Shown one piece after another: positions 1 through 64,000 of a stretch of DNA of 64,000 nucleotides. This stretch comes from Vairimorpha necatrix. Lineage: Eukaryota. The position numbers were made by a program, and so were the translations under genes. The DNA is taken from contig CP142727.1 of the NCBI GenBank assembly GCA_036630325.1, positions 496,001 to 560,000 of the forward strand. The letters run 5' to 3'. The first letter of the stretch is position 1. Each line of letters starts with the position of its first letter. The notes beneath the pieces were generated by a model. That model saw nothing but the letters and a program-made list of their open reading frames with translations, was not told the DNA's origin and ran no database searches.

Positions 1-654
1 TTATGTAGGAATGGCAGGAGGCCGAAGAAAATAATAACGGATAATGGGAAGGAATTTGATAATGTTGACTTTAAGGATTTGTGAAGAAAATTGGATATTA
101 CCCATAATAAGGTGAGTGTCGAGTCTCATAGAAGCAATGGTAGAGTTGAAAGAGTTATAGGAACGCTTAGAGAGCTAATATTGAAAATGAGTAAAGAGAC
201 GACGAGTTTTGAAGACATAGTGATGAAAAGCTTTAAAATTTACTATAATAGTTTTCATGAAGGTATAAGAAGTACTCCCAATGAAGCGGTAAAAGACAAT
301 ACGGGAAAAGTGATGATATTAAATGGACCAGAAGGAGACTACAGTAAAAGATTTGTTAGAAGATATAGAGAGCGGTTTATTGAAGGACAACGAGTAAGGA
401 TAGCTAAGAAAGAAAACATCAAAGGATGTAATAAATATGAAAAGGGAAGGTTTTTAGACGAAGGTATTATAATGGTGATATGCCCTGGGGACTCGTAAGT
501 TGTGAAGCTATCTAATGGGCGATATGTTAAAAAGAGACATTATGACTTGAAAAATCTGCTTGGGGTTAATGGTGATGTAGGAGACTAACCGTCTTGGAGG
601 GGGGATGTTATATACTCTTATATTTTTGATCCCCAATTATGATAAATAAATACA
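1..654 (+). mobile_element. 3' part of a mini-LTR Ty3/gypsy-like retroelement (family D): decayed integrase, PPT and candidate 49-bp 3' LTR at 606-654
   Basis: Integrase motifs ITDNGKEF and HRSNGRVERVIGTLR, and C-terminal KKRHYDLK, with in-frame stops. PPT GGAGGGGGGA ends at 605, followed by TGTTATA...CCCCAATTATG...ATACA, which has the same length and CCCCAATTATG core as the family B LTR. The 5' end lies outside the window. Confidence 0.85.
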
Positions 655-1587
655 TTTATTATTATTGATAAGGAAAATCAAAGAGTTAAATGTAGATTCG
701 ATATCAATATAAAAAATTATATATATCATATTGAAATATGATAAAAATGCATCTGAACAAAAAGTAAATGTGTCTTTTTAGTATTTATTAATAGTTAAAA
801 ATTTTTTATCGCCCAATAATAGAAAGTCAATAATAAGCTGTATGATTTTACCCTTTCACAAATATCAGAAAAATTAATATAAAAACGATATTTGTGTCTT
901 TAAAGTTTTTTATTTGAAGTTTAAAGCGGAATATCGCTTTATTTACTTACATTTGTCGATAAAGTATACATTCTTTGAAAAATCGCAACGGTCAATTCCG
1001 GACAATTTCTCATTAGAAAGAATCTTAGAGAGATTTAGAAAAATAATGAAAATGATAAAATCATTTTTTTTAAAAACTTTGATGTTGCAAACAGAAATAT
1101 GCTACTATTCTATAATTTTTAGATATCCTATGCTTCTTCGATGGATTAAATCTTTCAAACCCCCGGCATTGGAGCTTCTCGTATTGTTTTCAAATATTTA
1201 TTCCTATTAGATACGATCAGGGCTTTATATCAAATTATAACATTACCTCCTTCATTTATATTAACTCATCATAAAAAACATTGCAACTTTGGCAGTTATA
1301 TTATTCGACTGCCTTGATTTATATTTACCAATGTTATACAAGTTAAAACTTATAAAAGTATTTTTTAATGAAGCATTTCCCATGAGAAAAATTCGGCGTG
1401 TGCCGTGCAATTCTCAGTTCCTTTATTCGTACTTTCTAAATATATGTCAAAAAAGTTTAATTTTAACAAGATATATGCATTCAAAGTAATTTAACAAGTT
1501 TTACGCCACAATAACCGTTTTGTTGGTTTTTTACAATCTCTACTATTTTACGGCATAAATTTTCCTTTTTTGTTGTTTTGTAAATTA

Positions 1588-2436
1588 GGCTAATTTTCAC
1601 TTTGACACCCCCTACCAATATAAATTAAGAATTTTATATTTTTAGCCCTGTTTTTTCAAAAGTCAAAGTGTCCAGAGCGGAAAGGAACAAAGAAAAATTT
1701 ACATAAGTAAAAAAATGGTCTTATAAATATCTAATTTGAACATAGTTTATAAAAAATTTATTATTTAAACCAATTTAATGTTTTTTCTAAAAAACTATGA
1801 GTTAAATAGAAGTCTTAATTTGTAAAAATATGTTTTAACCTATTGCTTTCTTTTGTCATTACAATTAATTTTTGCCATTGATAAACTTGTTTATACTTCA
1901 GTTTATGTTGTTTAAAACAAATTTTAGGTTTGGTTATTCTTAGTTTGGTAGTTTTTTTTTAATCTTGTTTTTTAGGTTTTCATTGGTTTTTCTAGACAAA
2001 CAGAGAAAAAATAATGTTATATTTATGCTCTTTAAAAAATTATTGAATCGTATATAATGTCAATTTAATAAGATATGTTATATTTTAGCTCCAAAAGTAA
2101 AATATTACATGTTTGGAAAATTCTTTAATTTTTGAAAAATATTCATTTATAACAGCAAATGAAACTTATAAAATATTGTTTATATAGAGATTTTCGTTGT
2201 TATACATTGCAATGTACAATAAAGATAAATCTTGATCAATAAGTGGAAGAAGGAAATTTTTAAAAATTGAAAAAAAAAAAATTGTTTTATTTTTGGTAAA
2301 TATGCTATTTTATTACAACTTTATTTTTTTGACTTTTGCTCCTTCACATTTTTTCCGCTTTGAATTTCGAAAAAAGGGATATTTTTTAAAAATTCTTAAT
2401 TTATATTGGTAAGGGGGGATAAAGTGAAAATGCTCC
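1588..2436. mobile_element. degenerate Merlin-like MITE
   Basis: Imperfect terminal inverted repeats (TTTTCACTTT..CCCCCTACCAATATAAATTAAGAATTTT and its reverse complement near 2390-2430). The GGCTAA/GGAGCA termini resemble those of the MITE at 39064-39895. No clear TSD. Confidence 0.6.
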
Positions 2437-2676
2437 TTTATAATTTCGAAATATAACACTACTTCTTATTCCTAAAATTTTTTATTTTAGCCCATAATGA
2501 ATGCAAGGGGACAAACACAAATAAAATTATTAATTACGCCAATCATAAAAGCCTGCTAGGGACAGACGGCAAAACACCTTGTTCTTTAGAATTTTACTTC
2601 AGTACAAGACGTATCCTTCGCGGCACTCCAGCTCTCAAATTACTTGCATCTTTTTACATTAAAAATACTAAATAAT

Positions 2677-3286
2677 GGAACATGATTGTTTGGAACCCGC
2701 ATTGGTAATATGAACCACGCCTATAAAATTTTAAAGGATCCCTTTCAAAAAATGGTAAAATTGGCAAAAATAATGTTTGCTGAGGCAGATTGGCTTTTTA
2801 GTTATAAAATGTATTCATACATGGAATACAAAGAAAAGTTTATTTTGGAAACATTTGATGCTGAATCGGCCTGCGTCTTGCTCGTTTCTGTAACTAGTAG
2901 AAATACTGCTCTTTCCTTGAGGTAATACAAGATAATGTATAACCTGTTTCTATTATGATCTCTAATCAATAGTAGCATATGAGGCCACATTAGACAAGCA
3001 AAGGGACGGAGCACAGTATTAAAAAACTCCATCAATGCTGCAATCCCAGCGATTCTGAGACACAATATTAAATAATTTAGATGGTTTTGGCTCATTTCTA
3101 AAAGAAATATTCGATCTATACATGGAGTAAACCAAGACGAACATTATGAGCAACTTTTACAGTTCCTCAGGGCTCACCAAATCCCACAAAATCAACGGAT
3201 AAATCGTTAAGTCTCTTGTTTTTATAATTTTTTTATTTTTCCCTTTTTTTGAATTTTTCAAAGCGGGTTCCAAACGGTCAAGTACC
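2677..3286 (+). mobile_element. Merlin deletion derivative (same family as 57351-58000, opposite orientation)
   Basis: TIRs GG.ACATGA..GTTTGGAACCCGC / GCGGGTTCCAAACGGTCAAGTACC and a degenerate 8-bp TSD (TAAATAAT/CAAATAAG). The interior is homologous to 57351-58000 and carries a decayed transposase-like segment. Confidence 0.8.
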
Positions 3287-3510
3287 CAAATAAGTATGTA
3301 TTCGTAGATAATTTAAATTTCAAAAAAAACATTTTCAATTAAATTATATAGTTCTATTTAATTTAGGAAGTTTTTTTTAATACATTTTTATAAAAAAAAA
3401 ACATGTCTATATTATAGAATATTTATTCAATATCTCTATGTCAAATTAGAATAATCTTTTTTAGCTATTGGTTTATTATGAAGGTAGATTTATGGAGAAA
3501 TCATACTTGA

Positions 3511-6500
3511 TGTTAACCATTTATTTATTAAGGGTTCTAAACCCTACATCCCCCCTCCAGACGGGTAGTCTCTCCATCTTCTAAACAACTCTTCCTTATC
3601 TCTTTCAAATCATAATGCCTCTTTTTAACAATTTTACCATCCAGTAGTCTCACAATATATGAATCATTTTCACTTATAGCTACGATCCTTCCACGACCCG
3701 TGAATCTTCCCTTGTCTGTTTTCGCACGTGTACCTAAATTTTCTCTCCTAGCGATTCTTACCTCTTGGCCTACTGTAAATGTCTCTCTGTGTCTTCTCTT
3801 GAACCGACCAGCATATTTTCCATTTTCATCATTTTCAATTATAACTTCAGCAGTTTGATCTCTCCACGCTTCCATCGGCGTACATTTTATTGCTGTATGT
3901 AGTGTATTATTATATCCTTTGATTGCTCTTTTTATCTTTTCAGAAATATTCCCATCATTTTGCTTTATCAATGTCTCTCTTATAGTTCTGATGCATCTCT
4001 CGATTCTACCATTACTCCTATGAGCTTCTAAGCCCACTTTCCTATGTTTAATATCATTAATACTACACCATTCTTTAAATCTATTACTTACAAACTCTTT
4101 TCCGTTGTCTGTCACATATTCCTCTGGAAATCCATCTTCCCTTATCCACTTTTGTAATACCTCTATAACTTCACTACTCTCTTTACATCTCAAATTCGAA
4201 CCCCACAACCTTCTAGTAAAGTAATCAATACCCAGTAACACATACCTATTCTCTCCACCTATGTCCATTAAATCCAACGCCACTTTCTCCAATTTCTTTC
4301 TAGTTACTACGAAATCACATCCTCCTGTGTTTTTCCTATTGTTAATCCCACATATTTCACAATTCTTAATTACCTTATTAATATGATCTTTCATACCAGG
4401 CCAATACCATCTTTGTTTAATGTTATAATAAGTGCCTTTGACCTCTATGGTTTAACTCCTCATGTACTCTTGTTATTTCATGTTCTCTACTATCTAGGCT
4501 CAATATCTCTTTCACCTCACCTGTGGAAAATTCCCAATACTGTTTACCGTCCTTTTCTTTAATATGTTTCTGCTTTTTTCCCAAAATTTGTTTTTCGATC
4601 ACTTCTTTTCTCTTGTTGTCCTTTTCTTTTTGTTCATCCGAAACTTCTACCTGATCATACTGCCTGCTTAACGCATCTGCATCTGTCATCAACTCCCCTT
4701 TCACATACTCTATTGTAAAGTCAAACTCTTGTATCTGTTCTACCCATCTGTTTATTCTGTTATTATTGAAGTATGGCTTATTTCTGATCTCTGCTAATGC
4801 TTTATGATCCGTAATCAAATGAAATTTCCTTCCTCTCAAATCACTTTCAAACTTCTTTATTCCAAAAAACACCGCCAACATCTCCTTCTCACTTATCGTA
4901 TATCTTCGCTCGGTAGGAGTCAACATTTTCGATGCCCATTGTATCGGAATCCACTCACCCTCTTTATTTTCTTGTAATAGAATTGCTCCGATCCCCGTAT
5001 CACACGCATCAGTTCTTACTCTAAATAGCTTTTTTCCGTCCGGAATCTTCAACTTTTTCATATCTCTCAAGCCTTGCTTCATATCCTCAAAAGCTCTTTC
5101 CATATCCTCCGTCCAATTCCACTTAACATCTTTCTTTAAAGCCTCAGTAAGCCTTACTGTTCTATACGCATAGTTGGGAATAAAGTCTCTAAACCAACCA
5201 GTTAGTCCTAAAAATCTTCTTAACTCTCTAACATTCTCAGGTTTTCTATATTCCAATGTCTCCTGCTTTTTAATCTCATTCGGTCCCATGACCTCCCCAT
5301 TAATTGTTACTCCCAGCAACATCACCTCATCTTTTTTGTATTGTATCTTTGTTTGGTTTATTCTCAACCCACACTCTTTAAACTTTTTAATTACCCTCTC
5401 TAGTAACTCGTCATGCACTCTTACGTCTTTACCATGAATAACTATATCATCCATATATACTTCCACGCCTTTACCTCTGAATTCATCTAAAACTCTGTTC
5501 ATTACTCTCTGCATTATATGAGGCGAATTCTTAACCCCCATAACCATACTATTCCATTCGTATACTCGACCATTCACTTCAAATGCTGTTTTGTGCTTAT
5601 GGTGCTCCTCAATCTCAATATGATAAAACCCTTCTTTTAAGTCGATAACCGTAAATACTTTTGACCCCTGTGTGGCTCTCATAATATCCTTAATTAACGG
5701 TAGTGAGTACGGGTCCTTGTCAACCAAATCGTTTAACGCCATCAAATTGCTTACCAATCTTACGTCCCCATTTGGTTTTTCAAGTGCTCTTATTGGACTC
5801 CTCCACTCACTTTTGGAACGTCTTATAACCCCTCTATTTTCCAACTTATTCAAGTACTCCTCAAATTTCACCCTAAGGTAGTATGGCACATTCTGCCCTC
5901 TTTTCACAACCTTTTCACCTTGCTTAGTATTTATTGGACACTTCTCTCCTGTGAGATATTTTATCTTTTCTTCTGATTCTTTAAAAACTTCCGGATACTT
6001 TTCAATTAAATTTTCTAACTTATTTACTGTTTTACATCTTTTCCCTTCATTGTTGATAATTGGTTCTTTCTGTAAAACTTGTTCCTTTTTAATTTTATAT
6101 TTTTCCCTACCAGCTACACTTTCATGACATTCTCTAGCGTAATGCCCTTCTTTCTTACATATAAAACATTTTGTAGTTTCTCTGATTTCTCTTCTTTTCC
6201 TATACATCCTAAGATTTTCTTTTCTTTCTTTCCTAAACTCTTTCAACACTTTATCCATAATCTCTTTAATCATTTCTTGTCTTTCTTCTGACTCTCTCTC
6301 AAATTCTGCTCCTTTTTGTAAGCCTTTATAAATTTCCTCCCAACTGCTCCTTCCGTCACAAAAATTTTCAAAAATATAATCCTGCAAGTTCGCAGATGCC
6401 AAATCCATAACATCTTTCCACTCAACTTTCAATATTAACTTTAGTCTCTTATCTATCCTAATTGCCTCTTTCTCTAATGTTCTAGCCTCTTGACTACGGG

Positions 6501-6574
6501 ACTCTCTTGTTTCCCTGTTCATCCTTGTGTTCGCCATGTTAACCATTTATTTATTAAGGGTTCTAAACCCTACA
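3511..6574 (-). mobile_element. mini-LTR Ty3/gypsy-like retroelement, family A copy 1 (3064 bp)
   Basis: Identical 38-bp TG..CA direct repeats at 3511-3548 and 6537-6574, 5-bp TSD CTTGA, PPT next to the 3' LTR, candidate PBS TGGCGAAC next to the 5' LTR. Confidence 0.97.
3537..6546 (-). pseudogene. frameshifted Gag(CCHC)-RT-RNaseH-integrase polyprotein of family A copy 1
   Basis: ORFs 4423-6546 and 3537-4394 match the intact 1006-aa ORF at 21431-24451, apart from a 2-bp deletion near 4441, a 9-bp in-frame deletion (KVE) and a few substitutions. Confidence 0.92.
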
Positions 6575-6840
6575 CTTGATAATAAATCAACAATTGAAAA
6601 AAAAAATTAAAAATTCGGAAGGGTAAAAAATACATAATAATAAAAATAAATGTAATTAATGAGTTTAAAATCAATTTTTGTATGTAAATATTTTTTTTTG
6701 TTTTTTATGATGTTATAAGTGCTTAATAATTTTCGTTTCTTTCTGCTCTTCCTTTTTGCACTTGAGGTTTGGGACTCAAAAAAATAAGGAAAAACACTTA
6801 AAGGGTGGGTAGTGTGGTACTTACCTCCTATTATTATATA

Positions 6841-9585
6841 TGTTGCAGTCAAAGTGTACATTCCAGGCAATGTATACATTACCTAGTGAATGTATACATT
6901 CACTAAGATTTGTAGTTAAAGTATTCATTGTAACTGAAATGAACACATTACCTAGTGAATGTATACATTCACGAGCTCCCTCTTGTCAAAGTGTTGTATG
7001 TTAAATCCGTAGGTTAAATCGTTAAATTTGCTAGGAACCCTTAAACCTAACCTCTTTATTCGTGATGCACTGTGTGCTGTTGAATGTTGCTCTATCTGTG
7101 CAGTTTGAGAGAGTACACACTGGCTGATTGTTGGATGGTAAGTGAGTTATTTAAATTATATGTGTCCATAGAAATTAATAATTTTTAATTATTTTACCCT
7201 AAAAATAAAATGGATAAACAACCAATGAAAGATAAATTCTACCAGCACATTAACAATACTCCACAAAAAGCTAACGGCTTTCGTATGAATACGGAAAGAT
7301 ATGCTCAACTAATAAGTGATGTTAAATCCGCTAAATCAGCTCAGAAAAAAGAAAATCGTCACTTCTGGTTACTAAAACATTATGATACAGTGTATGTGAG
7401 TAATGTGGAAAAACTAATTGCACCAATAGCAGATGAAAAAGTGCTGTATTATGTTACTGTTGAAGAATTGTTTGAAGTTTTATATGAAACTCATTTATCA
7501 ATTGGACATGGAGGACGAGACAGAATGAAAAAGGAGCTTAACCTTCGCTTTAAAAATATAACAGCACAAGATATTCAAATATTTTTAAATAATTGTGAAG
7601 TGTGCCTTAAAAAAAGGGCGAATGAAAAGAAAGGCTTGGTGGTTAAGCCAATGGTGTTTTCTCACTTTAATTCAAGATGTCAAGTAGATTTAATTGACTT
7701 CCAATCACAACCAGATGATTATTATAAATTTATATTGGTGTACCAGGACCACTTAACAAAGTTTGTCATTCTAAGACCCCTAAAGAATAAGACAGCATAT
7801 GAAGTTGCTGATCAACTCCTTCAAATTTTTTTACTATTTGGGGCACCATCTATTTTGCAATCGGACAATGGCAGAGAATTTGTCAACCACGTCATTGATG
7901 ATTTCAAAGGTCTATGGCCTGAATTAAAAATTGTGCATGGAAAGCCCCGCCACAGCCAGTCTCAAGGCAGTGTGGAGCGTGCAAATCAAGATATTGAGAA
8001 TATTTTAACCGCATGGATGCAACAGAATCAAACTAGTAATTGGAGTAGAGGACTGGGTTATGTGCAGTTTATGAAAAATCGAGCCCTTCACGCTGGTATA
8101 AAGCGAAGTCCTTACGAGGCAATGTTTGGACAACCCGCCAAGGTCGGCCTTACCTCTTCTTCCCTACCACACGAGGCATTAAGCAGTATAAACAGTGAAG
8201 AAGATTTGGAAAATATTCTTAAAAATATCAATTGTAATGAAGAAAGTATCCAGGAGATTACTCAAGTAGAAGTTAATGAAGAAGAGGATCTAGATCTAGA
8301 ATCAGATAATCTTCGAGAAGGCGTCAGTGAATGGCTAATGAATGACAAGAAACAGTGTAGTTCATCACATGACAATGAGAACCGAAAATGTGATGGATGT
8401 GACATTTTACTCAATTCGGAATGCAATAAAATGTGCAATATTTGTAAGTTGCAATCACGCATCAATTATGTTCGAGCAGAAGCAAAAGAAAACTTGAACA
8501 AGCAAGCTAAGCGCATGAAACAAATTTCTGATGCTTCGCATACTCCGGCGGAGGTTGGAATGACAGTTAGAATTAAGGTACCGGAAGTTGATAGAGGACG
8601 GGGAGATTCACGTGCAGTACTAGGATGTTTATTAACAAAAACTGATGATGATTACTATCAAATCGGAACACGTAATGGTATTTTAAAAGGATTATATTCT
8701 AGATCTCAATTTAGCGTGTGTCCTGAAAGTATATTAACGCCAAATGATATTGAAAACAATGCAATTGAATTGCCATTACGTACTATAGCTACCAAACAGT
8801 CGATAGGTAGCGGACAGGGATTTTCCAAATGCCAATGCAAAACAAAATGCGCAACAAAAAGATGTGCATGCTTTAAAGCAAATAAATTATGCAACTCCAA
8901 ATGTCATGGAAGGTTAAATTGTGGAAATAAATAACATTTTTTACTAATTTTACTTATGTTTATGTTTCAAATTATTCTTTCTTTTATATTGTATTTTTTT
9001 GCTTTATATTTATATCTTTTCTAATTTTATGTTTTGTCGCTTTAGTGCAATCATCATAGAGTCAATTATTAATTCATTTTTTCGATATATTTTATTTAAT
9101 ATTATAACCTATTTATGTTGTTCTAACTTTTGTTCTAATTATTATGTGTTTCAATTTAAAACTAAAATTTTTATTTAATATAACCTAGTTTTTACTGTTA
9201 AAACTCTATCATTGTGTGTGTTCTAATTTCAATTTCCCAATTCAACATTTATGTTTTAACCTGAATCTAGAACGGCGATCATAGTCTTGTGCCTGTAAAA
9301 AACTTGTTCCAACTTAATTTTATTTTAAAATTCATCAATTATCGCTTGACTGCAGTTGGTTAGTAACCCTGCTTACATTGTCTAGATAATACATGCATTC
9401 ACTAGTTAAAATGTTCATTTTAATAGTGAGTAAACACTTTGACTAGAGGGAGCTCGTGAATGTATACATTCACTAGGTATGTGTTCATTTCAGTTACAAT
9501 GAATACTTTAACTACAAATCTTAGTGAAGAATACAATCACTAGGTAATGTATACATTGCCTGGAATGTACACTTTGACTGTAACA
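6841..9585 (+). mobile_element. Ginger-type DNA transposon (retroviral-like integrase, long TIRs)
   Basis: ~155-bp near-perfect TIRs with TGT..ACA ends, internal GTGAATGTATACATTCAC palindromes and a 4-bp TATA TSD, enclosing one intact integrase ORF with no RT. Confidence 0.88.
7210..8934 (+). CDS. integrase-type DDE transposase (KRBA2/SCAND3-like Ginger family) with C-terminal Cys-rich domain
   Basis: 574 aa. HHCC zinc finger (H..GHGGRD...CEVC), catalytic core QVDLID / QSDNGREF / QGSVERAN, and C-terminal CQCKTKCATKRCACFK...CNSKCH. Confidence 0.9.
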   Translation: MDKQPMKDKFYQHINNTPQKANGFRMNTERYAQLISDVKSAKSAQKKENRHFWLLKHYDTVYVSNVEKLIAPIADEKVLYYVTVEELFEVLYETHLSIGHGGRDRMKKELNLRFKNITAQDIQIFLNNCEVCLKKRANEKKGLVVKPMVFSHFNSRCQVDLIDFQSQPDDYYKFILVYQDHLTKFVILRPLKNKTAYEVADQLLQIFLLFGAPSILQSDNGREFVNHVIDDFKGLWPELKIVHGKPRHSQSQGSVERANQDIENILTAWMQQNQTSNWSRGLGYVQFMKNRALHAGIKRSPYEAMFGQPAKVGLTSSSLPHEALSSINSEEDLENILKNINCNEESIQEITQVEVNEEEDLDLESDNLREGVSEWLMNDKKQCSSSHDNENRKCDGCDILLNSECNKMCNICKLQSRINYVRAEAKENLNKQAKRMKQISDASHTPAEVGMTVRIKVPEVDRGRGDSRAVLGCLLTKTDDDYYQIGTRNGILKGLYSRSQFSVCPESILTPNDIENNAIELPLRTIATKQSIGSGQGFSKCQCKTKCATKRCACFKANKLCNSKCHGRLNCGNK

Positions 9586-9861
9586 TATATATCTATAAAA
9601 TGTCAAAAAGTATAATTCGGGATCAAGTAAATGTTCGCATGTTATACAATTTAAAAAAAAAACATCGGGTTGTTCTTTTTTGTTAATATTTTTTTTTCCA
9701 TTAACCATAATTAGTAAATTAATATTTGTACAATATAATGTATTTGCACAAAACTTACAATATGTTTCAAAATAAAAAAATTTAATTTGATCAAGAAAAA
9801 AAATTATGATGTGTATGTTTTTATCAAGTATAAAAGTTTTCTAAATTATCAGACCCCCTTT

Positions 9862-10158
9862 ATGCCAGACATTGAGAATAATAATGAAACATCTTCATTT
9901 ATAACTAGAAGAAACAACTCTAAAAATAAAGGTATAAGTAGAAGTTATGCAATAGTAGCAATTTTTATGATTATGTACGTTTCTATTCTTGCTACTTTGT
10001 TTATTGGTGTATTGTGCATTCGTCATAAAAAAAGTATTATTGATTTTATAGCGAAGATTTTTGAATTTTTATATAAATTGATCATGAGCCATTTTGGCAA
10101 TTCAAATAATAATGTTTTTCCTTCTTCCACAAACGAAACTACACCAATCAATGAGTAA
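9862..10158 (+). CDS. small single-pass membrane protein, lineage-specific family (paralog of 20141-20596)
   Basis: ATG preceded by CCCCCTTT, one hydrophobic span, and a C-terminal NETTPINE similar to NETTINDF in the paralog. Confidence 0.65.
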   Translation: MPDIENNNETSSFITRRNNSKNKGISRSYAIVAIFMIMYVSILATLFIGVLCIRHKKSIIDFIAKIFEFLYKLIMSHFGNSNNNVFPSSTNETTPINE

Positions 10159-13100
10159 CTTAAAGATTAAAAATTTTTATAAATCAAGTTTCTAATTAAA
10201 AAAAACTTATTGCACTTTTTGATGCCAAATCAAGTTAATGTATAGATAAATATCTAAAAATTGCGTTTTTTGTTATATTTACATGGACGTTGTAGATATA
10301 CACAAATATATAAAAATTGCAATTTTTATTGTTGAAACGGTTTATCTTCTAAAGCTTTATATTATTTACATTAAACTTTTTTTTTGAGATTAAAAAAATA
10401 TTTCACGGATGGCCAACTGCATATTAATCTTTTTATCAGTTACTGTTTTTAGATTGGCACGTGAATAAATAATTATAATGTGTAGTTCGAAAAAGTAAAA
10501 TGACTTTGTTCCACATAAGGACATTTTACTATTTCCAGTCATTATTACTATACATGCTCGCACTGTATTTAAAGTTTTGCGGTGATACATAAATAATTGG
10601 GTAAATTCACTACGAAAATAAATTTTATCTTATATTATTCATATGTGGGAATAACCTCGAACGCTCAAAGGTGTACGTGAACTATACGTTGGTTAATACA
10701 TTTTGACTGTAATCCCGGCTAATTTTTTAAGTTTAGAAACTACTTGAAATTAGAAATGAGGTAGTTTTAGTTACACTTCTTCTACATATTTTTTAGATGG
10801 ACCATAGACATTCATGGTTACTAACTCTCGATTTCGTTTAAGAAATAAATGGTACTAGGTACTGGAATAAGTAGAGCTTTGACGCTTCAGACATCTTCCT
10901 ACATATTTTCTAAATGTTATTCGAAAATAGTAAGAAAAAGGTTAACGCAGCACATAAAATACCGGCGGCGAAGTATCGGTGCAAGGAGGCTTGTGTATAT
11001 TTGAATTATATTTAGGGCGTTTTCTGTATCACGACGATGTCTCTTCTTGGGTTATATAATCCATTTCGATAATATTTAGCCTATGTATGAAACTTAATGA
11101 GATCTGTGTAAGATGGCAATACATTCTTATGTCGTAAAATTCAATTCATACGTCGTGCTCATGCATATATAGTTTGATCAACGGTTCTAGTTATAAAAAA
11201 TATTACAGTGTTTATTATGAGGAACATACTTTTGTAAGTTTTTTTGGCGAAGTTGTACAACGACAACCCAAAAGGACATTTTGAAAGTGATCTAACAGAA
11301 AATTTTCACACTCATAATATAGTTTATGTAGGATTTACTTATGTGCCCTATAGTATCATAAATAGAAACATTTGCCTTTGTTAGACATATAAGAGTATGT
11401 TAGTCTTTATGAACACAGATATATTTGTTGAGAATATATATGTAATAAATTCAACCCTTTTAGTACAATTATCTTTAACTTGGTGGTTTGTATGGGGATC
11501 GAACCCAAACATGTCCAAAAAAATAACAGGTTGAAAGTTCCGTCGAGGCATGAGACGTAAAAATTGCATTATATGTTAGAATAAGGATGGTTGGTTGTCT
11601 AACAGAAAAAAGGTGATGACTTGCAATAGTCAAACGGCCGGATAGGTATAGACGAGAGGAGCTATGAGAAACTGTATTAACTGTAATAAGATCTGGCATA
11701 AGAGATGTGCAGATTTAGTGTAGTGGGAATCCCAATATTTAAACTTAAAGCTATCATGGCAAGATAGCTGAACACCAGTGTTCAAAAATCCCGTAAGACT
11801 AAAAAAGTGAAGAAAATCAAAAAGAAATTGTGTTGTAGTTGAAGAATGAGATAGACGGATAATCCCCGATTCCATTATTGGGAAGACATGTGCAAAGAAA
11901 AATTTCATGCCTATAGACTTTATGTATTAATCCAGAAAGAAAGTACTGCAAAGAACAATACAAGAAGGGATAGTAAGACGCGAAAGAGTAAAATGCAGCC
12001 CAGGGTAAGTTAACACAAAAATGTCTTTTTATTTTAAAAGCCAAGTTGTAGACGTAGGAAGTAGTAAATTTATTTACATCGCTCAGTTTTAAAATTTAGC
12101 GCGGGATGCTGTGAATTTATTTTTTATAAATTCATCTTCAACTTACAATTATCTTTAACAATAACTAAACCTCACTCTATAAATACAGCAACTCTGATGC
12201 AAAGATATCAACTATAATGTCTTACAATAACAACGTATAAGATATACGCTTAACTAAAATACAATTACAAGTATCTGATCCGATTTAATATTATTTTCAT
12301 TTTCAAACATACTGATACATATGTTCTATCCGCCTTAAACCAAATATTGTCATTAGCTTTTATTTCTTTTCTTTTCACTTTTAATTGTTAATATTAGTTG
12401 TGATTTAGATACAAGCTTACCTAAAAAAGTTGCTTGTTTTTCTTAATAAAAACAAAATTGTTGAAGCTTGTACTGATATTTTCTCCTTTCCTAGTATAAA
12501 TTTAGATGTATATTATATAAGTTTGGTCTTTTAAATTGTTTCCCAAACCTTCTTAGTTCATTAATATCATGGTCTCGATATTGAACATTGAAAACAACAA
12601 CTATCATTCTTTTTTATAAAATAAAAAACCAAAAGATTGGATTACAATTGTCAGCCAAATGATTTGAGAGGTACATTTGGATCGGTGACCGGAAGTTTCG
12701 TCCCGGTGGTAGGGGTTAAAAAAATAAAAAACTCGTTTTTTGTTTTTTTATTTTTTTAACCCCTACCACCGGGACGAAACTTCCGAAAAAAAAATAAAAC
12801 TTTAATATTGCAATCATTTCAAAGACAAAATCAGCACCAACCCCTTCTTCCACAGTCTTATTCAAACAATCAGCTAGCCAATCTCTTTTTCAATGTTGTT
12901 TTGTTTACATTCAAAAACATGATTTAAAAATGTTTGTTGTATTATCTTGATTCTAACTATATCTTCTTCATCCTTTAACTTGCTCACTAATAGATAAAAA
13001 CTGTAGCGACTAGTACCAAATGTGTTTTTAAAGGTATTATGCCAACCTTCAATAGCATTATCGTTCTTGGAAAATCTATATCCATATTATTTCGATTGTA

Positions 13101-13586
13101 CCACAAATTCGGCGGAAAACGACATCCTAAATCAATATAATTTGTAAAGAAATAGCAATATAACTCAGTCAAGCATTCCGGAAATTTTCTGTCTTGTTTT
13201 AGTTCAAAAAAAGTAGACAATATTTCGTCATATTCAACATATGCAAGTGCCATAAGAGACAAAACAAACCTTTTCACCATAGGTGAACATGTGTAAACAG
13301 AAGAAAGTCCTGAACTTTTAACACGCCTATCAATAGCCTGAGCTAAGTGAAAAAGACAACCTGAAATTTGATAATCCGGGAAAACTATAGAAAATGCTCT
13401 TATCGCAGCATGCTTGGCGTGCTGCGCAGGAATGCGGCTTGTTCTAGAGTAATACTCTAAAGAACTATATGTCTGCCCGTCTGTGTCTGGCGCGCTTTTA
13501 TAATGTTTATTGTAATTATGTTAATTAAATACTTTTTTATTTGGGTTCATCTCCCTTTTTATTATCGGGTTTAAAATAAAATATTA

Positions 13587-16500
13587 TATAAGTGCTTAAC
13601 ATAATTGGGGTTTAATATTATTACTGATTATAACATCCCCCCTCCAGACGGTTAGTCTCCTTCAACATACTTTAAATCCCCTACACCCTTAAGATCATAA
13701 TGCCTTTTTTTCACCAACCTTCCATTCTCTAATCTCACTATATATGAATCCCCTGGACATAGCTCAATCACTCTTCCCATGTCTAAAAACCGACCCTTAC
13801 TATACTTACTACATCCCTTTAAATTCTCATTCTTGGCAACCCTAACTATCTGGTTCCTTTTGAACTTTTCTCTAAACCAACTTTTGAACTGTTGCGCATA
13901 CTTTCCCTCTGGACTATTCTCCATACTAACATTTCCTGTATTATCGGTTAAAGCTTCTACTGGCGTGCACTTAATGCCAGCATGAAAACTTAAATTATAT
14001 TTCTCAATAGCTTCATAAACCTTGTTCTCGAATTTCTCTTTTTGGCTCTTTAAAATACTATCTCTTACAGTTCTAATAACTCTTTCTACTCTTCCATTAC
14101 TTCTGTGCGCCTCAACGCTGACCTTTCTATGACTAATATCCAAATTTCTACATAGCTCGGTAACTTTTTCGTTGCAAAACTCTTTACCATTATCCGTAAT
14201 GATTTCCTCTGGTTTTCTACCCTGTTTACACAAATCCTTGATAAATTCGGCAATTCCAGATGCGTGCTTGCTCTTCAATACTCTGCCCCATAATCTCCTT
14301 GTAAAGTAATCAACTGCCAAAACAATAAACGCTTTCTCATCCCTAAATTCTATTAAATCTAAACCAACCTTCTCTAAATATCTTGTCGTGTTCACTAAAT
14401 CAGTACCGCCACTCGTTTTTCTATTAAAAATCTGACAAGTCTCGCAATTCTTAAGGACCTTTTCGATCTGATCCTTAATTCCTGGCCAATAATACTGTTT
14501 CCTCAACTCATAATATACCGTTGTTCTGCTTCTGTGGCTCAAATTTACATGACAATCCATTATTAATCTCTCTCTGTCTTGTTCCAAAGGCATCTCGCCT
14601 TCTCTACCACTATCAAATACCCAGTATTCTTTACCTTCTACAATTTTTACATGCTTATTTCTTTTCCCTTCTTTTTGTCTATCACGGCGTGTTTCATTTC
14701 TCTTTTTCTTTGCATCTTTTTCTTTTGTATATACCCTACCTAGCGCATCGGCTACGACCATATTTTCTGGAGTTCTATATTCTATCACAAAATCAAATTC
14801 CTGAATCTTCTCGACACATCTATTAATTCTAGCATTCTTAAAGTCGGGCTTGTTTCTTATTTCGCCCAACGCTTTATGATCAGTTTCTATTCTAAATTTC
14901 CTACCTCTTAATTCATATTCAAACTTTTTAACGCCCCAAAAAACTGCATACATTTCTTTTTCTGATATACCATAATTAACTTCCGTAACGGTAAACTTCT
15001 TAGACGCCCACTGTACTGGCACCCATTCTCCTTGATTATTTTTCTGTAACAGTACTGCGCCCATGCCTACATTACTAGCGTCAGTCCTCAACAAAAATTC
15101 TTTATCATAGTCTGCTATTTGCAGCTTTCCTAGGCCTTTTAATACTTCTTTTAAATTATTAAACTCGTTTTTCATATCATCCGTCCACTTCCAATTATCA
15201 TTCTTCCCTTTTAAACTATCTGTCAACCTAACTGTCAATCCAGCGTAATTCTTAATAAAATCTCTGAACCAACCCGTCATTTCTAAAAATCTTCTTACAT
15301 CTGACACGCATGTTGGTATCGGAAACTCTAGGGCTTCATTTTTCTTTATCTCTGACGGTATTATATCTTCTCCATTTAAAGTGACTCCCAATAATTTAAC
15401 TTCCCGTTGACAAAACTGAACTTTATTTGCATTCAGCTTCATATTGTTTTCCTTCAGTCTATTTAATACCCTTTTCACTAATTGCTCGTGTTCTCCTATC
15501 GTTCGGCTGTACAACACAATATCGTCCATATACACCTCTACTCCTTTGCCTTTCATATCTCTAAAAATCCTATCCATAATTCTCTGCAATATCTGCGGGC
15601 TATTCTTATATCCCATAACCATAGAGTTCCATTCATAAACCTTGCCATTAAAATCAAACGCCGTCTTATGTTTATCCTCCTCCTCTATCTCAATACTATA
15701 GAAGGCCTCTTTTAAGTCGAAAACCGTCATATATTTTGCACCTTGTGTAGCTCTTACAACATCTCTTATGTTAGACAATCTATACTCGTCCTTTTCTACA
15801 ATATCTTTCAATGCCATCAAATTACTAACCAGTCTTATCTCACCATTTGGCTTTCTGATTGACCTTATAGGATTCCTCCAACTTGAATTTGACTCTCTTA
15901 TCACTTTCCTTTTTAATAAATCTTCTAGATGTAGCTCTGTATCTTTTATCAACGCCTGCGGAACCATTTGTTTCTTTTTAAATACCTTCATACCCGCTTC
16001 AGTATTAATTTTACATTTTTCCTGTTTACAATATTTTATCTCCTCTTTTCCTAACTTAAAAACCTCTCCAAAACTCTTAGCATACTTATCTAAATTTAAT
16101 CTGATTCTCTTACTCTCCTCTTTAACGGCATATTCTTTTTGATTTTTCTCAAATTTGACTCTAAGTCCTCTTTTTGATCTTCTAAAATCTCGCTCCTGAC
16201 TCGACTCTGATTCACTACCTACTTCCATTTTGGAACTGTTATCCTTGTTATTCTTTTTATAATAATTATCTCTATTAATCTTCAGTCTGCATTCAAACAC
16301 CCTATGCCCTTGTCTATCACAATAGAAGCATCTCGGTACTCTCGATTTTTGTCTTGGTTGTTCTCTACTAATTTCTTCATTTATAGTCCTAGAAATAATT
16401 TTTCTCATTTCCTCATATATATTTTCTTCCTCCTCTACTTCCTTAATCCTTAACAATAGCTTCTTCCTTATTCCTTCAATATTTTCTTCCTTTTTGATAT

Positions 16501-16729
16501 TTCTCACAATAAAATCTTTTAAATCCATCGAAGCCAACTTGAACAGCTCACTCTTCCATTTTTCTCTATCCACATCTCTCAAATCCAATTCATACAATAT
16601 ACGCTCTAACTCCTGTAACATCTTTCTGACCACTTGGCCACAGTCCTCTCTTGTGAACTCTTCTTTAGGTATCGCCCCCATATAAGTGCTTAACATAATT
16701 GGGGTTTAATATTATTACTGATTATAACA
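13587..16729 (-). mobile_element. mini-LTR Ty3/gypsy-like retroelement, family B copy 1 (3143 bp)
   Basis: Identical 49-bp direct repeats at 13587-13635 and 16681-16729, 5-bp TSD TATTA, PPT GGAGGGGGGA, and PBS TGGGGGCGATACC (tRNA-Pro-like). Confidence 0.97.
13652..16696 (-). CDS. single-ORF Gag(CCHC)-RT-RNaseH-integrase polyprotein, family B
   Basis: 1014 aa. CFYCDRQGHRVFEC knuckle, YMDD, RTDASNVGMGAVL, and ITDNGKEF / SNGRVER. A few normally conserved residues differ from copy 2 (FLEMTG, NRCVE, DALGR). Confidence 0.93.
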   Translation of the reverse strand: MLSTYMGAIPKEEFTREDCGQVVRKMLQELERILYELDLRDVDREKWKSELFKLASMDLKDFIVRNIKKEENIEGIRKKLLLRIKEVEEEENIYEEMRKIISRTINEEISREQPRQKSRVPRCFYCDRQGHRVFECRLKINRDNYYKKNNKDNSSKMEVGSESESSQERDFRRSKRGLRVKFEKNQKEYAVKEESKRIRLNLDKYAKSFGEVFKLGKEEIKYCKQEKCKINTEAGMKVFKKKQMVPQALIKDTELHLEDLLKRKVIRESNSSWRNPIRSIRKPNGEIRLVSNLMALKDIVEKDEYRLSNIRDVVRATQGAKYMTVFDLKEAFYSIEIEEEDKHKTAFDFNGKVYEWNSMVMGYKNSPQILQRIMDRIFRDMKGKGVEVYMDDIVLYSRTIGEHEQLVKRVLNRLKENNMKLNANKVQFCQREVKLLGVTLNGEDIIPSEIKKNEALEFPIPTCVSDVRRFLEMTGWFRDFIKNYAGLTVRLTDSLKGKNDNWKWTDDMKNEFNNLKEVLKGLGKLQIADYDKEFLLRTDASNVGMGAVLLQKNNQGEWVPVQWASKKFTVTEVNYGISEKEMYAVFWGVKKFEYELRGRKFRIETDHKALGEIRNKPDFKNARINRCVEKIQEFDFVIEYRTPENMVVADALGRVYTKEKDAKKKRNETRRDRQKEGKRNKHVKIVEGKEYWVFDSGREGEMPLEQDRERLIMDCHVNLSHRSRTTVYYELRKQYYWPGIKDQIEKVLKNCETCQIFNRKTSGGTDLVNTTRYLEKVGLDLIEFRDEKAFIVLAVDYFTRRLWGRVLKSKHASGIAEFIKDLCKQGRKPEEIITDNGKEFCNEKVTELCRNLDISHRKVSVEAHRSNGRVERVIRTVRDSILKSQKEKFENKVYEAIEKYNLSFHAGIKCTPVEALTDNTGNVSMENSPEGKYAQQFKSWFREKFKRNQIVRVAKNENLKGCSKYSKGRFLDMGRVIELCPGDSYIVRLENGRLVKKRHYDLKGVGDLKYVEGD

Positions 16730-18364
16730 TATTATAAAAATAAGAAGGAGGGAAAATAATTAAAAATTGTAATTTCATCCTATAGGAAATTTAGATGTTG
16801 TGTGGTCATAATACCACAATACTCAAAATCGGTTTTTATTATACTTGGGTTGAGCTCTGGAAACCTTTTCTTTAACATTTGAAACAAAAAACAATAGGTT
16901 TTAAAACTTTTATCTTTCAAAATTGCAAATATTATCGGGAATACGTGCACATCACGGATAAAACTACCGTGTGAAGTTGATAATATGGAATTGGAACCAC
17001 CGTAAGGTCCCATCCATCGCCCACACGTCATATAGAGCCAAATTTTCCATAGCCGAATCTGTATAAAAAATTATTATACTGTCATTGGGTTCGTCACTCC
17101 CGTAATTTTCAGGCTCATATCGATGCCATTGTTCGCCTGTATGACTGAAAAAAAATCAACACATAAACCCAATTTTTGGTTGGCGTATGGTTTTGGATTA
17201 AAGGAATTCATCCGAGCATTCCTTAATATCCTTGCAATAGGCTCAATAGGACCAACTGCGGCGATTGTTTCGTTTCCAGCTCCTCTTAAGGCAGAAAGTA
17301 TTTTTCTAGGAGAATCTTTGGAGATGATTTCCCGTTTCATTTTATCTATTTTATTCTTCTTACAGACCAGTTCAGGATTTGGTTCATGATTATGAGCAGA
17401 AGAAATAATAAAGGATTCGAGATTATTGACGTAAACAATATTACTGGTGGCTTTGGCATTACAGCTTCGTACAATGCATCGCCACTTTATAGTAGTTTTG
17501 TTGATTCTTTTTTTCTCGTAAATATATAGATTTTCATCTATTATTTGATTCATATTCCTGTTGCTTTTAATGATACTTTTTGGCCAGGTCATAGGGGTAA
17601 AAAATAAAAAAATAAAAAAGTTCGTTTTTTTTATTTTTTTATTTTTTTAACCCCTAAAACCGGGACGAAAAAACCGGGTACCATTTGGATCCATAATAAG
17701 AATAATAGACTACAGTGTTAGAACATACTTTCTAATCTTTAAAAATATATATTGCTTCAGATATACAAGATTATAAATCTTATCGACCATAAAGAACACA
17801 TTATGTTTCCATACTATTGGGCGGTTTGTTCATATAACTTTTCATTAAATTCACTTCATAATAGTTTTTGTTTGGAACTAGCAACTAACATTAAAGTTGT
17901 TCTATTAATTTGGTTTTGAATATTTGTAATTAATGAAAAATAAAATAAATCTGCATTTTAAACTCAAATTTTTTGCATGTTCGATGGAATAATAACATGC
18001 ATTCTAATGATTGCTACTTTACAGTAACATTATCAGTCTTTGAATAAATACATAAAAGACATATCTAAATTTATTTCCTTGTAGTTTTTTTTAATGTTTG
18101 TAGATAATTAATGCTTTATCAGCATCTGAAAAAAATAAAAATCAAGAATGCAAAGTTTAACGTAATCTCGAATTAGTACAAGATATTATTTTGTTTGTAT
18201 TAAATGGAAATATTTTGTCTTGTGCTCAAAAAAATTTTCTATTTTTCGTATTTGTCTTTTGGCATATACTTATTTACACTTAACGGCTAAAATCAGCTTT
18301 AGTGTAAAAAAAATGGGGGTCAAAATTTTTAAAAAATTGCCCCTTTTTTTAAAAAACGAAGGGA

Positions 18365-19707
18365 ATGCTAAGTAAAGAAGAAATTGAAGATTTTTATGAA
18401 CATCTGCTAAGAAAGAAATATAAACAGAAATGTTCAATTTGTGGCTGGGATACATCTAGAGTATCTAACGAAACATTTTATTTGAGATGTAAATTTCCCA
18501 AATGCGGCCAAAGATTTTCAATTTGGAATAATACTCTATTTTCAAATAGTAAGATAGATCATATTCTTATGCTGAAAATTGTAAATCTATGGACAATGGA
18601 ACTTAAAATAGCGCATATTTCTAAATTTTTGGACTGTAATATGCAAAATGTAAGTGCTACACTTGAGAAATTATATAAATTAAAAATTTATGAAAAATCA
18701 TATATATAAAAGAATTTTATTTAATTTTTTACCCCTCTTTTTTATGGTTTTGTAAAATCTAAACTTCTTATTATAGCTTATTGTGATATTAAAATATCAA
18801 ATATAAACTCAATGAAGGATTTTGACTATCATATGTGCGTGTACTGTATGTTAATACATTTTGATTTTAATTCTTTGTTTTGTAAAACTCAGTTCCAAAA
18901 TATCGTCAGAATCGTTTTTTAGAATTTATTTGACCCTTCCACGAAAAATTGCAAAAACAATTAACTAATAAAGATTTTGAATATAAGTGTCAAAACTTGA
19001 GCTTAGAATTTCCCAAACTTATCTTATTATAATTATTAAATGTTTTTAGATCAAATTTACTCCTTATATGTTACTAAAAAGTATTTTTCAAAATCATGTT
19101 TTCTCCTTTTCAAATTCCTTCTTCCCAAAATGGAAATTCACAAAAAGATAAAGGAGGTACATATTATAAAACAAAACTATAAATCCCGTTTTCAAAACGG
19201 GAAAGCATACGCTAGTATATAAATAAAACAAAACAAATAGGAGGCGAAAATATCATAGTGGAGATCGACGAAAGTAAAATAGGTAAGAATAAATACCACA
19301 GGGGAAAATTAGTTAAAGGATTTTGGTGTTTTGGGATGGTAGAAAGAACAACAGAAAAGAAGATAATATTTGTCATAATAAATAAAAGAAACAAGGATAC
19401 ATTGCTGCCGATCTTATTTAAGCATGTAAATTTGAAATCTATCATTCATTCCGATATGTGGAAGGCCTATATAACGTTAAAAAGCCATTACACGGACCAT
19501 AGAACTGTAAATCACAGTCAAACATTTAGAGACAGAGAGACAGGTGTGCATACAAACACCATCGAAGGAAATTGGAGGTCTTTAAAAGCCTTTATACCCA
19601 ATAGGTGTAGAACATATGAATCTGCTGAAATATATTTAGTTCTATATATGATTGAAAGAAATGAGAGCGAAGACATCTTCAAAGCATTATTAAAATTATG
19701 TTTTTGA
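18365..19707 (+). pseudogene. Merlin transposase split by a Helitron (274 aa when rejoined)
   Basis: N-terminal zinc ribbon (CSIC...CKFPKC) and the motifs VEIDESK, IHSDMWKAY, VNHS and VHTNTIEGNW. Removing 18698-19215 gives the in-frame join KIYEK-YINKTKQIGGENIIVEIDES. Confidence 0.92.
18698..19215 (+). mobile_element. non-autonomous Helitron (518 bp)
   Basis: 5' TC, 3' CTAG, subterminal hairpin CCCGTTTTCAAAACGGG, inserted between A and T with no TSD. Confidence 0.92.
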
Positions 19708-20140
19708 TATATTTTATTTATTTTAAAGTTAATTTTCATGCATTTTTATATCTTAATTATATTTTATTTTTTTTCTTTACTTAGCATTCCCTTCGTTTTT
19801 TAAAAAAAGGGGCAATTTTTTAAAAATTTTGACCCCCCCCCCCATTTTTTTTACACTAAAGCTGATTTTAGCCCACTTAGCATTAAGGCTCTTGGATCTG
19901 CCTTAGTATATAATTTTATGTCATGATTTTTTTTTGTCAAACATTTTTTCTCTTTTTCTTTCAGATTTGATGCAAATCTTTGATGTTTCTCCATACTCTG
20001 AATTTTAAATGATCTCTACAAGAAGCTTGGATTGATGTAACGTCATATAATTCTTTCAATAGCTTTTATACACGCAATTTAGTCAAATTATGTATTACCG
20101 TTTTTGATTTTTTTTTTATTTAAAAATTGATGCCCTTTAT

Positions 20141-20596
20141 ATGTTTTGCTTGATTTTTAACAATGTACTCACAAGTAGAGAAATAACAAAAGAAGGATTT
20201 GATAGTACTGTATTACTTACACAGGACTGGCAAACACATTCAATAGAAACGAAAAAATGTTTACAAGAAAATGCCAATGAATATTTTATGCCAAAGTACC
20301 ATGATATGCACGATAAGTCTCAAGAAAATACTGAAATTACCTCATTATTAAATCATCAAAAAATATCAGAAACAAAAAAAAAGAAGGATGGATGGGCAAA
20401 AGTATTTGTAATATTATTTCTAGTATTTATTTATATTTTATCAATTATAAGTGTAGGTGTGATTATATATTATTGTAGAAATGATATTATTGAATTTAGT
20501 AGAAAAATTTTCACATATGTTTATCAGATGTTAACTACTAACTCTTATAATAGTTCAACTCCTTTCACAAACGAAACAACTATTAATGATTTTTAG
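20141..20596 (+). CDS. lineage-specific membrane protein
   Basis: 151-aa ORF with CCC upstream of the ATG and one TM span. The C-terminal half is similar to 9862-10158. Confidence 0.7.
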   Translation: MFCLIFNNVLTSREITKEGFDSTVLLTQDWQTHSIETKKCLQENANEYFMPKYHDMHDKSQENTEITSLLNHQKISETKKKKDGWAKVFVILFLVFIYILSIISVGVIIYYCRNDIIEFSRKIFTYVYQMLTTNSYNSSTPFTNETTINDF

Positions 20597-21404
20597 CATT
20601 AAAATTAATTGTTTTTTTTAATGCGACAAAAAGTTTTTTGAGACGGTCTTTATTTTTTTTTATTATGCTATTGTTCATATTAAGCATAGATTATTATTTT
20701 TTTCATCATAAAATAGATGATTAATTAACACACTCGATAAATTTACAACTACTTCATATGTAACAATCGAGAAGTATAATGAATGGAAAAATAAACAAGA
20801 TTTATACGACGGGTGTTCTTCAAATTTAATTTCAATAATATAACTCGTAAAAAAATTTCTACGCAGAAGTAGCAAATACCGAACTTATAAAATTCAAATG
20901 GGGAAACCTCAAACATTTAAGAAAGAACGGTAAAAGAAAGATGGTAAGTCATGTTTAAATACGACAGAGTTTTCTGGCACAAAATATAACCCATTGTTTC
21001 GAAAAAACCGAAGTCTTTCTTGTAACGCTTAGTGTTTATTAAGTAGTTAAATTTTAGAATTTTTATGTGTGAGCTGTGATACTCATGTTTGTACAGTTGA
21101 CCAGTCATTGATGTATCTGTTGGTTTGTTTTTTATTTATGTTTTTTGATTTTACAAAATTTTTATGGTGGTTTTGTCATATTGTAAATCATTAACGATAT
21201 AATTTACTTTTACAAGCAGAATAAATTGTTTTTTGTTTTGATTTGTTTTTATGATTGCAAAAATAGAAAATTTATCTTGCATTAAATCATGTTAATTATC
21301 TGAATTTACATAAAAAACTATTGATTATTCGATTGTCGACTAAAGAATGTAGTTTACTTTTAATTTCAGTTTTAAGAGTTATATATGTAAGTTTTTATAT
21401 GTAA

Positions 21405-24400
21405 TGTTAATCATTTATTTATTAAGGGTTCTAAACCCTACATCCCCCCTCCAGACGGGTAGTCTCTCCATCTTCTAAACAACTCTTCCTTATCTCTTTC
21501 AAATCATAATGCCTCTTTTTAACAATTTTACCATCCAGTAGTCTCACAATATATGAATCATTTTCACTTATAGCTACGATCCTTCCGCGACCCGTGAATC
21601 TTCCCTTGTCTGTTTTCGCACGTGTACCTAAATTTTCTCTCCTAGCGATTCTTACCTCTTGGCCTACTGTAAATGTCTCTCTGTGTCTTCTCTTGAACCG
21701 ACCAGCATATTTTCCATTTTCATCATTTTCAATTATAACTTCAGCAGTTTGATCTCTCCACGCTTCCATCGGCGTACATTTTATTGCTGTATGTAGTGTA
21801 TTATTATATCCTTTGATTGCTCTTTCTATCTTTTCAGAAATATTCCCATAATTTTGCTTTATCAATGTCTCTCTTATAGTTCTGATGCATCTCTCGATTC
21901 TACCATTACTCCTATGAGCTTCTAAGCCCACTTTCCTATGTTTAATATCATTAATACTACACCATTCTTTAAATCTATTACTTACAAACTCTTTTCCGTT
22001 GTCTGTCACATATTCCTCTGGAAATCCATCTTCCCTTATCCACTTTTGTAATACCTCTATAACTTCACTACTCTCTTTACATCTCAAATTCGAACCCCAC
22101 AACCTTCTAGTAAAGTAATCAATACCCAGTAACACATACCTATTCTCTCCACCTATGTCCATTAAATCCAACGCCACTTTCTCCAATTTCTTTCTAGTTA
22201 CTACGAAATCACATCCTCCTGTGTTTTTCCTATTGTTAATCCCACATATTTCACAATTCTTAATTACCTTATTAATATGATCTTTCATACCAGGCCAATA
22301 CCATCTTTGTTTAATGTTATAATAAGTGCCTTTGACACCTCTATGGTTTAACTCCTCATGTACTCTTGTTATTTCATGTTCTCTACTATCTAGGCTCAAT
22401 ATCTCTTTCACCTCACCTGTGGAAAATTCCCAATACTGTTTACCGTCCTTTTCTTTAATATGTTTCTGCTTTTTTCCCAAAATTTGTTTTTCGATCACTT
22501 CTTTTCTCTTGTTGTCCTTTTCTTTTTGTTCATCCGAAACTTCTACCTGATCATACTGCCTGCTTAACGCATCTGCATCTGTCATCAACTCCCCTTTCAC
22601 ATACTCTATTGTAAAGTCAAACTCTTGTATCTGTTCTACCCATCTGTTTATTCTGTTATTATTGAAGTATGGCTTATTTCTGATCTCTGCTAATGCTTTA
22701 TGATCCGTCATCAAATGAAATTTCCTTCCTCTCAAATCACTTTCAAACTTCTTTATTCCAAAAAACACCGCCAACATCTCCTTCTCACTTATCGTATATC
22801 TTCGCTCGGTAGGAGTCAACATTTTCGATGCCCATTGTATCGGAATCCACTCACCCTCTTTATTTTCTTGTAATAGAATTGCTCCGATCCCCGTATCACA
22901 CGCATCAGTTCTTACTCTAAATAGCTTTTTTCCGTCCGGAATCTTCAACTTTTTCATATCTCTCAAGCCTTGCTTCATATCCTCAAAAGCTCTTTCCATA
23001 TCCTCCGTCCAATTCCACTTAACATCTTTCTTTAAAGCCTTAGTAAGCCTTACTGTTCTATACGCATAGTTGGGAATAAAGTCTCTAAACCAACCAGTTA
23101 GTCCTAAAAATCTTCTTAACTCTCTAACATTCTCAGGTTTTCTATATTCCAATGTCTCCTGCTTTTTAATCTCATTCGGTCCCATGACCTCCCCATTAAT
23201 TGTTACTCCCAGCAACATCACCTCATCTTTTTTGTATTGTATCTTTGTTTGGTTTATTCTCAACCCACACTCTTTAAACTTTTTAATTACCCTCTCTAGT
23301 AACTCGTCATGCACTCTTACGTCTTTACCATGAATAACTATATCATCCATATATACTTCCACGCCTTTACCTCTAAATTCATCTAAAACTCTGTTCATTA
23401 CTCTCTGCATTATATGAGGCGAATTCTTAAACCCCATAACCATACTATTCCATTCGTATACTCGACCATTCACTTCAAATGCTGTTTTGTGCTTATGGTG
23501 CTCCTCAATCTCAATATGATAAAACCCTTCTTTTAAGTCGATAACCGTAAATACTTTTGACCCCTGTGTGGCTCTCATAATATCCTTAATTAACGGTAGT
23601 GAGTACGGGTCCTTGTCAACCAAATCGTTTAACGCCATCAAATTGCTTACCAATCTTACGTCCCCATTTGGTTTTTCAAGTGCTCTTATTGGACTCCTCC
23701 ACTCACTTTTGGAACGTCTTATAACCCCTCTATTTTCCAACTTATTCAAGTACTCCTCAAATTTCACCCTAAGGTAGTATGGCACATTCTGCCCTCTTTT
23801 CACAACCTTTTCACCTTGCTTAGTATTTATTGGACACTTCTCTCCTGTGAGATATTTTATCTTTTCTTCTGATTCTTTAAAAACTTCCGGATACTTTTCA
23901 ATTAAATTTTCTAACTTATTTACTGTTTTACATCTTTTCCCTTCATTGTTGATAATTGGTTCTTTCTGTAAAACTTGTTCCTTTTTAATTTTATATTTTT
24001 CCCTACCAGCTACACTTTCATGACATTCTCTAGCGTAATGCCCTTCTTTCTTACATATAAAACATTTTGTAGTTTCTCTGATTTCTCTTCTTTTCCTATA
24101 CATCCTAAGATTTTCTTTTCTTTCTTCCCTAAACTCTTTCAACACTTTATCCATAATCTCTTTAATCATTTCTTGTCTTTCTTCTGACTCTCTCTCAAAT
24201 TCTGCTCCTTTTTGTAAGCCTTTATAAATTTCCTCCCAACTGCTCCTTCCGTCACAAAAATTTTCAAAAATATAATCCTGCAAGTTCGCAGATGCCAAAT
24301 CCATAACATCTTTCCACTCAACTTTCTCAACTTTCAATATTAACTTTAGTCTCTTATCTATCCTAATTGCCTCTTTCTCTAATGTTCTATCCTCTTGACT

Positions 24401-24479
24401 AAGGGACTCTCTTGTTTCCCTGTTCATCCTTGTGTTCGCCATGTTAATCATTTATTTATTAAGGGTTCTAAACCCTACA
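21405..24479 (-). mobile_element. mini-LTR Ty3/gypsy-like retroelement, family A copy 2 (3075 bp, apparently intact)
   Basis: Identical 38-bp LTRs at 21405-21442 and 24442-24479, 5-bp TSD TGTAA, PPT and candidate PBS. Confidence 0.97.
21431..24451 (-). CDS. single-ORF Gag(CCHC)-RT-RNaseH-integrase polyprotein, family A
   Basis: 1006 aa. CFICKKEGHYAREC, YMDD, RTDACDTGIGAIL, HHCC finger, and VTDNGKEF / SNGRIER. It starts in the 5' LTR and stops in the 3' LTR. Confidence 0.95.
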   Translation of the reverse strand: MINMANTRMNRETRESLSQEDRTLEKEAIRIDKRLKLILKVEKVEWKDVMDLASANLQDYIFENFCDGRSSWEEIYKGLQKGAEFERESEERQEMIKEIMDKVLKEFREERKENLRMYRKRREIRETTKCFICKKEGHYARECHESVAGREKYKIKKEQVLQKEPIINNEGKRCKTVNKLENLIEKYPEVFKESEEKIKYLTGEKCPINTKQGEKVVKRGQNVPYYLRVKFEEYLNKLENRGVIRRSKSEWRSPIRALEKPNGDVRLVSNLMALNDLVDKDPYSLPLIKDIMRATQGSKVFTVIDLKEGFYHIEIEEHHKHKTAFEVNGRVYEWNSMVMGFKNSPHIMQRVMNRVLDEFRGKGVEVYMDDIVIHGKDVRVHDELLERVIKKFKECGLRINQTKIQYKKDEVMLLGVTINGEVMGPNEIKKQETLEYRKPENVRELRRFLGLTGWFRDFIPNYAYRTVRLTKALKKDVKWNWTEDMERAFEDMKQGLRDMKKLKIPDGKKLFRVRTDACDTGIGAILLQENKEGEWIPIQWASKMLTPTERRYTISEKEMLAVFFGIKKFESDLRGRKFHLMTDHKALAEIRNKPYFNNNRINRWVEQIQEFDFTIEYVKGELMTDADALSRQYDQVEVSDEQKEKDNKRKEVIEKQILGKKQKHIKEKDGKQYWEFSTGEVKEILSLDSREHEITRVHEELNHRGVKGTYYNIKQRWYWPGMKDHINKVIKNCEICGINNRKNTGGCDFVVTRKKLEKVALDLMDIGGENRYVLLGIDYFTRRLWGSNLRCKESSEVIEVLQKWIREDGFPEEYVTDNGKEFVSNRFKEWCSINDIKHRKVGLEAHRSNGRIERCIRTIRETLIKQNYGNISEKIERAIKGYNNTLHTAIKCTPMEAWRDQTAEVIIENDENGKYAGRFKRRHRETFTVGQEVRIARRENLGTRAKTDKGRFTGRGRIVAISENDSYIVRLLDGKIVKKRHYDLKEIRKSCLEDGETTRLEGGCRV

Positions 24480-24578
24480 TGTAATATAAATAAAGTTTTT
24501 TTAGATGAAAAAAGAAACTTACTAGCTGGTAAAAAAAAACATTGTTTGGCCTTGCACATAAGAAAATTTTAATGATAA

Positions 24579-25021
24579 TTAGACCTCGTTGATTGTTGTA
24601 CTCTGCGATATTGAGGTCATATTATAAACCAGATCGGCATGTTGTGATTGTTATAAATATTCAAAAGTATTTTATTGAAATTGATAGTGTTATATCTGCA
24701 ATACTATATGTTTGCTGCTACAAAAACATTTATAACAATATAGAAAATAATTAATATTAGCTTCGTTATTATTGTTAGCCATTTAGACTTGTCTTTTTTA
24801 ACTATTGTGGTTTTTTTTGATATAAAAACGGAGTTAGTTTGATATTTCATTAGAATCCTCATCTGTATCAGAAATATCAATTACAAGAAAATTGTACCTA
24901 ACTTCTCGTAAATTGTTATTGTTTGTTATTTGAGAATTTTTTTTTGTATTAATGTTACTAGCTTATCAATTTCTTCGTGTATTCTGGTAGTAAAAACTTT
25001 TATAAAGTATATAACAAACAT
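24579..25021 (-). pseudogene. pseudogene of the 9862/20141 membrane protein family
   Basis: Hand translation gives a CCC-preceded MFVIYFIKVF start, then after frameshifts KKDKSKWLTIITKLILIIFYIVINVFVAANI*YCRYNTINF, ending STTINEV*. This matches KKKDGW...YYCRNDIIEF...ETTINDF in the paralog. Confidence 0.65.
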
Positions 25022-27288
25022 TTATGGGTAAAAAATTATCAAGTATTTTTATTATACCCTACATCAATATTCCAAGACATTATATTATTATAGTTCAGGT
25101 ATGATACGGGACCCTTTATGCGGACAGAAATAGTTTTTGTGGCCTATACTTATATGCAAAGTTACATAGTTATCTTCTCTAAGAATATATCAGCAAATTA
25201 AGAGAACTTTATAAACTAGTAGTTACAGAAAAGTTTAAGTGTTTATTCTTTAGTTTTTGTAAGAACAAATTTTATACTTGAAACATATTTTGATAACGTT
25301 TTAAAAATTGGTTCTCGTAACATTTTTTTATATTATTGATGTTTTTGTGTTATGACTTCATTTTAGTACTAATTTGTCTCTCGTTGCACATACTTATGAT
25401 TAAGCACTATGTATGCAACTCGCTTACATTTATTGACTATAAAGATCTCATATATATATAAATATATTTTACTTTAAGGAGTCGCATCTGAAACTTAGAT
25501 TGAATGCATGCCTTTAAAAATAGGTATTACAATATTTGTACCGACATAACATGGTACTTAGTATTCACACTTTTTTTGCAAGCTACAAATTTTTTTGCAA
25601 TACATGCCATAACTATATTTATAGCTAAGAATAGCAAACTTATAGTATTTTTACCTCAAAATTATATTTGCTGAGAAAAAGTTATAATTTATTAGTCGTA
25701 ATTTAATTTTATGTAAAAGACCAACAAGATTCTACTTGATCTATATGTTCATTTCATGATATATATCAACGTAACACTATTATTAGTACGGCCGCTTCAT
25801 AGAAAAGTAATTTTTGCAAACTTAAATTTCCATTCAATGCGATGTAAATGATATTATATTAACAATTCTTTGTGTATTCATTCTGTAATGCAGAAAATAA
25901 TCATATTACATTTTCTAAAAGGTGGTATGTCCTCTTTATAGCCTTGCTACAGTACAAACCTTGTAACTTTAACTATAAAAAATGAGTATTCGTTTTACCA
26001 TTTATATGTCTGTCTTATTGTTTTGTATTGATTTCTGTGCACCTAATCCAAATATTTATTCTATAATAGAAGATACTGCGATTTTAATCAACGTAAACCT
26101 CAAATGTAAATACTTGTTTTATTTCGTTTTGCATTAAATTTATTTTAAACAACTTATATTTTAAATTATATTGATCTATGGTTATATTATATCTGCATTA
26201 TTAAACTCATAAAATATTTACAAACAATAAATACCATTTTTAAGTACTTAAATATGTTTACTGTTTTTCAATTATTATAAATTATTCTGTTTTAAATCCT
26301 CTTTTAAAGTCAAAAAACATCGATTTATTGGATTTATGTATAGCATCTGTACTCATAGAAGTAGCTGCGATTTTTTTCCTATAAGAATATAAGTGGTGAC
26401 GTTTTTTTACTATTATCAATCTTTTTATTATATTTTTTCTGTAAATTTATAGCTCAAAGTTAGATTAATAATTATAAATTATGACAGTAAGTTGCATTAG
26501 GTATTTCATTATAAAAATCAATCTGTAAATTTTTTCCAATAAATCCTAAATTTATTACTACTTATTTTTTTCAAAGTATACTGTAACTATTTTCGGTCAA
26601 TCTAAGATGCTTATCAATTTTTTTTAAAAAAATAACTATTTGTATTTTATTTAAGCCGTTTTCGGGAATTTTTACGTTTGATTATAATTTTCTTTTTTAT
26701 GAATATAAAAATTACATTATGAATACTTTAAAGAAAATTTAGCGTTTGTCAAAAGTATTAAGTAATTGTTATGTATAGTCTATCTCATATATATATTCTG
26801 TTATTTTTGTTGTACATGGGCCATGATCAATCTAAAGAAGAGCAAACCTATTTTATTGCTAAAAAAAGTATTATTAAAATTTAAAATTGTTTTATTAAAG
26901 GCAAAACAGCAAAAAATTAGGATTTAATGTCCAACCAATATAATTAATGCGGTTTTAGGCTAGAAAATATTTTCCTCATTATTTATGGATAAAATGAAAA
27001 TAATAACGTTCATAAGGCAACTCTAAACTATTTTTTATGAACAATATTTACTAGGTCCAAACTTTTATTGACTAGATAAAAACATAACAAACAATACAAT
27101 TCTCTATAAACTTTTTAGTTCATTGCGATAAAAGGATTATTTGTAGAATTTTGAAGTTTTAAAGCAAAACAAAATTTAAATAAGCTATGAATTGCTAAAA
27201 CATTTTAATAAATTCAATACTCATACAAACAAAGCTATTGTCATTTAAATGTAAATAGAAAAAAACAATCTTTCGTGTTTTTACGAAA

Positions 27289-29512
27289 TCATCATATATA
27301 TAAAAGAATTTTATTTAATTTTTTACCCCTATTTTTTGTGGTTTTGAAAAATCTACACTACAAATTTTAGACTTATTGTGTATTAAAAATATCAAATTTA
27401 CATCTAATGTTTCGATGTGATTATTGTAAGTGTGTATATTATGTGTTAATGCATTTTTATTCTAATTATTATTTTTGTTAAACTCAGTTCCAAAATATTG
27501 TCAGAATCGTTTTTTAGAATTTATTTAACCCTTCTAGAAAAACTTTAAAAACAATTGACAAAAGAAGAAATTGAATGTAAGTATCAAAAACTGAGCTTAA
27601 GAACTTCCCAAAATTATCTCATTGAGATTATTAAATGTTTTAAAACAACATTTTTCCTTATATGTTACTAAAAAGTATTTTTGAAGATGATGTCCAAACT
27701 CTGTCAAATTCAATCATCCAAAATGGAAACTCAACAAAATTAAAAGAGGGAATACATATTAAAAAACTAAACATTTAGATCCCGTTTTCAAAACGGGAAC
27801 GCATACGCTAGTCATATATATAAAAGAATTTTATTTAATTTTTTACCCCTCTTTTTTGTGGTTTTAAAAATTCTAAACGATACATTTTGAGCCTTTTACG
27901 TTAATATAATATCATATATAGATTTAATGTTTTAATTTGATAATCATCATATATATAAAAGAATTTTATTTAATTTTTTACCCCTCTTTTTTATGGTTTT
28001 GTAAAATCCAAACTTCTTATTACAGCTTATTATGTTATTGTATTGTCAAATTTAAACTCAATGCTTAAATTTGATAATTGTAAGTGCGTATACTATATAT
28101 TAATGCATTTTTATTCTATTTATTATTTTTGTAAAACTCAGTTCCAAAATATCGTCAGAATCGTTTTTTAGAATTTATTTAACCCTTCTAGAAAAAATTC
28201 AAAAAAACATATACCAAAAATAAGTTGAATATAAGTGTTAACAATTTAGCTTATAAGTTCCCAAAATTATCTCATTATAATTATAAAATGTTTTTAGCTC
28301 AACTTTACTCCTTATATGTTACTAAAAAGTATTTTTCAAAATCATGTTTTCTCCTTTTTAAATTCAGTTATCCCAAAAATGGAAACTCAACAAAATTCAA
28401 GGATCAAAGACATATTATCAAACTAAACATTTAGATCCCGTTTTCAAAACGGGAAAGCATACGCTAGTCATATATGTAAAAGAATTTTATTTAATTTTTT
28501 ACCCCTCTTTTTTGTGACTTTGAAATTTCTAAACGATATGTTTTGGGTCTTTTATGTTAATATAATATCAAATATAGATTTATTGCTTTAATTTGACTAT
28601 TCTAAGTGTGTATGTTATCAGTTAATACTTTTTAATTCTATTTATTATTTTTGTAAAACTCAGTTCCAAAATATCGTCAGAATCGTTTTTTAGAATTTAT
28701 TTAACCCTTCTAGAAAAATTCACAAAAATATTAACCAAAGAAAAAGTTGAATATAAGTGTCAAAAATTGAGCTTAGAAGTATTCAAAATTATCTAATTAT
28801 GATTTATAAGTGATTTTAGCTCAACTTTACTCCTTATATGTTACTAAAAAGTATTTTCAAAAATCATGTCTAAACTATGTCAAATTCAATCATCCCAAAA
28901 TGGAAACTTAACAAAATTTAAGGATGAAAGACATAATATAAAACTTAAAATGTAAATCCCGTTTTTTAAAACGGGAAAGCATACGCTAGTCATCATATAT
29001 ATAAAAGAATTTTATTTAATTTTTTACCCATCTTTTTTGTCAATTTTAAATTTCCACACTATATATTTTAAGCTTTCTATGTTATTTAAATATCATATAT
29101 AGATTTATAGCGATAATTTGACTATTCCAAGTGTGTATGTTATTAGTTAATACTTTTTAATTTTGATTATTATTTTTGTTAAACTCAGTTCCAAAATATC
29201 GTCAGAATCGTTTTTTAGAATTTATTTAACCCTTCTAGAAAAAATTCACAAAAACATGTACCAAAAAAAAACAGCATAAAAGTGTTAAAATTGAGTTTAG
29301 AAGTTCCCGAAATTATTTCAATATGACTCAAAAGTGTTTTTAACTCAACTTTACTCCTAATATGTTACTAAAAAGTATTTTTGAAAAAGATGATTTCATC
29401 CTATCAAATTCAATCATCCCAAAATGTAAACTCAAAAAAATTCAAGGATCAAAGACATATTAAAAAACTAAACATTTCGATCCCGTTTTCAAAACGGGAA
29501 AGCATACGCTAG
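27289..29512 (+). repeat. head-to-tail array of non-autonomous Helitrons (four full ~520-bp units plus one short 5' fragment)
   Basis: Units start TCATATATATAAAAGAATTTT at about 27289, 27812, 27944, 28468 and 28990. Full units end hairpin-GCATACGCTAG at 27811, 28467, 28989 and 29512. Same family as 18698-19215. Confidence 0.9.
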
Positions 29513-29597
29513 TTATTAATATAATATTATTTTTTTTTCAAATTCTCAAAATACTATTATCATTTTACTTTCAAAATAAAAAATTTAAAATAAACTC

Positions 29598-30860
29598 GGA
29601 GGGGAGGTACCACAGTACCCTCCTCTGAGGGTGTTTACTTTATTTTGTCGAACCCCAAAATCGAAGTTCAAAAAAAAGAGAAAGAAGAAGACAAAAATTA
29701 CTAGAACTTACTGATAGTAAAAATACATAATAAAATGATAAAATGACTTAAAATTGAATTTCAAGATTTAAAAATGTTTCTAAATATATGATACAAAAAA
29801 AATTGAAATTTATACAAATTTATTTACTTTATTCTAGTTTTTATTTAATAGTCCTTAAAAATGATAGATCTCTATAAGAATGGCGAGAAAATAATGGAAA
29901 AAATGATTATAAGTACATTAGAAAGCAGATTTTGTCCTTTATACCTTGGAAATGTACATCGACGTTTGGAAATACTTAATCAAATGCGTTGTACCACAAA
30001 AAGCTGTCGAAAAGAATATACAATAACGAAAGAGAAGCCTATTTAATGCTAAATTATCTTGGTTAAAAATATGCCAGGTTCTATATCTATTGTTTGAAAA
30101 CAACTTTCAGAATGATTTAAAACCCACTTAATATCCACAAAAAACAATCTATAGAATTATCAGAAAAAGTAGTAAACATATAACTGGTAATATCATTATT
30201 GGAGGACCAGGTATTGTTGTAGAAATCGACGAATCTAAATTCGGAAAGAGAAAAAACAACAAAGGCCACAAAGTTGACGGTGTGTAGGTAATTAGGATGG
30301 TTGAAAGAACAGCCGAAAGAGGTCTAGTGCTTCTAAAAGTAAAAAACAGAAAAGCCGAAACTCTTGAAAAATTAATAAAAAAATATGTAAGTCCCGGAAG
30401 TTTTATATTTATCGACTGTTAGGAAGGTTTTTTAAATTTAAATCAATTGGGGTTGTACGAACACTACACTGTTAACATTCTCTTGGTTTTATAAATCCAG
30501 AGAATGGTGTTCGTACTAACACGATCGAAGGGACATGGGTTGGTGTTAAAAGAGTGATTCCTGCCAGACATAGGACTGAGAAGGATATAAATCGTTATTC
30601 TAATTTATTTACTTTTGAAGAAATAATCCAACAAATACGATCGAAATATTAATAAAAAAGACATTTTACAAATAAATCTAATTTTAAAATCAATTTTTGT
30701 ATTTAAATTTATATTTAATTATTTTTTTTTACTATCATAAAGTTCTAGTAATTTTTGTCCCCTTCCTGCTCCTCCTTTTTTTGCATTTCGATTTTGGAGA
30801 TCGAAAAAATAAAGTAAACGGCCTCAGAGAGGGGGGGGGGTACAGTGGTATCTTTCACCC
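29598..30860 (+). mobile_element. decayed Merlin transposon
   Basis: Imperfect long TIRs and transposase remnants IGGPGIVVEIDESKFGKRK and TNTIEGTW, with stops and frameshifts. Confidence 0.85.
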
Positions 30861-31048
30861 ATCAATATAAATTTCTACATTGTATAATAAAATTTATTTT
30901 CATTTATGAATAATTTAAATCAATTTGTTTGTTTTTACCAACAAATTACAAAATAAAACTATTTAAGGAGAAATTTCAGCATAAATCAAAAAGTGAAATT
31001 ACAGTGTCAAAATATTAAAATATAAAATTTTAATATTTTAACCCTTCA

Positions 31049-33382
31049 ATGTCAAAGGAGGAGATCTCATGCAAGATATGCCATGCAGTAGAAACAGAAA
31101 TGGAGAATTTTTGTTGTCCTTGTAAATGTACAGGAAGTATAAAATTTATTCATAGATTTTGTCTATTGAAATTTATAGAGAGTAGTGGTAAAGAGTTTTG
31201 TACGATCTGCAAGTACAAATATAAATTTAGAAGTATTTACAAAAAGAACACGCCTTCAAGATTGCCTATAAATTTGATAATTAGAGAAATATTTCAGAGA
31301 GTTTTAAAATGCATAAAATACATATTTAATACATTGATGATATTGTCAATAATATGTCTAGTGGTTTATATTAATGGAAGTTTGTTTCTTCGATTTATTT
31401 GCAATAATATTGCAGATACCCATTTAAATATATGCGGGGTGGGAATTCCTATTACTTGCATTTCATTTTCGTTTTATTGTTTGTATTATAATGTTACCAG
31501 AGTAACAAGAAGTTTAACTGTAAGAAGGAACATTAGAGTTGATTCGTTGAGTGTTATTAGTTCAATGGCCAGCGAGGCCATATCTTATGATGAAGCACCA
31601 AGGACAATATTGTCAAATATAGCGAATGAGAGAGATATTTCATTTTTGAGTACGACAGACGACACAATGCCGCCAAGGAACGACTCAAGTGATGAAAACT
31701 CAGAAGATACACAAAACCAAGTTGATGATTTTATTTTCCATGTTTCTATTGATTTTAAACTTATTCCAAAGTGTTGCAGTCTCGTACTTTTCTTGGGTTT
31801 GTTTTTAAAAATCGCTAATTATGTCCTTTATGATCTGCCGAATTGTCAATTTTCTGATTTTTTACGACAAGTTTGTTTGTACGATCTTACAAAAACAGTC
31901 TTTGTTGTTTACACTCTTTTTTTAAGTTTGCTTTTGATAACTTGGAATTTTAAAAAAATTTACGATTTTCTTAAACTTCTTAATTTAATATTTGTCTGTT
32001 TTGCGATCATTGTTTTCGTTGATGGGGTGTGTGTTCATTTTTTATTTGCTAAGATTTGCAATAATGGCGTATTGGTTGATTTGGCCACTACATATTCCAG
32101 TGTTTTTAGTAGTTTTATATTTCATATGATTATAGGATATGAATTTAATTCATTTTTTAAGAATTGTATTTTAAGCTACGCCGATAAATTTAGACCTGGC
32201 ATGTTATGGAGTGTGGCCGAACCAACTGAAGGATCTTTTGATTTCTTGTACAAATTATCACAAAGGCCTTTACACGTCTTATTTTATAAAGCAATCAGGA
32301 ATTCTCTCTTTCATCTTTTCACTTACTTGGTTATATTGACTACAGTAAAATCGGAAATCAATAGAACTTTCCAAATTTCTGATATTTACAAGTTCGTGAT
32401 ATTTTTTAGACTCAAAAATCTTATCAATTCGGCATTGAGGCCTTTCTTGGAAGGAATGTCTTTTCTTAATTCTAAGATTCTGAAATATCTGTCAAGATAT
32501 TTTAAAATGGAAAATTTATTATTTGGTGAAAAAATTTTATATGGTAGAAATATGGAAGGAAATATCAAGTGGTGTCCCAACAAGCATAAATATTATGACA
32601 GTAATAAAGTAAACAGAAAGCGCAATAAAAAAGCGACACCTCTTCAAATAGAAAAATATTTTAAAATGAGTCACAACAATAACTTTGGTTTATTTTATAT
32701 TCCGAAATTTAACAAATTATATCTTGGAATATTTTCCCTGTTGATTATTGTTTCCACTTCTCTGGGCTTTAAACTTGTTCTGCGTCTCACTAAGATATCT
32801 TATAATTTTGTCTTGTCTCGGTCTCCCATCTTTTCACACATAGCAGATTATCTTTACATTCTCTTAGCAGGCTTGGTTTTCTTTATTTTCACTATTCCTT
32901 TAAATATTAAGAAATTTAAAAATATTCACAAGAAGATTTTGCTTCTTCTTTATGTGAATGTCTTCTGGCCTCTTTGGATTTCTGGCCTTACTATTTTTTA
33001 TTATGGGGATGAATCTTTTAATTTACTCCCGTCTAGATGTTTCATGATGTTCTTTGCTACATCTGACACTTTGAAATATTTATTTAACAATTTGATCTTT
33101 TCTGCTTCTATTCAGTATTATTCTTTATTTGAGATCTTTAAGAAGTTATATACTTTTACTTGGTCTACTACATTCTGTATTTCCACAGCAGTGCAGTTTA
33201 AATCGTGGATATCAATGATATTTAGATTTGGTTTGAATATTCCACTGTTTTATTTGATACCATTTGCCTTCATATTAATTTTCCATAATAATAGAATCGT
33301 AGAATTTTATAAAAGATTTTTAGAAAATATAAAACAAGAGAATTACCTTGTAGATCGAGAAATAGTAAATTATAATGAGTGA
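31049..33382 (+). CDS. SSM4: RING-CH multi-pass membrane E3 ubiquitin ligase, Doa10/Ssm4/MARCH6-like
   Basis: N-terminal RING-variant CKICH...PCKCTGSIKFIHRFCL...CTICKY, followed by many TM spans and a TD-domain-like FRPGML motif. Confidence 0.85.
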   Translation: MSKEEISCKICHAVETEMENFCCPCKCTGSIKFIHRFCLLKFIESSGKEFCTICKYKYKFRSIYKKNTPSRLPINLIIREIFQRVLKCIKYIFNTLMILSIICLVVYINGSLFLRFICNNIADTHLNICGVGIPITCISFSFYCLYYNVTRVTRSLTVRRNIRVDSLSVISSMASEAISYDEAPRTILSNIANERDISFLSTTDDTMPPRNDSSDENSEDTQNQVDDFIFHVSIDFKLIPKCCSLVLFLGLFLKIANYVLYDLPNCQFSDFLRQVCLYDLTKTVFVVYTLFLSLLLITWNFKKIYDFLKLLNLIFVCFAIIVFVDGVCVHFLFAKICNNGVLVDLATTYSSVFSSFIFHMIIGYEFNSFFKNCILSYADKFRPGMLWSVAEPTEGSFDFLYKLSQRPLHVLFYKAIRNSLFHLFTYLVILTTVKSEINRTFQISDIYKFVIFFRLKNLINSALRPFLEGMSFLNSKILKYLSRYFKMENLLFGEKILYGRNMEGNIKWCPNKHKYYDSNKVNRKRNKKATPLQIEKYFKMSHNNNFGLFYIPKFNKLYLGIFSLLIIVSTSLGFKLVLRLTKISYNFVLSRSPIFSHIADYLYILLAGLVFFIFTIPLNIKKFKNIHKKILLLLYVNVFWPLWISGLTIFYYGDESFNLLPSRCFMMFFATSDTLKYLFNNLIFSASIQYYSLFEIFKKLYTFTWSTTFCISTAVQFKSWISMIFRFGLNIPLFYLIPFAFILIFHNNRIVEFYKRFLENIKQENYLVDREIVNYNE

Positions 33383-33483
33383 CAAAAAAAGAAATAAATT
33401 TTTTAATGTCTAATTGAAACAAGAAATTCATATTTTTACATTTTAAAAAAATCAATTTGTTCATTTAGTTAAATACATTTTCT

Positions 33484-33496
33484 ATTTACCCCTATG
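33484..33496 (+). promoter_or_regulatory. microsporidian CCC-like start-proximal motif (one example; recurs at most genes)
   Basis: TTTACCCCTATG. Similar CCC tracts lie shortly upstream of the ATGs at 7210, 9862, 17592, 20141, 31049, 36863, 40395, 50308, 56213, 58882 and 63205. Confidence 0.7.
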
Positions 33497-35254
33497 GATC
33501 AGAAAAACAAAGCCACTTGGCAGAAAATTATAGAAAAAAAATTAGTAAAAAATTTATCATCAGAAAAAACTAAAAAAAATGACACAGAAGTTAATAATCT
33601 ACAAAGTCGTATGAAAAAAAGCGAAGAAATTATTGTCTCTGACTCTAAAAAAGAACCAGAAAAAGAACAAAGTTATAAACTCAAAGTCTATGTCAATGAG
33701 CAAGGAACAGTCACTTTGAAACCTTCTAATAAAAAATTGGCAAGTATTCTGTTTAATTTAGAAGATACAATTTACGATATAAAAAACAATGAATGGAAAA
33801 TTACACATTTGAATTATAACAAAATAAAAAAAAATTTAAAACTGGGCAAATTCGTCTTTAAGGACATTCCTAAAGGAACTTTAAATCTTTTAAATAAAAC
33901 AATACCAAATAAAAAATTTGAACTTCTTGGAGAAATTTATGAAAAAATGTTTAATTTTCAAAGAGAAGCTGTCATTTTTGCTCTGAATAGAGGCGGGAGA
34001 GTCATATTGGGAGATGATATGGGATTAGGTAAAACAATCCAAGCTTTAGGAATAGCCTTTTATTATAAATTAGAATGGCCTTTACTTGTCATAGCTCCTG
34101 CTTCTCTGCTTGATAATTGGGCAGCTGCTATCAAACAATTTTTAAGCCTCGATTCTAGAGTAATTAGATGCCGAACAGATTTCGGCGACAAAATTTCAAT
34201 AATAAGTTTTGATATGTGCAGTAAATTTATAGAAATAGTAAAAACTTTTGATTATGGCGTGATAATTGTCGACTAATGCCATTATATTAAAACTGCTACA
34301 AGTAAACGCACTAAAAATATACTTCCTGTTTTACAAAATGCGGGTAGACTCGTTCTTATGTCCGGGACTCCTGCCGTCAGTCGACCTTTGGAATTGTACA
34401 CAATTTTCTGCGCAATGGAAAAAACTCTTTTCCCAAATTTCTCTGAATACGGGATGAGATATTGCAACGGGCGTAAGATAAAACATTGGTACGATTATAA
34501 AGGATGTTCACACGCAGAAGAATTAAATTTCATACTTAATAAGTATTTTATGATAAGACGACTCAAAGATCAAGTCTTGTCGCAGCTACCTGATAAATTT
34601 AGAAGACAAATTATTATTAATTGTGGACGTACAACAGAATGTAAAAATATTTCTCTGGTTGGTGATGTAGTCGAACAAACTGTCATGGGAATGTACAGAG
34701 AAGCCGCCAGTCAGAAATTAGAGCCTGTAAAAATGTATATTGACACTATTTTAGAAAAAGATATAAAATTTATAATATTTGCTCATCATTCTGTAATGAT
34801 GGAAGGATTGACAGAATATCTCAAAGGAAAAAATGTCAAATTTATCAAAATGGATGGATCTGTTCTAACAAGTCAAAGACAGAAACTTGTAGACGATTTT
34901 CAAAATAATGACACTATTAGAGTGGCTTTGTTGAGTGTAACTGCCTGTAATACGGGACTTACTCTGACCAGTGGTAAGCTTGTAGTTTTCGCCGAATTAT
35001 ATTGGAACCCGGGCACTTTATTGCAGGCTGAAGATCGTATACACAGAATAGGCCAAAGCAGCAATGTGGATATTCATTATTTAGTCTGTAAAGGAACAGT
35101 AGACGAATATGTTTGGCCTATTTTATTAAAGAAACTGAATGTGTTACAAAGTATAGGAATGGGAAAAAATAATCTAAAAAACGCAGAATTACAACAAATG
35201 GAAATTGATCAGATGGTACTCGACGACTTTATAGATAAACATACAGAAATATGA
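33494..35254 (+). pseudogene. SMARCAL1: SMARCAL1/ZRANB3 (HARP-type) SNF2 helicase with a single in-frame TAA at 34274-34276
   Basis: Motifs DDMGLGKTIQAL, VD*CHY, MSGTPAVSRPLELY and ELYWNPGTLLQAEDRIHRIGQ. The two ORFs are in one frame, separated only by this stop. Confidence 0.85.
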
Positions 35255-35651
35255 AGATATTTTATTTATAATTGAATGATTAAAATATCTTAATTAATTA
35301 AACTTATATTAATATAGTAAATAATTTTTACGAATAATATTTTACAGCTTTCGCAGAGTCCTTCTTCACTGTAGAATTTTATCTTTACTCAATTTTTTTT
35401 GAATAAAATTTTTTTCAGTAATCCGAAATCTAGCTCTCAAGAATCATCTTGCACTCTTTGTTTAATTTTATATTCTCATGAACTTTTTTCATGATGATAA
35501 TTGATCTAAAATTTTATAAAAGTTTTCTAAACGCAAAAAAAAATCATTCTGTTCAATCTTTCATGTAATACATTCGATCTAGTGTTATTAGCTTTATGTA
35601 GATATTCTTTTTGGTATATATATGATTCTAAGCGTTAATCAATTAAAATAG

Positions 35652-35724
35652 TGTATAATATCTTAGCTACTGATTACTTTAACAAGATACACTTACAATC
35701 TCTTCTGGCAGTTCCAGGAATTCC
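35652..35724 (-). mobile_element. short 3' remnant of the RLE non-LTR family
   Basis: Matches 53590-53670 (ATTACTTT..CAAGATAC.CTTACA.TCTC.TCTGGCAGTTCCAGGA). Confidence 0.55.
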
Positions 35725-36041
35725 TGTATTCATGTAAATTAACATTTTTTTATAAAAATTTTATTCAAAAACCATTTAAGTAAACAGTCAAAAAAAATTG
35801 ACATTACTTTTTCTAATTGTAAGTTTCACTTTCAGATCCCAAAGGGTCATATTATTTAAATATAGATTTAATCGTTTTTTTACGCTTAAAATCTGATTAA
35901 ATGATTTTTTAACAAGCATATAATGTAAATATGTATTTATATTTAAGAAAATTAATTGAGGTAAGTACATTAAAACATTATACTTATGTATCAAATATGT
36001 TATACAGATTGATTCTAAAGGTAGATTTTTTGTAAGGTATA

Positions 36042-36863
36042 CTAATTTAATGAAATTGGAACTCCTGCGTATATGTTTTTTACATAATTATAATTTTCCT
36101 GATTTATTACATCATAATCTTCTATACCACTATTATTAAAGAAGTTTTTAATCTTATTATCACTCCTCAATTGTAAACGTAAATTTCTAGCTCTTACTTT
36201 GTCTAACTTCTCATTTATTTTATTAAACTTTTTGTAATTAAAAATTCTCATATCTTCACAATAACACCCAAACTTAAACGATATTGAAATCTTTCCATCT
36301 ATCAATTCTTTTAGCTCTTCAAAATCCGACTTATTAAATTTATACAATCCAACTTCATAAATCAGATGTATTAAATTAGCTGAATTATAAGCTAGAACTT
36401 CTAGAAATAATGACGAGTTATCAACATTATAAATAAAAGTGTCGTCATTTGTAAAGTTATTTACGTATTCATAAAATTTAAAGAAATTGAATAACTTTTT
36501 TTGTTTTCGTTCATTTTCTGTTAGATATAGTTTTTTAATTATATTTTTTATTTTTTTATTATGTACGAGTATTTTATATACAAACCTTGATATAATTTCA
36601 AAATCGGAATATTGAAAAGGAAATTGAAAGTTAAACTTGGTTCGAGGCTTTTCTCTTGGTTCACAATAAAATAAATTTAAGAATAAAGGTTCTAAAAAAT
36701 AAATTTTTTTGTCTTGTTTATTATAAATATATAATTTTCCACCTACTGATGACTGTAAAATTGTTTGACTATCATAGGTATTTGTTTCTGCAAGAATAGA
36801 TTGTAAATTTGGAAAGGATTCATTCGTAAATATTGTGATTAAGAACATCAATATTATACTCAT
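36042..36863 (-). CDS. lineage-specific putative secreted protein
   Basis: 273 aa with a hydrophobic N-terminus and CCC before the ATG. Shares LF(L/I)EVLAYNS with 38764-40395. Confidence 0.75.
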   Translation of the reverse strand: MSIILMFLITIFTNESFPNLQSILAETNTYDSQTILQSSVGGKLYIYNKQDKKIYFLEPLFLNLFYCEPREKPRTKFNFQFPFQYSDFEIISRFVYKILVHNKKIKNIIKKLYLTENERKQKKLFNFFKFYEYVNNFTNDDTFIYNVDNSSLFLEVLAYNSANLIHLIYEVGLYKFNKSDFEELKELIDGKISISFKFGCYCEDMRIFNYKKFNKINEKLDKVRARNLRLQLRSDNKIKNFFNNSGIEDYDVINQENYNYVKNIYAGVPISLN

Positions 36864-38763
36864 AAGGGCCTGCTGTGATTAAAATTAATATTATAAACAT
36901 ATTTGTTACTCTTTATTCGATAACTTTAAAGGTGATAATTTGTTATATGGTTGTTAAATATCATTAGTATTTATTTATGATATGTTATTAAAAATCCAAT
37001 TGTTTAATCTATGTTGGGTAATAAGACTTTATTTTTTATATGTGGTTAAAAATAAATATTTTCCGCAGTTTATAAAATTCCCCAATATGTGTTCATGACG
37101 CAATCAATACTCAATGATTCTAATTAACATATGCCTCATAATTATTATAGTTACTTCTTGGCATATTTTCGTTTAAATAATATAAAATTGCAATTTATTA
37201 ATTTTTACACAATTTTTTATATAAAATTTTAATTTTCTATACGCGTTGTACATAATATTTTTAATATAAACGAAACATTACATAAATAATGTAAATCACA
37301 AATGTAAACATCATAGTCCACATTATATATTGAATGAAGTTTTAGTCTAATGGCTTATATACATAATTTAATTCATATGATTGTTTCGAAATCGCCTTTG
37401 GTCTCAATAAATAAACCATTACAGACATTATAACAAAAGTAAGCAAGATTACTCAGCAATAAAAAAATTTAGATAAAGGATATTACATTAATATAAACAC
37501 AATGGATGAATTTTTAAAGACAAGATATTCACTTAGTATTGCAGCAGGAATACGCCTTTTGGTTTTCAGACTTGAAAGTCTCAATCTAATACGAAAAAAA
37601 AGTTGCTGACAGAAGAGTCTACTTTTGTGATTTTGATAAGTCATCAAATTAAATACAGAAACGTAATTTATATAAATTTTTTATACCAACCTACAGTAAA
37701 TGAAGCTCAAATCTAGTGTATTTAAAACGAAATCTTCTAAATAAATTAAAAATCGCAACTATGAAGTTTACATTTTACGATACGTATAGCTTAGGGCTAG
37801 GTCAATTTCAAACATCAACAATACGTGAAAAAAACATATAATACAACCTAATTGCATATTATCATATATAAAACGTGACGTAGATAATGTATATAAAAAA
37901 TTATTTATTTTGGACTCAAACTTTTTGCACTACAAAACAGAAATATACACGTAAGACAGACTTTATTCCTGTACTTTATTGGAGCTGCATAGCTTGTAGA
38001 TCATATTGAATTCGATGTGGTATTTGCATACAACATGATTATTTGGGACGACTTAAGATGCACTGCGCAGCATCCCACTACAGTTGTATAAAACGTTTAA
38101 ACTTTCAATTTAAAATAATTTGATTCCTTTTAATCAAGAATTGTATTTCTAATGATTAATCTGAGATAAATTCTTAAGTAGGATGCAAATAAGTTAAAAA
38201 ATGCAAAATAATTGCCCGACTAACCAATCCAAAAATTGGGGAAAAAATATTATAGAATGGCAATTATAAGATTGATATTTCTCTTTCGGTAAAAAATAGA
38301 AATAAATTAAAATACGTTTTGTTAGGTAAATTTTTTACTTATTTCTGACAGAATTTTACAAATATTTTCTTATGTGATGATTTGTAACCATTTTAAAATA
38401 TGTAAACTGAGGAGTTTCCTTTACAACCCACGAGAAAGCAATTATACAGACAAAAATAGTTAAAAACAGGGATAAGCAATACGGGTCCGAGCAGGCTTGG
38501 GCTCGATACTGATTTTAAAAGAACTTTTAAGACATAATGAGAGGATATATGAAGAGACTTTAGAGAAGATCCGCAGAAAATGTTTCTTTTTATAAAAATT
38601 TTTAAAATGAAGAATTCATATTTAAATAAAATTAATTTTTATTATTAGATACTTTTAATATAATACAATTTTTTTATACAAAGATTGGGAGTTTACTGAA
38701 GTTTAAATATATTAGTCACATTACACTTTTCGTATAACTTTATCATATTGAAGAATTCGCTAG

Positions 38764-40395
38764 TCAAACAATCTTGTTTTCTTGAGTTATTAGTTCACGG
38801 GTACTTGTGATATTATTTTTTATACCATCTTTTATGATATTAGTTTGATTAATTCTGTTGATATTTTCGTAACTATATCTTGTTTGAACTTGTAAATCCT
38901 TTGTTTTTACTTTAACTAGTTCTTCGTTTATTTTAATTAATTTTCCACTATCAAAAATCATCAAATACTTCCATGGACAACTTTTTTTTAGTAATACTGA
39001 TATACTTTCTCCTAGTGATTTTTCAAGTTTATTAAAATCACGTTTTGAAAATCTTGAGAAACCGGCTAAAGAGAACTTACAGCCCCCGCATTTGAGGCGC
39101 TACGATTTTTTTTTCCGAACCCCAAAAATGAAGTGTAAAAAAAGGAGGAGCAAAGAAGAGACGAAAATTACTAAGCACTTATGATTTTAAATTAACAAAT
39201 AAATATATATTTATGTACACAATTATATTTTAATACAAGTTTTTACAATAATATAAACCAATAAGCATTTTTTGCCCTTCTGATTTTTTAGAATTGGAGA
39301 CAAAACCGCTCTCTCTGAGGGTGTTCACTTTATTATTTTGAACCCCAAAAACGAAGTGCAAAATAAAGGAGAAGCAATCATTAGTACTCAAATTACTTGC
39401 ATCTTTAAACAGTAAAAATACCAAATAAATATATATTTGTATACGAAATTTAATTTAAAAAAAGAATATATTTATAAAACTATATAATTCTAAATAACTT
39501 AACATATTTAAATTAAATTTTTTGATTTAACAATCTGTATAGATCGTTGAACATTTATCTAAATTTTCTTATATAAATAATATTTATAATTTTAATTGTT
39601 GATTTATTATTAAAGTAGATTTTCTTCAAAAATCAACTTTCATAATAAACCAACAATTAAAAAAAATTGAAAAAATAAGAAGGGCGAAAAAGACACAATA
39701 CTTCAAATGATTATTATAACTAAATTTAAAATTAATTTTTGTATGAAATCAATAATTTATTTGCTATTTTTAATGTAATAAGTGCTTAGTAATTTTTGTC
39801 TCTTCTTTGCTCCTCCTTTTTTTACACTTCATTTTTGGGGTTCGAAAAAAAAATCGTAGCGCCTCAAATGCGGGGGCTGTAAGTATCCCAGCTCCGAGAA
39901 ACCTAAGCTAAAAATCATATAAATTATATCATAGGAATTGTAGGCAAGAACTTCTATAAACAATAAAGATTTTTCAATATAGTGTAAAAAAGGTTCATTA
40001 TTGGCAAATCTTACTACAAATTCGATATATTTATCAAATCTCAATATTTTCTTATGTTTACGTTCATCATCTGTTAAATGTATTTTACTCATTAAATATT
40101 TGATTTCTTTGTTTTGTTTGAGTATCCTAAACATAAAATGTGAGATATTTATGAGGTCTGTGTAATTGGGCAAACTATGAATGTCAATTTTATTATCTAC
40201 CTTGTCTAGAAATTTGCATTCTATCTCATTGTCTTTAACCTCAATTTCTTGTAAAAACATATTGAAAGTATAAAATTTTCTTTCTTCATGTGTATTTTTC
40301 GACACATTGATGTTTCTATTGTTTATTGTTTGTGTATTAATACAATTGGAACAACTTCTACAAGATAATATTTTGACTATGAGTATTACCCACAT
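38764..40395 (-). pseudogene. paralog of 36042-36863 interrupted by a MITE (263 aa when rejoined)
   Basis: Removing 39064-39895 and one TSD joins FSLGFS-RFSKRDFNKLEK...MIFDSGKLIKINEEL in frame, collinear with the intact paralog. Confidence 0.85.
39064..39895. mobile_element. Merlin-type MITE (832 bp)
   Basis: Perfect 8-bp TSD GAGAAACC, GG..CC termini and ~105-bp inverted repeats. Confidence 0.92.
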
Positions 40396-40556
40396 TTTAA
40401 TTAGGGTAATTTATAAAAAGATTCTTTTTTAAAATATTAAATTTATTTATATGACAAATTTTCTTATAAGTTAAGCATAACAATTATTTCTTTTGATAAT
40501 ATTTACAAAAATATGTCAATATGTAAAATGTCGGACTATATTTATTTAAAAATTTA

Positions 40557-43500
40557 TATAAGTGCTTAACATAATTGGGGTTTAATATTATTACTGATTA
40601 TAACATCCCCCCTCCAGACGGTTAGTCTCCTTCAACATACTTTAAATCCCCTACACCCTTAAGATCATAATGCCTTTTTTCACCAACCTTCCATTCTCTA
40701 ATCTCACTATATATGAATCCCCTGGACATAGCTCAATCACTCTTCCCATGTCTAAAAATCGACCCTTACTATACTTACTACATCCCTTTAAATTCTCATT
40801 CTTGGCAACCCTAACTATCTGGTTCCTTTTGAACTTTTCTCTAAACCAACTTTTGAACTGTTGCGCATACTTTCCCTGTGGACTATTCTCCATACTAACA
40901 TTTCCTGTATTATCGGTTAAAGCTTCTACTGGCGTGCACTTAATACCAGCATGAAAACTTAAATTATATTTCTCAATAGCTTCATAAACCTTGTTCTCGA
41001 ATTTCTCTTTTTGGCTCTTTAAAATACTATCTCTTACAGTTCTAATAACTCTTTCTACTCTTCCATTACTTCTGTGCGACTCAACGCTGACCTTTCTATG
41101 ACTAATATCCAAATTTCTACATAGCTCGGTAACTTTTTCGTTGCAAAACTCTTTACCATTATCCGTAATGATTTCCTCTGGTTTTCTACCCTGTTTACAC
41201 AAATCCTTGATAAATTCGGCAATTCCAGATGCGTGCTTGCTCTTCAATACTCTGCCCCATAATCTCCTTGTAAAGTAATCAACTGCCAAAACAATAAACG
41301 CTTTCTCATCCCTAAATTCTATTAAATCTAAGCCAACCTTCTCTAAATATCTTGTCGTGTTCACTAAATCAGTACCGCCACTCGTTTTTCTATTAAAAAT
41401 CTGACAAGTCTCGCAATTCTTAAGGACCTTTTCGATCTGATCCTTAATTCCTGGCCAATAATACTGTTTCCTCAACTCATAATATACCGTTGTTCTGCTT
41501 CTGTGGCTCAAATTTACATGACAATCCATTATTAATCTCTCTCTGTCTTGTTCCAAAGGCATCTCGCCTTCTCTACCACTATCAAATACCCAGTATTCTT
41601 TACCTTCTACAATTTTTACATGCTTATTTCTTTTCCCTTCTTTTTGTCTATCACGGCGTGTTTCATTTCTCTTTTTCTTTGCATCTTTTTCTTTTGTATA
41701 TACCCTACTTAGCGCATCGGCTACGACCATATTTTCTGGAGTTCTATATTCTATCACGAAATCAAATTCCTGAATCTTCTCGACCCATCTATTAATTCTA
41801 GCATTCTTAAAGTCGGGCTTGTTTCTTATTTCGCCCAACGCTTTATGATCAGTTTCTATTCTAAATTTCCTACCTCTTAATTCATATTCAAACTTTTTAA
41901 CGCCCCAAAAAACTGCGTACATTTCTTTTTCTGATATACCATAATTAACTTCCGTAACGGTAAACTTCTTAGACGCCCACTGTACTGGCACCCATTCTCC
42001 TTGATTATTTTTCTGTAACAGTACTGCGCCCATGCCTACATTACTAGCGTCAGTCCTCAACAAAAATTCTTTATCATAGTCTGCTATTTGCAGCTTTCCT
42101 AGGCCTTTCAATACTTCTTTTAAATTATTAAACTCGTTTTTCATATCATCCGTCCACTTCCAATTATCATTCTTCCCTTTTAAACTATCTGTCAACCTAA
42201 CTGTCAATCCAGCGTAATTCTTAATAAAATCTCTGAACCAACCCGTCATTCCTAAAAATCTTCTTACATCTGACACGCATGTTGGTATCGGAAACTCTAG
42301 GGCTTCATTTTTCTTTATCTCTGACGGTATTATATCTTCTCCATTTAAAGTGACTCCCAATAATTTAACTTCCCGTTGACAAAACTGAACTTTATTTGCA
42401 TTCAGCTTCAAATTGTTTTCCTTCAGTCTATTTAATACCCTTTTCACTAATTGCTCGTGTTCTCCTATCGTTCGGCTGTACAACACAATATCGTCCATAT
42501 ACACCTCTACTCCTTTGCCTTTCATATCTCTAAAAATCCTATCCATAATTCTCTGCAATATCTGCGGGCTATTCTTATATCCCATAACCATAGAGTTCCA
42601 TTCATAAACCTTGCCATTAAAATCAAACGCCGTCTTATGTTTATCCTCCTCCTCTATCTCAATACTATAGAAGGCCTCTTTTAAGTCGAAAACCGTCATA
42701 TATTTTGCACCTTGTGTAGCTCTTACAACATCTCTTATGTTAGACAATCTATACTCGTCCTTTTGTACAATATCGTTCAATGCCATCAAATTACTAACCA
42801 GTCTTATCTCACCATTTGGCTTTCTGATTGACCTTATAGGATTCCTCCAACTTGAATTTGACTCTCTTATCACTTTCCTTTTTAATAAATCTTCTAGATG
42901 TAGCTCTGTATCTTTTATCAACGCCTGCGGAACCATTTGTCCCTTTTTAAATACCTTCATACCCGCTTCAGTATTAATTTTACATTTTTCCAGTTTACAA
43001 TATTTTATCTCCTCTTTTCCTAACTTAAAAACCTCTCCAAAACTCTTAGCATACTTATCTAAATTTAATCTGATTCTCTTACTCTCCTCTTTAACGGCAT
43101 ATTCTTTTTGATTTTTCTCAAATTTGACTCTAAGTCCTCTTTTTGATCTTCTAAAATCTCGCTCCTGACTTGACTCTGATTCACTACCTACTTCCATTTT
43201 GCAACTGTTATCCTTGTTATTCTTTTTATAATAATTATCTCTATTAATCTTCAGTCTGCATTCAAACACCCTATGCCCTTGTCTATCACAATAGAAGCAT
43301 CTCGGTACTCTCGATTTTTGTCTTGGTTGTTCTCTACTAATTTCTTCATTTATAGTCCTAGAAATAATTTTTCTCATTTCCTCATATATCTTTTCTTTTT
43401 CCTCTACTTCCTTAATCCTTAACAATAGCTTCTTCCTTATTCCTTCAATATTTTCTTCCTTTTTGATATTTCTCACAATAAAATCTTTTAAATCCATCGA

Positions 43501-43698
43501 AGCCAACTTGAACAGCTCACTCTTCCATTTCACTCTATCTACATCTCTCAAATCCAATTCATACAATATACGCTCTAACTCCTGTAACATCTTTCTGACC
43601 ACTTGGCCACAGTCCTCTCTTGTAAACTCTTCTTTAGGTATCGCCCCCATATAAGTGCTTAACATAATTGGGGTTTAATATTATTACTGATTATAACA
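40557..43698 (-). mobile_element. mini-LTR Ty3/gypsy-like retroelement, family B copy 2 (3142 bp)
   Basis: Identical 49-bp repeats at 40557-40605 and 43650-43698, 5-bp TSD ATTTA, PPT and PBS. Confidence 0.97.
40651..43665 (-). CDS. family B polyprotein with a 1-bp homopolymer deletion altering the last residues
   Basis: 1004 aa, near-identical to 13652-16696. The T run near 40675-40680 is one base shorter, and the homologous stop would be at 40622. Confidence 0.9.
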   Translation of the reverse strand: MLSTYMGAIPKEEFTREDCGQVVRKMLQELERILYELDLRDVDRVKWKSELFKLASMDLKDFIVRNIKKEENIEGIRKKLLLRIKEVEEKEKIYEEMRKIISRTINEEISREQPRQKSRVPRCFYCDRQGHRVFECRLKINRDNYYKKNNKDNSCKMEVGSESESSQERDFRRSKRGLRVKFEKNQKEYAVKEESKRIRLNLDKYAKSFGEVFKLGKEEIKYCKLEKCKINTEAGMKVFKKGQMVPQALIKDTELHLEDLLKRKVIRESNSSWRNPIRSIRKPNGEIRLVSNLMALNDIVQKDEYRLSNIRDVVRATQGAKYMTVFDLKEAFYSIEIEEEDKHKTAFDFNGKVYEWNSMVMGYKNSPQILQRIMDRIFRDMKGKGVEVYMDDIVLYSRTIGEHEQLVKRVLNRLKENNLKLNANKVQFCQREVKLLGVTLNGEDIIPSEIKKNEALEFPIPTCVSDVRRFLGMTGWFRDFIKNYAGLTVRLTDSLKGKNDNWKWTDDMKNEFNNLKEVLKGLGKLQIADYDKEFLLRTDASNVGMGAVLLQKNNQGEWVPVQWASKKFTVTEVNYGISEKEMYAVFWGVKKFEYELRGRKFRIETDHKALGEIRNKPDFKNARINRWVEKIQEFDFVIEYRTPENMVVADALSRVYTKEKDAKKKRNETRRDRQKEGKRNKHVKIVEGKEYWVFDSGREGEMPLEQDRERLIMDCHVNLSHRSRTTVYYELRKQYYWPGIKDQIEKVLKNCETCQIFNRKTSGGTDLVNTTRYLEKVGLDLIEFRDEKAFIVLAVDYFTRRLWGRVLKSKHASGIAEFIKDLCKQGRKPEEIITDNGKEFCNEKVTELCRNLDISHRKVSVESHRSNGRVERVIRTVRDSILKSQKEKFENKVYEAIEKYNLSFHAGIKCTPVEALTDNTGNVSMENSPQGKYAQQFKSWFREKFKRNQIVRVAKNENLKGCSKYSKGRFLDMGRVIELCPGDSYIVRLENGRLVKKGIMILRV

Positions 43699-44380
43699 AT
43701 TTATGTTAAACACGAAAATTTTTATTTTTACTGAACTAAAATATTAAATTTTATTCAAGATTGACATTTTAATACTTTAGTGTCACTAATAACTTAACAA
43801 AAGAGAAATAATTTATTCGAATGTAACTCTACAATGCTACGCTCCGATATTCTCTACCTTCTTTCGTTAGTACTCTAGATATTCTCAAGAGTCTTCTCGG
43901 GTTGCCTATTTAAAAAACGCCTTCTTCGGCTATTAATTACAAGCTCCTTCTAGTTTTTCATTTTCTTGGTGAATATGCAGCCAGGTAAGAACATTTGGAC
44001 TATTTGGGGTATTCACTTAAACTAAATCAAGTTCTTTTTGCGATATGTTGTAACGAATAATTATCTGACGGATTTTGCCTAAGTTTTAGCCGACGTTACG
44101 CCCATTTCTATTATCGAAATATTTATCGTGTTTGACTACTTTTACATATATAATTTCCTATATTTTATATTTATACCTGATTAAAAATAATTCAATTTCT
44201 CCCCTACGAATATATGTGCGGAAATTTACTGAATCGTGTGTGTTCAAAATTTTTATTTACATTTTCAGAAAGAATTCTTTGCATAAAAAGGGTATCGACT
44301 TTTTCTTATTTCTTTGTATTATACCATGAGGTTAGAGTTATTTTTTTGCACTTTGTCAAAGATTCAAAATCTTCATTAGT

Positions 44381-47300
44381 TGTGGGATTTATAACACCTA
44401 ACAAATAAATGGTTTACAAGGCGAATACAAGCGAAAACAGGGCAACAAGCGAGGCCCTTGTTCAAGAGAACAGAAAATTATTCAAAGAAGCTAAGAGAGT
44501 AGAAGCGATTATCAGAATGCAAAAAGAAGTAAAAGGATTGACACTGAAGCAGGCGATAAAACAATTAAGTATTGAACTTCAGGATTTTAGGGTGAAGGAT
44601 ACTTTAGACCCCCCCTTTGAAGCGCTTCAATTTTTTTTTCGAACCCCAAAATTGAAGTGCAAAAAAAAAGAGGAGCAAGAAAGGGACAAAAATTTCTTAT
44701 CACTTTAAACATTAAAAATAACAAATAAATATATGCTTTTATACAAAAATTAATTTTAGATTTAGTTATAATAATCATTTGAAGTATTGTGTCTTTTTTC
44801 GCCCTTCTTATTTTTTCAATTTTTTTTAATTGTTGGTTTATTATTAAAGTAGATTTTCTTCAAAAATCTACTTTAATAATAAACTAACAATTAAAATTAT
44901 AAATATTATTTATAAAAGAAAATTTAAATAAATGTTCAACGATCTAAACATATTGTTAAATCAAAAAATTTAATTTAAATATGTTAAGTTATAAAGAATT
45001 ATATAGTTTTATGGTTATAATCTTTTTTTAAATTAAATTTCGTATACAAATATATATTTATTTGGTATTTTTACTGTTTGAAGATGCAAGTAATTTGAGT
45101 ACTAATGATTGCTTCTCCTTTATTTTGCACTTCGTTTTTGGGGTTCAAAATTATAAAGTGAACACTCTCAGAGGGGAGCGTTTTTGTCCCCAATTCTAAA
45201 AAATCAGAAGGGCAAAATTAGCTTATTGGTTTATATTATTGTAAAAACTTGTATTAAAATATAATTGTGTACATAAATATATATTTATTTTGTATTTTTA
45301 ATGTTTAAAGTGATAAGAAATTTTTGTCCCTTTCTTGCTCCTCTTTTTTTTTGCACTTCAATTTTGGGGTTCGAAAAAAAAATTGAAGCGCTTCAAAGGG
45401 GGGGGGTCTAAAGTACCCCACCTCCAGGATTTTATCATTAAAAAAAATTTAATCAGTATGATAAATTTGACTGATATTATTGATAAAATTGGAAAATTAG
45501 TTGTTGAAGAGGAAGAGAATTAGAACAAGGAAAAGATAAGGAGGAGAGAACTGGAAGATATGGTAGAGGTTATGAAAGAAAAATTAAGAAGAGAGATTAA
45601 AGGGAATTGGCCAGGAAGACATTTTCAATATAAAGACGAGAAGAAAAACATTGTTTTGTATGTGGTAAAATTGGAAACAGAGCTAGGAAGTGTTCCCAAC
45701 GTAAAGGAAATGAAAAAGATCAAGTTAATAAAGAAAATAAAAGTTTGGACTATTTGCATGCTAAAAGTGGAAATCAATGTAAAAAAGTAAAAGTAATTTG
45801 ACCATAAAAGAATTGGAAAATAGATATCCCGAGGTATTTAAAATAAGACCAGATGAAAAGATAAAATACTTAACAGGAGAAAAATGTTTAATAAAGACAA
45901 AACAAGGGGAGAAAATAGTAGGAAAAGGGCAAGTTGTTCCCGGAGTATTAAATCAAAGTTTGTTATGTATTTAAAAGATTTGAGAACAAGAGGGATTATT
46001 AGGAAGTCGAAATCTATGTGGCGAAACCCTATTAGGGCCATTAAGAAACCTAATGGAGATGTAAGAATTGTTATTAATTTAATGGGATTGAATGATTTGG
46101 TTGAAAGAGACCCATGTGAGCTGCCAAGAATCAGGAATATTATAAGAGCAACACAAGGCTCTAGAAGTTTTATAGTGCTTGATATTAAAGAAGCATTTAT
46201 TCAAGTAGAAATTGAAGAAACGCATAAATTTTAATCTGCGTCTAAATAAAAGGAATGTATACGAGCGGAATAGCATGGTCATGGGATATAAAAATGCACC
46301 TCAGATTATGCAGAGGACAATGAATAACTTTTTAAACAATTTGAGAGGAAAAGGAGTAGAAGTTTATATGGATGACATTGTTGACATTCGAAGACGTATA
46401 AAGAGCATGATGAGATATCAAAGGAAGTTCTGGGAAATTTAAAATCCATGGGTTAAAAGTAAATAGTAGTAAAGTAAAATATAGGCTGGATGAAGTTAAA
46501 TTATTAGGAGTTAGTGTGAATGGTGATTGCAGAAAACCATCTGAAATTAAGCGTAATGAAGCATTAATATATAAAAGACCGACGAATGTTAGTGAGTTAC
46601 GTAGATTTTTAGGATTGACAGAATGGTTTAGAGAATTTATAGGGAATTATGCTATGATGACAATGTACTTACGGACGCGTTAAAGAAAGATAAAGAATGG
46701 GATTGGACCGATGAAATGAAATGTGAATTTAACGCATTGAAAGATGAATTGAGGAATAAAAAAGAGTTTAAAATTTCAGATTATACAAAAAATATTTCGA
46801 ATGAGAACTGATGCTTTAGACACAGGAATTTGAGCTATATTGTTACAATAAATTAATAAGGTTACTGGGTTCATATTCAGTGGGCTTCTAAAAAGCTGAC
46901 ACCTGCAAAAAAAAATATGGTATTTCAGAAAAAGAATTGTTAGCAGTGTTTTGGGGTATATAAAAGTTTGAATATGATTTAAGAGGTAGAAATTTGAATT
47001 ACAGACAGACCATAAAGCTAAAGAGGTAATGAGATCTAAAGATTGCTTTAATAATATTAGAATAAATCGGTGGATCGAGAAAATTCAAGAGTTCGACCGC
47101 ACAGTTAAATATAATAGAGGTGAAACAATGACAGATGTAGATGCTTTAAGCAGACCTTTCGGGATGACGCAAATAAAGAAAATAGAAAAGAGATTATAAG
47201 AAAACAAATTTTGGGAAAAGAAGTGAAACATAGTAAAGAAAAAAAAAAGAAAAGATATGGGATTTTCCATCTAGACAAACGGCGATAGTTCCAGATACGG

Positions 47301-48293
47301 AAATAAGAGATAAGCTAACTAAGGAAAAACATTTGAAGATAAATCACAGAGGATTAAAAGGTACTTATTATGAGTTGAAAAAGAAATGGTATTGGTTAGG
47401 TATGAATAAAACACAAGTAACATATTGAAAGAATGCGAAACGTTCAGAAGTTTTACAGAAAGAACAGAGGTGAGAAGGAATTAATGCCACCATGAGAACA
47501 GGAGAAAAGTTTGGTCTTGATATCGTGGAAATAGGAGATCCAAAATGCAATGTTCTTGTAGGAATTGACTTTTATACGAGATATGCGTATAGTGTAGTAT
47601 TGGATAGAAGAACTAGTAGTAATGTTATAAAGACATTGGAAAACTGGTTGAAGGAAGAGCGTGTACCAGAAGAGATAATTAGTGACAATGCAAAAGAATT
47701 TGTTAAAAGAATTTGGACGATGGTGTTGTGATAATGAGATACTACCTCATAAGGTAAGTGTTTAAAGTTATGGTAGTAGTGGAAGGATAGAAAGATTAAT
47801 TAAAACTTTGAGAGAAGCTGTACTTAATCAAAGTGAAGATAATTTAGAAGAAAGTGAAGAACGCAATCGATGTATATAACAGAAGGTATCACAGTGGAAT
47901 AAAATGTAGCCCAATCGAAGCAAAAGGTGAAATGTCTAGTTGCGGGAAGTTAAGAACGCTAAATGAGAAAGATGGTGAGTATTCAAAGAAGTTTAATAAG
48001 AGATGAAGAGAACAATTTAAACTGGGAGATAAGGTTCTTGTAGCTAAGAGAGAAAATTTAGCAAGGCGGTTGAAAGATGATAAAGAAAAATACGTAAATG
48101 AGGCAGTAATAATCGAAGGTTGTGAGAATGATTGTACTAATAAACTCTAATGATGGTACGATAAGAAAGAAGAGACATTCGATTTAAAAGGCTGTTCTAA
48201 GGTGGAAAAGGTTCGTAAGGTTTATGTTAATGAGACTAACCGTCTTGAGGAGGGGATGTGGGATTTATAACCCTAATAAATAAATGGTTTACA
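44381..48293 (+). mobile_element. decayed mini-LTR retroelement, family C (related to A), containing a MITE
   Basis: 38/37-bp LTRs at 44381-44418 and 48257-48293 (TGTGGGATTTATAAC..CTAA.AAATAAATGGTTTACA), TSD TTAGT/TTGGT, PPT, and RT (YMDD), RNaseH and integrase remnants with many stops. Confidence 0.92.
44590..45425. mobile_element. Merlin-type MITE inserted in the family C gag
   Basis: TSD AGGATTTTA, ~120-bp TIRs, and an interior homologous (inverted) to 39064-39895. Removal restores IELQDFII. Confidence 0.9.
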
Positions 48294-50307
48294 TTGGTTA
48301 AAAAATGCACTTCTTCCTATTGCTTAACACGGTCGTTCTCTTTTTTTGTTATAAATTACTTTTTTAGTCATATCATCGGTTCTTTGGAAAAAAGATCTTT
48401 CCAACCCTTAATTGATTTTTTTGTGTGATCTTGGGCTTATATTTACTGTCCGTTTATAGCGTCTAACTTATTAACTCGTCCGTTTTTAATTTATGAATTA
48501 TTATTTAAAAGTAAGAACTGCTTTATAGTAGATTAATAGGAATTGACTAGAGTTGTATAACAAAATGATCTCTTTATATAGAATCGTAATTATAAAAAAA
48601 AAATTTTATTTTATTATATAACTTATAAAATCTATTTTAAGATCATTTCATATAATGCCTTAAGTTCAAGGTATATGAAAACTCATTTATTTAAATAAGA
48701 AAAAAAAAATATTATTTATCGAAAATTTTTACAATAGATAAATATGAAACACTAGAAATCGTTTACGAAACAAAGAAATTATGAATGCCAAACGACATAC
48801 TGTGACTTTTTTTTCTTATCTCGCAATAAACATATTAATACAAAATTTAGAAATTACTATATTATATTCAGTTAATAAGCAGAAACTAAAACTATAAAGA
48901 AATACTTTATTATAGTATTTACATTGTGAATTTTTTGAAAAATTTGCAGCAATTAATATTTTGTGTATTATTTATAAATAATTTGCGCCCTACGCTTCGA
49001 ATTTAAATTTCAAACATGTCAAAGATATAAATTAATATTTGTTTTTATATGTCATATATGTTTAGTTGGGTGTCTTAATACCAACTGATTGTAATTTATT
49101 TTTTATCTTGTCGATAATAAAATTTTTCGAAATTTTCTGATAACCTTTTGTGAAGTAAAAAAGAGGGTCAAGTATATTTGCAATAATAAATAAAATTTAT
49201 ATCGTAAAATTTTATTTTTATAAAAGCGTATTTGGAATTCGCCCAAGAATAACGTAATAAAAATATGACACTTTAAGATTGCGCACATTTTTCCTGGGGA
49301 AATATGAAAGTGGGTTGGTATTTTAATTACACATATCTCAAGATTGGGGAATCAAAATAAACATTGTCCTATAAATAAATATTTGAACGCATTAAATTTT
49401 TACGCAATAGGCCGCGACATAGTACGTGTCTTTATATAAGATATTTTATTTTGTGTAAGACAAATAAAATTATATCAAAATGTACAATTAAAAATTCCTA
49501 GATCTAATGTTTAGTAGACGAAAATTATATACTTTTTAATTTGGCTTGTTTGTTCGAAGACTTTTTTTAGAGTAGAGAATTTTTTAAGTCTGGATAAAAT
49601 AGCACAAATTATTCGATAACATTTTTATTTTTGCATGACTTTAATGATAAAATTTAGTTTTATCAGCTTAAACATCAATACATTGACTTATAAAATAATT
49701 ATTATGCTTTAATTTAGTTTGTTGATAAAAACCACATTTTTCTGTGAATAAAAATAGATTAAACGTACATCAGAATTTGCAAGATTCGCCTTTTTTATGC
49801 ATTTACTGCGCAACAAGTTTTTGCTGTTATATCTTTATAGTATTTTTTGTGTTTTTAACATTGATGAAACCTCAGAGATTTATTAATAACTATGTTGAAG
49901 CAAATCAAATTTATTGCTTTTTTTTGTTATATTATCATTTTGTTGTATAGTTTAAGGAAATTAAATTTGGATATAAACACAATAAAGTATGATTAAGTAT
50001 CATGATTTCTAAATAACTTATCTACATTTCCGGACGAGTTCTTAAACATTCGTGTTTTCGTATTGATTGGTCATATGATGTATACTGTTAGTATTGTTTC
50101 GTCATACTTGTTTTTTACATAGTTAAAAATATATCGTTGTTTATGCATTTACCTATTAAAAAATCATACTAAAAAAATTAAATTTATTAAAATTGTGTTT
50201 ATAATCTTTATAAGTATAGTTTACGCTGTTTATAATATATAAATAATATTTTCTTATTGTGACGTCTTTCTAAAAATATATATTAAATGCGATTCCCTTG
50301 AGCCCAT

Positions 50308-51072
50308 ATGATTTTCATTTTTACTTTACCAGTATATTTTTGTCATGTTGAAAATATTGAAACACCCTCTTCAATTATCAATAATGACATTGAAACAAAT
50401 GAAGCATATGAATCATTAAAAGAGAATACATCGGCTTATTCAAAATATGATTTTGATGATTTATTTCCTGGCAAAAATCAAGATATCAATTTGGATAATT
50501 TTAGTATAGTTACCAGAGATATGTTTTCGGTTATTAGTCAACATTCCGATATAAGTGAAAGGTTAAGAAAAATCGTTTCTAAGAATAAAAATCCTGATAA
50601 GTCTTTTATATTTACGCTTTATAATTTATATTTACAAGAATTACATTTAGGATTTCATTATAATTCAAAATGTTCGAATGATTATTCTTATATTAAATCT
50701 TTGTCTAACAATAGTTATAAGCTAATAAAAAAACTGGCCTGTTTAGGAAATTTTAATGATTATCTTGATCGAAAAGGAATTATTAAATACCATATATTCA
50801 AGAGCATTGATTTAAAATATGATGATATTTGTAAAAACAATATTACACAATTATTTAACACTAAGAAATATAAAATGATTGATTCAATGCTTAATCGTTT
50901 ATATGTCAAAGAATTTTTTCGAGATAAAAGATATGTTTTGCCACGTATGAAAACAACAATTAAACCATTCGCACCAGATGACGTAAAAATAGTTTACATG
51001 CCACGTCCACAGGAACCGGAATGTAGAGGATATGGTAGGGTTTGTATTCCTGAAAGCTATTACAATAATTAA
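50308..51072 (+). CDS. lineage-specific putative secreted protein, possible distant paralog of 36042-36863
   Basis: 254 aa with CCC before the ATG and a hydrophobic N-terminus. Weak similarity (IKSLSNNSYKLI vs IEVLAYNSYDII). Confidence 0.7.
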   Translation: MIFIFTLPVYFCHVENIETPSSIINNDIETNEAYESLKENTSAYSKYDFDDLFPGKNQDINLDNFSIVTRDMFSVISQHSDISERLRKIVSKNKNPDKSFIFTLYNLYLQELHLGFHYNSKCSNDYSYIKSLSNNSYKLIKKLACLGNFNDYLDRKGIIKYHIFKSIDLKYDDICKNNITQLFNTKKYKMIDSMLNRLYVKEFFRDKRYVLPRMKTTIKPFAPDDVKIVYMPRPQEPECRGYGRVCIPESYYNN

Positions 51073-51939
51073 ATTGGAATTATCGATTTATTTTTTTTTA
51101 TGCCAAGACTCAACTAGAATTAATTACAAAATTTATTATTTACATTTATTTTACCTTTATTACGAATACCTACTGTTTTAGTTATACTTGTAAAAAATCA
51201 AATTTTTTTTTAATATAGTGTATTTATAACGAATAATAATTAATAATCATCTTTATAGGTATTATAAATACAATCATTTCTAATCTGTTATTTTAACTTT
51301 GATAATAAATCCTTATATCTTATAAATTTGTATAAACAAAAAATTTTAGTTTCTAAATTTTAATTTAACACATTTTTATTGTTTTTGCAAGTTTGTGTTT
51401 TACTATAATATTATTGTATATATAAAATTTTAATTTGCACGTTTTATAATTCTAATCAATATTTTCTAAAACAATAAAGAAACTCATTGTCTCTTATCAA
51501 CAAAAATTATGCACAACAGGCTAGATTTGGTTTTAATAAATAGAAAAGAAAGTGTTTATAATATCAAATGGGAAACCCATTTTTCGAATATCAAAACAGA
51601 AAAGGAAGAAAAAATTAGTATTACATTTTCTCGTCCAAAAAGTGTCTTATTGATCAGGTTAATCACTAATAATACCTTAAGTTTTAAGCTAAACATCTGG
51701 ATACAAAATGATAGAATACATAAAAATTAAAATGCCATACCTAATTTGATTTAAAACTTGATCTAGGGCTATATTAACTTTGCAGAGTATTTTGCGGATT
51801 ATGAAAGGAGTACTCATGTACAGAGGGGGATATCAACGTAAACAAAGCATTAGTATTACTAAGAACCGAAAGATTTGGAATATGTATCAAATATGGAAAA
51901 ATAGAACTATAAGAAACTTTGATATAGATTTAAGTATCA

Positions 51940-52410
51940 AAATAAAGTATACAAGCCTAATATACTAATTGTGGACAAGTTGAAAAAAGGCTGCTCGTTG
52001 TTGAAGTTGGAATCGCAAGCTTTAACAACCTAAATGCGGCAGAAACAGAAAAGAAGCGTAAATACGACTTGCTTGCAAATCATATGGCTTCTCTATATAA
52101 ATATAACTCTAAGTTAAGCCTTATGTGATGACTTATGATGGAATAGTGACTAATTTTCACCGCTCGCATATCAAAGAGCTCCAATTAGAACCCAGAACGG
52201 AAGCATATAAACAGACAAGAGTCCTTGAAATGACTTTAGAAGGTCTAACTATGTCAATCAGACTTGAACTTGATACTGAACAGGAAGGGGTAACCATGGA
52301 CCCAATAAGTGGATTTCGGGAGGAACTCCGGGAACTTTCAGAAGAAATTGTGAGTATAGATTGTGAAAAGTAATTAGTAAGTAAGATATTATATTATACC
52401 CAATTAAAGT
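51940..52410 (+). mobile_element. 3' fragment of a non-LTR retrotransposon with restriction-like endonuclease (R2/R4-type)
   Basis: Hand translation VVEVGIASFNNLNAAETEKKRKYDLLANH fits the PD-(D/E)xK RLE pattern. The 3' UTR is shared with the 53585-54030 copy. Confidence 0.7.
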
Positions 52411-53584
52411 TATTTTAATAAGAAACTTCGCAACAAAAACGTATTTTTTTAAAACATACATAAAGTTTTTTTGTAAATGTTATGCATGTTGTATATAAGA
52501 ACGTGATACACCACCTTTACTGTTTTTAAATGTAAATTCTATAAAAAATTTCATGGATAACTATGTTGCAGAACAAATTATTATGTTTTCATTAAATTTT
52601 TCATTTTTGTATGCTACAGATAAATCAAAAAGTCTTTGATTGTAAAAATATCTATTGATGGATCAGAAAAAAGACAATAATGGAACGAAACATAGAAAAA
52701 TGGTATAAGATAGTCATTATAGAACTTTAAATTAAATGATCTGTCGCAAAGTATAAAATTTAATTTTACATATTTGAAATTTGATTGGTATAATGGAAGT
52801 TTGTTGTTCTACAGTTTAAAAAACAAATACTTAAACCTTTTAAATATATTTTTGTACATGTGAGAATTTCATTTTTATAATATTAATTAATAGATCGACG
52901 TGTAATAGCACAATTACTAAATGATCTGCATAAAACCCCGATCTTTATTATAAAATTATAAGAATAGGAAAAAAAAGTTTATGATTATATCAAAAAAAAA
53001 TTTAAAATGACAATAAACAGGTTAAACAAGTAGAAAGGGCCCTTTTAATTTAAAAACGAATTTATTAGTTTCAGTGGTTGAATATGTAGTGTGTTTCTTC
53101 ACGATTTATACATTTTTATAATTGTTTAACTCGCCGTTTTTCATTGAACTTGCGTGCATAATTTTATAATTAATATTTAAAAAGTTTACGAAAGGATTGT
53201 CTTCATATTTTTGAGATGGAAAATATTTTTATATAATTTTATGCTTAATTATTATAATTTTTATAAATCATTTAGTACTTGCTAAAAGAGTTTTTGTTTA
53301 ATATCTACTAATAATATCATTACATTCATATCGAATCACTTAATCATATGCAGACCATTGACAGTATAGTCGTTGAAAAGAAAGATCATATATAAAATAT
53401 GAGGTAGTAAAAAATACGTCTTTCATTAACACAATTTAGTTTTAAAAAGGCCAGGAATACCCATACGAGACGTTTTTATATTTTTTTGTATGTTTTATAT
53501 GCTTAAATATGATAAATATAATATTTTATTATTTGTCGCTAATGTTTTTTAACAGGAAAAGCTTTTATCTGTACAAATATATAA

Positions 53585-54030
53585 TTTATTTGGGTATAAT
53601 ATTCAGCTTATTAATTACTTTTCACAAGATACGCTTACAGTCTCATCTGGCAGTTCCAGGACTTCCTTCTGAGATTCACTCATTGAGCTCTCGAAGACCC
53701 CTTCCTGATCTGTATCAAGCCCATGTCTGGCTGACATATTTAGGCTTTCTAAAGTCATTTTAAGGTCTCTTGACTATATATATGCTTCCGTTCTGGGTTC
53801 TAATCTGAGCACTTTGATATGCGTACGGTGAAAATTAGTTACTATTCCATCCCACGTCATCACATAAGGAATAATTTTCGGCTTGTATTTGTAGAGAGAA
53901 GCCACGTGATTTGCGAGCAAGTCGTATTTATGTTTCTTTTCTGTTTCTACTACATGGAGGTTGTTAAAACTTGTGATTACAACTTCTACAACGATCACTT
54001 CTTTCCTCAACTTGTCTATTATCTGTACAT
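53585..54030 (-). mobile_element. second 3' RLE non-LTR fragment
   Basis: VVEVVITSFNNLHVVETEKKHKYDLLANH...YVMTWDGIVTNFHR, homologous to 51940-52410. Confidence 0.7.
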
Positions 54031-56212
54031 AATATATATTTATGCATAAAATCGCTATTTATTCTTTGGAATTAATCGAGAAAAACTCTTAAACTTAATT
54101 TAGTAACATCACAAACTTTATATAAGTTGAATTAAAACTTGCAGATTTCTGTACGTTAAAATTCTATAAAATATAATTAAAGAAAGCTTCAATAAATCAA
54201 CTTTGTATTTATCCGATATGTTCGGTTGTCGATTTACAATTACATCCAAATGATTCACGACAAAAATATCAAAAGAAGGTTTTAGCACTGGGGAAATAAT
54301 TATCTTCCAGAACTAATATTTCCCATGATAATTGACATTTAATTCTGGTTTATTCTTTTGTGTTGCGTGATCTAATACATCTTTTAGAAATTACAAGATG
54401 TAATAAAGTACATAATTTTTGAATAAAATGTTAAAAAACTAGTGATGTGCTATTTTAAAGATCTATTTAATGTGTTTATCATAATTAAAATAGTCATTTA
54501 ATCATGACGTACGTTCCTGATCGTTTACGAATATAATGTATATCTCGAATTATGAAATATCTTTACTTAGTTGTTACTTATGTTTTAATAATATTGACGT
54601 ATAAATAAAAATATAAACCTCTATATTATGATCAGAAGTAGAGGTAGTTCATTCTATTATAATGTACGTAAATTACTATATAGGTTGGAAATTTTGGCGG
54701 TCCTAAGAAAGGTCCTCCAATCAAAATTCGAGAAAAAAATGTGTAATAAGCCCTGAGAACTTATATTATTGGTTTATGCAGTAGCTGTCCGCAACTAAAG
54801 GAAAAAAAATTGTCAACGCAATCCATAAAATCTATTATAAGGGCTATGTGTTCAGCAAAATAAATGAAAGTCAAACATTTATATTCTTCCCATAATTTCT
54901 TCTGCGGGTTTTTTTATATTCTTAATAATTTTAACTGCGGCCTCTTTATAACTCTCATGTTTTAAAAAATGGCTCAAATTTTTTTTTGAAATGAACAGTA
55001 AACGTGGCGAATATTGCTTTATTATAACATTTGTATATGTATTGAGCAGGCAAAAACTGAATAATGTAAGCAAATGAGGTCAATGGTCCCGTGTTTTCTT
55101 CTGATATAAAATAAAAAAATATTCACTCATCGCATCAAAAAAATATAAAATATTAGTAGAGCATCAATAAAACCTATATTTTATCATAATAAAATTTTAA
55201 TCGGTTATAAATGCTGTTTTCTCTTTTATATATATATCAAATATTCCTAAATAGTTTTTACATAGCTTTATTTTTAGTCAGAAAACCTTTAACATCAAAA
55301 TTTAAATTAGTCTGTATTTTTTGATAAAAAACAAAATCTATCAGATGCGTATATAATCTTATTTATTTATTCGTCTATTAATATGTTTATAACGTCTTGA
55401 TACACATACCTAAAATATTGTTATTTCCCTAACTTTCACATCTTACGATAAATCTTTATTGTTTCAAAGTATGAAAATAACCTACGATTTTGCCCAGATG
55501 TAATGTTGTATAAATCAAAAATTTTCAAATAAAATTACGTATAAATTAAATTTGAATTTTTAATATTGATATTATGCAAAATACGTAAATTGACGTGATT
55601 AGATAATTATATGTATATTACTGGTCAATAACGTAATATAAAAATAATTGTAGGCAGATGTCGATGTTTAATATATGTAGTTCGAAATTATCAGACTTAT
55701 TATCTCGAGAAGAACCATAAATCGATTACATTAATTTTCTAATGTACATAGCATCTATTTACAAATAAAAATGTGCTAATCATTGTCGCAAAACTCAAAA
55801 AATACAAATAAAATGTTATATTGTTGATTTTTAGTTTTTAAATATATTGGTCTTAAACAAATCATCGAAAATTCATTTAATTGATTTTTTTAGCGTCATT
55901 TTGACGATGTGATATTTGATCACTTCACATCTTATAAAAAACACTATTCCTAAACCTTCAAAACGATATAAATTATAAAAATTTGTTTAGTGAAATTAAA
56001 TGAACGATTTTGATTGGGGTGTTGTTTATAGTCTCGCCTTTAGTCATTTATACCATCAACTATGTGTTTAATTCAATAAATGATGTTATTATTTATATTT
56101 TATAAAACTTTGTGTTTAATATAAAGTTGTTTACATTTCTAAACAGTGTTCTTAACCATCATATATGGCAAAATTAATTAAAAAGTATAAAAACTCATTT
56201 ATAATTACCCTC

Positions 56213-56671
56213 ATGAATATTTTGTTTTTGCTGTTGTTAGGTGTAAGATCGAGTAAAGATAATGATGCTGCTAAGGAAAGGTTGAAAAAACATATGGAAA
56301 AATTAGAAAAGGATCTTGAAAGAGCTAAGCGTGAGTTTGAGCTTGAAGTCCAAAAGGAGGATCGCTTAGGAAAGCAACTTGACAGTATTTCTGTAACTGA
56401 AGGTCCTGAAAGATTTACCTTTGAAGCTCCAATTGAAATTCCTCCTAAGATTCAATTCTTAATGAAACATGCAAAAAATTTATTTATGGGAAGCTATCCA
56501 ACAGATGAAGATTTTAATGAAATTGCTGATATGAAAAGTGAGTTTGTTAAAGTGAAAATAACCTCGCCCATTGAAGTTAAACAATTCATGAAAGATGTTA
56601 TAGATATCTTTGAATCATTTCCCGATAACATCTTTGAAAAAAAGAAAGAAACCAAAACTAGTGGAAACTGA
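56213..56671 (+). CDS. putative secreted protein with N-terminal coiled coil
   Basis: ACCCTCATG start, signal-like MNILFLLLLGVRS, then a K/E-rich helix. Confidence 0.75.
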   Translation: MNILFLLLLGVRSSKDNDAAKERLKKHMEKLEKDLERAKREFELEVQKEDRLGKQLDSISVTEGPERFTFEAPIEIPPKIQFLMKHAKNLFMGSYPTDEDFNEIADMKSEFVKVKITSPIEVKQFMKDVIDIFESFPDNIFEKKKETKTSGN

Positions 56672-57350
56672 CGATGAGTATCATTTAGAAGTTCTAGGGT
56701 AATACTCATTCTCTGAGGAAAACTATTAAGACCTTACTGCTTCTAACTAATATTTTATATTTATTTTTTTGAATTCGTATTCATATATCAATAAATTAAA
56801 ATATTTATTTGAATTAATATTAAAAACTAATATTAAAATAGTTAAATATGTCTACATTATAGCTTTAAGAACAATTTAAATAGTTTTAATATGCTTTATC
56901 AACAAACACTCTTGCACTTAGACTTATAAAGGCAAGAATATAACAGAACAATTTGAGAATTCAGAGAAGAAAGGATCTCACAACCACACAATATAAAGTA
57001 TTTTAATTAAAATACAATTAATATCTATAAAATATATAATTTAAAATCAAAAAAATGTCGCGAATGAAATTTTTTTTTATCATTTATGTAATTTTAATTC
57101 TTTAACTTTCAATGCAGTAATTTATTTTTTGGCCACTTACCTTCAGACATTAATTTAATAAATGTTTAAACATCATAAATAATTTTTTGCAGCTATATTT
57201 ATATTATTTTTTGAAAAATATTAAGTGTAAAAACAAAAACACTATATATTTTTTTTTTTTGCTAATGCGTAATTTTTTTCAAATGTATTATTTTTATATA
57301 TAGGTCAAACAAATGCATATGAAAAAACCAAATTTTGTAGTTGAACATTT

Positions 57351-58000
57351 GGTACATGACCGTTTGGAACCCGCTTTGGGAAAATGAACCCGTTTTGAAA
57401 AATTCAAAAAAAGGGAAAAATAAAAAAAATTATAAAAAAAAGGTACTTAATGATTTATTTTAAATAATGACAGAAGACAATTTATCCGGTGATTTTTGGG
57501 AATTTGAAAAGCCCAGTGGGACTGTAAAAGGTACTCATAGTGTTCATCTTTGTTTATATCTAGATCGAATATCTCTTATTAAATGAGCCAAAACCAACTT
57601 AATCAATGGTATTGTGACTCAGAATCGCTAGAGGTTACAGCATTTATGGAGTGATTCTTAGTACTGTGCTCCATGCCTTTGGTTAGCTAATGTGGCATCA
57701 TATGCTGCCCATTGGTTAGAGATCATAATAGAAACAGGTTATACATTTTCTTGTATTACCTCAAGGAAAAAGCAGTATTTCTACTAGTTACAGAAACGAG
57801 CAAGGCGCACGCCAATTCAGCATCAAATGTTTCCAAAATAAACTTTTCTTTATATTCCATGTATAAATACATTTCATCACTAAAAACCTCATCTGCCTCA
57901 ACAAACATTGTTTTTGCCAATTTTGCCATTTTTTAAAGGGGTCCTAAAAATTTTAAAGCGGGTTCATTTTTCCAAAGCGGGTTCCAAACGGTCATGTACC
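57351..58000 (-). mobile_element. Merlin deletion derivative (650 bp)
   Basis: ~42-bp near-perfect TIRs (GGTACATGACCGTTTGGAACCCGCTTTGG...) and a perfect 8-bp TSD GAACATTT. Confidence 0.9.
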
Positions 58001-58881
58001 GAACATTTTTATAGGTCACCCCCCCCCCCCCCCGAAATTCTTAATCCATAAATGTCGATTTGTAGATCTTTTTTTGTAATAAACGCTTAACACATTCTCA
58101 AAGATAGTCACTATGCATTTATACCTATTTCGCTAGAAATATTTACGGCTGCTTTCCAATGTAGATTGTTTACTTTAATGTGAAAGACACCATGAACCGA
58201 AATGTAAGCTTTAATATTGTCTGTGTATCTTACAAGATTCATAATTCCTTAACAATAAAAACGATTTTATGAGCCCATTAACCACTTAATGAAACAAGTT
58301 TATTGCTGGAGTGTTACACCCTCTTATAAAATACGGTTCTCTTATAACTGTTATACTTCGTTTAATCTTTAAATTTAAAAAAAGATTCCTTTTCCAGAGT
58401 TCATTAGGCAAAGCTTTTTTAATAAAAACAAATGCTTCTAACTACATTGGTATAGCTCTACTTCTGATTTTAATTTGCATTTAATTACAGATAAATACTA
58501 TATATTATGCGCAACAAAATTTAATTTAAAAAATATAACGGATGCTACAAAATACTACATCCTTAGATTTGATCAAACACATTTTAGAAATAGATACGCT
58601 TTTATTTTTAAACGAATCTTGTTCTTTGTTTTAATACAAGTCGCCGACCTCTTTTCTACGAAATAATTTTTTGTTTGTTCATTAATTTTTATACTTAAAA
58701 TGTGCTTTATAATTTACAGTAATATTTTTTATTGACAATGTTGTTTTGAGTTGTTCGAATCTTGACCTATACGAAAACGTATTATTTTATGATATTTTAA
58801 TAAATCACATGATCTTACGTGTATATTTCATTTTTCGAAAAAATGTGCAGATAATTTATTTAATAATTTGCATTTACCCCC

Positions 58882-59799
58882 ATGTTTTTGTTTATTACAA
58901 GTTTAAATTGTTCTGGTCATGTTTTTGATACTATAGAAACAAACAAAGAATGCATATTTCATGTCGAAAATGAAAAGAGTTTCTGTAAAAATGTAAATAT
59001 CGAGCCAAAAATAGATGTAATGACAATTTTATCAGAGAGTTATGATGAAATAACACAGGATTTAAATGAAGATTCAACAATGGAATGTTTATTTGAATAT
59101 TTGATCAAAGGCGGTGATTTTGATCTCTTTAAAGGGCCTTCAATCAACGACCAAACTTTAGATAAAATTATTATCAATAATAATAATAATGACATTGGAA
59201 AGCAAACAAATTGTCCAGATCCTCTTGAATTACAGCTTAATGAAATAAAAGAAAAATTTCGATGTATTAAAAATGATTTTGGAATTTTGTTTTCTGACCA
59301 CTCTAACTATAAGTCTAAAATAATTTTTGAAACTAAAGAAGTCAAAGAAATATATGAATTGAGGTCTTATTTGCGTCAATATTTTAGAAGATATCAAAAA
59401 GTTCTTTCAGCTTATGCAGAAAATATTATATCCAAACTTATTGCTCTTAATTCTGAGAACAATTTGTCTATTTTTAATACGTTAGTTTTTATCATAGAAT
59501 TTTGCGATTTCATAATTCCAAAGAAAAATAATTTATCATTATTTTCTAAATCTAAGAAATTACTTTATAAAACTGAACAAGAAATTTGGAAATTAAAAAT
59601 CGCATTGAATGTTATAGATATACCAAAGTTGATTGATTTGATGCAACGCCAGTTCAAGAAAGTAAATGTAAAAGATATTGAAATTTATAACGACTTGGGA
59701 AGATTAAAATATAATTTTAACAAATTTTGCAAAACCAAAGCGGACATTGTCTATTTCTTACGTATACTGTGTCAAAAAATTGCAAACATTATAAATTGA
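58882..59799 (+). CDS. lineage-specific putative secreted protein
   Basis: 305-aa ORF with a CCC tract immediately before the ATG and a short hydrophobic N-terminus. Confidence 0.75.
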   Translation: MFLFITSLNCSGHVFDTIETNKECIFHVENEKSFCKNVNIEPKIDVMTILSESYDEITQDLNEDSTMECLFEYLIKGGDFDLFKGPSINDQTLDKIIINNNNNDIGKQTNCPDPLELQLNEIKEKFRCIKNDFGILFSDHSNYKSKIIFETKEVKEIYELRSYLRQYFRRYQKVLSAYAENIISKLIALNSENNLSIFNTLVFIIEFCDFIIPKKNNLSLFSKSKKLLYKTEQEIWKLKIALNVIDIPKLIDLMQRQFKKVNVKDIEIYNDLGRLKYNFNKFCKTKADIVYFLRILCQKIANIIN

Positions 59800-62700
59800 A
59801 AAAATAAATGATGTATGTATTTGGTTTTTTATTAAAAATTTGATTAGATTACTTGTGCAAGTTTTAAATTTCTAAAAGATTTTTGAGAAAGGTCGTACTG
59901 AGAAATCATTGCTGCATATGTTTAGAATTTTAGCTCTTTATTTTTTTTTATTTGAAACTACAAATAAATTCGAAAACACTGTAAACTATGAATAGTTGCA
60001 ATATTCAGTATGGTTAATCATATATAAAATTATATGCGCTATGTCTTGGGTTTATATTCGATCTTTCTAATATTTTAATTTTGTTTATTATTACACGGAA
60101 TTTGATACAAATATTTGACAATTAATGAGGTTATTTCTAATATTTAGTCTAAATTTTATGGAAAAATTTATTTTCAATAAGAAAATGTGTTATGGCCAAT
60201 TTTTGTCTTAGATTTCTCAATTCATATTTCTGTTTATGGTGATCGGGCAATGTGTTACATCGGCTTCATATATAAAAATAGCCATAGTTGTTGCGTCCAA
60301 CGCAAAAGCATCGATCTTGATACTCCTATTATCTTAAAAACTTGAATATATAGACACTTTTTTAGTGTTTCCCCCACAACTTTGTCGAATAAATCGTTTT
60401 TTGTTTATAAATTTTATACAGTAAATAAATTAGACTTCAAAAAACGCAATGTTTAATTTTCAATATGAAACCAGCATAATGCTACATAAAGTTGTGCGAT
60501 CAGAAGTTTTTTTATTGGCCGAGAATATTTAAAAATCTTTGTCATTCAAAATAAATTCTTATCCACTTGTATAAGTAAAAGCAAAAAAAAAATATTTTGT
60601 TTCTTCGTATTTTAGATCTTTTAATCAGATAATTAATGCATACATTTGCAATGAATAAGTTTATACTGGGTTTCTTAAATTTTTGTTGATTTTGGCATAA
60701 ATTTTTTTGTTTAAAGTTTAAATTTAGCATCTGGTTAGATATTTATATGTTTCCTTTATCCTTAACAGAAATTTTTGTACTTACTATTATAAAATTTTCT
60801 TTAATTGTATGTTTCGTATCAATTTCCATTGGTCTTTATTAATTATAACCTTAATTATCCAACGAAGCGTCTTAAAGTAAATTTTTGTGGTGTTGCACGG
60901 CTCTACGTTCCGCCCAGAATAAACATGTGGCAAAAGGTATATAAGAACATGTTTCATTTGAACATATTTTTCATATTCATATTTTATGGGTATCAAAACC
61001 AGAACTCCCGGCAATCTTTTTTTGGATCTTGTAACTAGTTGTAAGAATGTTCTTCATAACGTTACATTGAAAACACAATTATGCTTATAATTTCATCGAG
61101 TATTTCTTAATATTACATGCTTTACAAATTTCTATTCTTTTTTTTGTCGGATTTTTTCAATAATAAAGAGTTTCTGTATTATATAAAGTAAAATAAAATT
61201 GACTATTTGCAGCAAAACATAAATATGAATTTAAACTTAACATGTTTAGGTTTATGTCAAACAGCAAAAAAAATATAGCATTTTTTTATTCGCATAAATA
61301 CACTTAAGACTTTTTGACATTTACAAATAAATATTAATATTGTTTACTTTGTACATTTTTTTTCATTCACTTGCCAATTTTTTACACTTTGATGATAAAT
61401 TTTGTAATTAGCGATTTGATCCAAATTACATACAAATGATGCATATATTGACAATTTTTTAATTTATTTGCTTAAAAATTTATTAATATTAGATTTTTGT
61501 ACAAAATACAGCCCGAGTATGGATTTTCTCAAATAAATTAGCAAAATTCGGGTTTAGAACGTAAGATGGGTAAGCGTTTTAGCGAATGCAAAAACAAAAG
61601 TCGAATTATACAGATTCGTTTGAAAACTATCTATACTTAATATTTTTTTTAGGTAAATTTTAAAAAAATTGCATCCTATAGTATTCTCTAACCCTCTGAC
61701 AATAGATGAAAAATTTTTAAAAATACATATGATGCAATATGTAAGCTATTAAAAGTTTGTCTTTTTATAATATAATTAAAAATCGATAAAAAACAGAAAT
61801 TTAAATATAATTTTATAATATTTATTAAGGTTTGCGGGTTTTTTTAACAGATATTTTTTAAATCATATTACAATTTTTAGATTTCCGAAACTTCTTTATA
61901 ATAGACAGTTATAAATTCAAGCTCATCAGACAAATGGTTAGCTATTGAGGAGGTCTAATCTAAAACATACTAGAGTGGAAGATATGCTACAAAATAACTA
62001 TATTTCTAACTTTTTGTATATTTTAGTTAAAGTGAAGTGTAACAATAGGGGAAAATGTTAAATTACAATTAAAATTTCGATAATATTTCATTTTATACAC
62101 TATTTGCACCTATACAACTTATTTTGTACTTTATGTTCTTCCACAAAAAAATAACTACATGCCCATCATAAATCCCTTTGCGTCATTCTTTAGTGTCTTT
62201 AAACCTTATAAACATTTTATGAAACATTAAATAAATAGGTAATATATTTAAACAATAAGATTATTACAAGTATCAACATATACCGACGAAATGGCAATCT
62301 TATATTCAAGATTTGACAAATCATAAGCAGAAATGTCGATATATTGTAAAATTGTACTTGTTGGCAAGTATTATAGATAATGAAATTAACTCTTGGGTGT
62401 ATATCACTACCAGGACTGGATTTTTAAATTAAGCTGCGTGTATAACTGCCAGACATAAATTTTATCAAAAAGCAGTCGAAACTATTGAAGCGTAACATCG
62501 CTTTCTATTCATTATTAAGATTCAAAAGTATATTATGAAGTTACTAATCAAATTAGGAAGTCAGGTCACTTCTTAAATCTATATTTTTTTAGAAAAAAAA
62601 CATTGAAAACTGACTATCCGAATTTGCTGAAGTAAATGGCAAAGAAGGTGCGCAATTTATAAACAAATAAATTCTTGGGAATTTATTAGACGAAACTAAT

Positions 62701-63204
62701 TTTATTGGCTTCCCCTAACCCTTGGACAAATAAAAAGGTCTGAGCCCAGATCGATGCAAAGTAAGAATATTAATAATAGAATCTAAAAATTTAAAAACCT
62801 GGCTTTCATTTAAAATTAAGGCTTTCAGTTCCAATCTTCTCGTGTCTAAGAAAAAATTAACATAAAAATATCGTATAATAACATATAAAATTACCTCCAT
62901 TTAATTCCTCATTCAATACATCTTATCAAAGAAGAAATTGTCCTTATTTTTATGTATACAAAATGCTTAAAGGTGGAAATATTAAAAGATCTTTTTCTGT
63001 CAGCCTTAGAGTGACAATAAGATAAGAATGAATAGCAAGCAGTACAAGACATTATAATTAAATTATAATGACATTATAAAGAAGCTGCGAAGATTATTTA
63101 GATTATGTTTATAAAACAAAAATTTATAACAAGCTTAGTTATAAATATATCTTTTATTTCTAATTATTCTTAATATTCTTCATCTTATAAATTCCCCCTC
63201 CTAA

Positions 63205-63714
63205 ATGAATGTAAGTTCTTATGATAAAAATAAATATGACAGGCAGATTCGTCTTTTTGGCAAGGAAGTCCAGGACAAATTGAACAATCTATCAGTTTCA
63301 GTTTTATCAGAGAAAGATGACACATTTGTATCAGGGGAAATTATGAAGAACTTGGTACTATTAGGAGTAAATAAAATATATGCTGATGATAATACGCTTA
63401 AGTCTTTTACTAGACTGGTTCCTAATACCATAGAAGGCATAAACCCTAAAATTAATATGCTTGATAAACCAGAAGGAATAATTTTCGTAGTTGACAAGTT
63501 ACACAGTGTGCCAGAGGTTGTAAATTTTTACATTTCGAGCGAGAGCTTGGAATTTGACAATAAGGAAATTATAAAAAATGCAGCATTTTGTAAAGATGAA
63601 AGTCATTACATTAAAGAATGTTTGTTAGGTGGGATTGTAATCCAAGAATTTATAAAAATGTTACAAAATCAAACTTATCAAACTAAATTTTCCCTTAGTA
63701 AATTATTGAATTAA
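63205..63714 (+). CDS. AOS1: reduced ThiF-family E1 subunit, probably SUMO-activating Aos1/SAE1
   Basis: YDRQIRLFG, EIMKNLVLLGV and C-terminal LGGIVIQEFIK, in only 169 aa. Confidence 0.75.
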   Translation: MNVSSYDKNKYDRQIRLFGKEVQDKLNNLSVSVLSEKDDTFVSGEIMKNLVLLGVNKIYADDNTLKSFTRLVPNTIEGINPKINMLDKPEGIIFVVDKLHSVPEVVNFYISSESLEFDNKEIIKNAAFCKDESHYIKECLLGGIVIQEFIKMLQNQTYQTKFSLSKLLN

Positions 63715-63802
63715 AGAATTGTTAACTTCTATGATAAAATTATTATATTATAATTTTGTTTGTTTTTTACATATAATTAATTATATTTAAAATTTTTTAT
63801 TT

Positions 63803-64000
63803 TTATTCATTTGCTATTTCTAATACTAATCTTCTACCATAAAGATGAGTGCTCTTACCAAAATATTCAATAGCTTCATCCAATGACTTCCTCGTGTCAA
63901 ATGTCACAAATGCAAATCCTCTCAATGTTCCATCTCTTTTTATTGGCAATCTAATTCCTTGAATTTTATATTTATTTTTAAATAAATTTCTAATATCTTT
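63803..64000 (-). CDS. MRD1: C-terminal RRM of Mrd1/RBM19 (partial; runs off the window)
   Basis: Hand translation: KDIRNLFKNKYKIQGIRLPIKRDGTLRGFAFVTFDTRKSLDEAIEYFGKSTHLYGRRLVLEIANE*. Confidence 0.8.
   Translation of the reverse strand, partial: KDIRNLFKNKYKIQGIRLPIKRDGTLRGFAFVTFDTRKSLDEAIEYFGKSTHLYGRRLVLEIANE

Follow-up and report, generated by a model that had tools for sequence, protein, structure and literature searches.

The copy at 21405..24479 of the 64-kb stretch of DNA analysed here (the window) raises the question of how an LTR retrotransposon could be transcribed, reverse transcribed and integrated with long terminal repeats (LTRs) of only 38 bp. The window holds five full elements of this kind (A1, A2, B1, B2, and the decayed C) and the 3′ end of a sixth (D). 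Element length is 3.06-3.14 kb and the bounding direct repeats measure 38 or 49 bp (38/37 bp in C), far under the usual Ty3/gypsy range. The six copies very probably represent a microsporidia-specific branch of Ty3/gypsy stripped to ~3.1 kb, which would operate through a minimal-LTR mechanism. It is plausible, as predicted from signals in the LTRs, that promoter, R region, polyA signal and att sites are all accommodated within 38-49 bp.

Structure of Element A2 and the Other Copies

Element A2 lies on the minus strand, and its ends, LTRs, target-site duplication (TSD) and ORF coverage are all as described in the first-pass annotation:

21405..24479, minus strand: element A2, complete, 3075 bp, with identical 38-bp LTRs, TSD TGTAA and an intact ORF
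24442..24479, minus strand: 5′ LTR, 38 bp, reading TGTAGGG...TTAACA on the sense strand
21405..21442, minus strand: 3′ LTR, 38 bp, identical to the 5′ LTR
24428..24441, minus strand: candidate primer-binding site (PBS) TGGCGAACACAAGG, directly 3′ of the 5′ LTR
21443..21452, minus strand: polypurine tract (PPT) GGAGGGGGGA, abutting the 3′ LTR
21431..24451, minus strand: single ORF of 1006 aa, 3021 bp including the stop codon
21400..21404, no strand: left copy of the TSD, TGTAA
24480..24484, no strand: right copy of the TSD, TGTAA

The ORF takes up 3021 of the 3075 bp of the element. In the 5′ LTR, CCC stands at LTR positions 15-17, AATAAA at 20-25 and again at 24-29, and an in-frame ATG at 29-31, while positions 10-12 of the 3′ LTR form the TAG stop codon of the ORF. 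The candidate PBS is itself translated (M-A-N-T-R), with the last A of the LTR and the TG of the PBS making an ATG; the N-termini of relatives were examined alongside this sequence. The remaining copies are as follows:

3511..6574, minus strand: element A1, 3064 bp, LTRs 3511-3548 and 6537-6574 (38 bp, identical), TSD CTTGA
13587..16729, minus strand: element B1, 3143 bp, 49-bp LTRs 13587-13635 and 16681-16729, TSD TATTA
13652-16696, minus strand: intact ORF of B1, 1014 aa
40557..43698, minus strand: element B2, 3142 bp, 49-bp LTRs 40557-40605 and 43650-43698, TSD ATTTA
40651-43665, minus strand: ORF of B2, 1004 aa
44381..48293, plus strand: element C, decayed, LTRs 44381-44418 (38 bp) and 48257-48293 (37 bp), TSD TTAGT/TTGGT
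1..654, plus strand: element D, 3′ end, with the integrase C-terminus, a PPT and a 49-bp LTR at 606-654

The earlier recognition of five complete elements bounded by tiny direct repeats was borne out, with some copy coordinates corrected. D had been called a truncated copy, a description that cannot be kept because the window edge cuts it at position 1. The A1 ORF is split by a 2-bp deletion causing a frameshift, and A1 also has a 9-bp deletion. The pol of C is in pieces and harbors a foreign insertion of ~815 bp with inverted ends at about 44605-45418.

Several features fix the boundaries of the elements. TSDs of 5 bp flank all five full copies, as first proposed, and are perfect in four of them, C having one mismatch; at the base composition of the window, the chance of a 5/5 match is 0.0022 per element. 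Identity between sister copies continuing past the proposed termini had been named as evidence against them. Instead, the identity ends at the LTR ends, with 37-49 of 38-49 bases matching inside the LTRs vs 15-19 of 40 bases in the flanks. The LTRs end in TG..CA in A, C, and D and in TG..TA in B. LTR pairs are 100% identical in 4/5 full copies, and the single base by which the LTRs of A1 (ATGG) and A2 (ATGA) differ is concordant within each copy. Thus, both LTRs of a copy were regenerated from one template.

Sister copies are 99.25% (A1 vs A2) and 99.14% (B1 vs B2) identical. Since A and B share only 47% amino-acid identity, the suggestion of a radiated lineage stands. The suggestion of recent activity stands too, given the identical LTR pairs, the intact ORFs in 3/5 full copies and the sister identity of 99.1-99.3%. 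The copies in the window are young.

A PPT, which the first reading gave for the five complete copies, was found at all six, GGAGGGGGGA ending at the base immediately before the 3′ LTR in A1, A2, B1, B2, and D, with GAGGAGGGGA in C. On the other side, TGG... begins at the first base past the 5′ LTR in A and B (the PBS-like sequence of B1 being TGGGGGCGATACC) and in the relatives L003, L005, and L018, while C has AGG. Scans of the window for tRNA genes and Rfam families each returned 0 matches, and the PBS is defined by its position and TGG start alone because the window has no tRNA gene for comparison. Self-priming of the Tf1 type was considered and rejected, as by eye the LTR contains no complement of the PBS.

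The region 12800-25300 was also compared with contigs of four other sequencing runs (X1-X4). The same elements are present in contigs of two of these runs, with 99.4-99.8% identity; one of the two may be the source sample. Among the pieces listed for X1, element pieces are 99.4-99.8% identical and flank pieces span 94.4 to 99.7%, so the flanks supply no argument about age. Element pieces in X1-X4, among those listed, end inside LTRs, and no TSD-bounded empty site for this region is present among the matches listed. The sole joint across an element among these matches, from 13409 to 16819 in X1, removes B1 together with 177 and 84 bp of flank.

Classification and Relatives

In yeast Ty3 and the Metaviridae, pol runs in the order RT, RNase H, integrase, the elements have TG..CA ends, 5-bp TSDs and a CCHC knuckle, and a tRNA-type PBS adjoins the 5′ LTR and a PPT the 3′ LTR. 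The pol order, 5-bp TSD, PPT placement and CCHC knuckle are shared by the elements of the window, as are the TG..CA ends except in family B, and a candidate PBS stands in the corresponding place. The Pfam families RVT_1, RT_RNaseH, Integrase_H2C2, and rve follow one another in A2, B1, and B2 with integrase last, which is the order that marks Ty3/gypsy (Metaviridae). In A2, a helical N-terminus is followed by the CCHC knuckle (aa 129-144), RVT_1 (259-418), RNase H (481-611, of which the Pfam RT_RNaseH match covers 508-611), Integrase_H2C2 (690-741), and rve (766-839); the integrase is of the DDE type. The domain order, the PBS-like sequence and PPT abutting the repeats, and the 5-bp TSDs uphold the original assignment to the Ty3/gypsy type. 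However, the LTRs of Ty3 measure a few hundred bp, its gag and pol occupy separate frames, and it carries both a protease and a capsid domain, whereas the elements of the window have 38-49-bp LTRs and no detectable protease or capsid fold.

Named relatives come from Nosema granulosis (73%/70% over parts), Vairimorpha necatrix and Enteropsectra breve, and a host ORF in the window is 71% identical to a V. necatrix protein. The host is accordingly a microsporidian of the Nosema/Vairimorpha clade. A tree of 67 rows was built with FastTree, including 31 close relatives of at least 880 aa from P0001-P0051 and the first 28 of the P0052-P0120 rows of at least 1000 aa. A2, B1, and the V. necatrix and E. 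breve proteins fall in one 33-row clade (support 100) nested in one of 39 rows (also support 100), to which none of the 28 animal, plant or other gypsy-type rows belongs; support is SH-like, with no bootstrap, and compositional warnings were raised. The ~1000-aa format is kept across the 33-row clade, which spans several microsporidian genera. Relatives from other sources have LTRs of 38-67 bp. L017, with 67% amino-acid identity to A, has a PPT and a 38-bp LTR, L011 has a 49-bp LTR, L003 has a PPT, a 59-bp LTR and a PBS, and L005 and L018 have 67-bp LTR pairs followed by TGGCACCCGA. PPT-like tracts occur in L003, L011, L017, and L018. The 5-bp flanks match in 0/2 of the metagenomic L005 and L018, in which both LTRs are present; the assumption here is that repeat copies may have been joined into chimeras during assembly. 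A pattern scan for viral contigs gave 36 matches and no relatives.

A search of the literature on short LTRs, including those of microsporidia, found no text on LTRs under 100 bp, its sole record of such LTRs being a supplementary table of PMC4202319; Repbase, Dfam and the 2006 study by Xu et al., which reportedly treats the Nbr elements of Nosema bombycis and may describe the same short-LTR structure, were outside this search. The novelty implied for the architecture in the first-pass annotation is not supported, given a supplementary entry for Anncaliia algerae, 'Aalg retro L', with a total length of 3127 bp, a 50-bp LTR and an ORF at 32-3049 (Parisot et al., 2014, Genome Biol Evol, PMC4202319, Suppl. 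Table S1, File S1). The tiny-LTR design is therefore already recorded in a supplementary table of 2014, without comment: the main text does not mention LTR length, and the word 'protease' occurs 0 times (Parisot et al., 2014; PMC4202319). The printed 5′ end of retro L reads TGTTAT..., is A/T-rich with AATAAA, has CCC directly before ATG, and continues with ...TTAACA and then TGGCG.... Compared by eye over the first ~600 printed bases, retro L shares this arrangement with families B and D. Retro L belongs to another microsporidian genus, however, and the LTR of family A is shorter (38 bp vs 50 bp). Most of the A. algerae families listed measure 3.6-4.3 kb and have 105-272-bp LTRs, which puts the elements of the window at the small extreme; the ORF starts inside the LTR in 43/50 complete consensuses by our tally of Suppl. 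Table S1 (PMC4202319).

Microsporidia-specific Ty3/gypsy groups are described as encoding one gag-pol polyprotein, not two ORFs (Parisot et al., 2014; PMC13174016), and as having diversified within microsporidia (PMC13174016), as have the elements of the window. With a single gag-pol ORF and their closest relatives in microsporidia, both traits of the clade of Parisot et al. (2014), the window's elements are filed as new members of the known microsporidian Ty3/gypsy clade. In plants, the element TARE1 is likewise reported to have an atypical TA LTR terminus and a PPT ending in GAGGGGGGA (PMC3701649). TARE1 differs in being a 4.7-kb copia-type element with gag and full pol, and in that literature an LTR of 194 bp is already termed 'very short' (PMC3701649).

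Coding Region and Autonomy

The first 250-280 aa of A and B gave no match to a protease family in Pfam even at E<=5, and in family A the CCHC knuckle and the RT motif lie only ~117 aa apart. The zf-CCHC match, at aa 129-143, reaches 20.9 bits vs a cut-off of 20.8. The predicted structure of aa 1-200 (pLDDT 73) consists of four helices, one of them 56 aa long, and the knuckle. A Foldseek search of the PDB with this N-terminal model returned 0 matches at E<=0.001 and NC knuckles alone at E>2, while Atlas feature matches to Retrotrans_gag clusters were 0.78-0.81, under the 0.9 lead level. Since neither a protease nor a recognizable capsid fold was found, the elements are only putatively autonomous.

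It is a tentative possibility that these are the smallest self-sufficient LTR retrotransposons on record, at 3.06-3.14 kb with 38-bp LTRs and 98% coding content, acting without protease or capsid shell as a cis-acting RNP of the unprocessed NC-RT-RNaseH-IN polyprotein. The polyprotein would presumably work on its own RNA and may multimerize through the 56-residue N-terminal helix. The start codon would be located in the LTR, the PBS and, in family A, the PPT would be translated, and the repeat for first-strand transfer would be ~10-20 nt long.

Alternatively, the elements could be real LTR retrotransposons that are non-autonomous, lacking the protease and most of gag and being mobilized in trans by larger, protease-bearing microsporidian gypsy elements of the same genome. 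The failure to detect a protease family or a capsid-like N-terminal fold in A or B points in this direction, as do the weak aspartyl-protease match kept by the distant outgroup relatives L018 and P0045 (E 1e-4 to 5e-4, under Pfam cut-offs) and the many 3.6-4.3-kb families that A. algerae has beside retro L. However, RT, RNase H and integrase are intact and the ~1000-aa format is kept in the 33-row clade, which is unexpected given that trans-mobilized parasites usually lose pol. In addition, precomputed Pfam lists, in which weak matches can escape, show a protease family in 0 of P0001-P0051, and the 64-kb window, a small sample, contains no protease-bearing element. Mobilization in trans is thus doubtful.

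LTR Signals and the Start-Site Grammar of the Host

The LTRs follow a common grammar, in which an A/T-rich stretch and a polyA hexamer occur together with CCC and an in-frame ATG. CCC(C) precedes the ATG by 4-11 nt and is accompanied by AATAAA or ATTAAA in A1, A2, B1, D, and the 3′ LTR of C, the CCC being gone from the decayed 5′ LTR of C. The layout is not uniform, as AATAAA comes after the ATG in family D and family B has ATTAAA alone. By eye, the same grammar is present in L003, L005, L011, L017, and L018. The LTR ATG is in frame with the ORF in 6/6 families with a 5′ LTR (A, B, C, L003, L005, and L018), and the ORF begins within the 5′ LTR and ends shortly before the 3′ LTR (B, C, and D) or within it (A).

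A similar arrangement marks host genes, with CCC located 0-4 nt before the ATG in 5/6 host ORFs of the window. According to the RACE data of Peyretaillade et al. (2009; PMC2803860), microsporidian 5′ UTRs are <7 nt long, a CCC-like motif lies immediately 5′ of start codons across microsporidia, and the polyA signal is AAUAAA or, in 25% of cases, AUUAAA. The occurrence of this start-site grammar in the LTRs suggests how <50 bp could accommodate a promoter and a polyA signal as well as the att ends. An LTR of 38-49 bp would suffice because the promoter, UTR and polyA requirements of the host appear to be so small. A microsporidian gene would need only an A/T-rich stretch and CCC a few bases before the ATG, a 5′ UTR of a few nucleotides, and AAUAAA or AUUAAA near the 3′ end.

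The U3/R/U5 division, transcription start and polyA site are predicted from the repeats themselves. U3 would comprise the first 20-30 nt, in which the TGT... att end is followed by CCC and the polyA hexamer in either order, and transcription would start just 5′ of the LTR ATG. First-strand transfer would use the remaining 10-20 nt, which include the start codon and the terminal ..ACA of the other att end, as R(+U5). The minus strand would be primed by a tRNA at TGG... and the plus strand at the conserved GGAGGGGGGA, and the LTR/PBS junction (CA followed by TGG) would provide a second in-frame ATG, making the PBS coding.

A different division of labor would have the short repeat correspond roughly to R only, serving strand transfer and integration, with transcription coming from external read-through or an internal promoter. 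A 38-bp repeat offers little room for a promoter, read-through is common in microsporidia, and read-through and polycistronic transcripts are documented for E. cuniculi in the same study (PMC2803860). Yet every LTR family has the CCC motif and in-frame ATG at host-like spacing, strong-stop DNA copied from a transcript that begins 5′ of the LTR would lack homology at its 3′ end, and chance upstream promoters fit poorly with a lineage radiated in many species. This arrangement is therefore improbable.

It is more improbable still that the repeats are remnants of longer LTRs trimmed by deletion in this genome. The 105-272-bp LTRs of most A. algerae families would be in keeping with such an origin, but the repeat ends meet TSD, PBS and PPT exactly in five copies and three families, the LTR pairs are identical, and short LTRs are seen again both in A. 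algerae retro L and in relatives of unrelated sources (38-67 bp). No point was found in favor of chance repeats or an assembly artefact, which can be dismissed given the exact 38-49-bp repeats within the window (blastn-short E-values of 1e-17 to 1e-23), the low chance of each TSD match and the recurrence of the same elements in contigs of two other runs, one of which may be the source sample.

Implications for Microsporidian Retrotransposons

The statement that standard LTR finders miss such repeats agrees with the default minimum LTR length (minlenltr) of 100 bp given for LTRharvest (PMC2253517 Table 1). LTRs of 38-67 bp are invisible to default LTR finders, so that microsporidian copies are called by pol similarity only, missed, mis-bounded, or left as 'hypothetical proteins'. 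Contigs with such elements are also binned in bacterial MAGs. Novelty is limited, though the loss of the protease and the position of the start codon inside the LTR deserve description.

Recombination into solo LTRs should be rare for repeats of this length, and a blastn-short search found 0 solo LTRs in the window; short LTRs are likewise tied to few solo LTRs in the account of TARE1-type plant elements (PMC3701649). If such recombination is rare, the usual route of removal from compact parasite genomes would be closed. The elements show how far LTRs can shrink when the promoter and UTR grammar of the host is tiny, and they make a natural minimal system in which to study the lower size limit of R and the need for protease and capsid. 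If self-sufficient, they would set the minimum that LTR retrotransposition requires in cis and in trans.

Anatomy and Recent Activity of the Elements

The focal element A2 ends in two identical 38-bp direct repeats (21405–21442 and 24442–24479), with TGTAA on either side, and a single minus-strand ORF of 1006 aa (21431–24451) occupies 3021 of its 3075 bp, as the first-pass annotation had stated. On the sense (minus) strand the repeat reads TGTAGGG...AATAAATAAATGATTAACA; TGGCGAACACAAGG follows the 5′ repeat and GGAGGGGGGA precedes the 3′ repeat, each directly and with no gap. The first ATG of the ORF lies at LTR positions 29–31, the final LTR base, an A, joins the TG of the adjoining TGG to make a second in-frame ATG, and the TAG stop falls at positions 10–12 of the 3′ LTR. 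Copies were located by searching the window with the A and B proteins in tblastn and by repeat searches.

Copies of families A–D in the window (target-site duplications, TSDs, on the plus strand)
1–654, plus strand: D, LTR 49 bp; 3′ end only, the window edge cutting the element
3511–6574, minus strand: A1, LTR 38 bp; TSD CTTGA; ORF frameshifted
13587–16729, minus strand: B1, LTR 49 bp; TSD TATTA; intact
21405–24479, minus strand: A2, LTR 38 bp; TSD TGTAA; intact
40557–43698, minus strand: B2, LTR 49 bp; TSD ATTTA; intact
44381–48293, plus strand: C, LTR 38/37 bp; TSD TTAGT/TTGGT; pol in pieces, with an ~815-bp insertion with inverted ends

The existence of elements with tiny LTRs and TSDs is confirmed, as the LTR pairs are identical in four of the five full copies and perfect 5-bp TSDs flank four of the five, the chance of one being 0.0022 at local base composition. 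Identity shared beyond the proposed termini, which would have spoken against these boundaries, is not the case: similarity between sister copies ends at the LTR ends, with 15–19 of 40 bases matching outside each end. A1 and A2 are 99.25% identical, A1 carrying 9-bp and 2-bp deletions, and B1 and B2 share 99.14% identity, a single 1-bp deletion lying close to the 3′ end. A single base distinguishes the A1 LTRs from those of A2, and within each copy both LTRs have the same variant, as predicted if both are regenerated from one template. Solo LTRs of any family are absent from the 64-kb window. The earlier proposal of a recently active lineage is supported by the near identity of sister copies, by identical LTR pairs, and by intact ORFs in three of the five full copies.

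The insertion that breaks up element C (44605–45418) has long inverted ends and is a MITE-like non-autonomous element; its end sequences also occur elsewhere in the window, with related pieces at 39107–39460, 29545–29677, and 2634–2675. Contigs of four runs (X1–X4) were compared with window positions 12800–25300. A 360-nt X1 contig links 13409 straight to 16819 and so lacks B1 as well as 177 and 84 bp of flanking sequence, and the left flank piece has a 74% relative at 2542–2630. The B1 locus is structurally polymorphic, and the joint is not a clean empty site.

Other Mobile Elements and Genes in the Window

The region 6860–9567 contains a plus-strand ORF of 574 aa (7210–8934) with integrase-type domains only, rve (28.7 bits) and Integrase_H2C2 (24.0 bits), both just below Pfam cut-offs. 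The ORF lies between long terminal inverted repeats (6900–6995 and 9433–9527, 98–100%, continuing outwards), and the region resembles a DNA transposon whose integrase is of retroviral type, which may be called Ginger-like. The "rve" consensuses in Supplementary Table S1 of Parisot et al. (2014, PMC4202319) may be of the same kind. Tandemly repeated units of ~520–525 bp occupy 27292–29516 and 18698–19219. In X1 and X2, word depth is far higher in bins 18638–19471 than in any others, and joints occur near 18693–18698/19214–19216, as skips of 518–520 bases and in reverse direction; these observations fit an abundant satellite. The ORF at 19336–19707 (plus strand, 123 aa) matches DDE_Tnp_IS1595 (E 1.7e-14) and is a fragment of a Merlin-type transposase; the Merlin superfamily is reportedly abundant in microsporidia (PMC4202319).

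An SNF2-family helicase is split between two adjacent plus-strand ORFs, 33494–34276 (SNF2-rel_dom) and 34358–35254 (SNF2-rel_dom and Helicase_C, without a CCC start motif), which could reflect a frameshift, a pseudogene, or a short intron.

Host and Phylogenetic Position

The host ORF at 31049–33382 (RING-variant) shares 71% identity with MARCH6, a protein of Vairimorpha necatrix. Named relatives of the elements come from Nosema granulosis, V. necatrix, and Enteropsectra breve, and many others lie on contigs of 3.0–3.2 kb. In a FastTree of 67 rows, with SH-like support only and compositional warnings from the program, the A2 and B1 proteins fall within a 33-row clade (support 100) of proteins of roughly 1000 aa, nested in a 39-row clade (support 100) apart from 28 other gypsy-type rows. 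It is well supported that these are minimal-LTR gypsy elements of a microsporidian.

Several contigs with these eukaryotic retrotransposons (L017–L020, P0001, and P0050) are filed in bacterial MAGs, titled Clostridium sp., Erysipelotrichales, Turicibacter, and Thermoguttaceae, probably through binning contamination by microsporidian DNA.

The Encoded Protein

A2, B1, and B2 share the Pfam order RVT_1, RT_RNaseH, Integrase_H2C2, and rve. In the first 250–280 residues of A and B, a CCHC zinc knuckle is the sole Pfam match, and no aspartic protease family was matched there at E ≤ 5. The knuckle is separated from the RT motif S-x-W-x-x-P by ~117 residues in A and by 113–192 in the 34 database relatives having both motifs, and a D[ST]G[AS] string occurs upstream of RT in one of the first 51 relatives. 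More distant relatives give weak protease matches (L018, E 1e-4; P0045, E 4.5e-4), both under Pfam cut-offs, and P0045 has ~100 extra residues in the alignment opposite gaps in the window proteins; on this comparison of sequences, the protease is read as lost inside this lineage.

An AlphaFold2 model of residues 1–200 (14-row alignment, mean pLDDT 73) contains three short helices, then one of 56 residues, the knuckle, and a further helix. A Foldseek search of this model against the PDB returned nothing at E ≤ 0.001 and only retroviral NC knuckles at E > 2. Language-model look-alikes of the N-terminal region are retrotransposon gag clusters (0.78–0.81), a lead only.

Signals Inside the LTR

RACE in E. 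cuniculi gave 5′ UTRs of <7 nt, and a CCC-like (rarely GGG-like) motif immediately precedes start codons in several microsporidia (Peyretaillade et al., 2009, PMC2803860). In E. cuniculi, AAUAAA/AUUAAA signal the 3′ end, and read-through is frequent (PMC2803860). In the window, CCC lies 0–4 nt upstream of the ATG in five of six host ORFs, after A/T-rich sequence, and the same grammar of CCC, ATG, and polyA hexamer occurs in all LTR families, and by eye in the LTRs of relatives.

Signal positions within the LTRs
A: CCC 15; AATAAA 20 and 24; ATG 29
B: ATTAAA 20; CCCC 26; ATG 34
C (3′ LTR): CCC 15; AATAAA 19 and 23; ATG 28
D: CCCC 26; ATG 34; AATAAA 40

In all six families having a 5′ LTR (A, B, C, L003, L005, and L018), the LTR ATG shares the reading frame of the ORF. 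Predicted N-termini of database relatives carry the same short extension ahead of the junction Met, which is followed by A-N-T-R/K or G-A, the translated candidate primer-binding site (PBS). From these positions we infer a functional partition in which U3 would be the first 20–30 nt of the LTR (att end, polyA hexamer, and CCC), transcription would start just upstream of the ATG, and R/U5 would be the last 10–20 nt. With this partition, the AATAAA of families A and C would precede the start site and so be transcribed from the 3′ LTR only. Retroviral R regions go down to about 15 nt.

Short LTRs in Relatives and the Prior Record

For the relatives, DNA was drawn from a metagenome scan and a scan of a genome collection. 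L017, 67% identical to A at the amino acid level, has GGAGGAGGGGA and then a 38-bp LTR resembling that of A, and L011 has a 49-bp candidate LTR downstream of a polypurine tract (PPT). L003 has a PPT, a 59-bp LTR, and TGGCACCCGA in mid-contig. The contig is circularly permuted: positions 1380–1560 run from the integrase end through the PPT, one LTR, and the PBS to the gag start, which could reflect assembly collapse of two LTRs, a tandem pair with a common LTR, or a 1-LTR circle. L005 and L018 have 67-bp LTR pairs, each followed by TGGCACCCGA. The 5-bp flanks of L005 and L018 do not match (0/2), which counts against the short LTR as a lineage property; in both contigs the repeat may have been assembled chimerically.

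Microsporidian gypsy elements have been described as microsporidia-specific and encoding a single polyprotein (Parisot et al., 2014, PMC4202319); in the main text of that study, LTR length is not discussed and the word "protease" is absent. Its Supplementary Table S1 gives the Anncaliia algerae consensus "Aalg retro L" an LTR of 50 bp, an ORF at 32–3049, and a total of 3127 bp; retro S, CK, and BU have LTRs of 45, 73, and 90 bp, and the remaining complete consensuses 105–272 bp. By our tally of the table, the ORF starts inside the LTR in 43 of 50 complete consensuses. The printed start of retro L reads TGTTAT..., AATAAA, CCC directly before ATG, ...TTAACA, and then TGGCG (PMC4202319), so that, compared by eye, it shares the design of the window elements, and the novelty first implied for the short-LTR architecture is not supported. 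An LTR of 194 bp is already "very short" in the plant literature (PMC3701649), and the default minimum LTR length of LTRharvest is 100 bp (PMC2253517). Our literature search found no text on LTRs of <100 bp; the architecture is already on record but, to the limit of that search, unanalysed in print, and what is added here beyond the first reading is the apparent loss of the protease, the start codon inside the LTR, and the coding PBS and PPT.
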